From a virus: DNA of 64,000 nucleotides. A program made the translations under genes and the position numbers. Under the pieces are notes generated by a model. It saw nothing but the letters and a program-made list of their open reading frames with translations, did not search any database and was not told the origin of the DNA. The stretch covers positions 6,376 to 70,375 of IMG/VR virus record IMGVR_UViG_3300046616_000603. One strand, written 5' to 3'. This document shows positions 1 through 64,000 of this stretch, piece after piece. Positions within the stretch are counted from its first letter, which is position 1, and every line of letters begins with the position of its first letter.

Positions 1-107
1 TGAAAACATTAATTGAGTTTTTTGGACCCTGGTACATTCGCCTTTGTGGCTGTATTGCTGCCGGCATACTCTGGGTTGCCGGCTACAACTTAATTTCATG
101 GGGCGCC

Positions 108-626
108 GTGGAGGGCACCACTTGGGCCGCTTGGATACAAGCAGTTGGCTCGATTGCAGCAATAATCGTGGCCGTTGTCGTCATGAACACTCAACATTCG
201 AGGGATCGACGCCAAGAGCAACTGCGAGCGCTTGAGCGCGAGATAAATTTCGCGCTCTCAGTCGAAAGCTTTGCCGGCCGTCTTGCTTCAGCTCAGCGCA
301 ACCTCGCGGCTGCGGCCAAGTCCAATCAAATGAACAAAACGGCGATGACCTACCAGATCTCTGCTTTTGCAGCGCTTTCGCGCATAGGCGACGCGATTCC
401 AAGTTGGGAAGCAGGCGAGGTAGTCGCAACATATCTCTTATCCCTACAGCAGAATTGCCATACCACTGCCGCCATTGTTGACACCGCTGCTATAGACCCA
501 CCAGACGACCTAGCCTTCTTCGCTGAGTCGCTAGACGCTTGGGCGAAAAAATCCGAGGACATCGCCCTGCAAGTTAATCGCCATCGGGTAATTAAGTTCG
601 TGGAGAGGTCACGCCAACTGCGCTGA
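108..626 (+). CDS. Hypothetical membrane protein (cargo gene antisense to the left operon)
   Basis: 172 aa ORF with N-terminal TM WAAWIQAVGSIAAIIVAVVV; convergent on rdgC. Confidence 0.7.
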   Translation: MEGTTWAAWIQAVGSIAAIIVAVVVMNTQHSRDRRQEQLRALEREINFALSVESFAGRLASAQRNLAAAAKSNQMNKTAMTYQISAFAALSRIGDAIPSWEAGEVVATYLLSLQQNCHTTAAIVDTAAIDPPDDLAFFAESLDAWAKKSEDIALQVNRHRVIKFVERSRQLR

Positions 627-657
627 CACGATCTGACGCTGCGCGAGCAGAACATAT

Positions 658-2127
658 TTACCTCAGCACCTCGCGATATCCGTTCGACTGCATCGGTCCG
701 ACCGCTGAGCCCTCCATCGCCTCCAGCAGACGCGCCGCGCGGTTGTAGCCGATCTTCAGGTGGCGCTGTACCAGCGAGATCGACGCGCGCTGGTTGGAGC
801 GCACCACTGCGACGGCCGTCTCATATAGCGGGTCGGTGGCGCTGCCGTCGCCGGCTGGGACCGCCACATGGCCGACTCCGTCTACGCACGTCGAACTGCG
901 CTGCTCGCGCACTGGCTCGTCGCCCTTGGCTGGCGGCAGGCTCGGCTCGATAATTTCGATGGCCGCTACAAGTAGCAGTTGCTGGGACTGCGAGCCGGAC
1001 GGCAGGGCCTTGGCCAAGGCCAGCGCTGCCTCAACGGCCCCTACACTGTTGGCAACCATGTGTTCGCGCACTCGCCCGATCACCGGCTGAATGGTTTGGT
1101 CATACAGTTCGTTCAGCACGGCGCGGTGCATGTCGCGCGTCTTGTACATTTCGGCCGTCAAGCGGATGGCGCGCTCGACCTTCTGCTGGCCGGCGGCGCT
1201 GTGCTCGACGGCCGCACGTTGCACTTCAATGCCATCTGCTTCACCGCCCAGCGCTTCCACCAGGTCGGCCAGCAGATTGCCCAGTTCTCCGGCCATCAGC
1301 GCGAAGTCGCCATCGAAGCGCTCTTCGTCGTTGCGGCTGGTGATCTCGCGCTCGGTCAGCACGTCCAGCGGCTTGATCGATTTCACGGCCAGGCTCTCGT
1401 CCAGCACGAAGCTGATCTTGCTGTCCCACGTCATGGCCAAGCGCGTGCACTGCTTGCCGGCCTTGATGTGGCGGCGCACGTCGTCAGGATCTAGCGTGTG
1501 CTTTCTGTAGGCTACCTGCGCCTTGCTTTCGCCGGTGGCGCGCAGCGTGGCGTCCTGGTCGACCGTGAAGCCGGCCGGCGCTTCGTCGGTGGCCAGCCAT
1601 TCGGTCATCACGCCCACAGGCGAGCGCTGCACGCGCAGGCTTTCCAGCGGCATGCGGTCGACCGCCTTCAGCAGCAGTTTGATCGCCTCGTCGGCCTTGG
1701 CCGGGCTGGCCGCGTCGACCACCAGCCAACCGTTGACCGGGTCGATCCACACCGGCGTGGTGGACTGGATACTGAACGCGCGCGGCAGCAGCTCGTCGGC
1801 CACGCGCTCTTTCAGTTCCTTCATGGCCTTCTTGCCGGGCGCGAAGCCCTGGGCTTCCTCCATCTCGGCCGCGCGGGCCTTCGCCACCTGGTTGATGACG
1901 GTATTTGGGAGCAGCTTCTTTTCCGTGCGCAGGAACAGCAGCATCTGCTTGTTGACGGCGTGCACAAGGCCACCGGCCGGGCGCGGCGCGTCCCAGCCTT
2001 GACGCAGCAGTTCGTTGCTGCTCGGTGGCGTGAAGGCCTGTGGCGCAAGCATGCTGGCCAGCGCATCGGCGGTCATCGCCCAGTTTTGCGGCAGGCGGTA
2101 CACCTGCAAATTCTTGAAAAACATCAT
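658..2127 (-). CDS. rdgC: Recombination-associated protein RdgC fused to a C-terminal FtsK-gamma-like winged helix
   Basis: N-term [34 protein letters not shown]; C-term DPLYETAV...[25 protein letters not shown]. Confidence 0.9.
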
Positions 2128-2134
2128 TCCTCCT

Positions 2135-2596
2135 TCAGCCTCGCGCTGGCGGTTCGTGAAACTCGACGCCCATCTGGCCGCCGAATGCGTGTATCTGTTC
2201 CATGTACTGGGCGAAGCCCTTGACCGTCAGGTCTGTGGTGCTCCCTACCAGAACGGGGTGGCCGCCCGGGTCGTAGTCCCATTTCCGGTATTGCTCGTCC
2301 CGGCACAGCTCGGGGTCGTAGGCATCCGGCAAAAACTGCTGCTTGAAGTACTCGTGCCAGATTTCGGCGGTGTACTGCCGCTGATCGGCCCACACCTGTT
2401 CGGCAATATCCTTTAGTGGTCCGGCCCACATGCGGGCGTTCTGGTCGAGCTTCCGTCCTTTCACTTCCTCGCGCACCAACACTTCCAGCGGGCGCTCTGC
2501 ATCGAGCGGCACGTTGCGGAGAAGGGCGATGGCGCGGTCGACCTGCTCTTGGCCGCGCAGCAGCAACTTGCGTTGTTCGAACTTCGGGCGGGTCAA
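2135..2596 (-). CDS. NinB/Orf-family recombination protein
   Basis: [21 protein letters not shown]...[10 protein letters not shown]...[22 protein letters not shown]; TTG start inferred. Confidence 0.75.
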
Positions 2597-2778
2597 GGTG
2601 GTGTCTCCAGCTTCACCGCTACGGTCTTGTACAGCTCGGGCGCGACAGCGCGTATCTCCTTGACGGTCAGTCCCTTGATGGTGACGAAGCTGCCGTTGGG
2701 CCGATGTAGCACGACGCCGCGTGCGCCAGTTGCGCCTTCCAGGTCGCCTACCTCGATGATCTCGCCGGTGATGATCAT
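2593..2778 (-). CDS. Hypothetical phage protein
   Basis: 61 aa ORF with GGAGA RBS, overlap-coupled to neighbours. Confidence 0.55.
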   Translation of the reverse strand: MIITGEIIEVGDLEGATGARGVVLHRPNGSFVTIKGLTVKEIRAVAPELYKTVAVKLETPP

Positions 2779-3143
2779 GATTTTCTCCATTCGCCATTGA
2801 CGAGGCGGAACGAGGTGATGTCGCGGTCTGCCGATGCGGCGTGATGGCCCCAAGAGTAATGACCCGCCACCACGTTGGTTTCGATGATTCCGCAAGCCCG
2901 CGAGATATCAACTATGGCGTCTGGCTCGACCGGCGATGGGCCGCCATTCCAAACGATCCAGCCACCCTCACCAGGCTCCAGTTCGACGCGACGGATTGCC
3001 TCGCGCAGATCGTCCATGACCTGTTCTGACTGCTCGTAATGACTGTAGTTGTGGTGGTCGTGCAATGCAGCCTTGGCAGCGCGCAGCAGGTTGTCACGTG
3101 GGGATAGCGACGTGACGTCGATAACTGAGAATTTTTCGTTCAT
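2775..3143 (-). CDS. Hypothetical phage protein
   Basis: MNEKFSVIDV...GWIVWNGGPSPVEPDAIVDI; ATGA-coupled. Confidence 0.6.
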   Translation of the reverse strand: MNEKFSVIDVTSLSPRDNLLRAAKAALHDHHNYSHYEQSEQVMDDLREAIRRVELEPGEGGWIVWNGGPSPVEPDAIVDISRACGIIETNVVAGHYSWGHHAASADRDITSFRLVNGEWRKS

Positions 3144-3391
3144 GCTGGAACCGCCTTCGCTGGCGTCACTCGCTCCAGCAGATAGCAGCCGCTGATACCC
3201 TTGAGCCAGATTACCGCGCTGTGGCCGCTCAGCACCTGAGCTTCGCTCGTGGTGATGGTCTCGCGAACTTCGCCGCCGTCCAACTGCATGCTGACGGCCG
3301 TGCCGACAGGGTTGGCCGCATTGAACTTGTCGCACGCGGCTTGCAGCTGCGCGCTCGCTTGCGCGAGGCGGCGGGCGACGTAGCTGCTCAT
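3140..3391 (-). CDS. Hypothetical phage protein
   Basis: 83 aa, FNAANPVGTAV...SEAQVLSGHSAVIWLKGISGCY; coupled. Confidence 0.65.
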   Translation of the reverse strand: MSSYVARRLAQASAQLQAACDKFNAANPVGTAVSMQLDGGEVRETITTSEAQVLSGHSAVIWLKGISGCYLLERVTPAKAVPA

Positions 3392-4140
3392 GCTGCACCG
3401 CCCAGGTCAGCCACGCTGATCACGATGCCACGGCAGTAGGGGCCGCCGACGCCGGTGACGTCGAACGTTGCGTGGGGGATGCTGGTGCGATAGGTCCAGG
3501 TGTAGTCGCCTTCCTCGCAAGAGAGCGCTTCGACCTTGTGGGCCAGCGGCTCACGAGCGAAGAAATCCTTGAGCTCGTCGTCACCCTCTATGTTTTCGCG
3601 GTCCGGCAGCAGCCCTTTTGCGTCGATCAGCGCGGTGCCGCCGTCGTAGCAGCTGAACTCGTCATTGATGGCGCCGCGCAGCTCCATCAGGTCATCGCTG
3701 GCGCCGAAGATCACCACCAGGCCGGCCGCCTTCGCCTGAGCCTGCTCTTCGTCGGTCAGGTCGAACGGGTATTCGCGGCCGCTGAGCGCCACTGCCAGCA
3801 GTTCTTTGGTCAGCGCGGGCGCGGCGACCGATTCGGCCAGAGACTCCACGACCGGCGCCGGCGCGGTGTGGTTGAACAGCGCCTGGTCGACCTTCGAGTA
3901 AGGGAACAGGGCGGGGTCCTTCTTGATGCGCTGGATGAAGAACGAGCCCTGCGACTCGGCGCCGAGGAATTCGGCGAACATGTCGGCGCTGACGCCTTCG
4001 TAGTGGTAAATGTCGCTCAGGCCGGTCGACTTCTTCGGGTGGAACTGGATGGCCAGCAGGTTCAGCTCGGGCACGTGGCCGATGGCGGCGAACTGGCTGG
4101 ACTCGACTTTGTGCATGGTGATGGTTGGGATGGCGCTCAT
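3388..4140 (-). CDS. KTSC-domain protein with a second C-terminal domain
   Basis: VESSQFAAIGH...IYHYEGVSADMFAEFLGAESQGSFF resembles KTSC. Confidence 0.75.
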   Translation of the reverse strand: MSAIPTITMHKVESSQFAAIGHVPELNLLAIQFHPKKSTGLSDIYHYEGVSADMFAEFLGAESQGSFFIQRIKKDPALFPYSKVDQALFNHTAPAPVVESLAESVAAPALTKELLAVALSGREYPFDLTDEEQAQAKAAGLVVIFGASDDLMELRGAINDEFSCYDGGTALIDAKGLLPDRENIEGDDELKDFFAREPLAHKVEALSCEEGDYTWTYRTSIPHATFDVTGVGGPYCRGIVISVADLGGAA

Positions 4141-4164
4141 GGTGTTCTCCGTGGTGGTTGGTGG

Positions 4165-6042
4165 TTATGCTGCGAATTTGGCCTGTGCTGCGCTGACGTG
4201 GCGGGCGATGGCTGCGCACATGCGCGGGAAGTCTGCCTCGTGGTACAGCTTCGATGCGCGGTCGGTGGCGGCTGGCTCGAAGCCGAGCGCACGCAAGCCG
4301 TCGACGGTGATGGCCAGCGGTGCAATGCGCTCGTTGATCTGCCCCAACTTGAGCGTCGGCAGCGCGTCTGGCGCGGCGGCGGGCCAGCTGAACAGGTCGC
4401 CGCCGGGCGCAGGCGCTGCTGCAACCTGCGCGTCTGCCAAGTCGCTCAGGCGCGCCTGCTCGGCCAGGGCGTTGGCCTGTGCGATTGCGGCGGCAGCCGT
4501 GGTCGGGCGCTCTGCGTGGGCGGCCTGCTGCGCGCGCTGCTCATCAGCTTTGCGCTGGGCGGCGATCTGTGCGGCCTGCGCTTCCAGTTGACGCTTCGTC
4601 TCGGCGGCGACGCGAGCTTGTTCGGCGGCCTGGCGTTCGGCGTCCGCTTTGCGCTCGGCAGCCAGTTTTTCAGCGGCTGCCGCTTCAGCCTTCGCACGCT
4701 CCTGTTCCTCGATCTGCTTGCGCAGCGCTTCGGCCTTGGCCGCTTCCGCGCGCTTGTGTTCGTCGATGCGGGTGCGCACCACCAGTTGGAAGTCGTCGTA
4801 GGCCTTAGCCATGATCTGCTGCAGGTCGCGGAACAGACCGGCGTGGTCGCCAACGTTTGCGTTGTACCAGACCAGCTTCGCGCGCATGTCGGCTGCCGCC
4901 TGATTGGCGGAAACCTTCGCGTTGGCCAGCGTGGTGTTGACGGCGTTGTGAAGGCTGGCCAGCGTGCGCAGACCCTTCACGGCGCCGGCGAAGTCAGGTT
5001 GCTGCAGCTGCAGGCGGATCGGCGCAATCTCGGCTTCCAGCGCGGCGACGTGGTCGATGTATTCGCGGCGGCCTTCATTCAGGATGGTTTCCTTGATCTG
5101 CTCTTTGCGGATTTTGACCAGCCTTTCCAGTTCCAGGCGCTTGGCACGGAACTGGGCCTTGATGTGGTCGACCGTGCGCAGCACTTCGTCGATGGTCGAG
5201 GTCTGGGCCAGCGCGGCGGCCTTGGCCAGTTCCAGTTTCTGCTCCGCTTCGCCGCAGAACTTGACGTTGTATTCAGCGTCCGCGAAGTCCTGATCATCCT
5301 GCAAGTCGGTCTTGATGGTGGCGAGGAACTTATCGGCCGCCTTTTGGTAGGCCACCAGGTTGCTGCTGACGACCTTTCCCTCGGTCTGCACGACCAGCGC
5401 GGGCAGGGCGGCGGCCGGCGCAGCTTCTGGCTTCACGGCGTGGTCGACCTGCGTGTAGTTCGCCACGTCGGCGTCGAACTGCTCCCAACCGGCGATGATG
5501 CGATCAAACCAGGCGGTGTCGGGGTAGACCCACATCCAGACCATGTTGTCAGGCGTGCCGTCGGAGGTCATAAACATCCACTTCTCGGCACCGGAGATCA
5601 TCAGCTGTTGCTGAACCTGCGGCGCGTGTTCATCCGGCAGCACGCCGGCGGCGATGGACGCGGCCAACTCCGCATTCCATTGCTTGTGCTCGAAGCCGAT
5701 GGTCTCGGCCATATTCAGGCCGTCGCAGGAGGCGCTGAGACGGCCTAGCGACAACGTGACCGGGTAAAGGTCGTCGCCGATGATGCGTTCGGCGTGCGGG
5801 CGCGCCATCGCTTCGACCTCGTGGCCGTAGTCGAGGATGTTCTCTTGTACCCAGTCGCTGAACTCCTTGGCGAGGCCGGTGGCCTTCATGCGTACCAGTT
5901 CGTCGCGTGTTACCTTCTTCGACAGGCCCAGCGCGGCAGCGGCCTCGCTCGCTCCGTTGTGATTGAAGCGGAAGCCGTGCCAGTCATCACTTCCTTGCAG
6001 CAGGTCGTGGATTTCGCGGGCTAGTATATTTTCGCGCAGCAT
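4165..6042 (-). CDS. YqaJ-like viral recombinase/exonuclease with long coiled-coil C-terminus
   Basis: QGSDDWHGFR, GASEAAAALG, LSASCDGL, FEHK, QVQQQL motifs; adjacent to RecT. Confidence 0.85.
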   Translation of the reverse strand: MLRENILAREIHDLLQGSDDWHGFRFNHNGASEAAAALGLSKKVTRDELVRMKATGLAKEFSDWVQENILDYGHEVEAMARPHAERIIGDDLYPVTLSLGRLSASCDGLNMAETIGFEHKQWNAELAASIAAGVLPDEHAPQVQQQLMISGAEKWMFMTSDGTPDNMVWMWVYPDTAWFDRIIAGWEQFDADVANYTQVDHAVKPEAAPAAALPALVVQTEGKVVSSNLVAYQKAADKFLATIKTDLQDDQDFADAEYNVKFCGEAEQKLELAKAAALAQTSTIDEVLRTVDHIKAQFRAKRLELERLVKIRKEQIKETILNEGRREYIDHVAALEAEIAPIRLQLQQPDFAGAVKGLRTLASLHNAVNTTLANAKVSANQAAADMRAKLVWYNANVGDHAGLFRDLQQIMAKAYDDFQLVVRTRIDEHKRAEAAKAEALRKQIEEQERAKAEAAAAEKLAAERKADAERQAAEQARVAAETKRQLEAQAAQIAAQRKADEQRAQQAAHAERPTTAAAAIAQANALAEQARLSDLADAQVAAAPAPGGDLFSWPAAAPDALPTLKLGQINERIAPLAITVDGLRALGFEPAATDRASKLYHEADFPRMCAAIARHVSAAQAKFAA

Positions 6043-6072
6043 GATCGTTTCCTTGTTCGTGTTGTTGGTGGA

Positions 6073-6963
6073 TTACTCGGTTTCGTGCGCCCAGCTGTCG
6101 ATGGTCAGCTTTTGCGTTTCGGTGAAGGTGGCGCGGGTGCTCAAGAACGCGATCAGCTGCGCTGGCGTCTTCTTCTTACTGAGGATGATCTGGCGCCACT
6201 CGGGGGACTTTTCCTTGAACAGCTCGTCGGTGCATTCAGGGAGCAGTCCGTCGCCTTGTGGCGTCGCGTCGCCAGCCGCCTGCGGAGTGATGTCGACCGG
6301 CTCGCGGTAGTCTTGTTCCAGTTCGTCCGGTGTGTAGACGCCGAGGATGATGCCCGGGGCGTACTGGCGCGCCCATTTCTTCACGGCGAGGTAGCCCAGC
6401 TGCTGCTTCGGATCGTCCGCCCACAGGGTCGAATTGCGGGTGCGCGCTTGGGCCAGCAGGAGGTCTAGTACTTTGACCTTGCCTGTGGCGCGGATGGTCG
6501 CGGTCACGCGCACGCCGCAGCCGATTTCGTCCGACAGGTGCCAGCCTGGCACGCGGTATTCGCCCTTCTCGCCTTTTTTGATATCGAACTTGCCGATCAC
6601 GTTTTCCCACGGACCGTAGTATTCGTAGTCGAAGTCGTCGCGGGTGAGGATGCCGGAATTGGTGATCGCCGCGTGAACCAGTTGGCTCTCATAGCCGATG
6701 TTGCCGTTGATGAAGTGGGTCTTCTGCGCCACGGCGAACGGATTCATCTGCCAGGCGATCGACTGCATGACCACGGCGAGGCAGTCGCCCGGGGAGTTGC
6801 GGTAGGCCTGGGGTAGCGTCACCTTGCCGGTAGCCATGATGTCCGCCAGGCGGATCATGCTGTCCATATGCGCGACGTCGAGGATCATCTGGCCGGTGCT
6901 CATTGGCGCGGACGAGGGAGCCAGCTGCATTGCGTTTTGCGATTCGCGGGTTACTGCATTCAT
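6073..6963 (-). CDS. recT: RecT-family single-strand annealing protein
   Basis: GDCLAVVMQSIAWQMNPFAVAQKTH, WADDPKQQLGYLAVKKWARQYAPGIILGVYTPDE. Confidence 0.85.
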   Translation of the reverse strand: MNAVTRESQNAMQLAPSSAPMSTGQMILDVAHMDSMIRLADIMATGKVTLPQAYRNSPGDCLAVVMQSIAWQMNPFAVAQKTHFINGNIGYESQLVHAAITNSGILTRDDFDYEYYGPWENVIGKFDIKKGEKGEYRVPGWHLSDEIGCGVRVTATIRATGKVKVLDLLLAQARTRNSTLWADDPKQQLGYLAVKKWARQYAPGIILGVYTPDELEQDYREPVDITPQAAGDATPQGDGLLPECTDELFKEKSPEWRQIILSKKKTPAQLIAFLSTRATFTETQKLTIDSWAHETE

Positions 6964-7091
6964 CGTATTCTCCGGTTCAAGTTGTTGACTTCGCTATTCA
7001 GCAGCGCCAGACGCAGCGCATGTGCAGGGCGGTGGCCGGCGCGCAGGTTGCGCAAGGTAGCGCTGGCCAGCGTGGCGAGTGCAGATCTCAT
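6960..7091 (-). CDS. Small hypothetical protein (43 aa)
   Basis: MRSALATLASATLRNLRAG...; ATGA-coupled at both ends. Confidence 0.45.
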   Translation of the reverse strand: MRSALATLASATLRNLRAGHRPAHALRLALLNSEVNNLNRRIR

Positions 7092-7222
7092 CGATCCACC
7101 CTTGCCGTCGAAATCGCGCGCTCGCGCTCCGCCGCTTCCTCATCGGCCTGTTGCAGGTAGGCGTAGGCGAAACCGATCACCATGCAAAGCACGGCGATGG
7201 TCAGGATTTCACGCAGTTTCAT
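7088..7222 (-). CDS. Small membrane protein (44 aa)
   Basis: MKLREILTIAVLCMVIGFAYAYLQQ; GGAG RBS; coupled to next gene. Confidence 0.55.
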   Translation of the reverse strand: MKLREILTIAVLCMVIGFAYAYLQQADEEAAERERAISTARVDR

Positions 7223-7475
7223 TTGCATCTCCAGAACGTTCGCGGTGAACCTGCTGGCGATCACGGCGGCGCTGGATCATTGCGCGCACCAGGTGTTCGC
7301 GCTCGGCTGGTGCCTTCCCGAGGCCTTCCAGCGCAAGCTCGTAGAAGCGCAGCTCGCGGTTGGTGATGTTCAGCGCCGCGCCCTCGCTGATCTTGGCGAT
7401 GCGGCGCAGTGCTTTCTCCATCTGCGTCAGCTCGGCGGCCAGCATGCCCATCAGCGGGCGGTCTGGGGCGCTCAA
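7209..7475 (-). CDS. Hypothetical phage protein
   Basis: TTG start overlapping the upstream stop; 88 aa. Confidence 0.5.
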   Translation of the reverse strand: MSAPDRPLMGMLAAELTQMEKALRRIAKISEGAALNITNRELRFYELALEGLGKAPAEREHLVRAMIQRRRDRQQVHRERSGDANETA

Positions 7476-7825
7476 GGCCGCACCACGATCGTTACACCCA
7501 TCGCTCCGGCGTCGTACGCGGCATCCTGCAGCTTGGCGGCGTCGCCGATGGCGGTGTAGCTGCGTGCGCCGGCAGCGGTGCGCTCGGTGACGGTGTAGGT
7601 CATGCCGAACTCGCGGGCCGCCAGCTGCGGCGCGACGCTGTTGCGGCCACGGCCGGAGATTTCGTAGCGGCTCACGTGGCTGCCGGCTGGCGCAGCGTCC
7701 GGCGCGTCCAGGTTGCCGGTCATCAGCGATTCGGTGAGGCCCGAGTCCTGGTAGGAGAAGGCGAGAGCGGCAAACACGGCGAGGCGCGAGCCACGGCCAG
7801 CGGTGATGTGAGCGACGTTGTTCAT
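7472..7825 (-). CDS. Hypothetical phage protein
   Basis: MNNVAHITAG...; ATGA-coupled. Confidence 0.55.
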   Translation of the reverse strand: MNNVAHITAGRGSRLAVFAALAFSYQDSGLTESLMTGNLDAPDAAPAGSHVSRYEISGRGRNSVAPQLAAREFGMTYTVTERTAAGARSYTAIGDAAKLQDAAYDAGAMGVTIVVRP

Positions 7826-8115
7826 GCGGCACCTGCTGATTTGAGAGCGGCGAGCCGCTCGTGGTAACGGGTCATGCCGTCGGGCGAGACACCCTCGGCT
7901 TCCAACTGCTTTGCGCACGCCACTTTCTGGTCGATCGTCATGGCGCCCAGCATCACGCCGATGATGCGATGTGCGTAGAGCAGTTCCTTCGCGGTGGCGT
8001 CGCGCGGCACCGGCCGGGCGCCGGCGAGGTGCGCGGCAGCGCTTGCGGCCGGCACGCCTGCATTCGCAGCAGCGCGAGCGATCTGTGCCTTGGACATGGT
8101 GCTGAGGCGCTTCAT
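7822..8115 (-). CDS. Hypothetical phage protein
   Basis: 97 aa; coupled at both ends. Confidence 0.6.
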   Translation of the reverse strand: MKRLSTMSKAQIARAAANAGVPAASAAAHLAGARPVPRDATAKELLYAHRIIGVMLGAMTIDQKVACAKQLEAEGVSPDGMTRYHERLAALKSAGAA

Positions 8116-8666
8116 GCCACCACTCCCGGCGCGGCGCGCTTAAATGCCCACGGCTCGACCTTGAAGGTAGGGATGGTTTCACCATCAACGACCGGCTCAA
8201 GGATGATGCTGGTGTCCGAGACATTGGGGCCCTCGAAGAAAAGCACGCTGGTGTCGCGCCCAAAGAAAATCGAATGAACTTCGTCGGCCGTCATGGAGTA
8301 CTCGTCGCCCTCGATATGGGTATCGGTACGGAATCCATAGCGCGCCATCCCGCCCTGCTGCACGCAGTACTTGCCAATGTCGCCGCCGTACTTCAATTCT
8401 GAAATGCGGAAAAGGTCGCCGCTCGCCTCATTCCCTGCCGGCAGCCAGATCCGATTGCGCACAGTGCCGGCCAAGACGATGCAGTGAAAATCGAAGCGGT
8501 GCGAATGCGGGATGATCGGCTCCTGGTGTTCACGCGTCGATTCCATGAGGCGCACTAGACCGTGTTCGCCGGGCGTGCCGATCAACCAGCTGGTCAATCC
8601 CGGGATGCCGCCGTAGTTTTTTACCGGCGAGTGCTTCATGGCCGGCAGGAATTTCAAGAGTTCCAT
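8112..8666 (-). CDS. Cupin-like metal-binding protein
   Basis: IPHSHRFDFHCIVLAG plus distal EVHSI; GGGAG RBS. Confidence 0.6.
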   Translation of the reverse strand: MELLKFLPAMKHSPVKNYGGIPGLTSWLIGTPGEHGLVRLMESTREHQEPIIPHSHRFDFHCIVLAGTVRNRIWLPAGNEASGDLFRISELKYGGDIGKYCVQQGGMARYGFRTDTHIEGDEYSMTADEVHSIFFGRDTSVLFFEGPNVSDTSIILEPVVDGETIPTFKVEPWAFKRAAPGVVA

Positions 8667-8954
8667 CACTTCTCCCTGTTGACTTCGTTGTTTGGGGAGC
8701 GCGTACGCCGCTCGCTGCGTGTGGTGCAATGCATCGGTTCCGACGGCTTCCCACGTTTTCGCGGCCGCGTACTAGCTGATCTGCGCGCCGGATTACGGTT
8801 GCGCCACATGGCTGCCGGCTGCCCCACCAATCCGCCCACCCGCTTGCACCAGCATTACCTGTGTGGTCTAGGTTCCTCGGCAGTCAGCAGCCATGTGGTT
8901 CCCGCGCTTGCCCGGCGCGGGACGGGTACTACTGGCGGCTTGGGCGCCGTTCGA

Positions 8955-9134
8955 TTACGCTGCGGTCACCTGCGATGGACGGAACGACTTGATGCCGCCG
9001 TTCGCTTCGCCCAGATCGACGTCGTAGAAGACGCCTTTGCCTGCCGGGCGTTCCTGCACAAATTTGCCTTCACTGACCTTGCCGGACTTCGCGCTACGAG
9101 CTTTCACTGCCGCGCCTTTTTTGAATGCAGCCAT
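8955..9134 (-). CDS. Small basic hypothetical protein (59 aa)
   Basis: AAGGAAG RBS; MAAFKKGAAVKARSAKSGK. Confidence 0.6.
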   Translation of the reverse strand: MAAFKKGAAVKARSAKSGKVSEGKFVQERPAGKGVFYDVDLGEANGGIKSFRPSQVTAA

Positions 9135-9289
9135 CTGATACTTCCTTTCGTTGGTTGGTGCCGCGCTGGCCCGGGATGGGTCGACCGCGCGGCTTGGTCG
9201 GGGCATTCAGATCCCACTGGGCGCGGTTCTATCGCCTGGCCACGGCTATCGCTGCGTTGTGCTCCGAGGCAGCGCGCTTCGGGTTCGGA

Positions 9290-9694
9290 TCAAGGCGGCT
9301 CGGCGCCGCAGTTGCGCATCCACATTTGGCGCTCAGCGCGCGCCTCGTCCCGCGACACCAGCTGTAGCGCGTGGGCGCTTGGCATGTGCATGTCGCACCA
9401 GTCGCTCATCTCGCGGAGCTGCTCGCGCGTCAACCACACACTCAGGTCGATCTTGTCGGCTGCGCCACTGAGCGCGACGTGCTCCACTTCGTAGCCGGCG
9501 GAGTCGAGCGTGCCGTACAGGTCGACGCGCAGGCCGTCGTGTTCGTAGCCGAGGCGCAGCAGGCGCGCGGTGGGCGGCACCAGCGGCTGCGTGACTACCA
9601 ACACTGCTTGGAGTGGCTCATCACCTTCGCGCACCGGTGTGGCGATGGTTCCGGCGCGCAGCTGTAGCAGGGCGGCGGAGACTGGGGCGTTCAT
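9290..9694 (-). CDS. Hypothetical phage protein
   Basis: 134 aa ORF in the left operon. Confidence 0.6.
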   Translation of the reverse strand: MNAPVSAALLQLRAGTIATPVREGDEPLQAVLVVTQPLVPPTARLLRLGYEHDGLRVDLYGTLDSAGYEVEHVALSGAADKIDLSVWLTREQLREMSDWCDMHMPSAHALQLVSRDEARAERQMWMRNCGAEPP

Positions 9695-9697
9695 GGA

Positions 9698-9805
9698 TTA
9701 GCCCAGCGTCGCCGGGGTGGCGGCTTGGTTAAAGTCGAAGGCTGGAACAGCATCACCAGCTGCGGCGGCTGCGTCGGTCAGGGCTTTGAGTTCGGCTGCG
9801 GACAT
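9698..9805 (-). CDS. First small ORF of the left operon (35 aa)
   Basis: GGAGA RBS; MSAAELKALTDAAAAAG... Confidence 0.45.
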   Translation of the reverse strand: MSAAELKALTDAAAAAGDAVPAFDFNQAATPATLG

Positions 9806-9843
9806 TTCGTTCTCCATCGGGTTCGGTGCGTCGATGGAGAAAT

Positions 9844-9907
9844 AATAGCAAAGCTATTTTGCGAATGCAATAGCGGTGCTATTAAAAGTTTGCGTAGCGA
9901 TGCTATT
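9844..9907. promoter_or_regulatory. OL: three CI/Cro operators (AATAGC-N3-GCTATT) over the leftward early promoter
   Basis: AATAGCAAAGCTATT 9844, AATAGCGGTGCTATT 9869, CGTAGCGATGCTATT 9893; spacing 25/24 as in OR. Confidence 0.9.
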
Positions 9908-10234
9908 TGTTGACGGATTTATCTCAAACCAGTCAGAAGGGTAGTTGGTTCGGCTCGGCCGGCAGCGCGGCCGGCAGCCAGTCGATCACATCCGTATTGA
10001 TGTGCTTGATGATGTTTGTGGTGTCGAAGTGCGCGAAGCTGCGCCGGAAGCAGTGAGGCTTAAACCGGAGTTAACGAACCTGCAAGCCGGCGGCAATGCC
10101 TGTATTAGAAGAGGGTGGTGGTGGTACTCTTGTGTATCAGCTCGCGCGCCACCCTCGGTTAAGCACGGACTGCTGTTGATGCAATCTTGTAATGAAGTGC
10201 CCATTCCTCAATTTCCAATCGGGAGAAAATTTCA

Positions 10235-10937
10235 ATGAGCGCACCGCCACGCGGCCGGGAGTTGGCCGCAATTTACGCAGTGAGCGTATCAAACATCAAA
10301 CCCATCGAATGGGAGGGTGAGAACGTGATCACAACTGTAGCGCTTGCGAATGCTTACGGCGCATCAAGCTCCAACATTCACGATAACCACCGCAAGAACC
10401 GCGACCGGTTTGTGGAGGGAAGGCATTATCACAAGCTGACCGGCGATGAGTTGGCAGGAGACCGGAAATAATCCGGTCAGTCGTGCGCGCTCGATCATCC
10501 TCTGGACTGAACGCGGGGCCGCGCGGCATGCCAAGATGCTGGAGACGGACGCGGCCTGGGATGTGTTCGAGGCGCTGGAGGAGAATTACTTCCGCAACCC
10601 GCGCGCGCAAGCTGCAGCAACGGCAGGCGGCGAGCTGAGCACTGTGCAGGACCGCGAGCCACTGTTGGCCGCCGCCGTGCAGATGGTCGTGAAGCACAAG
10701 CTACCGTTCCACAAGGTCTATCAAACGATGAACTATTACGCCGGCGCTACGCACTTTGCCGATATGTCGAAGGACCAGGTCGGCGAGGCTGAGCGATTCG
10801 TAGAGCGCTTCCTGGTCGGACAGGATACGCGGGCCGACTGGCTGCGGATTGGCGCGAACCGCCAGGAGTTGACAGGCGATGATGCGCAGCCCGATCTGCT
10901 GGGTTTCGAGGTGCCGGGTACACTGGGCAAGCGATAG
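10235..10937 (+). pseudogene. ORF6N-domain antirepressor-like gene split by a +1 frameshift
   Basis: Frame A VITTVALANAYG...RDRFVEGRHYHKLTGDEL stops at 10471; frame B ARSIILWTERGAARHAKMLETDAAWDVFEALEENYF completes the domain. Confidence 0.75.
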
Positions 10938-10944
10938 TCGTTAA

Positions 10945-10967
10945 AAAGCCCCGACTGGCGGGGCTTT
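10945..10967. terminator. Probable bidirectional intrinsic terminator
   Basis: AAAGCCCCG-ACTGG-CGGGGCTTT between convergent genes. Confidence 0.75.
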
Positions 10968-10970
10968 CAA

Positions 10971-11318
10971 TCATTTAGGAGCCAGAGTCGGCGGAGCGGC
11001 TTGTGCTGGTGCCGTCGCAGGCAACGGAGCCGGCTGCGCGTAAATTATGATTGGTGCAGGTTGTTGCGCAGGTACCGGCGGCGATTTCGGTACCGCGTTA
11101 TTGAGGACGAAAGTAATCACCGTCAGTGAAACTGCCGCCATCGCAATAGCGGTACCGACCACCCATTTGATAAGCTCAGACGTTCCCTTGTGGATATCGG
11201 CTTTCATATCCGCAAACTTGCTGTCAATCTTCGCCTCAAGAGTGGAAATGCGGCCATCCATCCTGGTTTCTATAGTCTCAAGACGGGCATCGATTTCTTC
11301 ACGGGTTGGAGTGCTCAT
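10971..11318 (-). CDS. Coiled-coil membrane protein with Pro-rich tail (immunity-region cargo)
   Basis: MSTPTREEIDARLE..., TM WVVGTAIAMAAVSLTVITFVL. Confidence 0.7.
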   Translation of the reverse strand: MSTPTREEIDARLETIETRMDGRISTLEAKIDSKFADMKADIHKGTSELIKWVVGTAIAMAAVSLTVITFVLNNAVPKSPPVPAQQPAPIIIYAQPAPLPATAPAQAAPPTLAPK

Positions 11319-11400
11319 CGCAGTATCATGAGCGGGAGGCAGCATTTTGTCAATGCGGCCAGTTTGTCCACGAAATATAAAATTAAGAGCACTGTCATGC

Positions 11401-11691
11401 TTAATTTCCACCGGAAACCTCGCCGTTCCGCTTCCATTCATTAATGATATCTTCGACGAGGGGTTTGAAACCTCCACTGTACATTGCTCCTAAAAACTGC
11501 AAAGTGCTCTCGGCGGCACCGATAAACCGGAAGGTGCACTCATAAAATTTGCAGTGCTCAAGTCGCGGCAGGGTGGCACCACTGAAGAATAGCGTGCATT
11601 CAGTGAACTCGCATGAGTAAAAGTGGCGGCCGTCCAGATGAATATTTTGACGGATGAATTTCTGATCGGATTCTTTTATAGGTTCATACAT
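11401..11691 (-). CDS. Hypothetical protein with short pentapeptide-like repeats
   Basis: LDGRHFYSCEFTECTLFFSG...LEHCKFYECTFRF; low GC; AAGGGA RBS. Confidence 0.65.
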   Translation of the reverse strand: MYEPIKESDQKFIRQNIHLDGRHFYSCEFTECTLFFSGATLPRLEHCKFYECTFRFIGAAESTLQFLGAMYSGGFKPLVEDIINEWKRNGEVSGGN

Positions 11692-11801
11692 CTGATTTAG
11701 TTCCCTTAATATCCCTTAAACGAAAAATTGAGCCATAGGCAAAGCTAGATCGACGTGTCGCTTATGTCCCGTGCGCCTGATTGCAGAAATACAGCCCCCC
11801 T

Positions 11802-12035
11802 TCATGCCCCCCTGGCGCCGGCCTGCACCTTCCCGTCGACGCCCTTCGCCGACGAGTGCATGACCTGGCCAGCCTTGTTCACGTAGTGGCCGTGCATCTG
11901 CAGGTCGGCTTCGTTTGGCTCCGCCTTCTTCGGCGCAGTCGGTACTGTGATCGGCGAGCTGGCCGGCGGCGCCAGCTGCGCGAAGGCGGGCAGGGCAGTG
12001 GCGATGAATAGCGTGGCGGCAGCTAGAAGTCTCAT
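11802..12035 (-). pseudogene. Truncated secreted DUF3761-like protein
   Basis: Signal peptide plus HGHYVNKAGQVMHS...GKVQAGA, ending before the expected Cys-containing C-terminus. Confidence 0.45.
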
Positions 12036-12642
12036 GGTTGTAAACTTTCCGAAACGAGCCTAGAATTTGTGCTGGTAGCGAGCCGGCGCAAACCGGTCCG
12101 CCATCCTTTAGGTCACAGAAGTCCGATTTGATGCAGTACCCAGAACATTCCCGTTATAGCGGTAATGATCTTGGCCACATCGATCGTCCAGCTCACCTTT
12201 GCTGCTGATCGTTTGGCTTTTCGCATTTTGCAAAAGCTCCATGCTTGGTGCCGAACGAGGCCTCGTCCAGCACCAGGTTAGTGGGGCTGAACATTTGTAT
12301 CGCGCCTTGCCGGGCGCTAGCCGGTGCTGCTGCAGCAGCGGTGGCACTGTCAGTGAGCGGTTATACACTCACAGGTGGGTACCATGTTGACAGTTCGGCT
12401 CAGTGGTTTCGATTATCTGGTATCCACCAGGTTCTACCGCCACATCACCTTCAGCGCTTGCGAGGCGCTGACATGGCTTGCGACCATGTTCTTTGGGCCC
12501 GTGCATTGGATTATGCGCGGGCTATTCTTTCAATATCTCCAACGCGTCAGCTCGCCGCTGGCCGGCGCAACCAGGGCGGCGAGGAGGAGGGCTGTGAGTA
12601 GATGGCGCATGGCTGTTCCGTTCAGCATGAGAGATCGCGGGA

Positions 12643-13257
12643 CTACTGAATAAAACCAGAAATAATCTTGTAGGTAATCTCTGTATTGGTAGCCTTGATG
12701 ACCTCGATGCGCGCGCCTTTGTAGCCCAGAATATTTGACTCTGCCAAGTCGTAGGAGACCTCATTGGAAAATGCGGGCCGAGCGACGTCGCCGGAGAACT
12801 CTCGGTAGCCAAGTGAGATGCGACTCCCGATCTTTCCGTTGTAGAGCAAAGTCTGCTGGAAGTGGTTCGCCATTGGCGCGCCGAGTGTGTTTTCGATGGC
12901 ATACGGCATGTCTGAGCACTTATCTTTGGCAATGCAGATGTTCTTTTTATCCTTGTAGAGATAGATCTCTAGGCTGCCCAATATGAATTTAATTCTGTCA
13001 GAGTTTTCGGCGTTGAAGTAGTAGGTGCCGGCCGGGACGTCTACCGTTCCGATTCTCTCGCTTTGCGATAAGATTAATTTCGGCACCAACTTGGCGTAGC
13101 CGTGGCTAATGAGAGCCTCCCCGACATTGCGTGTGGATGTACTGCCGACGGCTGGGAATGTGACCGCCTCCGTCGGCAGTTGTTTGCGGTTTGCACATGC
13201 GCCCAACGCGGTGATACAAAGTACTGAGGCGAGCAGGGTGCTTGCTAAATTTTTCAT
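12643..13257 (-). CDS. Lipoprotein (immunity-region cargo)
   Basis: Lipobox LGAC; FQQTLLYNGKIGSRISLGYREFSGDVARPAFSNEVSYDL. Confidence 0.8.
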   Translation of the reverse strand: MKNLASTLLASVLCITALGACANRKQLPTEAVTFPAVGSTSTRNVGEALISHGYAKLVPKLILSQSERIGTVDVPAGTYYFNAENSDRIKFILGSLEIYLYKDKKNICIAKDKCSDMPYAIENTLGAPMANHFQQTLLYNGKIGSRISLGYREFSGDVARPAFSNEVSYDLAESNILGYKGARIEVIKATNTEITYKIISGFIQ

Positions 13258-13404
13258 CCTAATATCCATAAGAAGAGTCTTGTGCGACTTCGCCCCCGAA
13301 CTGAGTGAATGATAGTGTGCGCAGGTAAGCCAGCCTGATAAGCATCGGTGACTCATCATTATAGGAATATTGACAACTGGAAATCTATCCAATTGTTACT
13401 CTTT

Positions 13405-14151
13405 CTACAGGCGGTCGCGAAAATTCTTCGGCGTGAAGTGAACTACCCGACCAATAACAATGCAGTCCGATCCTCGGCAAGGTACGGGCTTGAACTCGGC
13501 GTTGTCGGACGCGAGGTACCAGTCGCGGCGCTCGTACAGCAGGCGTTTGATAACAGCCTGACCCTCGTAGTTCATCGCGAACACGCCACCGTTCTTGCGA
13601 ACTTTGTCTGCCGTGTTCACCACGGCGATATCGCCCTCGTACATCAGCGGCTGCATGCTTTCTCCCTTGACCTTGACCGCAACCAAGGCTGCTGGGTGAA
13701 GATCGTTTTCTTCGAGCCACTGGCGAGGAACGTGATGTTTGCCGCCTTCGTACTCCAACGGGTCCAGGATCACGCGATCTACCCCCGCCTGTACGGTTAT
13801 GGAAACCATACGGATTTCAACGTTCGGTTCTGCAAAGTCTTCGTCATCCGTGACGATGCGCATACCTGGGATTTCTCCTGCAGCTTGCGATGCTTCGTTG
13901 ATCTGGTTCGCAATGGTTGGGCTGAAATCAACAACTGCCACGCCAAGGCCGCGCGCGAAGGCTGTGGCTGCTTTGATGTTTAGTGGACGGCGGGCGAGAA
14001 GATATTGCGACACCATGCCCTGAGTACCCAGCTCGAACTGAGAGCCAAATTCAGACTGTGAAATCTTCGGCTCTCGCTGGTCGAACAGCGCCTTCAGACG
14101 ATTGGCGTCGTCTATTTGCCACTGTTCTAGAGATTTGGGGTCTGCTTTCAT
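13405..14151 (-). CDS. cI: CI-like repressor (HTH plus S24 autopeptidase)
   Basis: HTH ISQSEFG...TQGMVSQYL; VKGESMQP, IKRL, IVIGRVV; divergent from cro. Confidence 0.93.
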   Translation of the reverse strand: MKADPKSLEQWQIDDANRLKALFDQREPKISQSEFGSQFELGTQGMVSQYLLARRPLNIKAATAFARGLGVAVVDFSPTIANQINEASQAAGEIPGMRIVTDDEDFAEPNVEIRMVSITVQAGVDRVILDPLEYEGGKHHVPRQWLEENDLHPAALVAVKVKGESMQPLMYEGDIAVVNTADKVRKNGGVFAMNYEGQAVIKRLLYERRDWYLASDNAEFKPVPCRGSDCIVIGRVVHFTPKNFRDRL

Positions 14152-14157
14152 GGGCGG

Positions 14158-14225
14158 AGTATAGCAATGCTATTAATACCTGCAACGAGCAATGCTATTG
14201 ACTTATATAATAGCGGTGCTATTAT
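14158..14225. promoter_or_regulatory. OR: three operators with divergent PRM/PR promoters
   Basis: TATAGCAATGCTATT 14160, ACGAGCAATGCTATT 14185, AATAGCGGTGCTATT 14209; PR TTGACT(14198)-N16-TATTAT; minus-strand TATACT at 14158-14163. Confidence 0.88.
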
Positions 14226-14231
14226 TGCGGC

Positions 14232-14588
14232 ATGGATCTCAAAAATTACCTTGCAAACTCGGATACGACCAAAGCAGCGTTCGCTAGGTCGATTGGCGTC
14301 TCGGCTGCTCTGCTGCACCAGTGGATCGAGCAAATCCGACCAGTCGCACCTCAGCATTGCCCGCAGATCGAAAAGCAAACCGCTGGTGCAGTGACGCGCG
14401 CCGAATTGCGCCCCGACGACTGGCACCTAATCTGGCCCGAGCTCGACGTCGATCAGCAACGCCGCGCCACTGACCCAATACCAGAGGCGGGCCACGGCGG
14501 CCGCCAGCCTGCATGCCCACACAACATTCTCGATACCGTTCCAGTTCGTGCGGTAATCACACCAACCCCAACAGGGGAGAAGCAATGA
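14232..14588 (+). CDS. cro: Cro-like (YdaS family) regulator
   Basis: KAAFARSIGVSAALLHQW...IEKQTAGAVTRAELRPDDWHLIWPEL. Confidence 0.88.
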   Translation: MDLKNYLANSDTTKAAFARSIGVSAALLHQWIEQIRPVAPQHCPQIEKQTAGAVTRAELRPDDWHLIWPELDVDQQRRATDPIPEAGHGGRQPACPHNILDTVPVRAVITPTPTGEKQ

Positions 14589-14986
14589 CCATCCGTAAGT
14601 ACATCGACGCCTTCATGGCGAAGCTGGGATACGTGCGCGCGCCGGAGACGCACACCGAGTTGGAAACAGTGCTTGCAGAGCTCCAGGCTGATAAGTGTTC
14701 CAGACAATTAGCCGCAACGGTCAGTCTGGATACGAAAGCGGGGCTATTTTTCGATGCTGCCAAGCGAATCATCGATGCAGCCGAGAAGCGCTTCGCAGCC
14801 GACCCGTTCGCGTCGACGTTTGAAGTGCTCCCCGGCGAGGAGTCGATACATATCAAGCTTTTCCCTCGCGCCGGTTCGGTGCAGTACCTGGTCAACGCGA
14901 CAGGGCCACAGTCGGCGGCTTTCAAATTCGAAGCGGCTGTACCGAGGCTCGTGCTGGTTTCTGCGGTTGTGGAGTCTCCACAATGA
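14585..14986 (+). CDS. Hypothetical phage protein
   Basis: GGGGAG RBS; ATGA-coupled to cro. Confidence 0.6.
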   Translation: MTIRKYIDAFMAKLGYVRAPETHTELETVLAELQADKCSRQLAATVSLDTKAGLFFDAAKRIIDAAEKRFAADPFASTFEVLPGEESIHIKLFPRAGSVQYLVNATGPQSAAFKFEAAVPRLVLVSAVVESPQ

Positions 14987-15185
14987 TGACAAGAACTGCA
15001 GTTGGTAAGTCTGTGCCCGGTGCCGGTCCAATACCCCAAGCACGCCGTACGACTACACCTGCGAAGTCTTCGCCGACCATTTGGGCTGAAATCTCGTCGC
15101 CAACTAGTGGTGCAGGAATTCCATCTGGCCAGTTGATTCCAACCAGATTGCCGACGTGCAGCCGCACTCTGTAGTCGTAATCCAT
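14922..15185 (-). CDS. Small antisense cargo protein (87 aa)
   Basis: MDYDYRVRLHVGNL...IPAPLVGDEI...VVVRRAW; AAGGGA RBS. Confidence 0.5.
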   Translation of the reverse strand: MDYDYRVRLHVGNLVGINWPDGIPAPLVGDEISAQMVGEDFAGVVVRRAWGIGPAPGTDLPTAVLVIIVETPQPQKPARASVQPLRI

Positions 15186-15270
15186 GAGAGATCCCTTTGC
15201 AAGTTGTTGTGTGAGAACTGCAACTGTAGCGTAACTGGATCTCTCGCCCGAATTTTTGAAAGGGAGCTGC

Positions 15271-15501
15271 ATGAGCAACCACGAGAAGCTGACCGCCGCG
15301 CTGCTGGGCGCCTTCGCCGTCGCCGGGACTGACCAAGAAGCGGCCGCCACCGCGCTGGCCGGCGTGATGGTGGCGCACCAGGAGCCAGTGCTCGCCGAGA
15401 TGCGTAAGCAGACCACACTGCTGGAAGTGATTGCGAAGCAGGGCGAACGCGCGCTGGAGCGCCCGCCATGTGGCGCTGCCGCGTGTGGCCTGGCGGGCTG
15501 A
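15271..15501 (+). CDS. Hypothetical phage protein
   Basis: AGGGAG RBS; 76 aa. Confidence 0.55.
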   Translation: MSNHEKLTAALLGAFAVAGTDQEAAATALAGVMVAHQEPVLAEMRKQTTLLEVIAKQGERALERPPCGAAACGLAG

Positions 15502-15578
15502 CGCCGCGTTCGACGATTTCATTATCTGTAGCACCTGTCTCACCTGAAAGCCTGACTCACTTCTAATAGGAAAACAAC

Positions 15579-15854
15579 ATGGAACCGAAAGCCAAGAAAA
15601 GCAGCCCGCGTGATCTGATCATCAAGACCAGCTTGAACGTCGATGAGTTCCTCCCGTTCCGCGACAAGTGCGCCGCCGCCGGCGTGGCGGTCAGTGCCCG
15701 CATCCGCGTGCTGATTAACCGCGACGTCGACCAAGCGAATCGTACCAACACGGCGCGCCGCTGTGAACGGCCAAGACTGGGCCCAGTGCGCGCGCTGTTC
15801 CCGGCGGCGCATGGGCGACTGGGTGGCGCGCCGGTGCCGCGATTGCGTCTTTGA
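15579..15854 (+). CDS. Small DNA-binding-like protein (possibly ribbon-helix-helix)
   Basis: LIIKTSLNVDEFLPFRDKCAAAGVAVSARIRVLINRD. Confidence 0.55.
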   Translation: MEPKAKKSSPRDLIIKTSLNVDEFLPFRDKCAAAGVAVSARIRVLINRDVDQANRTNTARRCERPRLGPVRALFPAAHGRLGGAPVPRLRL

Positions 15855-15911
15855 TCAGTTGGGCAAACGCAAACCGACAGGCCGAATTCGCAGTACCGCA
15901 AAGGAGCCACC

Positions 15912-16610
15912 GTGAACTTGATTGATGCAAAGATCGAATTGACCATGACCAGCCGCGACGTAGCCGTCGCGGTCGGCAGCCCACATGACAGCGTGCTGAA
16001 AACCGTGCGCCGGCTGATCGCGGAGGGTGTCGTTTTTGGGAACGAAGCCCCTTATGTGCACCCGCAGAACGGCCAGACCTACGCCGAGTTTCACCTTAAT
16101 TATCGCGACACCATGATCGTCGCATCGGGCTACAGCGCGAAGCTGCGCGCTCGCGTGATTGATCGCTGGCTCGAACTTGAGCGCATGGCACGGCCAGTGC
16201 GTCCCGAGCTGCCCCAGACCTTCGCTCAGGCACTTCGTCTGGCTGCCGAACAGGCTGAGGTAATCGAACAACAGCAGGCCGCCCTGGCCGAAGCAGCACC
16301 GAAGATCGAATTTGCAGAGGCCGTGCGCAACGTGGATGGCCTGTGCACATTCGAGCAGATCGCCAAGTCGCTGGGTATCGGTCGCAACAAGATGATCGCG
16401 CAGCTGAAAGCCGACGAGGTCTTGCAGGCAAACCGCATGCCGTACCAGCGCTACATCGATCGTGGCTACTTCGAGGTGATCGAGCAGACGCCGTGGACCG
16501 ATTCGCAGGGTGCGACGCATCCGTGTTTCAGCACGCGCGTTACCGGCGCTGGCCAGGTGTGGCTGGCGCGGCGTTTCGCGAAAGTCGATGCGTCCGTCGT
16601 GCACCACTGA
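15912..16610 (+). CDS. Rha-family regulator with KilAC/ANT antirepressor domain
   Basis: TMTSRDVA...YVHPQNGQTY...RVIDRWLELE; LPQTFAQALRLAAEQ...APKIEF...PYQRYIDRGYF...TRVTGAGQVWL. Confidence 0.85.
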   Translation: MNLIDAKIELTMTSRDVAVAVGSPHDSVLKTVRRLIAEGVVFGNEAPYVHPQNGQTYAEFHLNYRDTMIVASGYSAKLRARVIDRWLELERMARPVRPELPQTFAQALRLAAEQAEVIEQQQAALAEAAPKIEFAEAVRNVDGLCTFEQIAKSLGIGRNKMIAQLKADEVLQANRMPYQRYIDRGYFEVIEQTPWTDSQGATHPCFSTRVTGAGQVWLARRFAKVDASVVHH

Positions 16611-16658
16611 ATCCGGGATGCCGCGCCCCGTTGCGCGCGGCCTTTGAAAGTCGAAAAC

Positions 16659-16952
16659 ATGAAGAAAAGTCTGTTGATCGCAGCACTGCTGGCCGTCGCG
16701 CTGGCGCAAGTTCAAGCGAGCGCCGTCACGGTCATCGCTGCTCATCCCGCCGTCGCGGCGCGCGCTGCGCCTGCCAGCCGCGCTGCGACGCCAGCTCGCC
16801 AGGCTACGGCTCCGGCGCGCCCGTCCACGACGACGGCCGCCGCGCCGCTGCCGCGCCCAGCAGAGATTCACCCGGCGCCGGCCTTCGTGCCGCGCCCGCC
16901 CACCAGCACCTCGTCGGACTGCGACAAGAAAAACAAGGATTGCAAGAAGTAA
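16659..16952 (+). CDS. Secreted Ala/Pro-rich small protein
   Basis: Signal peptide MKKSLLIAALLAVALAQVQA; C-term CDKKNKDCKK. Confidence 0.6.
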   Translation: MKKSLLIAALLAVALAQVQASAVTVIAAHPAVAARAAPASRAATPARQATAPARPSTTTAAAPLPRPAEIHPAPAFVPRPPTSTSSDCDKKNKDCKK

Positions 16953-17116
16953 TGGCGGCGCAACCGAGACAAGAGCAGGGCGCTGAGCCGTTGCCGATTG
17001 AGCCGGGCCACGTCATGGCGCGGGAGCACTACGAACGAATGGCACGCGAGGCCGCAGCACAGCAGAAATAGAAAAGGCCGCGTGGGGCGCGGCCAGATCA
17101 CTACCAGAGGAACTAC

Positions 17117-17329
17117 ATGTCCACAATTTTACAACAGGGACCGGCGCCAGAACAAACTGGCTCGCCGGAAGCCACCGCCTTGCGCAAACTAAGCGTTTGG
17201 CGCAAGCGCGACCGCGACCACTTGGCCGACAAGAGCGACCGCGACGCCCAGCGCGCTGAGTTCCGTGCGCGCCAGGAGCTGCGCGGTGCCGCCGACGACC
17301 TCAACGCAGGAAAGGCGGCGCAACCATGA
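17117..17329 (+). CDS. Hypothetical phage protein
   Basis: GAGG RBS; 70 aa; coupled to next gene. Confidence 0.6.
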   Translation: MSTILQQGPAPEQTGSPEATALRKLSVWRKRDRDHLADKSDRDAQRAEFRARQELRGAADDLNAGKAAQP

Positions 17330-17664
17330 CGCTCACGCTCCCGCGCGAGGATTCTCCTCGCTACCATCTGCTCGCCGCCTTGCGGCAAGGGCCTGGCACG
17401 TTCTATCAAGTCTGCGAGCGCGCGGGCATTGATATCGAAGACCAGCACGCCGAAGACAAGGCCCGCCTGAGCTTCGAGCGCTTGATCGGCGACTTCGTTC
17501 ACATGACCGGCGTCACCTATTCGTTGACCGCCGAGGCGCGCGAGTCGTTCGGAGAGATCAAGCCGACACCGTCTGCGGGCGAAATCGCCGGACCGGCATT
17601 CCGTGGCATTTACGATCCGCGCACCGTGTTCATCACCCGCCGTCCTGAAGGAGCGCGTGTATGA
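17326..17664 (+). CDS. Hypothetical phage protein
   Basis: 112 aa; ATGA-coupled at both ends. Confidence 0.6.
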   Translation: MTLTLPREDSPRYHLLAALRQGPGTFYQVCERAGIDIEDQHAEDKARLSFERLIGDFVHMTGVTYSLTAEARESFGEIKPTPSAGEIAGPAFRGIYDPRTVFITRRPEGARV

Positions 17665-20069
17665 AGCGCGACGACTTCACCTTTGACCTTCAGTTGGACG
17701 GCAGCGCTGAGACTGCGCGTGCGCCAACTGCTGCCCACCCACCAGCGCGCCGCACGCCGCGTGCGCCGAAAATCCGAATCAAGCTCCCGCAACTGGACCT
17801 CGGCCACGAGCTCATCATCGACAACTTCGCCGGTGGCGGTGGCACGAGCACAGGCTTGGAAGCGGCGTTCGGCCGACCGGTCGATATCGCTATCAATCAC
17901 GATCCCGAAGCGCTGGCCATGCACGCCATCAACCACCCGCACACGAAGCACCTGTGCGAAAGCGTGTGGGACGTCGATCCGATCAAGGTCACGAACAACC
18001 AGCCCGTCGCACTGGTCTGGCTGTCTCCGGACTGCAAGCACTTCAGCAAGGCCAAGGGCGGCACGCCCGTGTCGAAGAATATTCGCGGCCTTGCCTGGGT
18101 GACGCTGCGCTGGGCGGCGAAATGCAAGCCCCGGGTCATCATGCTGGAAAACGTCGAGGAGTTCAAAACGTGGGGACCGCTGATGCTGGATGCCGAGGGT
18201 AACTGGCGCCCTGACCCCGCGAAGAAGGGTAAGACCTTCGAGAGCTTCCTGCGCCAGCTGCGCGGCCACGGCTACACGGTCGATTACCGTGAGCTGCGCG
18301 CCAGCGACTACAACACGCCGACGATCCGTAAGCGCTTCTTCCTGGTGGCGCGCCGTGACGGCCTGCCGATCCAGTGGCCGGAAGCGACCAATGCCGCACC
18401 GACGTCGCAGGCCGTCGTCGCTGGCAAGCTCGCGCCGTGGCGCACGGCCGCCGAGTGCATCGACTGGTCGATCCCATGCCCCTCGATCTTCGAGCGCAAG
18501 CGCCCGCTGGCCGACGCCACGATGCGCCGCATCGCCAAGGGCATCATGCGCTACGTCGTCGACGCGGCCCAGCCGTTCATCGTAGGGCAGGGCGGCCCGA
18601 TCTACTCGGGCAAGCCGGTTTCTGCCGACCAGCCGTTCGGCACCATGACTACGGAAAATCACCGCGCCGTCGTCGTGCCCAGCATCGTACCTGTGACGCA
18701 CCAGGGTGCCGACCGAAGCGAATCCGTGCACGAGCCATTCCGTACCATCACCGGCGCGCAGCGTGGCGAGAAGGCGCTGGCCACCGCCACTATGGTGCAG
18801 GTCGGATATGGCGAACGCGCGGCTCGATACCGGTGCGGCGCCTGCGGCGAGGACTTCGAAGATAAGCACGCGACCGGCGCCGGCGGTCTTGCGCCTGCAG
18901 AGTGCCCGGCGTGCGGAGAGGAAGCGCGAATTACCCTGATTTCCGCTCCGCAGCAGCCGCGCGCGCTCGACATCGAGAAGCCGATGGGCACCGTTGTTGC
19001 GGGCGCCGGAAAGGCGGCGCTGGTGACGGCGTTCTTGAACGAGCACGCCAACTCCAGCAACCAGCGCACGATGCCCGCCGATGAGCCGCTGCGCACCATC
19101 TGCGCTCAGGTCAAGGGCGGCCACTTCAGCGCTGTGTCCGCCACACTGGTGGGCGTGGGCGGTCGCGCCGGTGATAGTCGCCCACGCAGCGCGGACGAAC
19201 CTGCCGCGACGGTCACGGCCAAAGGCGATACTGCGCTTGTAACCGCGCATATCCAGCGCGACATGGGTATGAGCGTGGGCCATCCGGCCGACGTGCCGAT
19301 GGGGACCGTCATGCCTGGCGGCGGTGGGAAGTCGGCGCTGGTCACGGCGCACATCACCAAGTTTCGCACAGGCGCGACCGGCAGCGACATGAACGAGCCC
19401 ATCCCAACTATCACCGCAGGACCGAAGGAAAATCCGGCCGGCGCGCCTCACGCATTGGGTATCGTGACCGCTCACATCGAGGCCATGTATTCGCAGAAGG
19501 GCGATGAATCTCGCGGCCAGGATGCGCGTGAGCCGATCAAGACCGTGACGGCAAGCGCCCGGCATGCGGTGATGACGAGCAGCCTTGTGAAGTTGCGGGG
19601 CACCAGCAGCACAGCGGGAATGGATGAACCGCTGCACACAGTCAGCGCTGGCGGCCAGCACCACACCGAGGTTCGCGCATTCCTGGTGAAGTACTACGGC
19701 ACCGACCAGGACCCGCGTCTTGAAGAGCCGCTGCACACCGTGACAACGAAGGACCGCTACGGACTGGTGACGATTCAGGGCGTGGACTACCAGATCGTCG
19801 ATATCGGCCTACGCATGTTGGAGCCGGCCGAGCTTTACCGCGCGCAGGGCTTCCCGGCCGACTACGTGATCAAGGAAATCCCGGACCCGGAACTGCTGTT
19901 CAAGGATGGGCACCAGGCCGACGGTGATCCCTTGCTGCTGCCGCGAGTGGCGCTGACGAAGTCGGCCCAGGTGCGCATGTGCGGCAACAGCGTCTGCCCG
20001 CCGCTGTCCGAGGCGCTGATCCGCGCCAACTTCACGCACGAGCGTGAGATGGGGATGGTGGCGGCGTGA
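17661..20069 (+). CDS. DNA (cytosine-5) methyltransferase with expanded repeat region
   Basis: Motif I DNFAGGGG, motif IV SPDCKHFS, motif VI MLENV, motif VIII TIRKRFF, motif X MCGNSV. Confidence 0.92.
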   Translation: MKRDDFTFDLQLDGSAETARAPTAAHPPARRTPRAPKIRIKLPQLDLGHELIIDNFAGGGGTSTGLEAAFGRPVDIAINHDPEALAMHAINHPHTKHLCESVWDVDPIKVTNNQPVALVWLSPDCKHFSKAKGGTPVSKNIRGLAWVTLRWAAKCKPRVIMLENVEEFKTWGPLMLDAEGNWRPDPAKKGKTFESFLRQLRGHGYTVDYRELRASDYNTPTIRKRFFLVARRDGLPIQWPEATNAAPTSQAVVAGKLAPWRTAAECIDWSIPCPSIFERKRPLADATMRRIAKGIMRYVVDAAQPFIVGQGGPIYSGKPVSADQPFGTMTTENHRAVVVPSIVPVTHQGADRSESVHEPFRTITGAQRGEKALATATMVQVGYGERAARYRCGACGEDFEDKHATGAGGLAPAECPACGEEARITLISAPQQPRALDIEKPMGTVVAGAGKAALVTAFLNEHANSSNQRTMPADEPLRTICAQVKGGHFSAVSATLVGVGGRAGDSRPRSADEPAATVTAKGDTALVTAHIQRDMGMSVGHPADVPMGTVMPGGGGKSALVTAHITKFRTGATGSDMNEPIPTITAGPKENPAGAPHALGIVTAHIEAMYSQKGDESRGQDAREPIKTVTASARHAVMTSSLVKLRGTSSTAGMDEPLHTVSAGGQHHTEVRAFLVKYYGTDQDPRLEEPLHTVTTKDRYGLVTIQGVDYQIVDIGLRMLEPAELYRAQGFPADYVIKEIPDPELLFKDGHQADGDPLLLPRVALTKSAQVRMCGNSVCPPLSEALIRANFTHEREMGMVAA

Positions 20070-20071
20070 GC

Positions 20072-20479
20072 TTAGCCTTCGTCAGGAATGTTATAGGCGT
20101 TTCTCAACTGGATCATTGCGGGATTGATGCAGTCAACACAGCCAAACCAGTCACTTCCTCGAAGCGAGTTGGTGTTCCAGTTGCAACCCATTTCGTCTGG
20201 CGCGTGCCAGTGGATTTCTGCAAATACGGCGTCGCGGCAATCTTCGCAGGCTGCCGCTGCAGTACTAATCAGTCTCTGCAAGTCAGTCTTCGCTCGAATG
20301 GTCTTGCCGTTCTTGTCGCGCGATGCCTCGTAATGCTGTACCCAGTCTGCCTTCGCGCTGTCTTCATCCGGAAAGCTAATTGGGGAGCTGCTGATCGCAA
20401 GTGGCTTGTGGTCATGCACGAGAGTCACCCAAACCCATCGACCATCGGTGTCTTGAATGACTTTGTAGTTCGAATCCAT
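20072..20479 (-). CDS. Antisense cargo protein with Cys pairs
   Basis: 135 aa; CEDC...IHWHAPDEMGCNW...CVDC; GGAGG RBS. Confidence 0.7.
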   Translation of the reverse strand: MDSNYKVIQDTDGRWVWVTLVHDHKPLAISSSPISFPDEDSAKADWVQHYEASRDKNGKTIRAKTDLQRLISTAAAACEDCRDAVFAEIHWHAPDEMGCNWNTNSLRGSDWFGCVDCINPAMIQLRNAYNIPDEG

Positions 20480-20511
20480 AACGCCTCCGTTATTAAAAAG
20501 GCAAATATATC

Positions 20512-20934
20512 ATGATCTATGACCTCTCCCGCGCGGAGCGCCAGCACCGCGCCATCCAAAACGAAAAGCCCGGCCCGGTTCACCAGGTGAAGCGCTGCGC
20601 ATGCGGCGCCAAAGTCACCGCGCGCCAACTGGGCCAGCACGGCAAGTGCGAGCACTGCCGCCTGACGGCCGGCCTCGCCGAAGGCGACCTCGACAAGCTG
20701 CGGCACATGCTCGGCGCAACGGCGCACGACTCGAAATCGCACTGGGGCTTCCGCAACCACTACCTGTGCAACGTCCAGGACCGCGCGGCGATGGAGCGCT
20801 TGGTTGCGGCCGGCCTGGCGCGCGCCGGCGAGCAGCTGCTGCGCACGCAGTATTTCCACGCGACGCGAGACGGCTTCCGCGCCGCAGGCCTTGATCGTGC
20901 CGGCATCGCCCGTGCGCTGGAGGCTGTACTGTGA
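20512..20934 (+). CDS. Hypothetical phage protein with Zn-finger-like N-terminus
   Basis: CACG...CEHC; LRHMLGA...WGFRNHY. Confidence 0.65.
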   Translation: MIYDLSRAERQHRAIQNEKPGPVHQVKRCACGAKVTARQLGQHGKCEHCRLTAGLAEGDLDKLRHMLGATAHDSKSHWGFRNHYLCNVQDRAAMERLVAAGLARAGEQLLRTQYFHATRDGFRAAGLDRAGIARALEAVL

Positions 20935-22160
20935 ATCAGGCCGATATCTTCGCAGTCGGCTCCACGCGGCTGCAGATGACTGACTCCATCGAGATGACGA
21001 TCCAGTCGCTGTTGGCCTACGGCGCTTCGCACGATCACTGGGGCATCGCCTGGTCGGGTGGCAAGGACAGCAGCGCCACGCTGACACTGGTGATGTGGCT
21101 GCTAGATACCGGCCGCGTGCCGCGCCCGAAGACCCTGACTGTGTTTTACGCGGACACGCGGCAGGAGCTGCTGCCGCTGGCGCACGCCGCTAGCCAGATC
21201 ATTGACGAGTTGCGCGAGCGCGGCATTCAGGTCGAGATCGTCATGGCGCCGATGGATAAGCGCTTCATGGTTTACATTCTCGGGCGCGGTGTGCCGCCGC
21301 CAAACAACAACACGCTGCGCTGGTGCACACGGCAAATCAAGATCGACCCAATGCAGCACGCGCTGGAACAGCGGCTGGCCGAGCTGGACGGCCAAGTGCT
21401 GATGATCACCGGCGTCCGCCAAGGTGAGAGCGCCATCCGCGACCAGCGCATCGAGATGAGCTGTAGCAAGGACGGAGCTGAATGCGGGCAGGGGTGGTAT
21501 CAAAAGGTGCTGCCCGAAGCGAAGGGCTTGCGCGGCCGACTCGCCACGTTGGCGCCGCTGCTGCACTGGCGCGTCTGCCACGTGTGGGAATGGCTGCGCC
21601 ACTGGGCGCCCGGTGCGGAGTTTGGCGACTGGAGCACGGCCGCTATCGCCGAGGCTTACGGCGGCGACGAGGCCGAAGAGATCAATGCGCGCACCGGCTG
21701 CACGGGTTGCCCGTTGGTCGACACCGATATGGCGCTGGACAACATCCTGACGAACCCGCGATGGGCCTACTTGGCACCACTCAAGCGCATCAAACCGCTG
21801 TGGCGAGAGCTGCGGTTGCCGCGGCACCGCCTTCGCAAAGCTGGGCTGGAGATCCTGAAAAGCGGAAAGGCTGCGGCAAATCCGCAGCGCATGGGACCGC
21901 TGACCTTTGAGGCGCGGCTGATGGGTTTGAGTACGATCCTCGCCATTCAGAACGAGGTGAACGATGCTGCGCGCGCCCAGCGCCGGCCAGAGGTGGACCT
22001 GATCAACCCCGAGGAAGAGGCGCGCATCCGCGAGTTGATCGCACTGGAGACCTGGCCGGACGGCTGGGATGGCGACGAACCTCTGGCTACGACCATTATG
22101 GATACGGTCTACGCCAATGGCGCCGTGCAGCCGCTGTTGTTCTCGGAGGCTGATTCGTGA
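20931..22160 (+). CDS. PAPS-reductase family protein (DndC-like)
   Basis: PP-loop WSGGKDSS, RWCTRQIKIDP, GVRQGESAIRD, RTGCTGCP. Confidence 0.88.
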   Translation: MNQADIFAVGSTRLQMTDSIEMTIQSLLAYGASHDHWGIAWSGGKDSSATLTLVMWLLDTGRVPRPKTLTVFYADTRQELLPLAHAASQIIDELRERGIQVEIVMAPMDKRFMVYILGRGVPPPNNNTLRWCTRQIKIDPMQHALEQRLAELDGQVLMITGVRQGESAIRDQRIEMSCSKDGAECGQGWYQKVLPEAKGLRGRLATLAPLLHWRVCHVWEWLRHWAPGAEFGDWSTAAIAEAYGGDEAEEINARTGCTGCPLVDTDMALDNILTNPRWAYLAPLKRIKPLWRELRLPRHRLRKAGLEILKSGKAAANPQRMGPLTFEARLMGLSTILAIQNEVNDAARAQRRPEVDLINPEEEARIRELIALETWPDGWDGDEPLATTIMDTVYANGAVQPLLFSEADS

Positions 22161-22161
22161 A

Positions 22162-22470
22162 TCACTGCTTCATGTATGCGGCTATCGCTACTACCAGTGC
22201 AAAAAATGATACGACGGCAGCGAAGGCTGCTGCCCGTACCGACGCGGCCGATGACTTAGCCGCAGCTTCCGCTGCGGCGACTCCTCGCTCCGCAATTTCA
22301 TCTTGTTTGTTTGATGCTGCCAATCGCTCGTCGCGCTCCGCAACTTCGAGCCAAGCGAGCATGTATTGCCGCTGCATTATGTCGGTGACCAATTGGACCG
22401 CAGCCTTAGTGCCTGAGATTCCCCTGTGCTCACATTGTTCTGCATATGGATTGTCGTTGCGCCGAATCAT
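22162..22470 (-). CDS. Antisense cargo protein with C-terminal TM
   Basis: 102 aa; GAGG RBS; C-term AAFAAVVSFFALVVAIAAY. Confidence 0.65.
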   Translation of the reverse strand: MIRRNDNPYAEQCEHRGISGTKAAVQLVTDIMQRQYMLAWLEVAERDERLAASNKQDEIAERGVAAAEAAAKSSAASVRAAAFAAVVSFFALVVAIAAYMKQ

Positions 22471-22500
22471 GTTGCCTCTGCGTAAAAGTAGGATCGTACC

Positions 22501-22947
22501 ATGATGCGCCGCACTCCCATGAAGCCCGGCAATGCACCGATGAAGCGGACCGCGTTCGCGCGCAGCGAGCGCATCGAAGCCCGGGAGGTGGCGAAGACCA
22601 CCACCAAGGTTGCCCGCGCACGCGGCCTCAAGTCCAAAGGCCCGAAGATGACGCCGATCCGCAAAGCCGCGCGTGGACAGGACTGCACGATCCAGTTGGA
22701 AGGCGTCTGCAACCGCGACCCGGCCACGTCCGTGCTTTGCCACAGCAACGCGCTGGCGGACGGCAAGGGCATGGGCCTCAAAGCTCCTGATACTGCCGCC
22801 GCAATCGGCTGCAGCGCCTGCCACGACGTGCTGGACGGCCGGCGCCCACGTCCAGCCTGGCTGACGAAAGCGGCCGTCGATTTGGCATTCCGCGCCGGCG
22901 TGTCGCTTACTCACCAATTTTTACGCATGAAGGGACTGATCGAATGA
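22501..22947 (+). CDS. YbcO/DUF1364-like nuclease
   Basis: IRKAARGQDCTIQLEGVCNRDPATSVLCH...GMGLKAPD...GCSACHD. Confidence 0.85.
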   Translation: MMRRTPMKPGNAPMKRTAFARSERIEAREVAKTTTKVARARGLKSKGPKMTPIRKAARGQDCTIQLEGVCNRDPATSVLCHSNALADGKGMGLKAPDTAAAIGCSACHDVLDGRRPRPAWLTKAAVDLAFRAGVSLTHQFLRMKGLIE

Positions 22948-23291
22948 TGCAACGACATGTTCAGGCGCTCGGCCGGTTGAAGGTCGGCGCCATGAACAAA
23001 ACCGAACAGGTATACGCCAACACGCTGGAGCTGCGCCGGCGCGCTGGCGAGGTGGTCTGGTTCAAGTTCGAGGGCATCAAATTTCGACTCGCGGACAACA
23101 CGTTCTACACGCCCGATTTCATTGTGATGCTGGCCAGTGGCGCACTGGAGGCACACGAAGTGAAAGGGCATTGGCAGGACGATGCCCGCGCCAAGATCAA
23201 GATCGCTGCCGACATGTACCCATTGCAGTTTATCGCCGTCCAGCCTCTACCGAAGAAGGCGGGCGGCGGCTGGAACATTGAACAATTTTAG
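22944..23291 (+). CDS. DUF1064-like PD-(D/E)XK nuclease/resolvase
   Basis: MNKTE...FYTPDF...HEVKGHW. Confidence 0.78.
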   Translation: MMQRHVQALGRLKVGAMNKTEQVYANTLELRRRAGEVVWFKFEGIKFRLADNTFYTPDFIVMLASGALEAHEVKGHWQDDARAKIKIAADMYPLQFIAVQPLPKKAGGGWNIEQF

Positions 23292-23308
23292 AAAATTACG
23301 GAGAAATA

Positions 23309-25948
23309 ATGAGCGCTTTTAGCCCTGAAGAACAAAAACTGCTGGTGCAGGCCGAGTATGGCCAGTTCCTGCGCGAGAAAATCAAGCTGGCGCCGCGCCG
23401 TGGCTTCAACGTGCCACTGGCCGAGATCAATCCGGCGCTCAAGCCGCACACGCGCGACATGGTGCGCTGGGCGCTCGCCGGTGGCCAGCGCGCGATATTC
23501 GCCAGCTTTGGCTTGCATAAGACCGCCACCAACCTCGAAATCATGCGCCTCATCGGCATCCATCGCCCTGGCCTGCGTCTGATCGTGCTGCCGCTGGGAG
23601 TGCGCCAGGAGTTCGTGCGCGAGGCGCGCCAGCGCTTCACCGGCGAGTATGCTATGAAGTTGCAGTTCATCCGGTCCACGGCCGAGATGGTCGACCCGGA
23701 CGTCATCTACCTCACGAACTATGAGACCGTCCGCGACGGCAAGATCGACGTGACGCGGTGCCGCGCGGTGGCGCTGGACGAGGCGGCCGTGCTGCGCAGC
23801 TACGGCAGCAAGACCTTTCAAGAGTTCCTGCCGATGTTCGAGTCGGTCGAATTCAAGTTCGTGTTCACAGCCACGCCGAGCCCCAACCGCTTGAAGGAGC
23901 TGATCCACTATGCCGGCTTCCTGGGCACTATGGATACTGGTGAGGCGCTTACTCGCTTTTTCCAGCGAGACAGCGAAAAGGCCGGCAACCTGACGCTGTA
24001 TCCCCATAAGATCCGGGAATTTTGGCTGTGGGTAGCCAGTTGGGCGCTGTACCTTCAGAAGCCGAGCGACCTGGGCCACTCGGACGAGGGCTATGTGCTG
24101 CCGCCGCTCGACCTGCAGGTGCACGAGGTGGCCAGCAACTACGAGGCCGCCGGCAACGAGAAGAACGGGCAGGGGCTGCTGATCCCAAACGTCGCGATGG
24201 GCCTGTCGGCCGCTGCCGGCGAGAAGCGCGAGAGCTTGCTCGACCGTGTTGCGAAGGTGGTCGATCTGCTGCGCGGTCGGCCCGCCGGCGCACAGGCCAT
24301 CGTCTGGTGTGACCTGAACGACGAGCAGCGCGCGCTGGAGAAGGCTATCGCGGCCGAGGGCTGGACCGTCTCTTCGCTGGACGGCAGCCAAGATCAGGAC
24401 CTCCGCGAGCAGCTGATGGACGATTGGCGTGAGCGCCGAACCGATATCTTCCTGTCCAAGCCGGTGATGTACGGCGCCGGCCCGAACCTGCAGCAGTGCC
24501 AGCTGATGATCTTCGCCGGCATCGGCTTCAAGTTTGCAGACTTCATCCAGGCCGCCCACCGGATCTACCGCTTCGGCCAGGCCGGCACCTGCAGCGTGCA
24601 TCTGATCCACACCGAAGTAGAGCGCGCGGTGCTGGCCATCCTGATGGAGAAATGGCGCCTGCACGACGACGCCGTGGCTATGATGGGCGAGATCATCCGA
24701 GAATACGGGTTGGACCAGCTGCAAATGCAGGACACGCTCGCGCGCACCATCGGCGTGCAGCGCCAGGTCGCCGTCGGAGAGCACTTCACGGTGGCGAACA
24801 ACGACTGTGTTCTGGAAGCGCTGGAGCAGCCGGACAATTCTGTTGGCATGATCCTGACGTCGATTCCATTTGGGAACCAGTACGAATACAGCCCGAGCTA
24901 CAACGACTTCGGCCACACCGTGGACAATGACCAGTTCTGGCGGCAGATGGACTTTCTGACGCCGCAGCTGCTGCGCATCCTCCAGCCAGGCCGCATCTAC
25001 GCCTGCCACGTCAAGGACCGGATCCTGTTCGGCAACGTCACTGGCGCCGGCGTTCCGACGGTCAGCCCTTTCCACGCCGAGGCGATCTTCCACGCCCAGA
25101 AGCATGGCTTCGACTACATGGGCATGATCACGGTGGTGACCGACGTGGTGCGCGAGAATAACCAGACCTACCGCCTGGGCTACTCCGAGGTGTGCAAGGA
25201 CGGTACGAAGATGGGTGTAGGCATGCCAGAGTACATCCTGTTGTTCCACAAGCCACAATCCGATCGCTCGCGCGGCTACGCCGACGTGCCGGTGACCAAG
25301 CAGAAGCCGCTGTGCATCGACGACGCCGGCACCGCCGTGTCGTTCGATCGCAAGCTGGCGCCGATCCCCGGCACCGGCTACAGCGTGGCGCGCTGGCAGG
25401 TCGACGCCCACGCCTTCTGGCGCTCAAGCGGCAACCGCCTGCTGGGTGCGGCAGAGCTGGCCGCCTATGGGCCCGGCAAGCTGGCCAAGCTGTTCACCGA
25501 GCTGTCGCTGACCAATGTCTACGACTACGAGCTGCACGTCGCGACCGGCGAGCATATGCTGGCCGCCAACGCGCTGCCGGCCACCTACATGAGCCTCGCA
25601 CCGGGCAGTAGCGATCCGATGGTCTGGCATGACATCGTCCGCATGCGCACCTTGAACGGCGAGCAGTCGGCGCGCGCGGTCGAGAACCATGTATGTCCGT
25701 TCCAGATCGATATCGTGGACCGCTTGATCAATCGCTACACGAATAAGGGTGACATCGTCTACGACCCGTTCCACGGCCTCGGTACCGTCGGCGTGCGCTC
25801 GGTCAAGCTGGGCCGCCGAGGCGCCGGTTCGGAATTGAACGCCGGCTACTTCCGCGACCAGGTGCACTACTTGCAGCTGATGGAGCGCGAGGTCAGCATG
25901 CCCACGCTGTTCGATCTGGCCGCGCTGGATCAGGAGAACGCATCGTGA
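23309..25948 (+). CDS. SNF2-like helicase fused to an N4/N6 DNA methyltransferase
   Basis: FGLHKT, LDEA, TATPSPN, QAAHRIYRFGQ; TSIPF catalytic motif and YDPFHGLGT SAM motif. Confidence 0.88.
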   Translation: MSAFSPEEQKLLVQAEYGQFLREKIKLAPRRGFNVPLAEINPALKPHTRDMVRWALAGGQRAIFASFGLHKTATNLEIMRLIGIHRPGLRLIVLPLGVRQEFVREARQRFTGEYAMKLQFIRSTAEMVDPDVIYLTNYETVRDGKIDVTRCRAVALDEAAVLRSYGSKTFQEFLPMFESVEFKFVFTATPSPNRLKELIHYAGFLGTMDTGEALTRFFQRDSEKAGNLTLYPHKIREFWLWVASWALYLQKPSDLGHSDEGYVLPPLDLQVHEVASNYEAAGNEKNGQGLLIPNVAMGLSAAAGEKRESLLDRVAKVVDLLRGRPAGAQAIVWCDLNDEQRALEKAIAAEGWTVSSLDGSQDQDLREQLMDDWRERRTDIFLSKPVMYGAGPNLQQCQLMIFAGIGFKFADFIQAAHRIYRFGQAGTCSVHLIHTEVERAVLAILMEKWRLHDDAVAMMGEIIREYGLDQLQMQDTLARTIGVQRQVAVGEHFTVANNDCVLEALEQPDNSVGMILTSIPFGNQYEYSPSYNDFGHTVDNDQFWRQMDFLTPQLLRILQPGRIYACHVKDRILFGNVTGAGVPTVSPFHAEAIFHAQKHGFDYMGMITVVTDVVRENNQTYRLGYSEVCKDGTKMGVGMPEYILLFHKPQSDRSRGYADVPVTKQKPLCIDDAGTAVSFDRKLAPIPGTGYSVARWQVDAHAFWRSSGNRLLGAAELAAYGPGKLAKLFTELSLTNVYDYELHVATGEHMLAANALPATYMSLAPGSSDPMVWHDIVRMRTLNGEQSARAVENHVCPFQIDIVDRLINRYTNKGDIVYDPFHGLGTVGVRSVKLGRRGAGSELNAGYFRDQVHYLQLMEREVSMPTLFDLAALDQENAS

Positions 25949-26136
25949 CCCGCCGCCGTGCTTTGACTGATGACCAGGTGCGCGCGATCCGCGCAGCGCA
26001 CAAGCCTGGTGTTCGTGGCGCCGGGTACCGGGAATTGGCGCGCCGGTTCGGCGTGGCCGAATCGACGGTCCGCGACGCGCTGACAGGGCGGACTGCCTAC
26101 GCGGTTGCAGTGGAGGGCGTCCGTGAACTATTTTGA
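25945..26136 (+). CDS. Small HTH protein
   Basis: LTDDQVRAIR...YRELARRFGVAESTVRDAL. Confidence 0.75.
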   Translation: MTRRRALTDDQVRAIRAAHKPGVRGAGYRELARRFGVAESTVRDALTGRTAYAVAVEGVRELF

Positions 26137-27076
26137 GCACCACATTGGCGACTATGACAAGAACACGTCACACCTGTCGGCCTGCGAGGATGGCATCTAC
26201 TGCCGCATGATTCGCCGCTATCTCGACAAGGAAGTTCCGCTCGATCCGGACACGGATGAAATAAAACGCGTGGTCCGCGCACGCACTCGTGAGGAAAAAA
26301 AATCAGTTGATGCTGTTCTCAAAGAATTTTTTTATCTCGAGGCGGATGGCTGGCACCACAAAACCTGCGACGAAATTATCGCGGCCTACCAGGCCGGCGA
26401 GCCAGAGCGCGAGGCGAAGAAGGCCAACGAGGAAACGCGCCTGAAACGGCATAGGGACGAGCGTGCAGGCCTATTTGCGCAGCTTACAGCAGCGGGGCGG
26501 CATGCTACTTGGAACATCGGGATCAAGGAATTGCGCTTGATGGTGGCCTCGTTGCATGAGCCGGAAACGCCCCAACCTGCAACGCCACCTGTAACGGCAC
26601 CTGCAACGCCTGCAACGGCTACCCATACACCAATACCCAATACCCATACACCAGACACCATAGGTATACCTTCTTTGTCGGCGAATGACGCCGACCCGCA
26701 GATTGTCGACGGGGATGGCATCGCGCCGGAGAAGAAGCAAAAGTACACCGAGGAGGACCAGCGCTGCGCCGAGTGGATCTTCGACCGTATCCTGAAGACC
26801 AACCCCAAACACTCGCGGCCGAAGTTCACAAAGTGGGCTGATGAGGTGCGCCTGCTACGTGAGGGCAAGAAGATCACGCATCGCGAGATCTGCGAGATGT
26901 TTGACTGGGTGCAGACCGACACATTCTGGCGCGCCAACATCCTCTCGCCGGCGAAGCTGCGCGACAAGTGGGACCAACTGACGATCAAACGCGGCACGCC
27001 GCAGAAAGGACAGAAACATGACAACTTTGCCGCGCAGGATTACCGGGCAGGAGTTCGCGCCGATGGCTCGTTCTGA
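26123..27076 (+). CDS. Phage replication initiator (YdaU/DUF1376 N-terminus, lambda O-like C-terminus)
   Basis: NYFEHHIGDY...EDGIY; WADEVRLLRE...FWRANILSPAKLRDKWDQL. Confidence 0.88.
   Translation: MNYFEHHIGDYDKNTSHLSACEDGIYCRMIRRYLDKEVPLDPDTDEIKRVVRARTREEKKSVDAVLKEFFYLEADGWHHKTCDEIIAAYQAGEPEREAKKANEETRLKRHRDERAGLFAQLTAAGRHATWNIGIKELRLMVASLHEPETPQPATPPVTAPATPATATHTPIPNTHTPDTIGIPSLSANDADPQIVDGDGIAPEKKQKYTEEDQRCAEWIFDRILKTNPKHSRPKFTKWADEVRLLREGKKITHREICEMFDWVQTDTFWRANILSPAKLRDKWDQLTIKRGTPQKGQKHDNFAAQDYRAGVRADGSF
26561..26660. repeat. Iteron-like repeats inside the initiator gene (probable phage ori)
   Basis: CCTG(C/T)AACG at 26576, 26588, 26600, 26609, a variant at 26561, then CCAATAC/CCATACA repeats. 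Confidence 0.65.
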
Positions 27077-27842
27077 CGGCCGCTCGCGCTACTTCAGCGC
27101 CATCCTGGAACGATGCGAGCACCACGGCGAGTTCACTTCGATGCTCGTGGCTGGCGCCTGGTCAACCTGCGTTGTGTGCGATCAGGCGGATGAAGAAGCA
27201 GAGCGGGCGGCGGCGCAGGTCGCATGGAGGGGCCAGCTTTCCGCCCGTGCATGGGACGCCCGGCTGGGCCGTGCGGCGATTCCAGAGCGCTTTTCTGACC
27301 GGAGGCTGTCTACGTACCTGCCGACGTGTCCGGAGGCCGCCCAGGCGCTCTCCGTAGCTCAGCGCTATGCTGACAACTTCGGGTCCGTCCGCAAGTCCGG
27401 CGCGTGCCTGATTTTTTGCGGCGACGTTGGCACCGGCAAGACCCACCTGGCTGTTGGCATCGCGCACGCGGTGCTGGAGCAGGGCGGCCAAGCCGTGTTT
27501 TCCTCGGTGATCCGCGCCGTACGGTCCGTGAAGGAAACCTATGGCAAGGGCGTCCAGCGGACCGAAGCGCAGGCGCTGCGGGATCTGGTCGAGCCGGATC
27601 TGCTGATCCTCGACGAGGTGGGCGTGCAGTTCGGCACCGATGCCGAAAAGCTGATCCTATTCGAAATCATCAACGGCCGCTACGAGGCGCGCCGTCCGAT
27701 GATCATCATCAGCAATCTGGCCATCGGGGAGTTGGAGAAGTACCTGGGCGCGCGCGCGGTTGATCGGTTGCGCGAGGGTGGCGGCAAGGTGGTGGTGTTC
27801 GACTGGGAATCGTATCGCGGCCGGCGCGAGGTTGCGGCATGA
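27063..27842 (+). CDS. DnaC/IstB-like ATPase helicase loader
   Basis: GRAAIPERF, GDVGTGKTHLA, LLILDEVG, IINGRY, SNL, DRLRE. Confidence 0.9.
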   Translation: MARSDGRSRYFSAILERCEHHGEFTSMLVAGAWSTCVVCDQADEEAERAAAQVAWRGQLSARAWDARLGRAAIPERFSDRRLSTYLPTCPEAAQALSVAQRYADNFGSVRKSGACLIFCGDVGTGKTHLAVGIAHAVLEQGGQAVFSSVIRAVRSVKETYGKGVQRTEAQALRDLVEPDLLILDEVGVQFGTDAEKLILFEIINGRYEARRPMIIISNLAIGELEKYLGARAVDRLREGGGKVVVFDWESYRGRREVAA

Positions 27843-28264
27843 GCAAGTCGAAGAAACCACGCAAGGCCTACCGGCAGAAACCGGCGGTCCTTCCGTTCGG
27901 CATGCGCCGGCAGGTGCAGATGGAAATGCCCGGCTACCAGGCCATGATCGCGTTGGGCATGGACCACCTGCAGGAACAGCACATCTACGACCTGCTGTCG
28001 GCTGCGGACCTCGCGAAGCGCACGGCGCCGGCCGGGCACGCGATCATCGACGTTGCGCACAGCATGGTGCTGGCCTGCGCGGAGATCCAGCACCGCGCTC
28101 AGCGCGTCGGCAAGACAGGTGCCAGCGGCGACGAAATGCATCTGCTCAAGGCAGGCCTGCCGCAGCTGATGGATTTCCTGCGCACGGTATCGAACTTCGA
28201 TATTGCGCGGGCGGCTGCAGCGGCAGTCGCAGAGTTCGATCGCAACGGCGTACTGCGCGTATGA
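27839..28264 (+). CDS. Hypothetical phage protein
   Basis: MSKSKKPRKAYRQKP; ATGA-coupled. Confidence 0.7.
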   Translation: MSKSKKPRKAYRQKPAVLPFGMRRQVQMEMPGYQAMIALGMDHLQEQHIYDLLSAADLAKRTAPAGHAIIDVAHSMVLACAEIQHRAQRVGKTGASGDEMHLLKAGLPQLMDFLRTVSNFDIARAAAAAVAEFDRNGVLRV

Positions 28265-28338
28265 CACCACGCGCACGTGGCCTAGCGAAACACAAAAGAC
28301 TGTGTTAACGTCCAGCTACACACCAAGGAGTACACCAC

Positions 28339-28890
28339 ATGGGCTTTGCTGACCGATACCTGCACGCCGTAAATTCGTCCGACTTGCGCGATGATGAACA
28401 TCACCACGCCACCGACGCGCTGTGCGCGGCCGCGCTGGCCGACACCACCGGCGCCGGTATTGGATCGCTTCTTTCGCGCGTAAAGTACGCCGACGGCACT
28501 CAGCACAAGCTGTTCGAATCGGGTAGTGCCAACCTGGGCAGCCTGTTGCGCATCTGGACCGCGCGCGTGATCGTCAAGGGACGCGAGCGCAAGTGGGTGA
28601 AGGAGGGCACCGCGTGGGACGCGCAGGCCGCCCAGGCGCTGTACCGCCGCGTTGCCGAGCGCTCGCTGGCCTACTGGCTGGACGGGAAGTGCCCGGCGTG
28701 CAGCGGCAGCGGCAACACTGCCGACCGCCGTATCTGCGTTCCTTGCAGAGGCACCGGCAAGGCGGAGATCTCCGGCGCCGGAGGCTTCGAACTGGAGAGG
28801 GTCAAGGACATGGTGTCCGAACTGGAAGGTCTGCTTCAATCGCATAATACTCGCGCTTCGGTAATGCTGCGCAACAGCCAAGGAGCTTGA
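28339..28890 (+). CDS. Q-like late antiterminator with Zn finger
   Basis: CPACSGSG...CVPCRGTG; last early gene; AAGGAG RBS. Confidence 0.75.
   Translation: MGFADRYLHAVNSSDLRDDEHHHATDALCAAALADTTGAGIGSLLSRVKYADGTQHKLFESGSANLGSLLRIWTARVIVKGRERKWVKEGTAWDAQAAQALYRRVAERSLAYWLDGKCPACSGSGNTADRRICVPCRGTGKAEISGAGGFELERVKDMVSELEGLLQSHNTRASVMLRNSQGA
28795..28872 (+). repeat. Q 3'-end repeat, copy 1 (in the intact gene)
   Basis: Encodes ERVKDMVSELEGLLQSHNTRASVMLR. Confidence 0.85.
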
Positions 28891-28933
28891 TCCACATCAA
28901 ACGGCGCGCGCACCGGTCTGGTAATCTGCGCTG

Positions 28934-29104
28934 ATGGACTACAGGACGAAAGCAATGTGCCGGGTGGCTCTGGACTTGGCAAGGATGCATGGGCTTCAGT
29001 TCGCTGCGGCGTTTCTGGCGGAGAACCACGTTTCGATCGAGGTCGCTCTCTTTGTCCTCGTGAGACGAGAGACCGGAGGCGCATATAGTCGTGCTATCGT
29101 TTGA
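28934..29104 (+). CDS. Small hypothetical protein (56 aa)
   Basis: MDYRTKAMCRVALDLARMHGLQFAAAFLAENHVSIEVALFVL; directly before the recombinase. Confidence 0.5.
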   Translation: MDYRTKAMCRVALDLARMHGLQFAAAFLAENHVSIEVALFVLVRRETGGAYSRAIV

Positions 29105-29132
29105 AGGTATGGGTAACTGATTGAGGTGCGCC

Positions 29133-30671
29133 ATGCCATCAAGCAAGTCTACGGGCAGCGCCCGCGCGTTGGTTGGTAGGAAGGCTGCTTCCTACCTTCG
29201 AATGTCATCGGATGGGCAGGCGGGTTCAATCGCCAACCAGCGGGCGGCCATCGCCGCGTACGCGCGCCGCCACCGCATAGAGGTCGTCTCCGAGTACTCA
29301 GACCCCGGGAAGAGCGGGCTGGGGATAAAAGGGCGGCCAGGTCTGCAGCGGTTATTGGCTGATGTCACCAGTAAGGACGTCGAGTACCACGTAATCCTGG
29401 TGTACGACGTCAGCCGATGGGGACGGTTTCAAGATGTAGACGAAAGCGCACACTACGAGTTCCTCTGTCGGAACGCCGGGATCGACGTGGTTTATTGTGC
29501 GGAAGAATTCGATAACGACGGCTCCGCGATAGCAGCAATCGTGAAGACGATGAAGCGCGCAATGGCAGCTGAGTACAGTCGCGCCCTGTCCGTGAAGGTG
29601 TTCGAGGCACAGACACGCCTTGCTCGGTCGGGATTCAAGCAAGGTGGGCCGGCAGGATATGGTTTGCGCCGCGCCTCGGTTGGGCCAGACGGCGAAATTC
29701 GTAGGGTCCTGGTGGCCGGAGATCGGAAAGGCGCGCCGGCCGACCACGTCATTTTCGTGTGGGGCCCGAGTCACGAGGTGGCCATTGTGCGCCAGATCTA
29801 TGACTGGTACGTGAGCGGCGAGAAGGGCGACACTGCGATCGCCGCAGAACTAAACGCCCGTGGCATCACTTCGGAATCCGGCCGGACGTGGACCCCGCCG
29901 GTTGTGGTTAGCATCTTGACGAACGAGAAGTACATCGGCACCGTGGTGTACAACCGCAAATCATACAAGCTGCAGGGCGTGGTCTGCGACAATCCGCGCC
30001 AAGCATGGATCAGGAAGCCGAAAGCCTTTCCGGCCTTGATCGATTCGGCAGTTTTTCACCGCGCGCAGGAGATTCGCCGCGAGCGCGCGGAGCGCTACAC
30101 GCGGCAGGAGTTGTTGGATATCCTGCGGCGCATCTATTCGGAACACGGCAAAATCTCGACGAAGCTGATCGATGAGTATCCGGACGGTCCACACCACAAT
30201 GCGTTCCTGAACCGTTTCCAGACGCTCAGCAACGCATACCGTCTGGCAGGCGTGCCGGCCACGCAACGGGCCGATCGTTACCTGGACAGCTTACGCAAGA
30301 CCGAGACTATCCGTAATGACGCGATGGCAAAGGTCAAAGAATGTGTGGCAGCCGCTGGCGGTACGTTTGATCCGCTGCCGTCGAAGAACACCTTCGTTTT
30401 GAACGGCGCCGCACACACACGGTTGCTTGTCGTCCGGGCGCGCCGCAATCGCGAGGACCGGCCGTACCGTTGGAGCTTTCCCCTACGCGAGGTCGCAGGA
30501 ATACATTTCATTATTGCAATCCAACTTGAGCCATCAAACTCGGCTGTGCGCGGTTTGTATCTTTTACCAGTTGACGTTGTTCGCTATCCCACACTTGTCA
30601 TGCGCGAGGAACGTCCTGACGAGTTCGCGAGGTGTCGCTATTGTTCGATTGATGCTCTATTCGGGACCTGA
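29133..30671 (+). CDS. Large serine recombinase family protein
   Basis: YLRMSSDGQ catalytic Ser, YSDPGKSG, YDVSRWGRFQ, MAAEYSRALS, GGPAGYG, ILTNEKYIG. Confidence 0.9.
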   Translation: MPSSKSTGSARALVGRKAASYLRMSSDGQAGSIANQRAAIAAYARRHRIEVVSEYSDPGKSGLGIKGRPGLQRLLADVTSKDVEYHVILVYDVSRWGRFQDVDESAHYEFLCRNAGIDVVYCAEEFDNDGSAIAAIVKTMKRAMAAEYSRALSVKVFEAQTRLARSGFKQGGPAGYGLRRASVGPDGEIRRVLVAGDRKGAPADHVIFVWGPSHEVAIVRQIYDWYVSGEKGDTAIAAELNARGITSESGRTWTPPVVVSILTNEKYIGTVVYNRKSYKLQGVVCDNPRQAWIRKPKAFPALIDSAVFHRAQEIRRERAERYTRQELLDILRRIYSEHGKISTKLIDEYPDGPHHNAFLNRFQTLSNAYRLAGVPATQRADRYLDSLRKTETIRNDAMAKVKECVAAAGGTFDPLPSKNTFVLNGAAHTRLLVVRARRNREDRPYRWSFPLREVAGIHFIIAIQLEPSNSAVRGLYLLPVDVVRYPTLVMREERPDEFARCRYCSIDALFGT

Positions 30672-30747
30672 GCGCGTGCTGGACATGGTGTCCGGGCTGG
30701 AAGGCCTGCTCCAATCGCACAACGCACGTGCAGGAATTATGCCTCGG
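30670..30747 (+). repeat. Q 3'-end repeat, copy 2 (orphan)
   Basis: ERVLDMVSGLEGLLQSHNARAGIMPR; hand count 55/78 nt and 20/26 aa identical to copy 1. Confidence 0.85.
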
Positions 30748-30902
30748 GGCGTGACTGGAGTTTGAGGTGCCAACAGATACCGCGCTGGCATTCTCGCCGA
30801 GGGACCAGATTGTGCCGAGCTGTAGAAGTGGGCTACCTAAAAGCGGAAAGGTGCTACGATTGTTCAGGCAGCGAGCCCAAGCTACCGCAGCACCCCGGCT
30901 AA

Positions 30903-31652
30903 TCATTTCCCCATCGTGTAGGTGTAAATTACCGTTATAGCCAAGCGATTTTTTTCTTTATAGCGGATCGCATTCTCGCCAGTAGGTAGTGGCTGATTTG
31001 CCTTAATGCCGTCTCCAAGTTCTTTCGAATACGGTTCAACTGAGAGGCCGATACCGAGGTTGTGGGTCGACTTATCGCCATCATTCGGTTTGAAAGCGAC
31101 GAGCCATCCCAGCGTTACTGAATCCATTAGCTTTTTATCGCCGAATAGACTGGCACCGACGAACACACCCTGACGGAAGTGCAGGTTATCAAATCGCTCG
31201 GTGAAGTACCAGTGCCGCTCCAGCATCAATCGAGGGACGACATCACGTTCGCTGGAAACGCGCACCACGCCGTTGACGAGCTGCGCCTCTTCAATTGCTG
31301 ATCCGCGTTTGCCTAGCTTCGTGGATACTGCCAATCCGACACCGAAATTGTTCCAAAATTCATCGTTTTTCGATGCATTGCCATTTGCCTCATCGGCAGC
31401 TGCTTTTGCCTTCGCTGCTTTTTCTTTCGCGGCTGCAGCTGCTTTTTCCGTGTCGGCTGCTGCTTTGTCTGCATCCTCCACTTTCTTTTTTGCCAACTCG
31501 GCTTTTTGGGCCTTAAGGGCGTCGATAGTTTTTTGAGCCTCTTCAATTTGTTTGTCGATCGCAGCACCATCGGCTGGAGCGGCGCCTTGTTGTTGTGCAG
31601 ATGCGCCTGCAGAAAGTAGGCACATTGCTGTGATGATCACAAAGTTTTTCAT
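30903..31652 (-). CDS. Secreted/outer-membrane-like cargo protein
   Basis: Signal peptide MKNFVIITAMCLLSAGASA; Ala/Lys coiled coil; amphipathic beta-rich C-terminus; low GC. Confidence 0.8.
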   Translation of the reverse strand: MKNFVIITAMCLLSAGASAQQQGAAPADGAAIDKQIEEAQKTIDALKAQKAELAKKKVEDADKAAADTEKAAAAAKEKAAKAKAAADEANGNASKNDEFWNNFGVGLAVSTKLGKRGSAIEEAQLVNGVVRVSSERDVVPRLMLERHWYFTERFDNLHFRQGVFVGASLFGDKKLMDSVTLGWLVAFKPNDGDKSTHNLGIGLSVEPYSKELGDGIKANQPLPTGENAIRYKEKNRLAITVIYTYTMGK

Positions 31653-31846
31653 ATACCCCCTAGTTATCAATTGTAATTTATGAAACTATAAGGTAATTAT
31701 CGAAAAAGAATATGTCAATAATAATTGTTAATTTGAAACCACGGCGCAACAAATTGCAAATTGATAGTGCCGCGTCTGACGTCTCTAGCCCAGATCGGAG
31801 GGCATGGTCAAATAGCTCAATTTTTACTCTATCTAAGTCGATACAG

Positions 31847-31875
31847 TTGACTTACCAATCGGAGTACGTTAACGT
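31847..31875 (+). promoter_or_regulatory. Putative late promoter pR'
   Basis: TTGACT-N17-TAACGT about 140 nt before a strong terminator. Confidence 0.55.
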
Positions 31876-32012
31876 CCGTCCAACACACTCACCGCACTCG
31901 TAATGCAGGCTTATAGCCTCACCGATAGCAGTGATTCGAGGCTAGCACCGATCCTTTGATGCTTTCGCTCGCGTGTACCGCTCACTTCGCAGATAGCGCT
32001 GGAGCACCAACG

Positions 32013-32036
32013 AAGCCACCCTTGCGGTGGCTTTTT
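32013..32036 (+). terminator. tR'-like intrinsic terminator
   Basis: AAGCCACC-CTTGC-GGTGGCTTTTT. Confidence 0.8.
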
Positions 32037-32065
32037 CTATTTCCGCGCCTGTTTGCGAGGCCGCT

Positions 32066-32209
32066 ATGCCGAGTACCCCGACTTCCGCCGACTACCTCGC
32101 CCGGATCCGCTGGGTGCGGATGTGCATGGCGCTGCTCGCGATGCAGGACGACATGGCCGCCGCGCGGGAAGCTGCCGCAGCGCTGCCGCGCAAGCCTGCA
32201 CGCTGGTAG
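32066..32209 (+). CDS. Small hypothetical protein (47 aa)
   Basis: GAGG RBS; MPSTPTSADYLARIRWVRMCMALLAM. Confidence 0.4.
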   Translation: MPSTPTSADYLARIRWVRMCMALLAMQDDMAAAREAAAALPRKPARW

Positions 32210-32479
32210 GCCGCACTAAGCCGGCCGCCAAGGAGGTGTATCATGAAGTAGCAAAGCCCTAAGCCTCACCGCCAGTCGCCAATTCGGCGCGCTGCCGGCG
32301 TAGAAGCGCGACGTGACGCGCACGGGTCAAAAATCGGCTGATGAGTTTCGGAGCACCCGCCCGGAGATACTCAGGGGACGCCGCAAAGGCAAACATTTTA
32401 GACAGAGTACCCAGCCGGGCGCCGCCTTCGGGCCGCGTGCCAGATCGGCCGCCAGGACGCTGTAACCCGGCACCTAATT

Positions 32480-32646
32480 CTAGTGACCCGCTACATTGCG
32501 CGGTTTGACAGCGCGCCAACGGCGGGATAGCAACGTAGAAAGTGACAACCATCAAAAGGTTCACTCACCGACGAGTTACCTTGGTTGTACGGGCCCTCGA
32601 CAATGTCGAGAAATAGGTTCTAGCCAGCACTTCATATAGTGTTGGA
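32480..32646 (+). ncRNA. Candidate multibranch structured RNA upstream of the tRNA
   Basis: Nested stems read by eye: CTAG.GACC/GGTT.CTAG, CCCG/CGGG, CTACATTGC/GCAACGTAG, ACAACCA/TGGTTGT, CTCGAC/GTCGAG, then CCAGCACT/AGTGTTGG. Confidence 0.45.
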
Positions 32647-32649
32647 CGT

Positions 32650-32725
32650 GCCGTCATAGCTCAGGTGGAAGAGCGGCTGCCTTGTAAGCAGCGGGTCCAG
32701 GGTTCGAATCCTTGTGATGGCACCA
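32650..32725 (+). tRNA. tRNA-Thr (anticodon TGT)
   Basis: 76 nt; acceptor GCCGTCA/TGATGGC; anticodon arm GCTGC-CTTGTAA-GCAGC; GGTTCGAATCC; encoded CCA. Confidence 0.95.
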
Positions 32726-32756
32726 CATTTCCCAGTTCAGCCCCTGCTGTACGTTT

Positions 32757-32786
32757 GCCGCTGCTTTCACGCAGCGGTTTTTTTTT
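32757..32786 (+). terminator. Intrinsic terminator after the tRNA
   Basis: GCCGCTGC-TTTCAC-GCAGCGGT plus T run. Confidence 0.8.
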
Positions 32787-32796
32787 GAGGTGATGC

Positions 32797-32901
32797 ATGA
32801 GTCTACTCGCCATCATGATGATCCTGTGGGGCGTTGAACGCCCCGCGCCGGTGCCGCGCGCACCACGCGAACCGAACAAGGCCGCCTGGCCATACAAGTA
32901 A
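32797..32901 (+). CDS. Small hydrophobic peptide (34 aa)
   Basis: GAGGTG RBS; MSLLAIMMILWGVERPAPVPRAPREPNKAAWPYK. Confidence 0.45.
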   Translation: MSLLAIMMILWGVERPAPVPRAPREPNKAAWPYK

Positions 32902-32910
32902 CGTGCTGCT

Positions 32911-33037
32911 GCCGCCCATCGCGCTCCAGCGGGCGGGCACTAAAAGCGGGCGCAGATCGCTGACGAAACATGGCCGGGTGGTCCGGCCGGCGGGCGTGCT
33001 GCAATGCGCCCCGAGGTTCCAGCTCGGAGCGGGCGGC
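32911..33037 (+). ncRNA. Candidate multibranch structured RNA
   Basis: Closing stem GCCGCC..CGCTCC/GGAGCG.GGCGGC; arms CAGCG/CGCTG, GGCCGG/CCGGCC, GGGCGT/GCGCCC, CCGAG-GTTCCAG-CTCGG. Confidence 0.45.
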
Positions 33038-33055
33038 GACACTAAAAGGAACCTC

Positions 33056-33355
33056 ATGGAAATCGAACTGACCGAAACGAAGACCTACTCGTTCAAGCTG
33101 GGTGATAAGACATTGGCCAACTTCGCCATCGTGTCAGAGTGGAACGGTTTCACCGAGTTGCGCCACCCCGGTGGTGATCGGATGATCGTGCATGGCATGG
33201 CCAGTGCGTCGTCGCCGGGGTTTATGGATCTTTGGGGCGACATTTTCGGATCGCGCACCGGCATCGAGAAGGCACCGCTGCGCGTACGAATCGTCACTGC
33301 GAGCCCCGACATCATCGAAATCTTCGAAGCCGTGCGGGCAGTGCCGGCGCCATGA
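33056..33355 (+). CDS. Hypothetical protein
   Basis: AAGGA RBS; 99 aa; coupled to next gene. Confidence 0.6.
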   Translation: MEIELTETKTYSFKLGDKTLANFAIVSEWNGFTELRHPGGDRMIVHGMASASSPGFMDLWGDIFGSRTGIEKAPLRVRIVTASPDIIEIFEAVRAVPAP

Positions 33356-33597
33356 ACAAGCACCAGCACCCATCCAACAACGACGTGCTGGGCGCACCGG
33401 TCGGCTGGAATCAGGGCGACCTGACCTGCGCCGCGCTGCCGATCACCCGCGCCAAGTTCGGCGACATGGAGGCGGTGGTTTCGTACTGGCGCCCGAGCGC
33501 AGAAGAGCTGGCGGTACTGAACGCCGGCGGCAGCGTCGAGTTGGCCATCCTCGGTCGCACGATCCCGCCGGTGATGCTATCGGTCGACCCGCAGTAG
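33352..33597 (+). CDS. Hypothetical phage protein
   Basis: LGAPVGW...CAALPI...VVSYWRPSAEELAVLNAGG. Confidence 0.7.
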   Translation: MNKHQHPSNNDVLGAPVGWNQGDLTCAALPITRAKFGDMEAVVSYWRPSAEELAVLNAGGSVELAILGRTIPPVMLSVDPQ

Positions 33598-33598
33598 C

Positions 33599-34243
33599 AT
33601 GGTAAAGAAGTCCGCTGCACCTGGTGCTGGCCGCCCGGTGCCGCCGGCCGTGTTCGCTGACCCGTTGAACTGCCGCTTCGCTCCCGCGCCTGAAGTACTC
33701 GCCTGGGCCCGGGCCGAGATCCTCACCGAGGGTGGCCAGCTGCACAACGACGATCACGCGCACCTGGAATACGCCGACGTGCAGTTCCTCTGGGCGCCCG
33801 GCAGCTTCCAAAAGCAAGGCCGCACCGTCATCGGGCAGTGCGAAGAAATGACCTTCCGTTGCGGCCCGTGGCAGAAGGGCCGCCAGCAACAGCAGATGGC
33901 CGACTGGTTCGGCCGCGTGCCGGATTACCTGATCACGCTGGACGCGAGCTACTGCCTCACGTGCACGGACGCCGAGTTCTGCGCTCTGGTGGAGCATGAG
34001 CTCTATCACATCGGCCAGGAGCAGGACATCTTCGGCAGCCCGGCCTTTACCAAGGACGGCATGCCGAAGCTGATGATTCGCGGCCACGACGTCGAAGAAT
34101 TTGTCGGTGTGGTCCGCCGCTACGGAATAGGTCATCCCGAAGGCACGCTGGCCCAACTGGTCGCCGCCGCAAACGCCGCCCCAGAGGTGGCAAAGATCAA
34201 CATAGCGAGGGCGTGCGGTACCTGTCTGCTGAAGGCGGCTTGA
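33599..34243 (+). CDS. Putative phage metallopeptidase
   Basis: ALVEHELYHIG and GHDVEEFVGVVRRYG. Confidence 0.85.
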   Translation: MVKKSAAPGAGRPVPPAVFADPLNCRFAPAPEVLAWARAEILTEGGQLHNDDHAHLEYADVQFLWAPGSFQKQGRTVIGQCEEMTFRCGPWQKGRQQQQMADWFGRVPDYLITLDASYCLTCTDAEFCALVEHELYHIGQEQDIFGSPAFTKDGMPKLMIRGHDVEEFVGVVRRYGIGHPEGTLAQLVAAANAAPEVAKINIARACGTCLLKAA

Positions 34244-34274
34244 CATTGACGGCCCCTTGACGGAAGGCACCCCT

Positions 34275-34754
34275 ATGGCTGCACTCAAGGATGACGTCAA
34301 AGCCTTCATCGTGCAGGCGCTGGCGTGCTTCGACAAGCCGACGCAGGTGGTCGCCTCGGTCAAGGAACAATTCAAGCTAGACGTCACCCGTCAGCAGGTT
34401 GAAACCTACGACCCGACGAAGTACGCCGGCCGGACGCTGAACATCAAGTGGCGCACGCTGTTTGATGACACCCGCAAGCGCTTCCGTGAGGAGACTGCGG
34501 AGATCGGCATCGCGAATCGCTCCGCCCGACTGCGAGCGCTCGACCGGATGGCTGAACGGGCCGAGTCGAAGGGCAACCTACCGCTGGCCATGCAGATCAT
34601 CGAGCAGGCAGCTAAAGAGGTAGGCGATGTCTACGTGAACCGCCGCCTCGACGCGCCGAAGACACCGGCTGGGACACAGGAGGGGGGAATCCCGAAAGCC
34701 GCTGAGTACGTGCTGAAGCCTGACGAAGATGTCCCAGATAGCCCTGTACTCTGA
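34275..34754 (+). CDS. Terminase small subunit (DUF2280-like)
   Basis: MAALKDDVKAFIVQALACFDKPTQV...YDPTK...EQAAKEVGDVYVNR. Confidence 0.85.
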   Translation: MAALKDDVKAFIVQALACFDKPTQVVASVKEQFKLDVTRQQVETYDPTKYAGRTLNIKWRTLFDDTRKRFREETAEIGIANRSARLRALDRMAERAESKGNLPLAMQIIEQAAKEVGDVYVNRRLDAPKTPAGTQEGGIPKAAEYVLKPDEDVPDSPVL

Positions 34755-36048
34755 CCCGCCGGTCGTTCTGACGCCGAAGCAGGCGAACATTTACGTCTGG
34801 GGCTGGCAGAAGAAGGCGCGCTTCCGCGACGCGGTGTGCGGCCGGCGATTCGGCAAGACTTTCCTCGGCAAGGCTGAGATTCGGCGCGCCGTGCGCCTGG
34901 CGGCGCAGTGGGGCGTCAGCGTCGAAGATGAGATCTGGTACGCGGCGCCGACGTTCAAGCAGGCGAAGCGGGTTTTCTGGCGCCGCCTCAAGCAGGCCAT
35001 CCCTGCCAGCTGGCGTGCTTCGAAGCCGAACGAGACCGAGTGCTCGATCACTACGAAGGCGGGCCACGTGGTCCGCATCGTCGGCTTGGACGCCTACGAC
35101 AATCTGCGCGGCTCGGGCCTGTTTTTCGTCCTGGTGGACGAATGGGCGGACTGCCCGTACGTCGCGTGGGAAGAAGTCTTGCGGCCGATGCTGTCGACCT
35201 GTAAGTACACGATCAACGGCGAGCAGCGAATCGGCGGGCACGCGCTGCGGATCGGCACGCCGAAGGGTTTCAATCACTGCTACGACAGCTATCTGGATGG
35301 GCAGGGCAAGGAGCCTGACCATAAGAGTTGGCTCTACACCTCGCTCGACGGCGGCAACGTTCCGCCGGAAGAGGTAGACGCGGCGCGGCGCAAGATGGAC
35401 CCGCGCACGTTCCGGCAGGAGTACCTCGCCAGCTTCGAGAACTACCAAGGCGTCATCTACTACTGCTTCGACCGCAGGAAAAATCACACCGACGACACGG
35501 TTCAGCCCGGCGACGCGCTGCACATCGGCATGGACTTCAACGTCGGCAAAATGGCCGCAGTGGTGTTCGTGATCCGCGAAGGGCTGCCGCGCGCGGTCGA
35601 TGAATTCTCGGATGTGTTCGATACGCCGGCGATGATCCAGAAGATCAAGGACCGCTACAAGCAGGCTGGTCAGCAGCACACCATTGCGGTCTATCCAGAC
35701 GCCTCCGGCCAGAATCGTAAATCCAGCTGCGCCAGCGAGTCGGACCTGTCTCTGCTGCGCGCCGCTCTGTTCACCGTGGTGGTGGATCCGACCAATCCAT
35801 CGGTCAAGGACCGCATCAACAGCGTGAACGCCATGTTGTGCAATACCTACGACGAGCGCCGGATGCTGGTCAACACGAACAAGTGCCAGAAGTACACGCT
35901 CTGCCTTGAGCGCCAGATCTACGACGACAAAGGCGATCCGGACAAGAAAGGCGGCTTCGACCACAACAACGACGCCGGCGGCTACTTCATCACGAAGCGC
36001 TGGCCAGTCGTCAAGCGCACGGCCCAGGCTGGGACGCTGAGAATTTAA
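34729..36048 (+). CDS. Terminase large subunit
   Basis: CGRRFGKT, LVDEW, IGTPKG, GMDFNV, DHNNDAGGY. Confidence 0.93.
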   Translation: MSQIALYSDPPVVLTPKQANIYVWGWQKKARFRDAVCGRRFGKTFLGKAEIRRAVRLAAQWGVSVEDEIWYAAPTFKQAKRVFWRRLKQAIPASWRASKPNETECSITTKAGHVVRIVGLDAYDNLRGSGLFFVLVDEWADCPYVAWEEVLRPMLSTCKYTINGEQRIGGHALRIGTPKGFNHCYDSYLDGQGKEPDHKSWLYTSLDGGNVPPEEVDAARRKMDPRTFRQEYLASFENYQGVIYYCFDRRKNHTDDTVQPGDALHIGMDFNVGKMAAVVFVIREGLPRAVDEFSDVFDTPAMIQKIKDRYKQAGQQHTIAVYPDASGQNRKSSCASESDLSLLRAALFTVVVDPTNPSVKDRINSVNAMLCNTYDERRMLVNTNKCQKYTLCLERQIYDDKGDPDKKGGFDHNNDAGGYFITKRWPVVKRTAQAGTLRI

Positions 36049-36059
36049 GCAAGGAAGCT

Positions 36060-37517
36060 ATGGCCAAGGTCAACGAAGTCTCAGCAGCAGTAGCTGCGAT
36101 GCAGGCCGATTGGAACAAGATCGACGCGCTGCTGGGCGGTACCAAGGCGATGCGCGCCGCGCGCGAGACCTACCTGCCGAAGTTCCCTGCCGAGGACCAA
36201 GAGAGCTACGACTACCGCGTGAAGACGTCGACGCTGTTCAACGGCCTTGGTCGTACTTTGGAGAACATGGCCGCTAAGCCGTTTGCCGAGGCGATCACCT
36301 TTACTGATCTGGATCCGGTCGCCGAGGCGTGGCTGGAAGACATCGATCAGTGCGGCAACAACATGACGGTGTTCGCGCACAGCGTATTCACCGAAGGCCT
36401 TGCCAAAGGGATGACACACATCCTGGTGGACTACCCAGTCACGGTGGACGACGAGGGCCGCCAGCTGTATCCGACGAAGGCGGCCGAGGATGCCGCCCGC
36501 GTGCGGCCGTATCTGGTGCACGTCAAGCCGGGCCAGATCATCGACGCGGTGCCGATGAAGGGCAAGGGTGGCGCGCAGGTTATCGGCCAGGTGCGCTTCA
36601 TGGAGTGCGTCGAGGAGCCGGCACCTGATGGCGAGTTCGGAACGAAGACCGTCCAGCAAATCCGCGTGCTGGAACCTGGTCGCTGGGCGACTTACCGCAA
36701 GGGCACTGGCTCGCTGAGCGAAACGTGGGTACTGCATAAGCAGGGTGTGACCTCTCTCGACTTCGTTCCGATGGTCACGTTCTACACGAAGCGCACCGGG
36801 TTCATGACAGCGACGCCGCCGCTCAACGATCTGGCGGACCTGAACATCAAGCACTGGCAGTCGTCGAGCGATCAAGACAGCATCCTGCACACCGCGCGCG
36901 TGCCGCTTCTCTCCATCACCGGCTTGCAGGACGACGACAAGGTCGAGATCGGCGCGAAGTCGTTCCTGCGTCTGCCAATGGGCGCCGAGGCCAAATACGT
37001 TGAGCACACCGGCGCTGCGATCGATGCTGGCCGCGTCTCGCTGCAGGATCTGGAAAACCAGATGCGCGCGATGGGCGCCGAGCTGCTGGCCGAGACGCAG
37101 GTGAGCACGACGGCGACGCAGAATAACATCGAGAATGCCGAGCAGCAGTGCCAGCTCTCGCGAATGGTGCAGGGCTTGGAAGACACGCTCGACAACGCGC
37201 TGGACATGATGCACATCATGAAGAAGATGGAATACAAGGGCGACCTGGACATCTTCGACGACTTCTCGTCCGACGCTGTGCTGGCCACGGCCGCGCCGTT
37301 CGTCATCGCGCTGATCCAGTTGGTGAACAACGGCCTGTTGGACAAGGAATCGGCCTTCGAAGAGATGCAGCGCTACGGCATCATCAATCCGGACAAGGTG
37401 TGGAAGGATGTGCAGGCGAAGCTCGAACTGGAAGGCCCGATGTTCGACGTGCCGATGCCGGGTGCCAAGCCGCCTGCACCAAGCCCGGCGCCGGCACCTG
37501 CGCCAGCCATTGAATAA
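36060..37517 (+). CDS. Portal protein (DUF4055-like)
   Basis: ALLGGTKAMRAARETYLPK...PPLNDLADLNIKHWQSSSDQ; follows terL. Confidence 0.9.
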   Translation: MAKVNEVSAAVAAMQADWNKIDALLGGTKAMRAARETYLPKFPAEDQESYDYRVKTSTLFNGLGRTLENMAAKPFAEAITFTDLDPVAEAWLEDIDQCGNNMTVFAHSVFTEGLAKGMTHILVDYPVTVDDEGRQLYPTKAAEDAARVRPYLVHVKPGQIIDAVPMKGKGGAQVIGQVRFMECVEEPAPDGEFGTKTVQQIRVLEPGRWATYRKGTGSLSETWVLHKQGVTSLDFVPMVTFYTKRTGFMTATPPLNDLADLNIKHWQSSSDQDSILHTARVPLLSITGLQDDDKVEIGAKSFLRLPMGAEAKYVEHTGAAIDAGRVSLQDLENQMRAMGAELLAETQVSTTATQNNIENAEQQCQLSRMVQGLEDTLDNALDMMHIMKKMEYKGDLDIFDDFSSDAVLATAAPFVIALIQLVNNGLLDKESAFEEMQRYGIINPDKVWKDVQAKLELEGPMFDVPMPGAKPPAPSPAPAPAPAIE

Positions 37518-38662
37518 TGGGCGCGCTCGAAGAGCGGCTGCTTGAGGCACTGCTTGGCGCCAGCGTCAACATGCTGCGCGCCGAGGCGGAGATCAAGGCC
37601 AAGGTCATCGCGCTGCTGGTGCTGATGCAGAAGGATCTGGTGGGCATGCTGGTCAACGCCGGCGAGCTGACCGAGATGAATAAGCTGGCCAAGGCTGCGG
37701 TGCTGCGCGAGTCGAATCAACTGATTGCCAAGTACTACGGCGAGGCTCAACTCAAACTCGACCTGGTCGGCGTGGCCGAGGTCGAAGCGCTGGCCGTCCG
37801 CAAGGCGCTGACCAGCGTCATAAAGCGCGCGGCGCCCGGCCCGATCAGCGCCGAAGTACGCCTCGGCATGAACATGCCGACCGAGGCCTACCTCAAGAAG
37901 TTGGCCAGCGACACGCTGATCCAAGGCTCGCCGGCAAAGAACTGGTGGCTGCGCCAGACGCAGGACACGCAGTTCAAGGTTGCGAACCAGATCCGCATCG
38001 GCGCCGCACAGGGCGAGACGAACGCGCAGATCATCAAGCGCATCGTCGGCGAGGAAGCCAAGGTGCTGCCGGCGGTGCCTACCGCCAAGGTCCCGGTCAC
38101 GCCAGAGATTGCCCCCGGCGTGCCGGGCGTGATGCCGCTGGCGAAGAAGAACGCCGCCGCCATCGTGCAGACCAGCATGGCCACGGTATCGGCTGCGGCG
38201 CGCCGCGCCACGCTGGCGCTGAACAAGGACGTCACCAACGGCTTCATGCAGGTCAGCACGCTGGACAGCCACACCAGCCTGACCTGTATCGCCTACAGCG
38301 GTGCATGCTGGAACTGGGACTACGAGCCGATCAATGGCAACGACCTGCCTTGGAACGGCGGCGTGCCGCGCCACTGGAACTGCCGCAGCGCCGAGATCGC
38401 GCTGATGAAGACGTTGCGCGAGATGGGCATCGACATGGACGAGCCGGAGCCCGGGCAGCGCGCCTCGGCGGCCGGGCCGGTCAGCGCGAAGACGACGTTC
38501 GAAGAGTTCCTCGAAAAGATGGGCTCAGCCTATCAGGATGAGACGCTGGGCAAGGGCAGGGCGGAACTGTTCCGCGCCGGCAAGCTTACGCCGCGCGAGT
38601 TGGTCGATATGTCTGGTCGACCACTGAAGCTCGAAACGCTCAAGGCGGCGCTTGTGAACTGA
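37517..38662 (+). CDS. Minor head/head morphogenesis protein (Mu gpF/SPP1 gp7-like)
   Basis: STLDSHTSLTC...PRHWNCRS. Confidence 0.82.
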   Translation: MGALEERLLEALLGASVNMLRAEAEIKAKVIALLVLMQKDLVGMLVNAGELTEMNKLAKAAVLRESNQLIAKYYGEAQLKLDLVGVAEVEALAVRKALTSVIKRAAPGPISAEVRLGMNMPTEAYLKKLASDTLIQGSPAKNWWLRQTQDTQFKVANQIRIGAAQGETNAQIIKRIVGEEAKVLPAVPTAKVPVTPEIAPGVPGVMPLAKKNAAAIVQTSMATVSAAARRATLALNKDVTNGFMQVSTLDSHTSLTCIAYSGACWNWDYEPINGNDLPWNGGVPRHWNCRSAEIALMKTLREMGIDMDEPEPGQRASAAGPVSAKTTFEEFLEKMGSAYQDETLGKGRAELFRAGKLTPRELVDMSGRPLKLETLKAALVN

Positions 38663-38677
38663 TGTAGAATTTGGCGT

Positions 38678-38902
38678 ATGACCTTCGATGCCAAATCCCT
38701 GTTGACCGAGCCGCTTCCGCCTGACCTCACGGTCGATGGGTTAGCGGCAGCGCTTGCGCAGTTGCAGGCGATGGGCATGGGTGGTGCTGGAATCAAGTTG
38801 TCGGATGGTGCTGCGATACGCAAGGTTGACCTTGTCGCGCACGGTGAGCAGCCGGCCCACTTCGTGTTGAATGACGGAATCGCAAAACCAACACCGAATT
38901 AG
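38678..38902 (+). CDS. Small hypothetical protein
   Basis: 74 aa ORF followed by a terminator. Confidence 0.5.
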   Translation: MTFDAKSLLTEPLPPDLTVDGLAAALAQLQAMGMGGAGIKLSDGAAIRKVDLVAHGEQPAHFVLNDGIAKPTPN

Positions 38903-38929
38903 ACCACAAATTATTCCAGGAATTATTCC

Positions 38930-38961
38930 AAGGCCACCCGGGCAACCAGGTGGCCTTTTTT
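38930..38961 (+). terminator. Intrinsic terminator
   Basis: AAGGCCACCCGG-GCAA-CCAGGTGGCCTTTTTT. Confidence 0.75.
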
Positions 38962-38963
38962 AT

Positions 38964-39022
38964 TGCCGCAAGCGGACGCGACGCGGTGCACGGCCGGAAG
39001 GCCATCGATAGGGCGGATGCCC
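38964..39022 (+). promoter_or_regulatory. Three GGAN-tetraloop hairpins in the scaffold gene leader
   Basis: GC-GGAC-GC inside GCCGC/GCGGT; GGCC-GGAA-GGCC; GGGC-GGAT-GCCC. Confidence 0.5.
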
Positions 39023-39035
39023 GGAAAGACCCACC

Positions 39036-39836
39036 ATGCCATTCAAATTCAATGCTGACGGCACCATCGCAATGGATGCCACTGCGAAGCTGCCGATCTT
39101 CATCAACAAGGACGGCGCGGAAGCTCCATTTGACGCCGACACCACCGTCGCCAACATCGGTCGCTTGAACGGCGAAGCGAAAGCGCACCGCGAGGCCAAA
39201 GAAGCTGCCGAACTGGCATTGAAACCTTTCCGTGATGCGGGCATCGAAGATCCCGTGGCCGCAGGCGCAGCGCTGGCGACGGTCAAGAACCTGAACGCCG
39301 GTGAACTCAAGACCGCCGCACAGGTGCAAGAAATCAAGGACGCAGCTGCTAAGTCTGCCAAAGAATCGGTCGAGGCCGCGACCCGTGCCGCCGCCGAGAA
39401 AGAGCGCACGCTGACCGAGCAGAACGTAAAGCTGACGCAAGACCTGAACAACCACATCGTCGGCGGCAGCTTCGCTGGCTCCAAATTCATCGCCGACAAG
39501 CTGGCTATCCCTGCTGATATCGCCCAGAAGGTGTTCGGCGACCGCTTCAAGGTCGACGGCGGCAAGCTGCTGGCACTGGACGCGAACGGCAATCCACTGT
39601 TCTCGGCGACCCGGCACGGCGAACACGCCAATTTCGAAGAAGCGATCGAAGTGATGGTCAGCCAGTACTCCAACAAGAACATGATCCTGAAAGGGTCTGG
39701 CGCCTCGGGCGGCGGTGCTCAAGGTGGTGCTGGCGGCACCGGTGGCGGCAAGACCATGACCCGCGCGGCCTTCGACGCCGCAACCCCGGCCGCCAAGTCC
39801 GAATTCGCCAAGAGCGGCGGCACCGTCACCGACTAA
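39036..39836 (+). CDS. Capsid scaffolding protein (DUF6651-like)
   Basis: IGRLNGEAKAHREAKE...IVGGSFAGSKFI...ILKGSGASGGGA; precedes capsid. Confidence 0.82.
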   Translation: MPFKFNADGTIAMDATAKLPIFINKDGAEAPFDADTTVANIGRLNGEAKAHREAKEAAELALKPFRDAGIEDPVAAGAALATVKNLNAGELKTAAQVQEIKDAAAKSAKESVEAATRAAAEKERTLTEQNVKLTQDLNNHIVGGSFAGSKFIADKLAIPADIAQKVFGDRFKVDGGKLLALDANGNPLFSATRHGEHANFEEAIEVMVSQYSNKNMILKGSGASGGGAQGGAGGTGGGKTMTRAAFDAATPAAKSEFAKSGGTVTD

Positions 39837-39854
39837 CCAATCATGCTCTACCGG

Positions 39855-39882
39855 AGGCCAGCCGATGCGCTGGCCTTTTTTA
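39855..39882 (+). terminator. Intrinsic terminator between scaffold and capsid genes
   Basis: AGGCCAGC-CGATGC-GCTGGCCTTTTTT. Confidence 0.7.
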
Positions 39883-39898
39883 TTACGGCAGTACCGCA

Positions 39899-39952
39899 AG
39901 ACGCAGCCAACGCCTGGATGGGAGTTGGTGCTTTGGGCTGGATGGCCTGTCT
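39899..39952 (+). promoter_or_regulatory. Two GGAT-tetraloop hairpins in the capsid gene leader
   Basis: GCCAAC.CCT-GGAT-GGG.GTTGGT and GGGCT-GGAT-GGCCT, closed by AGAC/GTCT. Confidence 0.5.
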
Positions 39953-39993
39953 GTTTCAAATCTCCAAAACACCAACTTTTTAAAGGGTACATC

Positions 39994-41358
39994 ATGAAGA
40001 AAACCATGCTGTCGGTCATGGCGCTGTGCGCCGTGGCCTTCCACTCGGCCGCCTCGGCCACTACCGCGATGGCGCACAAGGCTGTCGAAGCCGTCGCCGT
40101 AGTGCCGGCGAAAGTCGATTTCGCTGGCCGCGTCCTGATGGAGCTGGCGTACCGCTACATCACCAACTACGCCGCCCGCACCGGCGTCGTACTTGGCGTC
40201 AACTCGTTGAGCGGCCTGATCACCACCATCTACAGCGCTTCCGATCAGGTTGCCCGCGAAATGGTCGGCTTCATTCCGGCGGTGTCGGCTGACATGAACT
40301 TCACCCGCGCAGCGGTAGGGCAGGAGGTCACGTCGCCGGTCGCACCTGCCGCAACCGCAGGCGATATTACCCCTGCTGTGACGCCGCCGAATGACGGTGA
40401 TCAAACCATCGGAAAAAAGGGCGTGATCATCACCAAGGCCCGCCGCGTGCCGATTCGTTGGAACGGCGAAGAGCAACTGGCACTGGACAACAACGGCGCC
40501 AGCTATAACGTCATCCTGCGCGATCAGTTCGCGCAAGCGATGCGAACACTGGTGAACGAAGTCGAATCCGACCTGGCTGCGCTGTACGTCAAGGCTTCCC
40601 GTGCATGCGGCACCGCCGGCGTTGCCCCATTCGCCACTGCTGGCGACCTGACCGACACAGCCGGCGCGCTGCGCATTCTGGAAGAGAACGGCGCTCAAGG
40701 CCTCGACTTCCAACTGGTACTGGGCTCGGCGGCGATGGTCAACCTGCGCGGCAAACAGTCGGGCCTGTTCAAGGTCAACGAAGCTGGCCGTGAAGACATG
40801 CTGCGCAACGGCATGACCGACCGCCTGCAAGGCTTCGCTCTGCGCAACAGCTCGGGCATCAAGCTGCATACCAAAGGGACTGCTGCCGCCGCGACTACCA
40901 ACGCTGCGGGCTACGCCATCGGCGCCACCGTCATCTCGCTGGCGTCTGCTGGTACCGGCACCTCTCTGGTGGGCGACACCATCACCTTCGCCGGTGACAC
41001 CAACCAGTACGTGGTGGCGAGCGGTGACGCCGACGTATCGAACGGCGGCACCATCACCCTGGCGGCACCCGGCCTGCTGAAGGCGATCCCAGCCGCCGCG
41101 ACCGCCATCACCGTCGCAGCGACGGGCTTCCGCAACATGTTCTTCGCCCGTTCGGCGATTCAGCTGGCGACCCGCGCGCCGGCGCTGCCGAAACAAGGCG
41201 ACTCGGCGGTCGACCGCATGCTGGTCACCGACCCGCTGACGGGCCTGACCTTCGAGATCAGCATGTACGCCCAGTACCGCCAGATGCAGTACGAAGTGGC
41301 GCTGGCCTGGGGCTGCGGCTCGGTCAAGGATGAATTCATCGGCATCCTGCACGGCTAA
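39994..41358 (+). CDS. Major capsid protein (P22 coat-like family) with N-terminal extension
   Basis: NSLSGLITTIYSASDQVAREMVGFIPAV...QFAQAMRTLVNEVESDL...YRQMQYEVALAWG. Confidence 0.9.
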   Translation: MKKTMLSVMALCAVAFHSAASATTAMAHKAVEAVAVVPAKVDFAGRVLMELAYRYITNYAARTGVVLGVNSLSGLITTIYSASDQVAREMVGFIPAVSADMNFTRAAVGQEVTSPVAPAATAGDITPAVTPPNDGDQTIGKKGVIITKARRVPIRWNGEEQLALDNNGASYNVILRDQFAQAMRTLVNEVESDLAALYVKASRACGTAGVAPFATAGDLTDTAGALRILEENGAQGLDFQLVLGSAAMVNLRGKQSGLFKVNEAGREDMLRNGMTDRLQGFALRNSSGIKLHTKGTAAAATTNAAGYAIGATVISLASAGTGTSLVGDTITFAGDTNQYVVASGDADVSNGGTITLAAPGLLKAIPAAATAITVAATGFRNMFFARSAIQLATRAPALPKQGDSAVDRMLVTDPLTGLTFEISMYAQYRQMQYEVALAWGCGSVKDEFIGILHG

Positions 41359-41411
41359 ACCGACAACCCACCCGGCGGCCAGCACGGCGCCGGGCAACCT
41401 GCGAGAACTCC

Positions 41412-41849
41412 ATGAATTCCACCATCAAAGTCAAATCCACCGACCCGGCGAGCCAAGGCCCGTTCGTTGTGATCAACACCGCCGACTTCAATGCGGACGT
41501 CCATGTGCCATACGACGACGACTCGGCCGAAGCACTGGCCGGTGCCGTTCAGTCGGGTGTAATCGTCCCCCCCGTAGCCGAACTGCAAGCTGGCTTCGAA
41601 CAGCTGCAAGCGCGTGAGCGCGCCCTGGCCGACCGCGAAGCTGAGCTGGTCGAGCGTGAGAGCGCCAGCTTGATCGAAGCACAACGCCTGGCCGACGAGA
41701 AGGCCGCGCTGGCCGCCGCCGGTACCGGCACACCGAGCTACGCAACCATGTCCAAGGACGAGCTGCAGGCCGCCCTGACCGCGCAAGGCAAATCGTTCCC
41801 AGCAGCGGCCAACAAGGCCGACCTGATCACGCTGCTGACCAGCGCGTAA
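41412..41849 (+). CDS. HeH/LEM-domain phage protein
   Basis: FVVINTADF; C-term MSKDELQAALTAQGKSFPAAANKADLITLL. Confidence 0.75.
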   Translation: MNSTIKVKSTDPASQGPFVVINTADFNADVHVPYDDDSAEALAGAVQSGVIVPPVAELQAGFEQLQARERALADREAELVERESASLIEAQRLADEKAALAAAGTGTPSYATMSKDELQAALTAQGKSFPAAANKADLITLLTSA

Positions 41850-41869
41850 TCCCGCCTCGCTCCACGACC

Positions 41870-41893
41870 AGCCCGCCGCTTGCGGGCTTTTTT
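41870..41893 (+). terminator. Intrinsic terminator
   Basis: AGCCCGC-CGCTT-GCGGGCTTTTTT. Confidence 0.75.
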
Positions 41894-41915
41894 CATTCCG
41901 CCATCGAGATAGCCC

Positions 41916-44111
41916 ATGTCCATCACCACCACGATCAAAGTCGGCGAGACCGGCAAGACCATCACGCTGCCAGAAGGTAAAGCGCTGACGATCAAGCCTA
42001 CGGTCGGCTCCATCGGTACGGCCGGCGTGGCCTACCTGCTGGACCAGGCGCTCGGCGGCAACAATTCGAAGGGTTCGTGGCAAATCGGCTCGGCCGCGCT
42101 GGCGCCCATCGGTCCTTACGAAGGCACCCAGAAGATCCTCATCACCTGCACCGCAGGCAGTATTGATGCGACGGTGGGGGATGCGGTGGTGGGTGCAGCT
42201 CAACTAGAACGTGATGCCGCAACTAATGAAATCGGACTAGCTGGTCCAGCGACCGATAATGCAATCGAAGAAGCTTTCCGCTTGGCCTTCAGCCAGATTG
42301 TGCCCAAGACCACGCCGACTGTGGTGGAGACTGTACCGACGCTGGCGATGACGGGCACTCGCTACTACATTGATCCTATCGCTGGCAATAACTCGCTGGC
42401 GGGTACGTCCAAGGCAACTGCGTGGGCCAGCATCACCAAGCTGATCAGCCTCAATCCCGGCGCCGGGGCAGTGATCCACCTTGCCGACGACAGCATTTCC
42501 GATTTTGCCGATACCTTTGCCGTCTACAAGGCGCGTACAACCTTCCCGTATAACGGCATCGACAACTTCCGTGGCACTGCGGCGCAGCCGATCATCATCA
42601 AGCCCTACACGGCACGTCCCGGCTCGACGCAGAAGCGCCCCATCATTCGCTATTACGGCGTGCTGGCCACCAGCGACTGGACGCAGGAAACCGGCATCGG
42701 CCCGAACGTCTGGTCTGCGCCATTCACCGGCACCTTCGCCAACGATGTTTCGTCGCGGATGCTGTTCGGCCCCAACAAGGTTCTTGGCGTGGCTCCACGC
42801 CAGCAGGTCGTTGGCCAGGCCTACGGCAACACGCCGCAGCAGCTCGCCAAAGATCGTGATTTCGCCTTCGATGGCACTAAGCTGTACGTCTATTCGTCGG
42901 GCGGCAATCCCACCACCTACTACAACGGCGTGTATCTTGCCGGCCAGCCGGTATTTTCATCGTCATGGGAAGGCGGCCACCACACCAAGTGGGTCGGCCT
43001 GCGCTTTGAATACTGCAACGGCTTCATCCTTGAATACTCGTCCACCAACGCCAATTCGGTGCAGGGCTTCGAGATTTCCGACTGTGTTTTCTATCGCTGC
43101 AACCCCGGCTATTTTGCCAACAAGGCCACGGCTGGTTCGGCGTCCGAAATGGTGGTGACGTTCAAGAATTTGCGCCTCATTGAAACGCCGTCGTCGGGCA
43201 TCCGACTGGGCAGCACCACCGGCACGGCAGGCAACACTATGAGCTGGGAAGTGCTCAAGGTGCGCGTCTATGGCGGCAATTACTGCTCGTCCGTGGGCGG
43301 CGCGCTGCTATACAACCAAGCGAAAGGCGGCACCAAGCATATCGTGTGGGGCTGCTACGGCTACGACTGCCGCAATGGCACTGGCGGCAACAACATCGAT
43401 GGCGCGTTTGTCTACCACGACGTTTCCTCGCGTGACAATATTACGGCATTCAACATCGCCGAGCGCTGCGGCGTCCCGTTCCAGTTGAACAATTCGGTGA
43501 ACTCCACGATGGTTGCAAATGCCACCATCGATTGCATCGGCCTTGCGCAGATCACCGGCGCGCCGGACGTGAACACGCCAAACCAGTCGTACATTTGCGC
43601 GCACAACACATGGCTCTGGACCGGGCGCGTCAACAGCGCGGATATCCCAATCGGCCCTTCGGCACCGAAGTTTGCTACCGGCGCAGTCATCACCGAGTTC
43701 AACGACCAGGTTGGCGCGTTTGGTTCTGGCAACAAGTTCACCAATCTGGTAATCGCTAACAACTTGGCGGTGTCGGCCGATCCCGCATCTGCCAACAAGC
43801 CGATGCTGTCGTACATCCTGAGCCAAGTTACCACGGCCCTGATCGCAGGCAATGCAGCCGCTGGCCTCGGTGCGGTGTTGGCGAAGGACAACGGCGTGGA
43901 CAGCACCGCAACTGGCAATGTGATTGCGCTGGCGGCGTCGCTGGCTGATATCGAAACTTGGCTGCCGAATGCACGTACTGGCAATGCTCGCCCGGCGAAA
44001 GATACCCCGCTTGCTGGTATCGGCGCCGCGCTCTCGATCCAGTACCAGGACATCGCCGGGAAGAACTTTGCCGCACGGCCCACGCCAGGTTGCTATGAGA
44101 CTCTGGTTTAA
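41916..44111 (+). CDS. Virion-associated parallel beta-helix protein (depolymerase-like)
   Basis: RYYIDPIAGNNSLAGTSKATAWASI motif, Asn/Cys-ladder repeats, DIAGKNF...PTPGCYE end. Confidence 0.75.
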   Translation: MSITTTIKVGETGKTITLPEGKALTIKPTVGSIGTAGVAYLLDQALGGNNSKGSWQIGSAALAPIGPYEGTQKILITCTAGSIDATVGDAVVGAAQLERDAATNEIGLAGPATDNAIEEAFRLAFSQIVPKTTPTVVETVPTLAMTGTRYYIDPIAGNNSLAGTSKATAWASITKLISLNPGAGAVIHLADDSISDFADTFAVYKARTTFPYNGIDNFRGTAAQPIIIKPYTARPGSTQKRPIIRYYGVLATSDWTQETGIGPNVWSAPFTGTFANDVSSRMLFGPNKVLGVAPRQQVVGQAYGNTPQQLAKDRDFAFDGTKLYVYSSGGNPTTYYNGVYLAGQPVFSSSWEGGHHTKWVGLRFEYCNGFILEYSSTNANSVQGFEISDCVFYRCNPGYFANKATAGSASEMVVTFKNLRLIETPSSGIRLGSTTGTAGNTMSWEVLKVRVYGGNYCSSVGGALLYNQAKGGTKHIVWGCYGYDCRNGTGGNNIDGAFVYHDVSSRDNITAFNIAERCGVPFQLNNSVNSTMVANATIDCIGLAQITGAPDVNTPNQSYICAHNTWLWTGRVNSADIPIGPSAPKFATGAVITEFNDQVGAFGSGNKFTNLVIANNLAVSADPASANKPMLSYILSQVTTALIAGNAAAGLGAVLAKDNGVDSTATGNVIALAASLADIETWLPNARTGNARPAKDTPLAGIGAALSIQYQDIAGKNFAARPTPGCYETLV

Positions 44112-44115
44112 CGCC

Positions 44116-44634
44116 ATGACACTGACCGTTGAAACCGGCACCGGCCTGCCGAATGCCGAGAGCTACGCAAGCGTGGAGCAAGCTGACGCGTACCACGCAA
44201 AGCGACTGAATGCGATCTGGGCGTCGCTCGATGCCCCGACCAAAGAGGGCCTGCTGATCAAGGCCACCGAGTACATTGTTGGCCAGTATCGCGAGCGGTG
44301 GAAGGGCGTGCGCACCAACACGACGCAGGCGCTGGACTGGCCGCGTTACAACGTGCAGCTGCCGGACGTAGGCTTCGGTCAAGTCGCAGCCTACGTGCCC
44401 TCGAACGTGGTGCCGGCCGAGGTGGTGAGCGCCTGCTGCTGGCTGGCGCTGCAGGCGAGCAGCGGCGACTTGGCGCCGAACCTCGACCGCACGATCAAGC
44501 AGGACACCGTCGGCCCCATCACCACGATTTACTCGGACGGCGCGCCGGAGCGCCCGCGCTACACGGCGGTCGACAGCATGCTGGCCGCGTACCTGTGCGG
44601 CTCGCGCAACTCGGGAAGGTTGGTGCGCGGATGA
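44116..44634 (+). CDS. Head-tail adaptor (DnaT-like family)
   Basis: LTVETGTGLPNAESYASVEQADAYH...QALDWPR. Confidence 0.85.
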   Translation: MTLTVETGTGLPNAESYASVEQADAYHAKRLNAIWASLDAPTKEGLLIKATEYIVGQYRERWKGVRTNTTQALDWPRYNVQLPDVGFGQVAAYVPSNVVPAEVVSACCWLALQASSGDLAPNLDRTIKQDTVGPITTIYSDGAPERPRYTAVDSMLAAYLCGSRNSGRLVRG

Positions 44635-45008
44635 ACTGGCTGGGCCGAGACACGGTGCGCGCGCCGCACCTCTTGCTCTGCTTGTCCGAAAAGGAGTACC
44701 TGCGCGCAGCGAAGCATTGCGGGTTGGAGCAGCCGTCATCATGGCTCGGCGCCGCAGCAGCAGGCACGTGCCACACATGGGAGAAGGGCGGGAAGTTGAT
44801 TTGCATCGTTTGCATACGCCCACCCGGCGAAGGTGCCGACCCGATTCAAGTGGCGTGCTCGCTTGTTCACGAAGCTGTGCACGTTTTTCAGGAGCTGTGC
44901 CAAAGCATCGGCGAAGCCAGTCCCTCGTCCGAATTTGAGGCGTATTCGATTGAACGTATAAGCGAGCAGCTGATGCGCGAGTTCCTGCGTCGAATGGAGG
45001 CTTCGTGA
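44631..45008 (+). CDS. Small HExxH-motif protein
   Basis: LVHEAVHVFQ...SEFEAYSIE; coupled on both sides. Confidence 0.65.
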   Translation: MNWLGRDTVRAPHLLLCLSEKEYLRAAKHCGLEQPSSWLGAAAAGTCHTWEKGGKLICIVCIRPPGEGADPIQVACSLVHEAVHVFQELCQSIGEASPSSEFEAYSIERISEQLMREFLRRMEAS

Positions 45009-45388
45009 CCGACTACCTCGCCAAAGCAAAAAATGCTGACAAGACCTTTCGCCGCTATGGCCAGCTGCTGACTCTGACGTTCAAGCAGCCCGGCACCTAC
45101 GTCGGCGGCGCGGTCGTACCGGGCACGTCCGTCACCAAGCGCGCATGGGGCATCGAGACCGGTGTCACCGCGCACGACCTGGGCGTCGGGACGATCAACG
45201 GCACGCTGATCGAGTCTGGCGACCGCAAGATCCTCATGTCTGCATTCGACGATAGCGGCGCGGCGCTGCCGGAGATGAAAGAGGACGACCTGGTGCTGGC
45301 CGGTGGCGTGACCTACAAGGTCAAGAACGTCGACAAGGTAGCGCCGGCCGGCGTGGTCGTCATGTGGCAGTTGGTAGGCCGGATCTGA
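45005..45388 (+). CDS. Head closure/neck protein
   Basis: INGTLIESGDRKI...VAPAGVVVMWQL; position. Confidence 0.75.
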   Translation: MTDYLAKAKNADKTFRRYGQLLTLTFKQPGTYVGGAVVPGTSVTKRAWGIETGVTAHDLGVGTINGTLIESGDRKILMSAFDDSGAALPEMKEDDLVLAGGVTYKVKNVDKVAPAGVVVMWQLVGRI

Positions 45389-45978
45389 TGGCTTCGTTTT
45401 CGTTGTTTATCGCCGAATGGTGCAAGAAGGTCGGTGGTGACCTTGATACCGTCGTGCGCTACTGCGGCATGGCCGTCGACGGCAAGCTGATGTACCGCTC
45501 GCCAGTCGGTGATCCAACAACGTGGAAGGTCAATCCGAACAAACCAAAGGTGTTCGGCAAATTCGGCGCGGCCGGGCCGAAGGCAAACTGGCAACTGGGC
45601 TTCATGAGCAAGGGCGCGTCGACGTATCGAATGTCCGGCGCCGGCTACGTGGGCGGCCGCTTCCGTGGTGCTTGGATGGTCTCCATCGGAGCTCCGGACA
45701 ATTCGCTCGGCACGGTGCTGGACCCGAGCGGAAATATCACGTTGGTGGCGCACAGGGCGATTCTCGCAGCGGCGAAGGCCGGCGACGTGATCCACTTCCG
45801 CAACAACATGCCCTATGCGGAACGGCTGGAAAAGGGCTGGTCGAAGCAGGCGCCGCTGGGCATCGTCGCCCTGACCGTGGTCGAGTGGCGCACCATCGTT
45901 GACAACGTCGTGAACGGAATCCGCAGCGGTACCAGCGCCGAGGACTTCGCGCAGGGCTTCAAGACTTATTCGCTATGA
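45388..45978 (+). CDS. HK97 gp10-like tail completion protein
   Basis: SPVGDP...GGRFRGAW...NNMPYAERLEKGWSKQAPLG. Confidence 0.82.
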   Translation: MASFSLFIAEWCKKVGGDLDTVVRYCGMAVDGKLMYRSPVGDPTTWKVNPNKPKVFGKFGAAGPKANWQLGFMSKGASTYRMSGAGYVGGRFRGAWMVSIGAPDNSLGTVLDPSGNITLVAHRAILAAAKAGDVIHFRNNMPYAERLEKGWSKQAPLGIVALTVVEWRTIVDNVVNGIRSGTSAEDFAQGFKTYSL

Positions 45979-46388
45979 GCATCCCAAACATCCGAAACGC
46001 GCTGGAATATGCGCTGGCCAGCATCATGCCGACCATCGATATCGTGCACGAGAACGGCGAACGGTACGAGCCGCAAGATGGCGTGCCGTACTGCGAGGCC
46101 TACTTGCTCGTGGCCGACCCAAGCAATCCGGTGGTGGGCCAAGCCTTCCACCGAGAGCTGGGAATCTTCCAGATCAACCTTCAATACCCGCTCTTGGCCG
46201 GCACACTCGAATGCGCCATGCGCGCTGAACAGCTGCGTGCGGTGTTCAATCGCGGCGCAACCTTCATCGATGGCGGCGTGACAGTCCAGATCGACAAAAC
46301 GCCAGAGATCGCCGCCGGCGCGCCGGAAGAGGGGCGCTGGCGCCAGACCGTGCGCATCCGCTGGCACGCCGACATTTTCACCGCATAA
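45975..46388 (+). CDS. Tail terminator protein
   Basis: HEN...GIFQINLQYP...FNRG; position before tail tube. Confidence 0.78.
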   Translation: MSIPNIRNALEYALASIMPTIDIVHENGERYEPQDGVPYCEAYLLVADPSNPVVGQAFHRELGIFQINLQYPLLAGTLECAMRAEQLRAVFNRGATFIDGGVTVQIDKTPEIAAGAPEEGRWRQTVRIRWHADIFTA

Positions 46389-46396
46389 CCACCGAC

Positions 46397-46446
46397 CGTC
46401 GAAAGGCGGTTTTTTCATTCCGGCTCGCCATGTGCGGGCCTTTTTT
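46397..46446 (+). terminator. Tandem hairpins with T tails before the tail tube gene
   Basis: ACCGTC-GAAA-GGCGGTTTTTT and GGCTCGC-CATGT-GCGGGCCTTTTTT. Confidence 0.65.
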
Positions 46447-46464
46447 ATTTCCGAAAGGCTTCAC

Positions 46465-47670
46465 ATGTCCGCTACTGCAAATGGTATTAACACCCTGCTG
46501 GTGCTGGCCAAGCAATCTGCCGAAGGCACCAAGGCGCTGGCCGCCGGCGGCCAGATCTATCCGAACGTCACCTCGACTTTCGACACCGACGCTGACAAGT
46601 ACTCGAGCAACGAGAAAGACCCGAGCCAGCAGCAGGGTGACACCCGCCTGGGCAACTTCCGCACCAGTGGCGACCTGAAAGGCGAGGCTTCGTGCGGCAC
46701 CTATGCCATCCTGATGGCCGCGTTGATGCGACGTGACTTCACGTTGGGCGGCAGTACGGCGGCGGCCACGACCATCGCGGCGGTTGCCGATGGCTTTACC
46801 CGCACCGCCGGTTCGTTCCTGGCGGACGGGCACCGGGCCGGAACGGTCGTCCGCGTCACTGGCTTCGTTGCACCAGCGCTGGCGAACAACGCGAAGAACT
46901 TCTTCATCACCAGCGCGACGGCGCTGAAACTGACAGGCCAGTATCTGGATGGCAGCACCATCGTCACCAAGGCCGCCGGTGATAACGTCGCCATCGCAGC
47001 CCCGGGCAAGCGCACCTATACCCCGCTGACCGGCCACACCACCGATTTCTTCACCGCTGAGATCCAGCAGCCAGATATTTTGGTCCACCGCACCTTCGTC
47101 GATCAGCTGGTCAGCAAGATGGACATGGCCGTGCAGCCAAACGGCATGACCAGTTGCGACTTTACCTTCATGGGTAAGCGCGAGGATCCAACCACGCCGG
47201 CGGCCTACTTCACCGGGCCCACCGCAGCACCCAATACCGGCAAGTTCTCGGGTGCCACTGCGATGTTGTCGGTAGCAGGCATCCCCTCGCAAATCTGCAC
47301 CGGTATGTCTGTATCGCTGGATGGCCAGGTCAAGATTGACCCGGTCATCGGATCCAAGTACGCAACGGCCGCCTCGCGAGGCAAGGTGCTGGGCACTGGC
47401 CAATTCACCGTGCTGATGCAGGATAGCGCATACATCGACTACTTCAAGTCGGAAACCGAGGTGTCGCTTGCCTACGCGATGGCAGCCAGTAACCTGCCGC
47501 TCGCCGACGTTCTGGCGCTCCAGATGGGGCGCATCAAAATCACTTCCGCCAAGGTAGATGACGGCGAGAAGAACAAGATCGTCACCTGCCAGTTCGACAT
47601 CCTGCGTTACAAGGGCACTGACCTGCAGCACGAGTTGACCACGCTGGCCATCCAGGACACCACTCTGTAA
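46465..47670 (+). CDS. Major tail tube protein
   Basis: 401 aa; YSSNE...QQGDTRLG...GDLKGE; precedes chaperones. Confidence 0.85.
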   Translation: MSATANGINTLLVLAKQSAEGTKALAAGGQIYPNVTSTFDTDADKYSSNEKDPSQQQGDTRLGNFRTSGDLKGEASCGTYAILMAALMRRDFTLGGSTAAATTIAAVADGFTRTAGSFLADGHRAGTVVRVTGFVAPALANNAKNFFITSATALKLTGQYLDGSTIVTKAAGDNVAIAAPGKRTYTPLTGHTTDFFTAEIQQPDILVHRTFVDQLVSKMDMAVQPNGMTSCDFTFMGKREDPTTPAAYFTGPTAAPNTGKFSGATAMLSVAGIPSQICTGMSVSLDGQVKIDPVIGSKYATAASRGKVLGTGQFTVLMQDSAYIDYFKSETEVSLAYAMAASNLPLADVLALQMGRIKITSAKVDDGEKNKIVTCQFDILRYKGTDLQHELTTLAIQDTTL

Positions 47671-47797
47671 TTCACCACCGGCTAGGCCGGCAAATCTCTT
47701 TGGCGCAAGCCATCACCAGCACCGGCCGGTCGCTGTCGCCTTCGCGGGCGCGGCGGCCGGCACGGGCACCTATTCACCCGCGAAGAAAGGAAACACC

Positions 47798-48292
47798 ATG
47801 AACACTGCTCAAACCATCGCCGCCGCTGGCTTCGATATTGCCAACCTGACCGCCACCGACACGGCACCGGTGACCCACAACGTCGACGTACTGTTCGATG
47901 ATGATGGCAATGCCACTGCCGGCTTCACCATCGTTGGCAAGAATAGCCCGGAATACCAGGCTGAAAGCCACGCTGTGCGCGCCGATGCGCATAAGCGGTC
48001 CGCCATCCGCAAGTCCGCAATCGACGTTAAAACCGATGAGGGCGCGAGCAAGCTGGTCGATGTAATCGACAGCAACGCAACTCGCCTGGCGCTGTCTGTC
48101 GTCACCGGCTGGTACGGCTTCACCAGCGCCGGCGTGCCGGTGCCGTTCGATAAGAAGCTGGTGCTGTCGGCGTTCAAGAAGTACCCGACCTGGGAGGACA
48201 AGGTCAACGCCGCGCTGGAGGTTGACTCCAATTTTTTGAAGGTCTCGTCGCCAGCCTCCTCGACTTCGCCAACCACCAGTTCGAACGGCTAA
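47798..48292 (+). CDS. Tail assembly chaperone (G-like)
   Basis: Between tail tube and TMP; slippery site near 3' end. Confidence 0.82.
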   Translation: MNTAQTIAAAGFDIANLTATDTAPVTHNVDVLFDDDGNATAGFTIVGKNSPEYQAESHAVRADAHKRSAIRKSAIDVKTDEGASKLVDVIDSNATRLALSVVTGWYGFTSAGVPVPFDKKLVLSAFKKYPTWEDKVNAALEVDSNFLKVSSPASSTSPTTSSNG

Positions 48293-48594
48293 GCAAGGCC
48301 GCCGACGGTAGCTCGGTCGGCGAGCACGTCGACGCCGCGAAGCGCCACCCGCTCTACAAAGCTCCCGAGGAGCCGGTGGCGCCGGATCTGCCGCACGAAA
48401 TCGCCTACATCTGGGAGTGGTTCAAAAAGCTCAGCCGAAAACGGCAGAGTGGAATGGGGCCGCTCCCAATCTCCAGTGAAGAAGTACTCGCGTGGTGCGC
48501 GCGTCAACGCGTCTCCTTCGAGCCGCACGAGCACGACATTCTCGACAGGCTCGACGACCTGTACCTGTCGCACCAATACAAGAAGGATAAGTGA
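48232..48594 (+). CDS. Frameshifted chaperone extension (GT-like) via -1 slip at T TTT TTG (48232-48238)
   Basis: The -1 frame FEGLVASLLDFANHQF...IWEWFKKLSRKRQSGMGPLPI is open to 48594. Confidence 0.78.
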   Translation, partial: FFEGLVASLLDFANHQFERLSKAADGSSVGEHVDAAKRHPLYKAPEEPVAPDLPHEIAYIWEWFKKLSRKRQSGMGPLPISSEEVLAWCARQRVSFEPHEHDILDRLDDLYLSHQYKKDK

Positions 48595-51500
48595 TGCCTG
48601 ATATCGCCAGCCTTGGTCTACAAATCGACACCACTCAAGTGGTCGATGGCAAGAAGGCGCTCGACCAGTTCGCAGACTCGAGCGTCAAAGCGGACCAAGG
48701 CGCGCGCTCGCTCAACGGGCAGATGAACGACACGGCGAAGATCATGCGTGCGCAAGCGGCCGAGGCGCGCGCGACTGCAGCCGCAAACACCGCGCTGGGC
48801 ACTTCGAGTGGCACAGCCAGCGTTGGTGCCCAGATCTTCATCGAGAAGTTGCAGGACCAGGTCGCGGTGCTGGGCATGAGTCGTTCGCAGCTCGCTGCAT
48901 ACCAAGCCGCGCAACTGGGTGTTTCGAAGGAGGCTGAGGCCTCCGTGGCAAAGCTGAAAGCGTACGAGGATGCCATCAAGGCCGCTGCCGACGCGAAGGC
49001 TGAGGCCGCAAAGCAGGCCAACATCCTGACGGACTCCATCAAGCTGCTCGTCGCCGGCTATGGCGCGCTCAAGTTGGGTGAGTATGTCAAGGATGCCGCG
49101 CTGCTGGCCGCCCGGTACGAGACGCTAGGCGTGGTCACCGAAGTGGTGGGCCGCAACGCCGGCTACACCAAGGCCCAGATGGACACTGCGACCGAGGCTA
49201 TCGCAGCTCAGGGCATTACGATGCTGGAATCCCGCCAGTCGGCTATCAAGTTGGTGCAGGCGCACGTGGACCTAAAAAATGCGACAGGCCTGGCCAGGAT
49301 CGCACAGGACGCCGCCGTCATCGGCAACATCAACTCCTCGGAAGCGTTTGATCGTCTGGTCAACGGTATTTCGCGTGGGAACGTGCTGATCTTACGAAAT
49401 ATCGGCATCAACGTGAACTTGCAGTCAGCCTACCAGCAAATGGCAGACTCAATCGGCAAAACCACCAAGGAACTCACCGAGAACGAGCGAGTGCAAGCGC
49501 GCACCAATGCGGTCTTCGAACATGGGACTGATATCGCCGGCACTTACACGGCAGCGATGGATACTGCTGGCAAGCAGCTGAAATCGATGCAGCGCTATAC
49601 GGAAGACCTGAAGACTGTCATCGGAGAGACTTTCAACGAGACGCTGACCATCGCCGTGATGGCGTTGACCGACGGCCTGAAGGATGCCAACAAAGAAGTA
49701 TCCGAACTGTCGAAGAATCAGCAGCTGCATGAGTGGGGGCGTTCGCTTGCCGACGTGTTTATCTGGGTCGCCAACAAGGTCGGAAATGCTACGACCCTTC
49801 TGCAACAGGCGTGGTCTTGGGCAGATCACAAATCCGCTCGCGACGACATCAATGCAAAGTACGACGGGCAGGTCGAGGAAGCACTCAGCCAAGGCGGAAT
49901 GTTTGACGTGTCGAAGCGGAATGAGGCGCAGCGACGCATTAACGCCGAGCGTGCTGCGGCGCTTGCCGAGGAGGAGGTGGCGTACGTCACGCATCAGGCC
50001 AAGCTATCGACACAGTATGATGCCTTCGCCAAAGCAGGTGCAGAGCGAGAAGCAACGATCGCCGCCAAGCACAAGGCAGAGACCGAAGCGCGCCTCAAGA
50101 TCGACCAGGACTATTCGAAAGCCGCGTCCGACATTCTGTTGAAGTCCGCCGCTCAAGGTGCTGCTGCGCAAGAGGCGGCACGTCAGAAAGTGATCGCGTT
50201 GTATAGCGCCACGTATGTGGGCACGCCTACTTTTCGCGACACCGAGGGCCGGGAGCCGAAACCGAAGGTTGACAAGGTCGCCAGCACCGAGCTGGATGAT
50301 CGCCTGGCGCGCATTCAGGATGAGGTGAACGCCGATAAGGAAATGTACGAGACCATGCAGCGCATGGAGGATATGTTCCATGCTGCTGGCAAGATGGGTG
50401 ATGAGGAGTACTATCAACTCAAGCGCGATCACATCGACGCCGCACTCAAGGATCAGGTCTACGGCTACAACAAACAGATCGCCGAGCTGAAGGCCTACCA
50501 AAATGGCACGGAGGCCGAAGCGGCGAAGCACGCTAAGCAGATCAGCGATATCGAGGCGAAGCGCGCAGCTGCTGGTGTCAAGGCTCAAGACGAGCTCAGC
50601 CTGTTGGATGCGAAGGAATTCTTGCGCAAGGACGCCGTTGCCGCTGCTTCGGGCGCTGCGGCCAACAAGTACCTCGCCGGTCTCGATCAAGAAGCCAAGA
50701 AACTCGAGGATGCGAACGCCGCGCATGAGACCTCTCGCGGCGCTGTCGAACGGGAGACTATCGCACGACTGGACTTGGCTATCGCCTACCAGAAGCAGTT
50801 CATCGCCGAGCAGGATCCCGCCAAGGCTACAGCCGAGGAGATCGCGCAGGGCCCGGCTGTTCTCAAGTACCTGGAAGACGTGCGCGCCGCGCGTGCGCGC
50901 ATTGCCGCCGGCCTCGACGTACAGCAGTCCATCCAGTACAAGGACAAGGCGGCCGACCTGGCTATCAAGGACTGGCAGCGCGCCGGTCAGACAATTTCGG
51001 AGGGCTTGACCGACGCCTTCGGCAAGGCCGGCAAGGCGGCTGGCGATATGTTTAAGGCCTACGCCCAAGGCATGGAAGGCCAACTCCGCGCCCAGAAGGA
51101 ACTGATTGCAGCCAAGAAGCTGGCTAACGATGACCCTCAGAAAATCAACGAGATCAACCGCGCCCAGGTCAGCGGTGCACAAGCCCAGATCAAGTCGTAC
51201 GCCGACATGACTACTGCTGCGCAGGGCTTCTTTGCCGAAGGCTCGCGCGGCTACCAAGCGATGCACGCGGCGTCGGTCTTGCTGCACAGCGCCGAGGTCG
51301 CCCTCAGCCTTATCAAGGGCGTCAATGCCGTGCTGACGCAGGGCGAAGGCGATCCATACTCGGCGTTCGCCCGCATGGCCGCGATGGCCGCGATCGTGAC
51401 CGGCCTCGGGGTGGCGCTGAGCGGTGGTGGCGGGGGTGGTGGTGGGCAGTCGGCCGCCGACGTCCAGAAGGCGCAAGGCACTGGGACGGTCTTCGGCGAC

Positions 51501-53762
51501 ACCTCGGCCAAGTCGGATTCGATTCGCCGCTCGATCGAGCAGCTGACCACGAACTCCAACGATATGCTGCCGATTAATCAGGGCATGCTGAATGCGCTTC
51601 AGGCTATCGAGTCGGCTATGACTGGGTTGACGAATCTGATCGTTCGCACTCCAGGCCTGACCGACGGTTCGAACTTTGGCGTGCAAGAAGGCGTCACCGG
51701 CATTGGCAACGGTTTGACCAGCGCTGTGACGAAACTGACTTCGCTCGGAGTGGGGGGCTGGACTGAATCACTGTCGAACGGACTTGCCAAGTTATGGGGC
51801 AAGACGACGCAAACGGTGATTGACTCCGGCTTGCAGTACGGCGGGAGCGTTCGCGGCCTGCAGCAGGGCCAGGGCTTTGAGCAGTATGCGAGCATCGACA
51901 CCACTAAGTCGAGCTTCTTCGGTCTGTCAAAAAAGACCAGCAACCGCGTCGAAGTTCAGGGCCTGAACGGCGAGCTGTCGAACCAGTTCGGTCTGATCTT
52001 TACCAACTTGGACAAAGCGTTGCAATCTGCTGCCACCGCGATGGGCGGATCGGCTGCCGACGTCACCAAGGTGCTGGACAGCCTGACGCTGGAAAGCACG
52101 AAGGTGTCGCTCAAGGGACTGACCGGCACTGCGCTGACCGACGCCTTGAACTCCGTCATCTCGAAGTCGATGGACGAGATCGCGCAGGCGGCATTCCCTC
52201 AGTTGGACCAGTTCCGTCAGGTTGGCGAAGGGTACGCTGAGACTGTGATGCGCATCGCCAGCGACTACTCGAAGCTCGATGCGATCTTGACCGCCTCTGG
52301 CACGACCTTCGGCTCCACCGGCATGGCAAGCATCGCCGCGCGGGAACGATTGATCGAACTCGCGGGCGGCATCGACCAACTGGCCAGCCAGGCCAATGCC
52401 TTCAACACGAATTTCCTCACGAAGGCGGAGCAACTGGCGCCGGTGCAGAAGTACGTCACCGACCAGCTGGCCGCGATGGGTCTGCAAAGCCTCGACACCC
52501 GTGACAAGTTCAAGGAGTACGTGCTGGGCCTGGCCAACTCTGGCGCACTCGCAACCGAGGCCGGCGCGCAGCAATACACCGCGCTGCTCGCGCTTGCCGA
52601 GGCATTCGCGAAGACGCATGCTGCGACCGAGGACTTGACCAAGTCGGAGCAGGAGATTGCCGACGAGCGCAAGGACTTGCAGCAGCAGTACGATGAGTTG
52701 ACGCTCAATTCGGTCGACCTGTACAACAAGCAACGTCTGGCCATCGATGCGTCCAATCGCGCCATCGCCGACCAGGTGCAAGCGCTGACGAGGTTCAACA
52801 GCGCCCAAGATGCTGCCCAAGGCGCGTATGAGAAGGAGCGCTCCTCGTTGCAATCGATCATCGATAAGCGGCTGCAAGAAGCGGACGCGACGCAGAAAGT
52901 GATTGATGGCCTGAAGCTGGGCGATCTGTCCACGCTGTCGCCGGAGCAGAAGTACCTCGAGGCGCAGCGCCAGTTTGACGCCGCAAGCACCGCCGAAGCG
53001 AAGAATGCCGCAGCACAAACCCTTCTGACTGCATCGCGAACCTACAACGGCTCGACCGACGCGTACTCGAAAGACTACGCCAAGGTGCAGGGTATCCTGG
53101 CCACGCAGCTGGCCTCGCAGAAGTCCGCTGCCACCATCGCGCAGCAGCAGCTCGCGGCGCTGGACAAGCTGGCGGGTGATGTTCTCGGTCTGGATACCAG
53201 TGCCGACGACATGGCGAAGGCTGTGCGTGATTTCCAGAAAACCGTGCTGGAACTTGGTGCTGCGATGATTGCACTAGCTAGCGCGAACGCGGTTGCTGGC
53301 AAGCCGGATACCGGGAACCTCGGCACCAAAGGAACCAAGGCAATCGACGATGCGCTCAGTGGTATTTACAAGGCGGAGTTCGGCCGTGATGCGGATGCCG
53401 CCGGCCTGGCATTCTGGGAGCAGCAGGTGAAAAATGGCGCCACCTACGACCAGGTGGTGACGGCTTTCCGGGCTTCCGATGAGTACAAGGCTATCCACGG
53501 CTCGCACGCGAACGGTTTGGAGTACGTGCCCTTCGACGGCTACCGGGCGGAGTTGCACCGTGGTGAGCGAGTCCAGACGGCGTCTCAAGTCGTCCAGGGG
53601 GACAAGAACGGCGCCGAAACCGTAGCGTTGCTGCGCGAGGTGATCACGGAATTGCGAGCCGACAAGACCCAGCGTGGCGCTGTGGGCGTTGAGACTTTGA
53701 AGAAGCTCGATTTGCTGGCTGCGGAAAACGCGAAGCTGAAGCGCGAACTGCAAAGGGCGTAA
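48594..53762 (+). CDS. Tape measure protein with C-terminal DUF4214-like domain
   Basis: About 1720 aa, Ala-rich helical; IYKAEFGRDADAAGLAFW; GSHANGLEYVPFDGYRAELHRGERV. Confidence 0.92.
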   Translation: MPDIASLGLQIDTTQVVDGKKALDQFADSSVKADQGARSLNGQMNDTAKIMRAQAAEARATAAANTALGTSSGTASVGAQIFIEKLQDQVAVLGMSRSQLAAYQAAQLGVSKEAEASVAKLKAYEDAIKAAADAKAEAAKQANILTDSIKLLVAGYGALKLGEYVKDAALLAARYETLGVVTEVVGRNAGYTKAQMDTATEAIAAQGITMLESRQSAIKLVQAHVDLKNATGLARIAQDAAVIGNINSSEAFDRLVNGISRGNVLILRNIGINVNLQSAYQQMADSIGKTTKELTENERVQARTNAVFEHGTDIAGTYTAAMDTAGKQLKSMQRYTEDLKTVIGETFNETLTIAVMALTDGLKDANKEVSELSKNQQLHEWGRSLADVFIWVANKVGNATTLLQQAWSWADHKSARDDINAKYDGQVEEALSQGGMFDVSKRNEAQRRINAERAAALAEEEVAYVTHQAKLSTQYDAFAKAGAEREATIAAKHKAETEARLKIDQDYSKAASDILLKSAAQGAAAQEAARQKVIALYSATYVGTPTFRDTEGREPKPKVDKVASTELDDRLARIQDEVNADKEMYETMQRMEDMFHAAGKMGDEEYYQLKRDHIDAALKDQVYGYNKQIAELKAYQNGTEAEAAKHAKQISDIEAKRAAAGVKAQDELSLLDAKEFLRKDAVAAASGAAANKYLAGLDQEAKKLEDANAAHETSRGAVERETIARLDLAIAYQKQFIAEQDPAKATAEEIAQGPAVLKYLEDVRAARARIAAGLDVQQSIQYKDKAADLAIKDWQRAGQTISEGLTDAFGKAGKAAGDMFKAYAQGMEGQLRAQKELIAAKKLANDDPQKINEINRAQVSGAQAQIKSYADMTTAAQGFFAEGSRGYQAMHAASVLLHSAEVALSLIKGVNAVLTQGEGDPYSAFARMAAMAAIVTGLGVALSGGGGGGGGQSAADVQKAQGTGTVFGDTSAKSDSIRRSIEQLTTNSNDMLPINQGMLNALQAIESAMTGLTNLIVRTPGLTDGSNFGVQEGVTGIGNGLTSAVTKLTSLGVGGWTESLSNGLAKLWGKTTQTVIDSGLQYGGSVRGLQQGQGFEQYASIDTTKSSFFGLSKKTSNRVEVQGLNGELSNQFGLIFTNLDKALQSAATAMGGSAADVTKVLDSLTLESTKVSLKGLTGTALTDALNSVISKSMDEIAQAAFPQLDQFRQVGEGYAETVMRIASDYSKLDAILTASGTTFGSTGMASIAARERLIELAGGIDQLASQANAFNTNFLTKAEQLAPVQKYVTDQLAAMGLQSLDTRDKFKEYVLGLANSGALATEAGAQQYTALLALAEAFAKTHAATEDLTKSEQEIADERKDLQQQYDELTLNSVDLYNKQRLAIDASNRAIADQVQALTRFNSAQDAAQGAYEKERSSLQSIIDKRLQEADATQKVIDGLKLGDLSTLSPEQKYLEAQRQFDAASTAEAKNAAAQTLLTASRTYNGSTDAYSKDYAKVQGILATQLASQKSAATIAQQQLAALDKLAGDVLGLDTSADDMAKAVRDFQKTVLELGAAMIALASANAVAGKPDTGNLGTKGTKAIDDALSGIYKAEFGRDADAAGLAFWEQQVKNGATYDQVVTAFRASDEYKAIHGSHANGLEYVPFDGYRAELHRGERVQTASQVVQGDKNGAETVALLREVITELRADKTQRGAVGVETLKKLDLLAAENAKLKRELQRA

Positions 53763-53765
53763 GCG

Positions 53766-55298
53766 ATGATCCTGATCGAAATCACGGCCGCCGTCGATGC
53801 TGCCGGTACGCTTGCGACCCTCTACCTATCCGATAGCCACTTCATCACCTCGCCGGCCGACACGCCGGCCAACGTGTCGTTCCTCCAGTACTTGAAGGAT
53901 CCGGGAAGTATTGGCGTGCACGCCTATTCGGATGGCAAGACAACTGGCGGCTCGACGAAGCTGGAGACAGGCGAGATCGTCGTCATCAACAACGGCCGCC
54001 GCTTTGATGAGTGGCTCGATTACGGCTTCGACGGCCGCGCCGTGACCATTCGGTCCGGCGCCGGCGGCCGGTACCCGGAGGACTTCCAGGTGCTGTTCAC
54101 CGGCACGCTGGAAGGGCAGCCCGAGGCGAGCTGGGGACAGATCGTCTTTCGACTGCGGGACAAGCAATACCTCTTCTCCCAGCCGGCGCTGACGACGCGT
54201 TACACCGGTGGCAACGTGCTTCCACAGGGATTCGAAGGCACGGCGGCGGACATTATGGGCAAGGTGAAACCGCGCGTTCACGGCACGGTCTTTAACGTGC
54301 CAGCAGTGCTGGTCAACACGTCCAAGCTGACCTATCAGGTCAACGATAGCGCGGTGTCATCCATCGGAATGGTGTATGACAGCGGCGCGCCACTTTCGGC
54401 CGGAACAACCGATTACCCGACGAAGGAACTGTTGCAGGCATCGACACCAGTAGCCGGCGGCTACAACACCTGCTTAGCCGAGGGATTCTTCCAATTGGCG
54501 GCGACGCCGGCCGGGCTGGTGACTGCGGACGTGGTGCAAGGGGCGAGCGCAGCCGATCGTACGGTTGCGCAGGTTCTTCGCCGGCTGGCCGGGGTGTCGT
54601 TGGTCGCCAGCGAGATCTCTGCGCCGGATGTCGCTGCTCTCGATGCTACCAGTAGCGCTCCTGTCGGTATTTGGCTAGCTGACGAGAGCACTACCATTCA
54701 GTCGGCGATGGACATGGTCGCTGCGAGCATCGGCGCTTGGTTCGGATTTGACGAGCTGGGCGTTCTGCGCATGGGTGTGTTGGCTGAGCCCACCGGCGAG
54801 CCGGTGCTTGATCTTCGGGACTTCCATGCATTGGAAGCGATCGAGCGTAGACCTGCGCGCGACAACAGCGTTCCGGTTTGGCGCATCACTATGAAGTACG
54901 CCCGCATCTGGTCGGTGCAAACCTCTGGGTTGCTTGGATCGGTCGGCGCCGACCGGCGTGCATACCTGGCGCTGGCCTCGCGCACTGTCGTGTCGCCAGA
55001 TAGCGACGTCAAAAAAAAGCACCTGCTGGCGACGGATATGGTGGTCGAGGGACTACTCGTCAGCGCCATTGATGCGCAGGCGGAAGCTGATCGTCAATTG
55101 CAACTTCAGAAAAAGACTCGCGGGATTTTCGACGTCCCGCTTTCGGTCAGTGCGCTGGCCGACAAGTCGGTGTCGTTGATGAGCGTGGTGCGCCTGACGC
55201 TGCCGCGCTTCGACCTCGACTCGGGCAAGTTGTTTCGCGTAATCGGCCGCCGCCTGGAACTGGCAACGAACCAAATTATTCTCACTGTATGGGGTTGA
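53766..55298 (+). CDS. Tail tip/hub protein
   Basis: 510 aa after TMP; GKVKPRVHGTVFNVP. Confidence 0.75.
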   Translation: MILIEITAAVDAAGTLATLYLSDSHFITSPADTPANVSFLQYLKDPGSIGVHAYSDGKTTGGSTKLETGEIVVINNGRRFDEWLDYGFDGRAVTIRSGAGGRYPEDFQVLFTGTLEGQPEASWGQIVFRLRDKQYLFSQPALTTRYTGGNVLPQGFEGTAADIMGKVKPRVHGTVFNVPAVLVNTSKLTYQVNDSAVSSIGMVYDSGAPLSAGTTDYPTKELLQASTPVAGGYNTCLAEGFFQLAATPAGLVTADVVQGASAADRTVAQVLRRLAGVSLVASEISAPDVAALDATSSAPVGIWLADESTTIQSAMDMVAASIGAWFGFDELGVLRMGVLAEPTGEPVLDLRDFHALEAIERRPARDNSVPVWRITMKYARIWSVQTSGLLGSVGADRRAYLALASRTVVSPDSDVKKKHLLATDMVVEGLLVSAIDAQAEADRQLQLQKKTRGIFDVPLSVSALADKSVSLMSVVRLTLPRFDLDSGKLFRVIGRRLELATNQIILTVWG

Positions 55299-55301
55299 TC
55301 G

Positions 55302-56162
55302 ATGGCTAATTGTATGATCGGGTTCCCCAATCGCGTCGATGCCGGCATTCTCGCCGGAGGCAGTTGGGCGCCGAAGCTGCCGTTGAAGAATTTGCAGACA
55401 CGCCTACTGGGCGAGGTGGCACGGTCTACCGATGTCGCGCTGGCCAGCACTCAATTCAACCTCGACCTGGGCAGAAGCCGAAAGGTCCGCATACTCAGCT
55501 GGCGGTATCACAACTTTTCTATCAACGCGAAGTTCCGCGCTCGAGCGTACAGCGATGCTGCGCATACACTGCTCATCGATGACTCAGGCTGGCTGCCAGT
55601 ATGGAAAGTGATCTTTGGCCTGAACAAGTTGGAATGGAAGCATGAGAGCTGGTGGGGGCGGAAGTACACCAGCGAACAGCGCAAGCTCTACGTGCCTGAG
55701 CTGATTCACATCCTGCCGGTTGGGAAATACGCACGGTACTGGCTCATTGAATTCGATGACGGCGCCAATCCAGCCGGCTTCGTCCAGATCGGTCGCATGT
55801 TTATCGGCGACGCATGGCAGCCCACCATCAACATGAGCTACGATGGTTCTTCGCTTGCATGGGAGTCTACGACCGGAGTGGAGACTGCGATCAGTGGCGC
55901 CGAGTTCTTTGATCGAAAGTTCCCCGCCCGTGTTCAACGGGTTGCACTCAACATGCTCGACGAGGATGAGGTCTTCTCCAGCGCCTTCGAGATCCAAGGG
56001 CAGGGCGGCATTGATCAGGAAATTCTCTGGATTCATGACCCGGATGACACAACGCAGGCGATCAAACGCCAGTTCACAGCGCGCATGCGCACGCTCTCAC
56101 CTGTCGAATACCCCACCTTCTCCCGCAACAACGTCGGCTTCGAGCTGAAGGAACTCCTCTAA
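55302..56162 (+). CDS. Tail tip protein
   Basis: ARYWLIEFDDGANPAGFVQIGRMFIGDAWQP. Confidence 0.75.
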   Translation: MANCMIGFPNRVDAGILAGGSWAPKLPLKNLQTRLLGEVARSTDVALASTQFNLDLGRSRKVRILSWRYHNFSINAKFRARAYSDAAHTLLIDDSGWLPVWKVIFGLNKLEWKHESWWGRKYTSEQRKLYVPELIHILPVGKYARYWLIEFDDGANPAGFVQIGRMFIGDAWQPTINMSYDGSSLAWESTTGVETAISGAEFFDRKFPARVQRVALNMLDEDEVFSSAFEIQGQGGIDQEILWIHDPDDTTQAIKRQFTARMRTLSPVEYPTFSRNNVGFELKELL

Positions 56163-58312
56163 TGACCCAAGTAACCGCAAACGGCAATACCTATTCCGAC
56201 GACGGCTCGACGCCCAAGGATATGAATGATGGGGGCTATGAACAGTGGTTCTTCCCCATGCTGCAGGACTCGCTGACCGAGGTTCTCGCGCGCCTGACTG
56301 CGGCGGCTGGCTCTGAGACTGCGGCGGCGCTCAGCGCGGCAGCGGCTATCGCGGCACCGAACACGAGCGCGACATCTACAAGCTCGGTTATCAATTCCGC
56401 CGGCACCAAGACTTTTATTATTCAAACCGGCAAGTCGATCGTGCCAGGGATGTGGGTGACGATCGCGCGGACGACCACGCCCAGCACCACCTGGATGAAT
56501 GGCGCCGTCACATCCTACAACTCAGCAACTGGTGTCCTGGTCGTTGCTGTAACTCGTGTGGGCGGTAGTGGGACCTACAACAATTGGACCATTACGCTCT
56601 CAGCGCCCGGGACTCGCGATACTGGCAACTCACTACAGTCGACCAGCTCGAATTACATCAACACGCCTGTCGCGCAGCGCTATCAAAGCATGGCAGCAGC
56701 TGGGGCTGGTGCAGTTTATTCTGTAGACGAGAACGTGACGAGCATCCCCGGTCCGGATGCGCTCGTGCTGCACAACGGCACCGGTGGCTACGGGCATGAT
56801 GTGCGAGTTGACAGCGCTGTGAGCGGCGGTTCGTTTGGATACATGGGGCCGCGCAAAGAAATCCGGTTGCATGCTGTTAATGGCATTCTCGAAAGCGCTG
56901 GCGGACGGCCGTACGGTACCGACGTGATGGCGAAGGTTGCATTCAGCTCTGTCGTTGCAGGCACCAGCGGAATCTATATCAAATCGTTCAAGCTCGATAG
57001 CGGCAACACGCTACTGCTTGTGCACGGTGCATCGCTGCATGCAGTGGTGGTCGATTCCAGCGGTAACTTCGGCACGTCTACGCTGATCCGTGCGACGATG
57101 AGTGCCGCCGGTGAGGATGCGACCGTAGCGGTGGCAGCGTTGCACAATGGTGCTGATGACGTGCTAATCGCATCCTGCCCGGCAGGCACTACCGCGCTGC
57201 AGTCGATGGTACTGCAAATTTCCGGGACCGGGCTAACGCCGAATTCGCCGACGCCGACGACACTCGGCTCTGCGGCGGCGCGGATTGTAGACCTGCTCCC
57301 TGTCGGCGTGTTGGGCACTGGCTTCGTGCTCGCCACAATGATTTCGACCACCTCGCTCGCTGTATTTGGCATGCTCATCACGGGTGGCACTTCCGTGTCG
57401 GTCTCGTCGTCGCCGAACACGACAACGACGACGGGATCGTGGGGGGCACTGCTGCCGGTGCCGGGAACCGACAATGTCATCGCGCTGGCTACGACCAGTA
57501 GTACCGTGCTGACGGCCAAGCCGCTGACTCTCACTCCGAGCAACACCACGCTCACACCTGGTACCTCAGCTACGACCGCGATCACCAGCAATGCTGGCCT
57601 CGCAGTGCGATACGACAGCACCAACGCGCTGTGGATGGTGTCACTGACGAATACCAAGGCATCCGTGGTGCGCCTGAGCCTGAGTGGTACTGTGGCCGCC
57701 TTCTCGAGTCAGCTGATCGTGCAAACGCTGATCACCACGATCAATACCTTCGCCGCCGGCAGCACGGCATTCGATCTGGCCGGCGCGAACCTGCAGGTGG
57801 CCGTGTCCGGCACCGACGCCAGCGGCAGGTTCCTCACCGAGATGACGTCTGTCTCGGTCCCGAGCGGCACGCCGACCGTAGCGGCTACCGCCACTGGCTA
57901 CATGGCCGCTGCGCACGTGCCGGTCTACCTGATGGGCCGCCAGTGGCAGCTGGCCAGCGCGACGGACGTGGTCTACCTCAACTCGGACAACGCCATCGAC
58001 GAATGGCGCATGCCTGGTATGGCGACGTTCGGCCAGGCCCTTGCCGCCAATGATCCGCTGTATCCGAAGTCGACCAAAGCGCGCTCGAGCATGCGCAGTT
58101 CCAGCCGCGCGATGGCGGTGCTGGACGGCACCAAGGCCAGCTTGCAGTACGACTGCGTCGGCGGATTCGCTGAGGCGACCGCCGGGCCAGTGCGATTCAT
58201 CAACACGCCGCTCAACTACACAAGCCTCTCGGAGGAAAACGATGTTCTCTGGGCGGCCAGCGGTTCGGCACCATCCCTCAACCTCCACATTCAGAAACTG
58301 AGGCTCGCATGA
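56162..58312 (+). CDS. Tail fibre/receptor-binding protein
   Basis: 716 aa, Thr/Ser-rich, last large tail gene. Confidence 0.75.
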   Translation: MTQVTANGNTYSDDGSTPKDMNDGGYEQWFFPMLQDSLTEVLARLTAAAGSETAAALSAAAAIAAPNTSATSTSSVINSAGTKTFIIQTGKSIVPGMWVTIARTTTPSTTWMNGAVTSYNSATGVLVVAVTRVGGSGTYNNWTITLSAPGTRDTGNSLQSTSSNYINTPVAQRYQSMAAAGAGAVYSVDENVTSIPGPDALVLHNGTGGYGHDVRVDSAVSGGSFGYMGPRKEIRLHAVNGILESAGGRPYGTDVMAKVAFSSVVAGTSGIYIKSFKLDSGNTLLLVHGASLHAVVVDSSGNFGTSTLIRATMSAAGEDATVAVAALHNGADDVLIASCPAGTTALQSMVLQISGTGLTPNSPTPTTLGSAAARIVDLLPVGVLGTGFVLATMISTTSLAVFGMLITGGTSVSVSSSPNTTTTTGSWGALLPVPGTDNVIALATTSSTVLTAKPLTLTPSNTTLTPGTSATTAITSNAGLAVRYDSTNALWMVSLTNTKASVVRLSLSGTVAAFSSQLIVQTLITTINTFAAGSTAFDLAGANLQVAVSGTDASGRFLTEMTSVSVPSGTPTVAATATGYMAAAHVPVYLMGRQWQLASATDVVYLNSDNAIDEWRMPGMATFGQALAANDPLYPKSTKARSSMRSSSRAMAVLDGTKASLQYDCVGGFAEATAGPVRFINTPLNYTSLSEENDVLWAASGSAPSLNLHIQKLRLA

Positions 58313-58566
58313 CGATTATCTCCTCCGATGCAGGATTGTTCGGCCCGTTCGGCCGCGTAGAAGAGCTGGGCGACCGGCTTCGAGCCTGGGTGACAAGCAC
58401 ACCCGAAGACGCGCCCGGTGCCGACCTGCCTGTTTGTGTCATAGGGCCCTATGAGCTGCTCAACATCGACGTGCCGCCTGGTTTCATCGCGTCGGATTAC
58501 ACCTGGAATGGCGCCAGCCTGCTGCCGAAGGCGCCGCCGGCAATCGAAGCGGAGGCTAATCCATGA
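58309..58566 (+). CDS. Small tail-associated protein
   Basis: 85 aa, coupled to the fibre gene. Confidence 0.6.
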   Translation: MTIISSDAGLFGPFGRVEELGDRLRAWVTSTPEDAPGADLPVCVIGPYELLNIDVPPGFIASDYTWNGASLLPKAPPAIEAEANP

Positions 58567-58865
58567 GCCCACGCGCAACCGCAACTGAAGAAAAGGAACG
58601 CCAATTTGTGGATATGAGAGTCCCGCTTTCGTGGCTGCTGAGCTCGGCCGCCACCATCATCTTCACGCTGGGGGCGACGCTCTGGAACATCGCCGGCCAG
58701 TCGAACAAGCTGGACCAGTTGATCATCACCAACCAGAAGCTGGAGAAGCGGCTGGATGACCGCGACACGCGCATCGATAGCCTGCGCGACAAAATCTTTG
58801 CGCTGGAGCGCGCCAGCGACAATCTCACCCTGCGCATCGATACCCTCGAACGCGCAAAGAAATGA
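58563..58865 (+). CDS. Single-TM coiled-coil lysis-region protein (holin/antiholin-like)
   Basis: TM VPLSWLLSSAATIIFTLGATLW plus coiled coil. Confidence 0.6.
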   Translation: MSPRATATEEKERQFVDMRVPLSWLLSSAATIIFTLGATLWNIAGQSNKLDQLIITNQKLEKRLDDRDTRIDSLRDKIFALERASDNLTLRIDTLERAKK

Positions 58866-58878
58866 AAGGAGCCACCTG

Positions 58879-59343
58879 ATGCTTTCCGCACTTATTTCCT
58901 TCCTCGGCGGCTCGGTCTTTCGCATGATCTGGGGCGAGCTGTCGTCCTGGCTGACGGCCGGGCAAAACCACAAGCAAGAGATTGAGCGCATGCGGCTACA
59001 AGGCGAGCTGGACGCAGCCGCGCACGCGCGCAACCAGGACGCCATCCGCTTGCAGGCAGAGCTGGGCGTCCAGACGATTCGCGTGCAGGGCGAGGCCGAT
59101 ATCGGGCGGGTTGAGGCCGACGGTTGGCTGGCCGCCGTGCGCGGCACCACCACGGCCACCGGTGTATGGTTTGTCGACCTGTGGAATGGAATTATCCGGC
59201 CGGCCGTGGCTACCTGGTCCGTCGGAATGATTAGCGGCCACTACCTGAAATGGTGGGTGCTGGACGAGAATGGCTGGTCGGTATGCGGCGCCGCGCTGGG
59301 TATCTATCTGGCCGACCGCGCGCTGTTCAAACGGGGCAAGTAA
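58879..59343 (+). CDS. Holin-like membrane protein
   Basis: MLSALISFLGGSVFR...WNGIIRPAVA...; directly upstream of endolysin. Confidence 0.6.
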   Translation: MLSALISFLGGSVFRMIWGELSSWLTAGQNHKQEIERMRLQGELDAAAHARNQDAIRLQAELGVQTIRVQGEADIGRVEADGWLAAVRGTTTATGVWFVDLWNGIIRPAVATWSVGMISGHYLKWWVLDENGWSVCGAALGIYLADRALFKRGK

Positions 59344-59897
59344 TGGCTTCCGCCGACTTACTTGCACGGGCGAGGGCATGGATGCAGGGAGGCGCGGCCA
59401 CGCCGGTACCGGCCAGCGTGCCGGTGGCGCCGGCTGAGCAGCTGAAGGACAACGAGCAGCTCGCGATCGAGATCGCTGCGGCGCTCTGTCGGCGCTTCGA
59501 GGGTTTGTTTATGCACCCGTACCTGTGCCCGGCCGGCGTGCCGTCGATTGGTTATGGCACCACGTACTACGCTGACGGCCGCGCCGTCACGCTGAACGAT
59601 GCGCCGATCACGAAGGTGCAGGCTGAGCGCCTGCTGGTGCTCCAGATCCGCGACGTCTACCTTCCGGCCGTCCGCCGACTTTGCCCGGGGATCAACACGC
59701 CTGAGCGATTGGCCGCTCTGGTCGACTGGTGCTACAACCTCGGCGCCGGCAATCTGAAGACGTCGACACTGCGCCGCCGGATCAACGCTGGGCGATGGCT
59801 GGAGGTGCCGGGCGAAATCCGGAAATGGAAGTTCGCCGCCGGGAGGGTACTGCGCGGTTTGGTTCTGCGCCGTGATGCTGAGGCGGGCCTTATCTAA
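59343..59897 (+). CDS. Endolysin, GH24 lysozyme
   Basis: FEGLFMHPYLCPAGVPSIGYG, ALVDWCYNLG, STLRRRIN, GLVLRRDAE. Confidence 0.9.
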   Translation: MASADLLARARAWMQGGAATPVPASVPVAPAEQLKDNEQLAIEIAAALCRRFEGLFMHPYLCPAGVPSIGYGTTYYADGRAVTLNDAPITKVQAERLLVLQIRDVYLPAVRRLCPGINTPERLAALVDWCYNLGAGNLKTSTLRRRINAGRWLEVPGEIRKWKFAAGRVLRGLVLRRDAEAGLI

Positions 59898-60183
59898 TAC
59901 GGCCTGAGCTCGCAACTCTGGTCTTCAACTTTCCGTCGGCATCAGAGATTCGATATTTTCGGCGCCTGTCTCCGAGCAGATACTGTAGTTCGCGAATGCT
60001 GAGACCAGTCTCCTCGTGAATTCTTAGGAGTAATGCTGCTCCGACGGGCATGCGGCGGTGTCGCATTTTGCTGATAAGTGGCGGCTGCACCGAAAGCGTG
60101 CGGGCGAGAGCGGCATCATTCTTTGCTTTCAAACGGCTTTGAATCTCGTCAAGAAGGCGATTCGGGTCGTATGGGAGCGTCAT
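59890..60183 (-). CDS. Small HTH protein
   Basis: YDPNRLLD...KNDAALARTLSVQPPLISKMRHRRMPVGAALLLRIHE. Confidence 0.78.
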   Translation of the reverse strand: MTLPYDPNRLLDEIQSRLKAKNDAALARTLSVQPPLISKMRHRRMPVGAALLLRIHEETGLSIRELQYLLGDRRRKYRISDADGKLKTRVASSGRIR

Positions 60184-60301
60184 TTGGTTCGCGGGAATAA
60201 TAGTTGGTAAAAAATAATAATACAATAGTTATTTGTCATTTTTCAATCGTGCGGGGATGCTCTATCCTATTGAAATCACGAGCCACCTTATGGAGGGGGT
60301 T

Positions 60302-60565
60302 ATGATTTCCTTTGAGCCGGGCGACTTAGTTTGTAGGGCAGGATCGAACTTTCAGATGCTAGTGATTTCCGAGGTGAGCGGGGATTCAGGCGCAGAGAAA
60401 GCGACCTACTTTGATTGTGTTTGGGAATTCGATGGAGAGCTCCACTGCGAGACGTTTGAGTCGAAAGATTTGCGTTTATTGCGGAGAGAACGTCGGAAGT
60501 TGCCTCGACGGGGGATGTTGCAGTTTCCCCGCAACGATCGGCTACAACTGTCAACACGTGCGTAA
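60302..60565 (+). CDS. YodC/DUF2158-like small protein
   Basis: FEPGDLV...MLV...CVWEFDGELHCETFESKDL; GGAGG RBS. Confidence 0.55.
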   Translation: MISFEPGDLVCRAGSNFQMLVISEVSGDSGAEKATYFDCVWEFDGELHCETFESKDLRLLRRERRKLPRRGMLQFPRNDRLQLSTRA

Positions 60566-60685
60566 AAAGTTGGCTCTAGGACGTCGGAAAATGTTGGAGT
60601 TGATATGGCAATGGTGTGCGATAGATAACGAATACCGCGCAAGAGGTATGGCATCTTATAGGCACGATTAATGAAGGAGAGTTAG

Positions 60686-60865
60686 ATGAGCGACGACTTG
60701 AAAAACCGTGGTGCGCAGGACCGCGCCCGCATCAACGTGAACGAACCTCACGAGGTTGCCTATTGGACCAAGGAGTTGGGCGTCACGCGTGAGCGCTTGC
60801 AGCAACTGGTGAAAGAGGCTGGCACCAGCGCGCAAGCGGTTCGAGAAAAGCTGGCCAGCGACTAA
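60686..60865 (+). CDS. DUF3606-family small protein
   Basis: MSDDLKNRGAQDRARINVNEPHEVAYWTKELGVTRERLQQLV. Confidence 0.8.
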   Translation: MSDDLKNRGAQDRARINVNEPHEVAYWTKELGVTRERLQQLVKEAGTSAQAVREKLASD

Positions 60866-61107
60866 CCGGCAGGATCTGACGTGTCGCCGGCGGCTTCAAC
60901 TATGACGAGGTCGCCAGGGCGAAACACTTCAAAGCGCGGCTCGCCGTCGACCGTCCATTCGCAGTAGATTCCGTTCCGCACGCCTTCCCAGTCGTGCTCT
61001 TCACCGAGCGCGGAGGACTTCACCCACATCACCTGGCCATCCGGATCGCCGCGCTGGCGGACGAGACTACCCTCTGGCGGGCGTTCATGTTTTGCTTCGC
61101 TGGTCAT
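60862..61107 (-). CDS. Small hypothetical protein
   Basis: 81 aa coupled to SRAP; GSLVRQR...IYCEW...EVFRPGDL. Confidence 0.6.
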   Translation of the reverse strand: MTSEAKHERPPEGSLVRQRGDPDGQVMWVKSSALGEEHDWEGVRNGIYCEWTVDGEPRFEVFRPGDLVIVEAAGDTSDPAG

Positions 61108-61805
61108 AATAATCCCATCTGCGTATTTGGCGCTGAGGTGCCCGGCTCGGACTTCTTCGCGCGCGGCGGCACCGGGAATTCCCACGCCCGCATCATCTCG
61201 GCTGGGTAGTGGCGTAGGAAGCTGCGTGCGTACTCGGGGTCGGTGCAACTGAGCCAGTCATCCCATTCCGACTGCGGCACGATCACCAGCGCACGCTTTT
61301 CATCGTCCGGTTTGTGGAAGCGGCGCATCAGCGGGTGCTCGTCGGCGTTGATCGTCAGCTGCGTGAAGCTATGCTCGGGGCCGGCTTCGCCATCCCACTC
61401 GCGCCACAGGCCGGCCACGGCGAACATCGACTGGTCGGACATGCCGATGCCCCAACGCACCGGCTTGCCGCTCTCGTAGTTCGGTTCATAGAATGCAGTC
61501 ATCGGTACCAGGCACAGCTGTGACTTCTTCCACTGGCCGGAGAACGAGCGCAGCTGTCCGACCGTCTCGGCCCGGGCGTTCATCGTGTCAAACGGGCGCG
61601 CGCCGGGCGGGATGCGCTTGCGCGGCACCAGCCCATAGCTCGCCATCAGGCCCTCGCGATTGCCGCCGGCGCCGCGCCGCACGATCGGCGCGCCGTAATC
61701 CTTCCACGTCTCAGTTTTCCAGAAACCCGTATCGTGCAGGTCGAGGATCACGCCCATGACGGCGTCCAGCATTTCGGGATCGGGCGGGCGAAAATTCACG
61801 CACAT
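61104..61805 (-). CDS. SOS response-associated peptidase (SRAP/HMCES family)
   Basis: N-terminal MC, NARAET, CLVP..FYEP, FTQLTINADEHPLMRRFHKPDDEKR. Confidence 0.9.
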   Translation of the reverse strand: MCVNFRPPDPEMLDAVMGVILDLHDTGFWKTETWKDYGAPIVRRGAGGNREGLMASYGLVPRKRIPPGARPFDTMNARAETVGQLRSFSGQWKKSQLCLVPMTAFYEPNYESGKPVRWGIGMSDQSMFAVAGLWREWDGEAGPEHSFTQLTINADEHPLMRRFHKPDDEKRALVIVPQSEWDDWLSCTDPEYARSFLRHYPAEMMRAWEFPVPPRAKKSEPGTSAPNTQMGLL

Positions 61806-61858
61806 GGCGCCTCCTGCGTTGAAACTTAAATAATAGCGCTAATTTCTTTTGGTGATTA

Positions 61859-61878
61859 TACTGTATGTGCGTACAGTA
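61859..61878. promoter_or_regulatory. LexA SOS box between divergent genes
   Basis: TACTGTATGTGCGTACAGTA = CTGT-N8-ACAG. Confidence 0.85.
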
Positions 61879-61894
61879 TTTATTCGAGGAAATA

Positions 61895-62569
61895 ATGAAG
61901 GTGTGGGCATCAAGACGACGAGATGATGGTGTGGCGCTGACCAGCGCGCTGCCAGTGGTAGATGGCGCATCGCTTCTTGAGCTGGTGGTGGTAGAGGTGA
62001 CGCTCGACGGCAACCGGCGGCCATCGAAAGTAGCGCGCCTGAAACCGATAGGCGAGCCGCGCATCTTGGCGCAGCTGCTACTGCCCAAGTTGGTGAAGCT
62101 GCAGGGCTGGAATCTGGTGCTGAGCGGTATCGAGGAATTGAGGGAAGGGCCGGGCCGAGCGCGCGGCATGGCCCAGACATGGGTTTGTACGCTTCGAGTT
62201 CCCGGAAATGCCGTTGGATTTAGGGTCAAGGATACCTGCCAAAACGGCGCGCCCCTCCCAAAAAGTGGCATCCGCGATGCAAGCGGTACGCGCGGCAATC
62301 TGGTGGTGAGCACCGATTTCGTCACGCCGCTCCATCGGCACACGCTCTGCGCCGAGGTTCACCACCACCAGATATCCACGTTCCCAGCCGGCCGCCTCGT
62401 GGACTGCCATATCGAGTGGATGTCGGACGAGACCTTCGAACTGGGCGGCCTGCGTATCTGGGAAGCGCATGGTGATCGCCCACAGCGCCTGGAGCGTGCC
62501 GGCTGGCTATGCGAGGTCGACGTCAAGGAGCGAGAGCTGACGAAACGCGGGGCGCGGACGCTGCGGTAG
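61895..62569 (+). CDS. Hypothetical protein, apparently two tandem similar domains
   Basis: GAGG RBS; 224 aa; halves end in LSGIE..QTWVC and LGGLR..AGWLC. Confidence 0.7.
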   Translation: MKVWASRRRDDGVALTSALPVVDGASLLELVVVEVTLDGNRRPSKVARLKPIGEPRILAQLLLPKLVKLQGWNLVLSGIEELREGPGRARGMAQTWVCTLRVPGNAVGFRVKDTCQNGAPLPKSGIRDASGTRGNLVVSTDFVTPLHRHTLCAEVHHHQISTFPAGRLVDCHIEWMSDETFELGGLRIWEAHGDRPQRLERAGWLCEVDVKERELTKRGARTLR

Positions 62570-62711
62570 GTCAGACAGGTCGCCGCAATTAGTTGCTGCG
62601 TGATATCATCTTGCTTTCTTGGTGTTGATCGCCTCTCGGTTCCGTTAGCGCTTAAAATTTATTGGCACGAATTTGCCAATTGCGATTTCAAGTCGTTGAA
62701 TTTAAACGATT

Positions 62712-62734
62712 TTCGTTTCCGGCTCGAGGCACCA
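62712..62734 (+). other. Probable attR: 3' fragment of a tRNA (Leu-like)
   Basis: TTCGTTTCCGGCTCGAGGCACCA resembles a T-loop to CCA segment; AT-rich flank; terminator downstream. Confidence 0.6.
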
Positions 62735-62758
62735 AACCCACTTTTCAGATTTGCAGGT

Positions 62759-62803
62759 AAAAGCCGCTTTCCCAGTGTTTTACGGGGCTAAAGCGGCTTT
62801 TTT
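62759..62803 (+). terminator. Terminator-like inverted repeat after the att fragment
   Basis: AAAAGCCGCTTT ... AAAGCGGCTTTTTT. Confidence 0.6.
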
Positions 62804-63048
62804 GCCTCTGGAACCTTCGATACGAAAGCGGCGGCTTTAGCTTGGGAGGCGGAGCAGCGTACGGCCGCAACTCGGTGATGATTCGAGAGAATGGCCAAAT
62901 GAGTTCGACCGCTTCAAGAGGGCTTCTGTCGAAGAACTTTTTTGCATGGCGCCGCCTTGTGTCAACGATGACAGGACATTCGATTAAATGTCTGTCGATC
63001 TCTATGACGGTTCCCGCAGAATTGGACGCCGCTCGTTGCATTGATCTG

Positions 63049-63129
63049 GAGAAGGTCGAGGACATGGTTAGTGAGCTCGAAGGTGCGCTCCAGTCGCATA
63101 ATGCGCGCGCCGTTGGCATACTGCGATGA
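63049..63129 (+). repeat. Q 3'-end repeat, copy 3 (orphan, outside probable attR)
   Basis: EKVEDMVSELEGALQSHNARAVGILR*; 19/26 aa identical to copy 1. Confidence 0.8.
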
Positions 63130-63259
63130 CATCAAAAGGTCTGCCAGCGCAAGACGTTTCTTAATCCGACTGCTATTGTGGTCGCGCCGGAGAGGGGCGG
63201 ACCAGACCGCTAGCGGGCGCGTAACGACCGCGCGCGCAGACTACAGATCGAATACATGC

Positions 63260-64000
63260 CTAGTCGCTTGGATTCGACGGAACCGGCTCCCAGTATCCCC
63301 CTGGAATTTTGGTTGTGCCCGCGCCGCCGCCACCACCGCCCCCACCCCCACTACTACCCGGTGGGGGAGGTGGAGGGTAATATGCAGGGGGAAGACCGCC
63401 ACCTGCGGCCCAAGCTTCGCAATATGCCCGATATCTCGCCGAGCCTTTAAACTTCGCTTTGGCAGCGGCAATTACTGCATTTTCATACGCTAATGAACCT
63501 GGTGTTTTACCTGTGACTGACGACAGCAATAGACCGTATAGATCAGCCGGCGCACCAGGGCCTGGTACCACTATAGTTCCCTCGCCTCCGAGCCCCATTT
63601 CGTTAATATAGTTGAATACGAAAAGTGAGGCGAGTGCTTCACGTTCATAGCACCATTCTACTCGTTTTGCGGGATCGCCCGAATAAGCAGTATTGGAGCG
63701 TGTGGCGTAAAATGCGTGCCCGAGCTCGTGCAAAATAATCGACTGGTATGCGCTCATCCAAGGATTGGCGTTGGGTAGAGCGTTTGATAGGTCGGTAGCA
63801 TCTCGCGGGTTTATTGACATCGTTCCTGGCCCGGCGATATTGTTATTAAGAGGACCGGGTTCATAAGTGCTATGGTTCGATGTGAATACTATAGTTGAGG
63901 TCGCGAGAAAATTATTTATAAACGAGGCTGTGTTAGGAGATTTTAAGTTATTAATTACTTGCTTTGGATCTGGGGGATTGGTTGGCGTAGTGACTGGCAT
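63260..64000 (-). CDS. HExxH zinc-metallopeptidase-like protein with Pro/Gly tail (may extend beyond the window)
   Basis: IILHELGHAF plus downstream YEREALA; PPPPPPGSSGGGGGGGGG; low GC. Confidence 0.7.
   Translation of the reverse strand: MPVTTPTNPPDPKQVINNLKSPNTASFINNFLATSTIVFTSNHSTYEPGPLNNNIAGPGTMSINPRDATDLSNALPNANPWMSAYQSIILHELGHAFYATRSNTAYSGDPAKRVEWCYEREALASLFVFNYINEMGLGGEGTIVVPGPGAPADLYGLLLSSVTGKTPGSLAYENAVIAAAKAKFKGSARYRAYCEAWAAGGGLPPAYYPPPPPPGSSGGGGGGGGGAGTTKIPGGYWEPVPSNPSD

What the first reader, a model, noticed from the sequence alone, without database searches (positions are those of the whole stretch)
28795..30747. Serine recombinase bracketed by duplicated 3' ends of the Q antiterminator gene
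Seen: a 26-codon stretch near the end of Q (28795-28872) recurs at 30670-30747 (hand count 55/78 nt, 20/26 aa, many differences synonymous). The second copy starts exactly at the recombinase stop codon. Between the copies lie a 56-aa ORF and a large serine recombinase. Known: integrative elements often restore their target gene with a replacement 3' end and displace the original. Inference: this may be a small element that targets phage Q genes and swaps the Q C-terminus, or a recombination-driven cargo hotspot between Q and pR'. Excision would change the Q C-terminal allele, which could modulate late-gene expression.
Basis: partly seen in the sequence, partly recalled or inferred. Interest (0 to 1): 0.72.

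Follow-up and report, generated by a model that had tools for sequence, protein, structure and literature searches.

The report
Mini serine-recombinase element in phage regulator gene
A 1.9-kb two-gene unit (a small protein plus a large serine recombinase) sits inside the 3' end of a prophage's putative late-gene regulator, brings its own copy of the gene's tail and pushes the old tail aside, and related phages show that this looks like a tiny mobile element that lives in phage genomes.

Summary
Window 28795-28890 and 30670-30765 are two copies of the 3' end of a 183-aa gene (55/78 nt, 20/26 aa). They bracket a 56-aa ORF and a 516-aa serine recombinase (SR) whose stop codon overlaps the start of the second copy.

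Comparative data favour a small site-specific integrative element of 1875 bp (28815-30689).
- An independent metagenome locus (L133) has the same architecture. Its element-side junction is letter-identical to the window's and its displaced tail differs.
- A second SR clade sits at the same site in the opposite orientation. In two records it forms tandem 1.86-kb units, each followed by a tail.
- SR-free relatives (L039, L027) look like empty sites.
- SR and the small ORF are under purifying selection.

Caveats:
- The "Q" label has no sequence support. It rests on position: the gene lies directly upstream of a conserved promoter-like, structured leader and terminator segment.
- 7 of 12 fully visible SR-bearing loci lack a displaced tail.
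- Only 1 of 30 genome Q loci carries the module.
- No circle or excision junction could be tested.
- The idea that excision tunes late expression has no support.

Verdict: new variant of a known kind, interest about 0.6.

The parts
28339..28890 (+). Target gene: 183-aa 'Q-positioned' protein with two CxxCxGxG zinc knuckles, intact and full length.
   Evidence: ORF. 46 viral relatives and 344 protein relatives, all named hypothetical, from Duganella, Janthinobacterium and Rugamonas. No hit to a known Q family.
28807..28819 (+). attL core: 13-nt block identical to 30682-30694. Its first 8 nt (codons D157-M158-V159) are the most likely crossover region.
   Evidence: One search gives the coordinates. 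One search shows GAYATGGT in the aligned functional Q alleles. One search shows M158, V159 and S160 invariant and D157 at least 90% conserved. The crossover position is inferred.
28815..28890 (+). Replacement tail, inferred to be element-borne. It completes the gene.
   Evidence: The tail type '...SVMLRN..G.' and the sequence after the stop continue into orf56. They are shared by L003 and L133, which carry the same element, and not by SR-free loci.
28934..29104 (+). orf56: 56-aa protein of an unnamed family, found upstream of the recombinase in all element types.
   Evidence: dN/dS 0.12-0.24. No Pfam hit. A role as directionality factor or regulator is inferred only.
29121..30671 (+). 516-aa serine recombinase: catalytic and recombinase domains of the large serine recombinases, plus a different C-terminal domain.
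   Evidence: Pfam and PHROG integrase phrog_95, E 1.6e-59. The YxRMS motif with S29 is invariant in 9 sequences and at least 90% conserved in 43. AF2 model pLDDT 79.7. Foldseek matches serine integrase structures at E 1.5e-14 over about 315 columns only. dN/dS 0.06-0.11.
30669..30694 (+). Element right end and attR: recombinase stop, a 10-nt Q-like arm between the stop and the core, and the 13-nt core.
   Evidence: This stretch is letter-identical in the window and L133 up to the end of GACATGGT. After that the two displaced tails diverge.
30670..30765 (+). Displaced original tail, non-functional.
   Evidence: It is closer to the native tail of SR-free L012 (85.7% over 63 nt) than to tail 1 (77.4% over 62 nt). 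It carries E161G and L177P at conserved columns.
28815..30689 (+). The inferred element as a whole, 1875 bp.
   Evidence: Spacing of the two cores. Unit sizes of about 1.86 kb in the tandem arrays of L034 and L035.
31845..32044 (+). Context: conserved segment R (TTGACT at 31847, structured leader, intrinsic terminator at 32012-32044). In minimal relatives it starts at the stop codon of the target gene.

Best explanation
The 1875 bp from 28815 to 30689 are a minimal site-specific integrative element that lives inside temperate phages of Oxalobacteraceae. It encodes only a small protein (orf56) and an atypical large serine recombinase.

Its attachment site mimics the 3' end of a conserved phage gene: a zinc-knuckle protein that sits where lambda's Q sits. 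Recombination at or next to the conserved codons D-M-V (GAYATGGT) joins the element's own copy of the gene's last 25 codons to the phage gene. The gene therefore stays intact, and the original tail is left as a dead copy just behind the recombinase stop codon.

Shown: the anatomy; recurrence at the same site in two recombinase clades and two orientations; tandem units; empty-site relatives; purifying selection on both genes.

Inferred: the recombinase made the insertion; the crossover lies in the 8-nt core; the element can still excise as a circle and enter the same gene of other phages; orf56 helps or controls this.
For: - Same element, different background. L133 (a 1.26-Mb metagenome contig) has gene, tail, orf56 (96% aa), SR (89% aa) and a second tail. 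The element-side junction is identical in L133 and the window up to the end of GACATGGT. After that the displaced tails differ, and similarity between the two loci falls to 0.23-0.45 beyond about 30710.
- Second clade, opposite orientation. A second SR clade (about 43% identity) lies right after the same gene on the other strand in L029, L031, L034-L038 and G100. Its stop codon sits inside the last codons of the gene's tail on the antisense strand, so that tail must travel with the recombinase.
- Tandem units. L034 and L035 carry two tandem units of about 1.86 kb, each followed by a tail copy.
- Empty sites. The last tail of L034 has the ELESLL signature of the SR-free loci L039 and L027. The DNA behind it (10308-10546) matches the DNA behind the intact gene in L039 (6600-6838).
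- Tail 2 looks native and decayed. It is nearer to a native tail (L012, 85.7%) than to tail 1 (77.4%) and has changes at two conserved columns.
- Both genes are maintained. dN/dS is 0.06-0.11 for SR and 0.12-0.24 for orf56. The catalytic serine motif is conserved.
- Relatives behave as integrases. The nearest chromosomal relative (L053, 57%) lies beside a truncated ComEC N-terminal gene.
- The prophage has its own integrase. A tyrosine integrase lies at its left end.
Against: - No excision product could be looked for in reads: only assembled contigs were on hand.
- 7 of 12 fully visible module-bearing loci have no displaced tail. These are L009, L010, L029, L031, L036, L037 and G100. L003 and L007 end inside the SR gene and cannot be judged. 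In L009 and L010 the recombinase stop overlaps the TTGACA of segment R instead.
- In L010 the module is bracketed by copies of R, not by tails.
- orf56-like genes also occur without a recombinase, behind R, in L013 and L033.
- The window-L133 identity profile peaks over 28610-29570, which does not follow the element's ends. This shows homologous exchange.
- The module is rare outside IMG/VR. Only 1 of 30 Q loci fetched from 401 genomes of the family has the module. By my reading of the tables, only 1 of 54 SR matches in those genomes lies beside the gene.
- Several SR-bearing viral records come from similar metagenome series and may not be independent.
- No dyad symmetry above background was found around the core.
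- The recombinase lacks the zinc-ribbon and coiled-coil part that controls direction in studied integrases.
Confidence: 0.62

Rival explanations
1. The orf56-SR pair is an ordinary accessory module of the variable region between the regulator gene and the late promoter-like segment R. It is passed between phages by homologous recombination in the conserved flanks. The duplicated tail stems from one or two old illegitimate or unequal crossovers and was later reshuffled, not from recombinase-made insertions.
For: The gene-to-R interval is a cargo hotspot. In different loci R lies from 14 nt (L006, L012) to more than 3 kb behind the gene. The OMP-like gene 30903-31670 is there in L016 without any SR. 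7 of 12 fully visible module-bearing loci lack a displaced tail. Mosaic identity does not follow the element's ends. Solo orf56-like genes occur in L013 and L033. Prevalence in species-representative genomes is low.
Against: It needs at least two independent illegitimate joins, one for the forward type and one for the reverse type. Both would have to start the tail copy within about 15 nt of each other, 12 and 27 nt before the same 8-nt core. It does not explain why the element-side arm imitates the gene's sequence, why the units are complete and of equal size in tandem, or why the window and L133 share the junction to the letter but differ right after the core.
Confidence: 0.25
2. The recombinase serves the phage itself: as a second integrase for entry into a resident prophage's copy of the gene, or as a site-specific engine that exchanges early and late halves between related phages at the regulator/late boundary. 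On this view the tail copies are the footprints of such phage-phage recombination.
For: The core lies in all aligned alleles of the gene, at the early/late boundary. A further decayed tail with 'cargo (-) then R-like copy' lies at the right end of the record (63043-63126). A related record (L012/L014) has a second full-length copy of the gene near its right end. L024 has a 588-nt repeat, including the gene's first 300 nt, around a 5-kb SR-bearing segment.
Against: The third tail's homology runs on upstream of the core (Q residues about 133-178, decayed), so its breakpoint is not at the att core. Units of 1.86 kb in tandem fit a small circle better than whole-genome joins. The prophage has a tyrosine integrase at its end.
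Confidence: 0.07
3. A programmed switch: excision swaps the regulator's C-terminal allele and thereby tunes late gene expression.
For: Excision would indeed exchange the last 25 codons (inference from anatomy). In L133 the displaced tail keeps the conserved residues.
Against: The part of the tail that differs (after HNxRA) varies in length and sequence across the 47 alleles aligned. The window's displaced tail has E161G and L177P at conserved columns. Many loci have lost the second tail altogether. Excision would also remove the recombinase, so the switch could not be reversed without re-entry.
Confidence: 0.04

Closest known systems
Helper-embedded PICIs (Tommasini, Mageeney & Williams 2023, PMC10111431; abstract, passages and section 'Attachment sites' read)
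   Same: Mobile elements nested inside genes of lambdoid prophages. An integrase clade has a repeated tropism for phage genes. The paper states that attP can carry a replacement sequence so that the target gene stays functional.
   Different: Those use tyrosine integrases only, by the paper's own words. They are full satellites with replication and captured late genes, and they interrupt late genes until they excise. Here the recombinase is a serine recombinase, the element has two genes and 1.9 kb, and the target is the 3' end of a regulator-positioned gene that stays intact.
Gene-intervening elements with large serine recombinases in spore formers (SPbeta SprA/SprB; gin GirC/GirX, Abe et al. 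2017, PMC5595907; abstract and sections 5 and 8 read; SPbeta papers seen as search listings only)
   Same: A large serine recombinase plus a very small partner protein (GirX is 42 aa) sits inside a coding gene. Site-specific recombination occurs at a short shared core (9 bp in gin).
   Different: Those split the host gene and restore it only by excision. gin has 31 genes. The hosts are Firmicutes chromosomes. Here the gene is kept whole by a replacement tail and the host is a phage genome.
Integration into tRNA or icd genes with a replacement 3' end (tyrosine integrases; established knowledge, also stated in PMC10111431 section 19)
   Same: attP carries a copy of the target's 3' end, and the original 3' end is displaced.
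   Different: Different recombinase family. The targets are cellular genes.
Phage large serine integrases (phiC31, Bxb1 and others)
   Same: The catalytic and recombinase domains match by Pfam and by fold (Foldseek E 1e-11 to 1.5e-14).
   Different: No zinc-ribbon or coiled-coil domain was detected. The C-terminal 190 residues form another, beta-rich domain. The carried DNA is the recombinase's own 1.9-kb unit, not a phage.
IS607-family elements (recalled; NCBIfam weak hit E 7.8e-7 to the catalytic part)
   Same: About 2-kb elements moved by a serine recombinase alone.
   Different: IS607 transposases are small serine recombinases with an N-terminal DNA-binding domain and loose target choice (recalled). 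Here the enzyme has the large-recombinase domain and one specific target, which it restores.

Membership tests
Large serine recombinases | N-terminal resolvase-type catalytic domain with the nucleophilic serine | tested here: met
   PF00239, E 5.7e-23. The YxRMS motif with S29 is invariant in 9 sequences and at least 90% conserved in 43.
Large serine recombinases | Recombinase domain (PF07508) after the long helix | tested here: met
   PF07508, E 1.4e-20. Foldseek matches serine integrase structures over about 315 columns, E 1.5e-14.
Large serine recombinases | Zinc-ribbon domain with embedded coiled coil | tested here: not met
   No such Pfam hit at E <= 0.001. Foldseek alignments stop after about 315 columns. 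The model shows a helical then beta-rich C-terminal part at pLDDT of about 90. A divergent form is not excluded.
Large serine recombinases | Short attP/attB with a central dinucleotide; integration without host factors | not testable with these tools
   Only a shared 13-nt block is seen. There is no dyad symmetry above background.
Site-specific integrative element | Presence/absence polymorphism with matching flanks (empty site) | tested here: met
   L039 and L027 versus L034. For the window's own type only more distant SR-free relatives are on hand (L006, L012, L016).
Site-specific integrative element | Same junction in different genomic backgrounds | tested here: met
   Window versus L133. 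Only these two complete forward-type copies were found. An exact search for the junction arm in IMG/VR found no more.
Site-specific integrative element | Excised circle or restored target detectable | not testable with these tools
   Only assembled contigs of 4 runs were available.
Lambda-type Q antiterminators (PF03589, PF06530 and relatives) | Sequence membership in a Q family | tested here: not met
   No Q family in Pfam, PHROGs, NCBIfam or the PDB for the protein or its profile. 0 of 20 family members and 0 of 59 distant relatives hit one. The only link is an Atlas lead: a neighbouring cluster in which 11% of members carry PF03589.
Lambda-type Q antiterminators (PF03589, PF06530 and relatives) | Gene directly upstream of a late promoter that is followed by a short terminated leader | tested here: met
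   In L006 and L012 the stop codon overlaps TTGACA of segment R. R has a conserved leader with compensatory changes, and a hairpin plus U-tract terminator in 25 of 26 copies. Terminase genes follow. That this mirrors lambda pR'-tR' is recalled knowledge.
Lambda-type Q antiterminators (PF03589, PF06530 and relatives) | Fold and antitermination activity | tested here: inconclusive
   The AF2 model had pLDDT 53.9, too poor to compare. Activity is not testable here.
Recombination directionality factor (orf56) | Small protein encoded next to the recombinase that binds it and switches direction | tested here: inconclusive
   Co-occurrence with the SR holds in forward, reverse and some chromosomal contexts. 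No family hit. Binding is not established.

The most novel reading that the evidence does not exclude
This recombinase family may be a dedicated engine of phage mosaicism. By recombining the conserved D-M-V core in the regulator genes of two co-resident phages, it would join or swap whole early and late halves at the module boundary. The 1.9-kb unit would be the selfish core of that system, spreading from phage to phage as a cargo-free parasite of phages. Its atypical recombinase, which lacks the zinc-ribbon and coiled-coil part, would work in both directions with orf56 as its only helper.
Probability: 0.1. Interest if true: 0.85.

Novelty: new variant of a known kind. Interest (0 to 1): 0.6.

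Why it matters
Elements that live inside phage genomes are mostly known as homing endonuclease genes, introns, insertion sequences and, recently, satellites embedded in late genes.

A two-gene, cargo-free serine-recombinase element would be a new, very small kind of phage hitchhiker. It targets a conserved codon block in the gene next to the late promoter and repairs its target with its own tail. That would help explain why this junction is so variable.

The recombinase is compact in its needs, with a candidate att region of a few tens of bases. It lacks the usual direction-control domain, which makes it a candidate for study as a site-specific tool.

The target family itself would be worth testing as a new type of late regulator. 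It is a zinc-knuckle protein of unknown family placed exactly like Q, before a promoter-like, structured leader and terminator unit.

Tried and rejected
- **Sequencing runs.** 5 runs hold part of the stretch, and the 4 laid were all Logan contigs. No joint between about 28.8 kb and 30.7 kb was listed. Contigs cannot show rare excision, so this says nothing either way.
- **orf56 + SR complex prediction.** Verdict 'no answer' (score 0.01, mark 0.32). This is not evidence for or against binding.
- **AF2 model of the Q-like protein.** pLDDT 53.9, so no fold search was made with it.
- **Dyad symmetry around the core.** Best scores were 8-11 of 20 against a background mean of 5.3, sd 2.1, max 14. 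Not informative.
- **Exact search for the element's right arm in IMG/VR.** 0 hits. A motif of the reverse-type arm found only the three records already known.
- **Rfam on 28000-33600.** Only the tRNA was found. Segment R is not a described RNA family.
- **Phage GenBank collection, blastn.** Only tRNA matches. There is no described phage relative of this region.
- **Is the SR the prophage's own integrase?** Rejected. It lies in the middle of the phage between early and late genes, and a tyrosine integrase lies at the left end of the record.
- **Does the third tail (63043-63126) mark a 34-kb element?** Rejected. Its homology to the gene extends upstream of the core, in decayed form.
- **Is the OMP-like gene 30903-31670 cargo of the element?** Rejected. 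It lies beyond the displaced tail, and a homologue sits in SR-free L016.
- **Do bracketing repeats hold for the wider SR family?** Of 78 genome loci tested, only L055 (552 nt) and L087 (94 nt) have clear direct repeats. 0 of 80 have the Q-like gene nearby.
- **Literature searches.** They listed no paper on a serine-recombinase mini-element in a phage regulator gene. The library is partial and supplements were closed, so this is weak evidence of absence.
Full report
**Setting**

The window is bases 6376-70375 of a 70,375-base IMG/VR provirus record, at 61% G+C. It is a lambdoid-style prophage with this gene order:
- an early-left operon on the minus strand (RdgC, YqaJ-like, RecT);
- an S24 repressor (13405-14151);
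- antirepressor, methylases, DUF1376 and DnaC-like replication genes;
- a 141-aa ORF and the 183-aa gene in question (28339-28890);
- a variable stretch;
- metallopeptidase, DUF2280 small terminase, large terminase, portal, coat, tail genes and a lysozyme.

A tyrosine integrase lies at the left end of the record, outside the window. Relatives of the 183-aa protein come from Duganella, Pseudoduganella, Janthinobacterium and Rugamonas and are all named hypothetical. The runs that hold this DNA are labelled rhizosphere metagenomes.

**The observation**

It holds exactly as described.
- Identity is 55 of 78 bases and 20 of 26 residues. Differences fall mostly at third codon positions (5/4/14).
- There is no homology in the 90 nt upstream (20 of 90).
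- A local blastn of the two flanks of the recombinase gene gives E = 1.7e-10.
- The recombinase stop (30669-30671) overlaps the first codon of the second copy.
- A 13-nt block is identical in both copies (28807-28819 and 30682-30694), 1875 bp apart.

**What the genes are**

The 516-aa protein:
- It has the resolvase catalytic domain and the recombinase domain of large serine recombinases and matches PHROG integrases.
- Its serine motif is conserved.
- A model at pLDDT 79.7 matches solved serine integrases over about 315 columns (E 1.5e-14).
- Its last 190 residues form another, confidently modelled helical plus beta-rich domain. No zinc-ribbon or coiled-coil part was detected.

orf56:
- It belongs to a small unnamed family with a conserved 45-residue core.
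- It is found upstream of the recombinase in every element type, and next to related recombinases in three Oxalobacteraceae genomes and two other viral records.

Both genes are under purifying selection: dN/dS is 0.06-0.11 for SR and 0.12-0.24 for orf56.

**Is the target gene Q?**

There is no sequence evidence for it.
- Pfam, PHROGs, NCBIfam and the PDB give only the CxxCxGxG zinc knuckle.
- 0 of 59 distant relatives found by a profile search over 1.84 billion proteins hit a Q family.
- The fold model was too poor to use.
- One weak lead exists: an Atlas neighbour cluster in which 11% of members carry PF03589.

The anatomy, however, fits a Q-like role.
- A segment R (window 31845-32044) is conserved at 75-90% in most related loci.
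- R starts with TTGAC(T/A). It carries a leader with compensatory base changes and ends in a hairpin plus U-tract in 25 of 26 copies.
- In the most compact relatives (L006, L012) the stop codon of the 183-aa gene lies inside that TTGACA.
- Terminase genes follow.

That this mirrors lambda's Q-pR'-tR' is my recollection of textbook knowledge. I therefore call the gene Q-positioned, not Q.

**Recurrence**

Of 46 viral loci with the gene:
- 11 have a related recombinase within 2 kb downstream: L003, L007 (a fragment at the contig end), L009, L010, L029, L031 and L034-L038.
- 2 have one about 1.6 kb upstream (L024, L040).
- 33 have none in the DNA held. A few of those are cut short, such as L014 and L048.

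Two more cases were found elsewhere. A metagenome scan with the recombinase added L133. A genome scan added G100.

Seen from the other side:
- Of the best 80 recombinase relatives in IMG/VR, 10 lie beside the gene, all in records already seen.
- Of the best 80 in one-genome-per-species contigs, none does.
- In 401 genomes of the family, 36 have the gene and 39 have the recombinase family. By my reading of the two tables, only G100 has them adjacent. 1 of the 30 fetched gene loci shows it.

So the association is real for the sub-clades near the window's enzyme, not for the whole, very widespread family. A FastTree of 111 sequences, midpoint-rooted with support not examined, puts all gene-adjacent recombinases in one superclade together with chromosomal Oxalobacteraceae ones.

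**Evidence for site-specific insertion**

- *Window versus L133.* Both have gene, tail, orf56, SR and a second tail. The stretch from the recombinase stop to the end of GACATGGT is identical in both. The displaced tails then diverge at once, and the loci are unrelated further on until R.
- *Reverse type.* The recombinase is on the other strand, and its stop lies within the last codons of the gene's tail (21-nt overlap in L034). That tail therefore belongs to the recombinase unit. All such tails share an unusual Ser at a column that is Ala in at least 90% of alleles.
- *Tandem units.* L034 and L035 have two units of about 1.86 kb in tandem. Each ends with the same arm (about 27 nt imitating the gene) and a tail.
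- *Empty sites.* The last tail resembles the tail of SR-free L039 and L027. The DNA behind it matches the DNA behind the intact gene there.
- *The window's tail 2.* It is closer to a native tail (L012, 85.7% over 63 nt) than to tail 1 (77.4% over 62 nt). It has E161G and L177P at conserved columns.
- *The core.* It is fixed by the codons D157, M158 and V159, which are invariant or nearly so. This gives a constant target in an otherwise variable gene.

**Evidence that tempers this**

- Of the 12 module-bearing loci that can be judged, 5 have a displaced tail: the window, L133, L034, L035 and L038. The other 7 have none: L009, L010, L029, L031, L036, L037 and G100. L003 and L007 end inside the SR gene and cannot be judged.
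- In L029, L036, L037 and G100 the unit runs straight into R.
- In L009 and L010 the recombinase stop overlaps R's TTGACA exactly as the gene's stop does in compact phages.
- In L010 the unit is bracketed by a terminator-less 142-nt copy of R and a full R.
- L013 and L033 have orf56-like genes behind R without a recombinase.
- The window-L133 identity profile is highest (0.92-0.98) over 28610-29570, which ignores the element's ends.

These facts show that homologous exchange and deletion act on the region. They also show that many copies have lost one att site and are fixed. They keep the hotspot rival alive at about 0.25.

**Mechanism proposed**

In the forward type the unit lies downstream of the gene and co-oriented with it, so early-right transcription after induction would read into orf56 and SR (inference). 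The recombinase would then excise the 1875-bp unit as a circle whose attP spans its own 3' end, the core and the replacement tail. It could enter the same core in the gene of a co-resident or co-infecting phage (inference). The unit is then carried from cell to cell inside the phage genome. Whether orf56 is a directionality factor or a regulator is open.

**Comparison and novelty**

Three ingredients are known:
- nesting of mobile elements in prophage genes (helper-embedded PICIs, with tyrosine integrases; PMC10111431, abstract, passages and section 19 read);
- target restoration by attP-borne 3' ends (same paper, and textbook knowledge for tRNA and icd);
- large serine recombinases with tiny partner proteins inside coding genes (gin GirC/GirX; PMC5595907, abstract and sections 5 and 8 read).

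The combination here looks new: a two-gene, cargo-free unit, a serine recombinase without the usual C-terminal domain, a phage regulator-positioned gene as target, a replacement tail, two orientations and tandem arrays. It was not listed by four literature searches. Supplements were closed and the library is partial.

I rate it a new variant of a known kind, interest about 0.6.

Noticed in passing
window 62989-63126 (+), with 61865-62569 and 63260-64000: A third, decayed 3' fragment of the Q-positioned gene (residues about 133-178, 54% identity) lies near the right end of the record. It is preceded by a 234-aa ORF; in a related record (L014) the homologue of that ORF precedes a full-length second copy of the gene. 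It is followed by a minus-strand ORF with an HELGH motif and a poly-Gly stretch. One assembled contig also shows an 88%-like copy of 31915-32170 (segment R) about 700 bp beyond the window's end. Together these look like the remnant of a second 'gene, cargo, R' junction from a neighbouring or decayed prophage.
   Followed up: partly
window 62807-62865 and L002 67-125: A 59-nt match (84.7%) links the right end of the window to the 5' region of the tyrosine integrase ORF at the left end of the record. It may be a prophage att repeat or the start of a second integrase gene.
   Followed up: no
window 31845-32044: Segment R is conserved across many related phages. It has TTGACT, a leader of about 150 nt with compensatory changes in a hairpin, and an intrinsic terminator (32012-32044). 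It is not in Rfam. It is a candidate late promoter and leader on which the 183-aa protein could act.
   Followed up: partly
window 30903-31670 (-): A low-GC (48%) gene for a 255-aa secreted, Ala/Lys-rich protein with a beta-rich C-terminal half lies between the displaced tail and R. A homologue is in L016 at the same place without a recombinase. It is probably an independent moron.
   Followed up: partly
window 32650-32725 (+): A tRNA-Thr (TGT) lies between R and the late genes, followed by a terminator-like hairpin at 32757-32778.
   Followed up: no
L211 (G399:C1), gene split at about residue 128: In one genome the Q-positioned gene is split between its two zinc knuckles by about 935 nt of other DNA. 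This is a different kind of interruption, at a different site.
   Followed up: partly
L024 147-723 and 5715-6301: A 588-nt direct repeat (78.7%) includes the first 300 nt of the gene. It brackets a 5-kb segment that holds a related recombinase on the minus strand. This may be a larger element that replaces the gene's 5' part.
   Followed up: partly
L053 (Duganella aquatilis contig) 1640-6548: The nearest chromosomal relative of the recombinase (57%) has an orf56-like gene and a second, divergent recombinase. It lies next to a 273-aa ORF that is only the N-terminal DUF4131 part of ComEC, which suggests an island inserted in comEC.
   Followed up: partly
loci L056-L132 and L219-L295: A large clade of about 40-42% identical recombinases has very short branches across distant taxa (Paraburkholderia, Acinetobacter, Rhodobacterales, Planctomycetota and others). 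Members are often in tandem pairs 36-120 nt apart, and in viral records often near contig ends. This suggests a very mobile, widely spread element family.
   Followed up: no
window 17661-20069, 20931-22160, 23309-25948: Three large early-region genes: an 802-aa C5 cytosine methylase fusion, a 409-aa PAPS-reductase-domain protein, and an 879-aa helicase plus N6/N4 methylase fusion.
   Followed up: no
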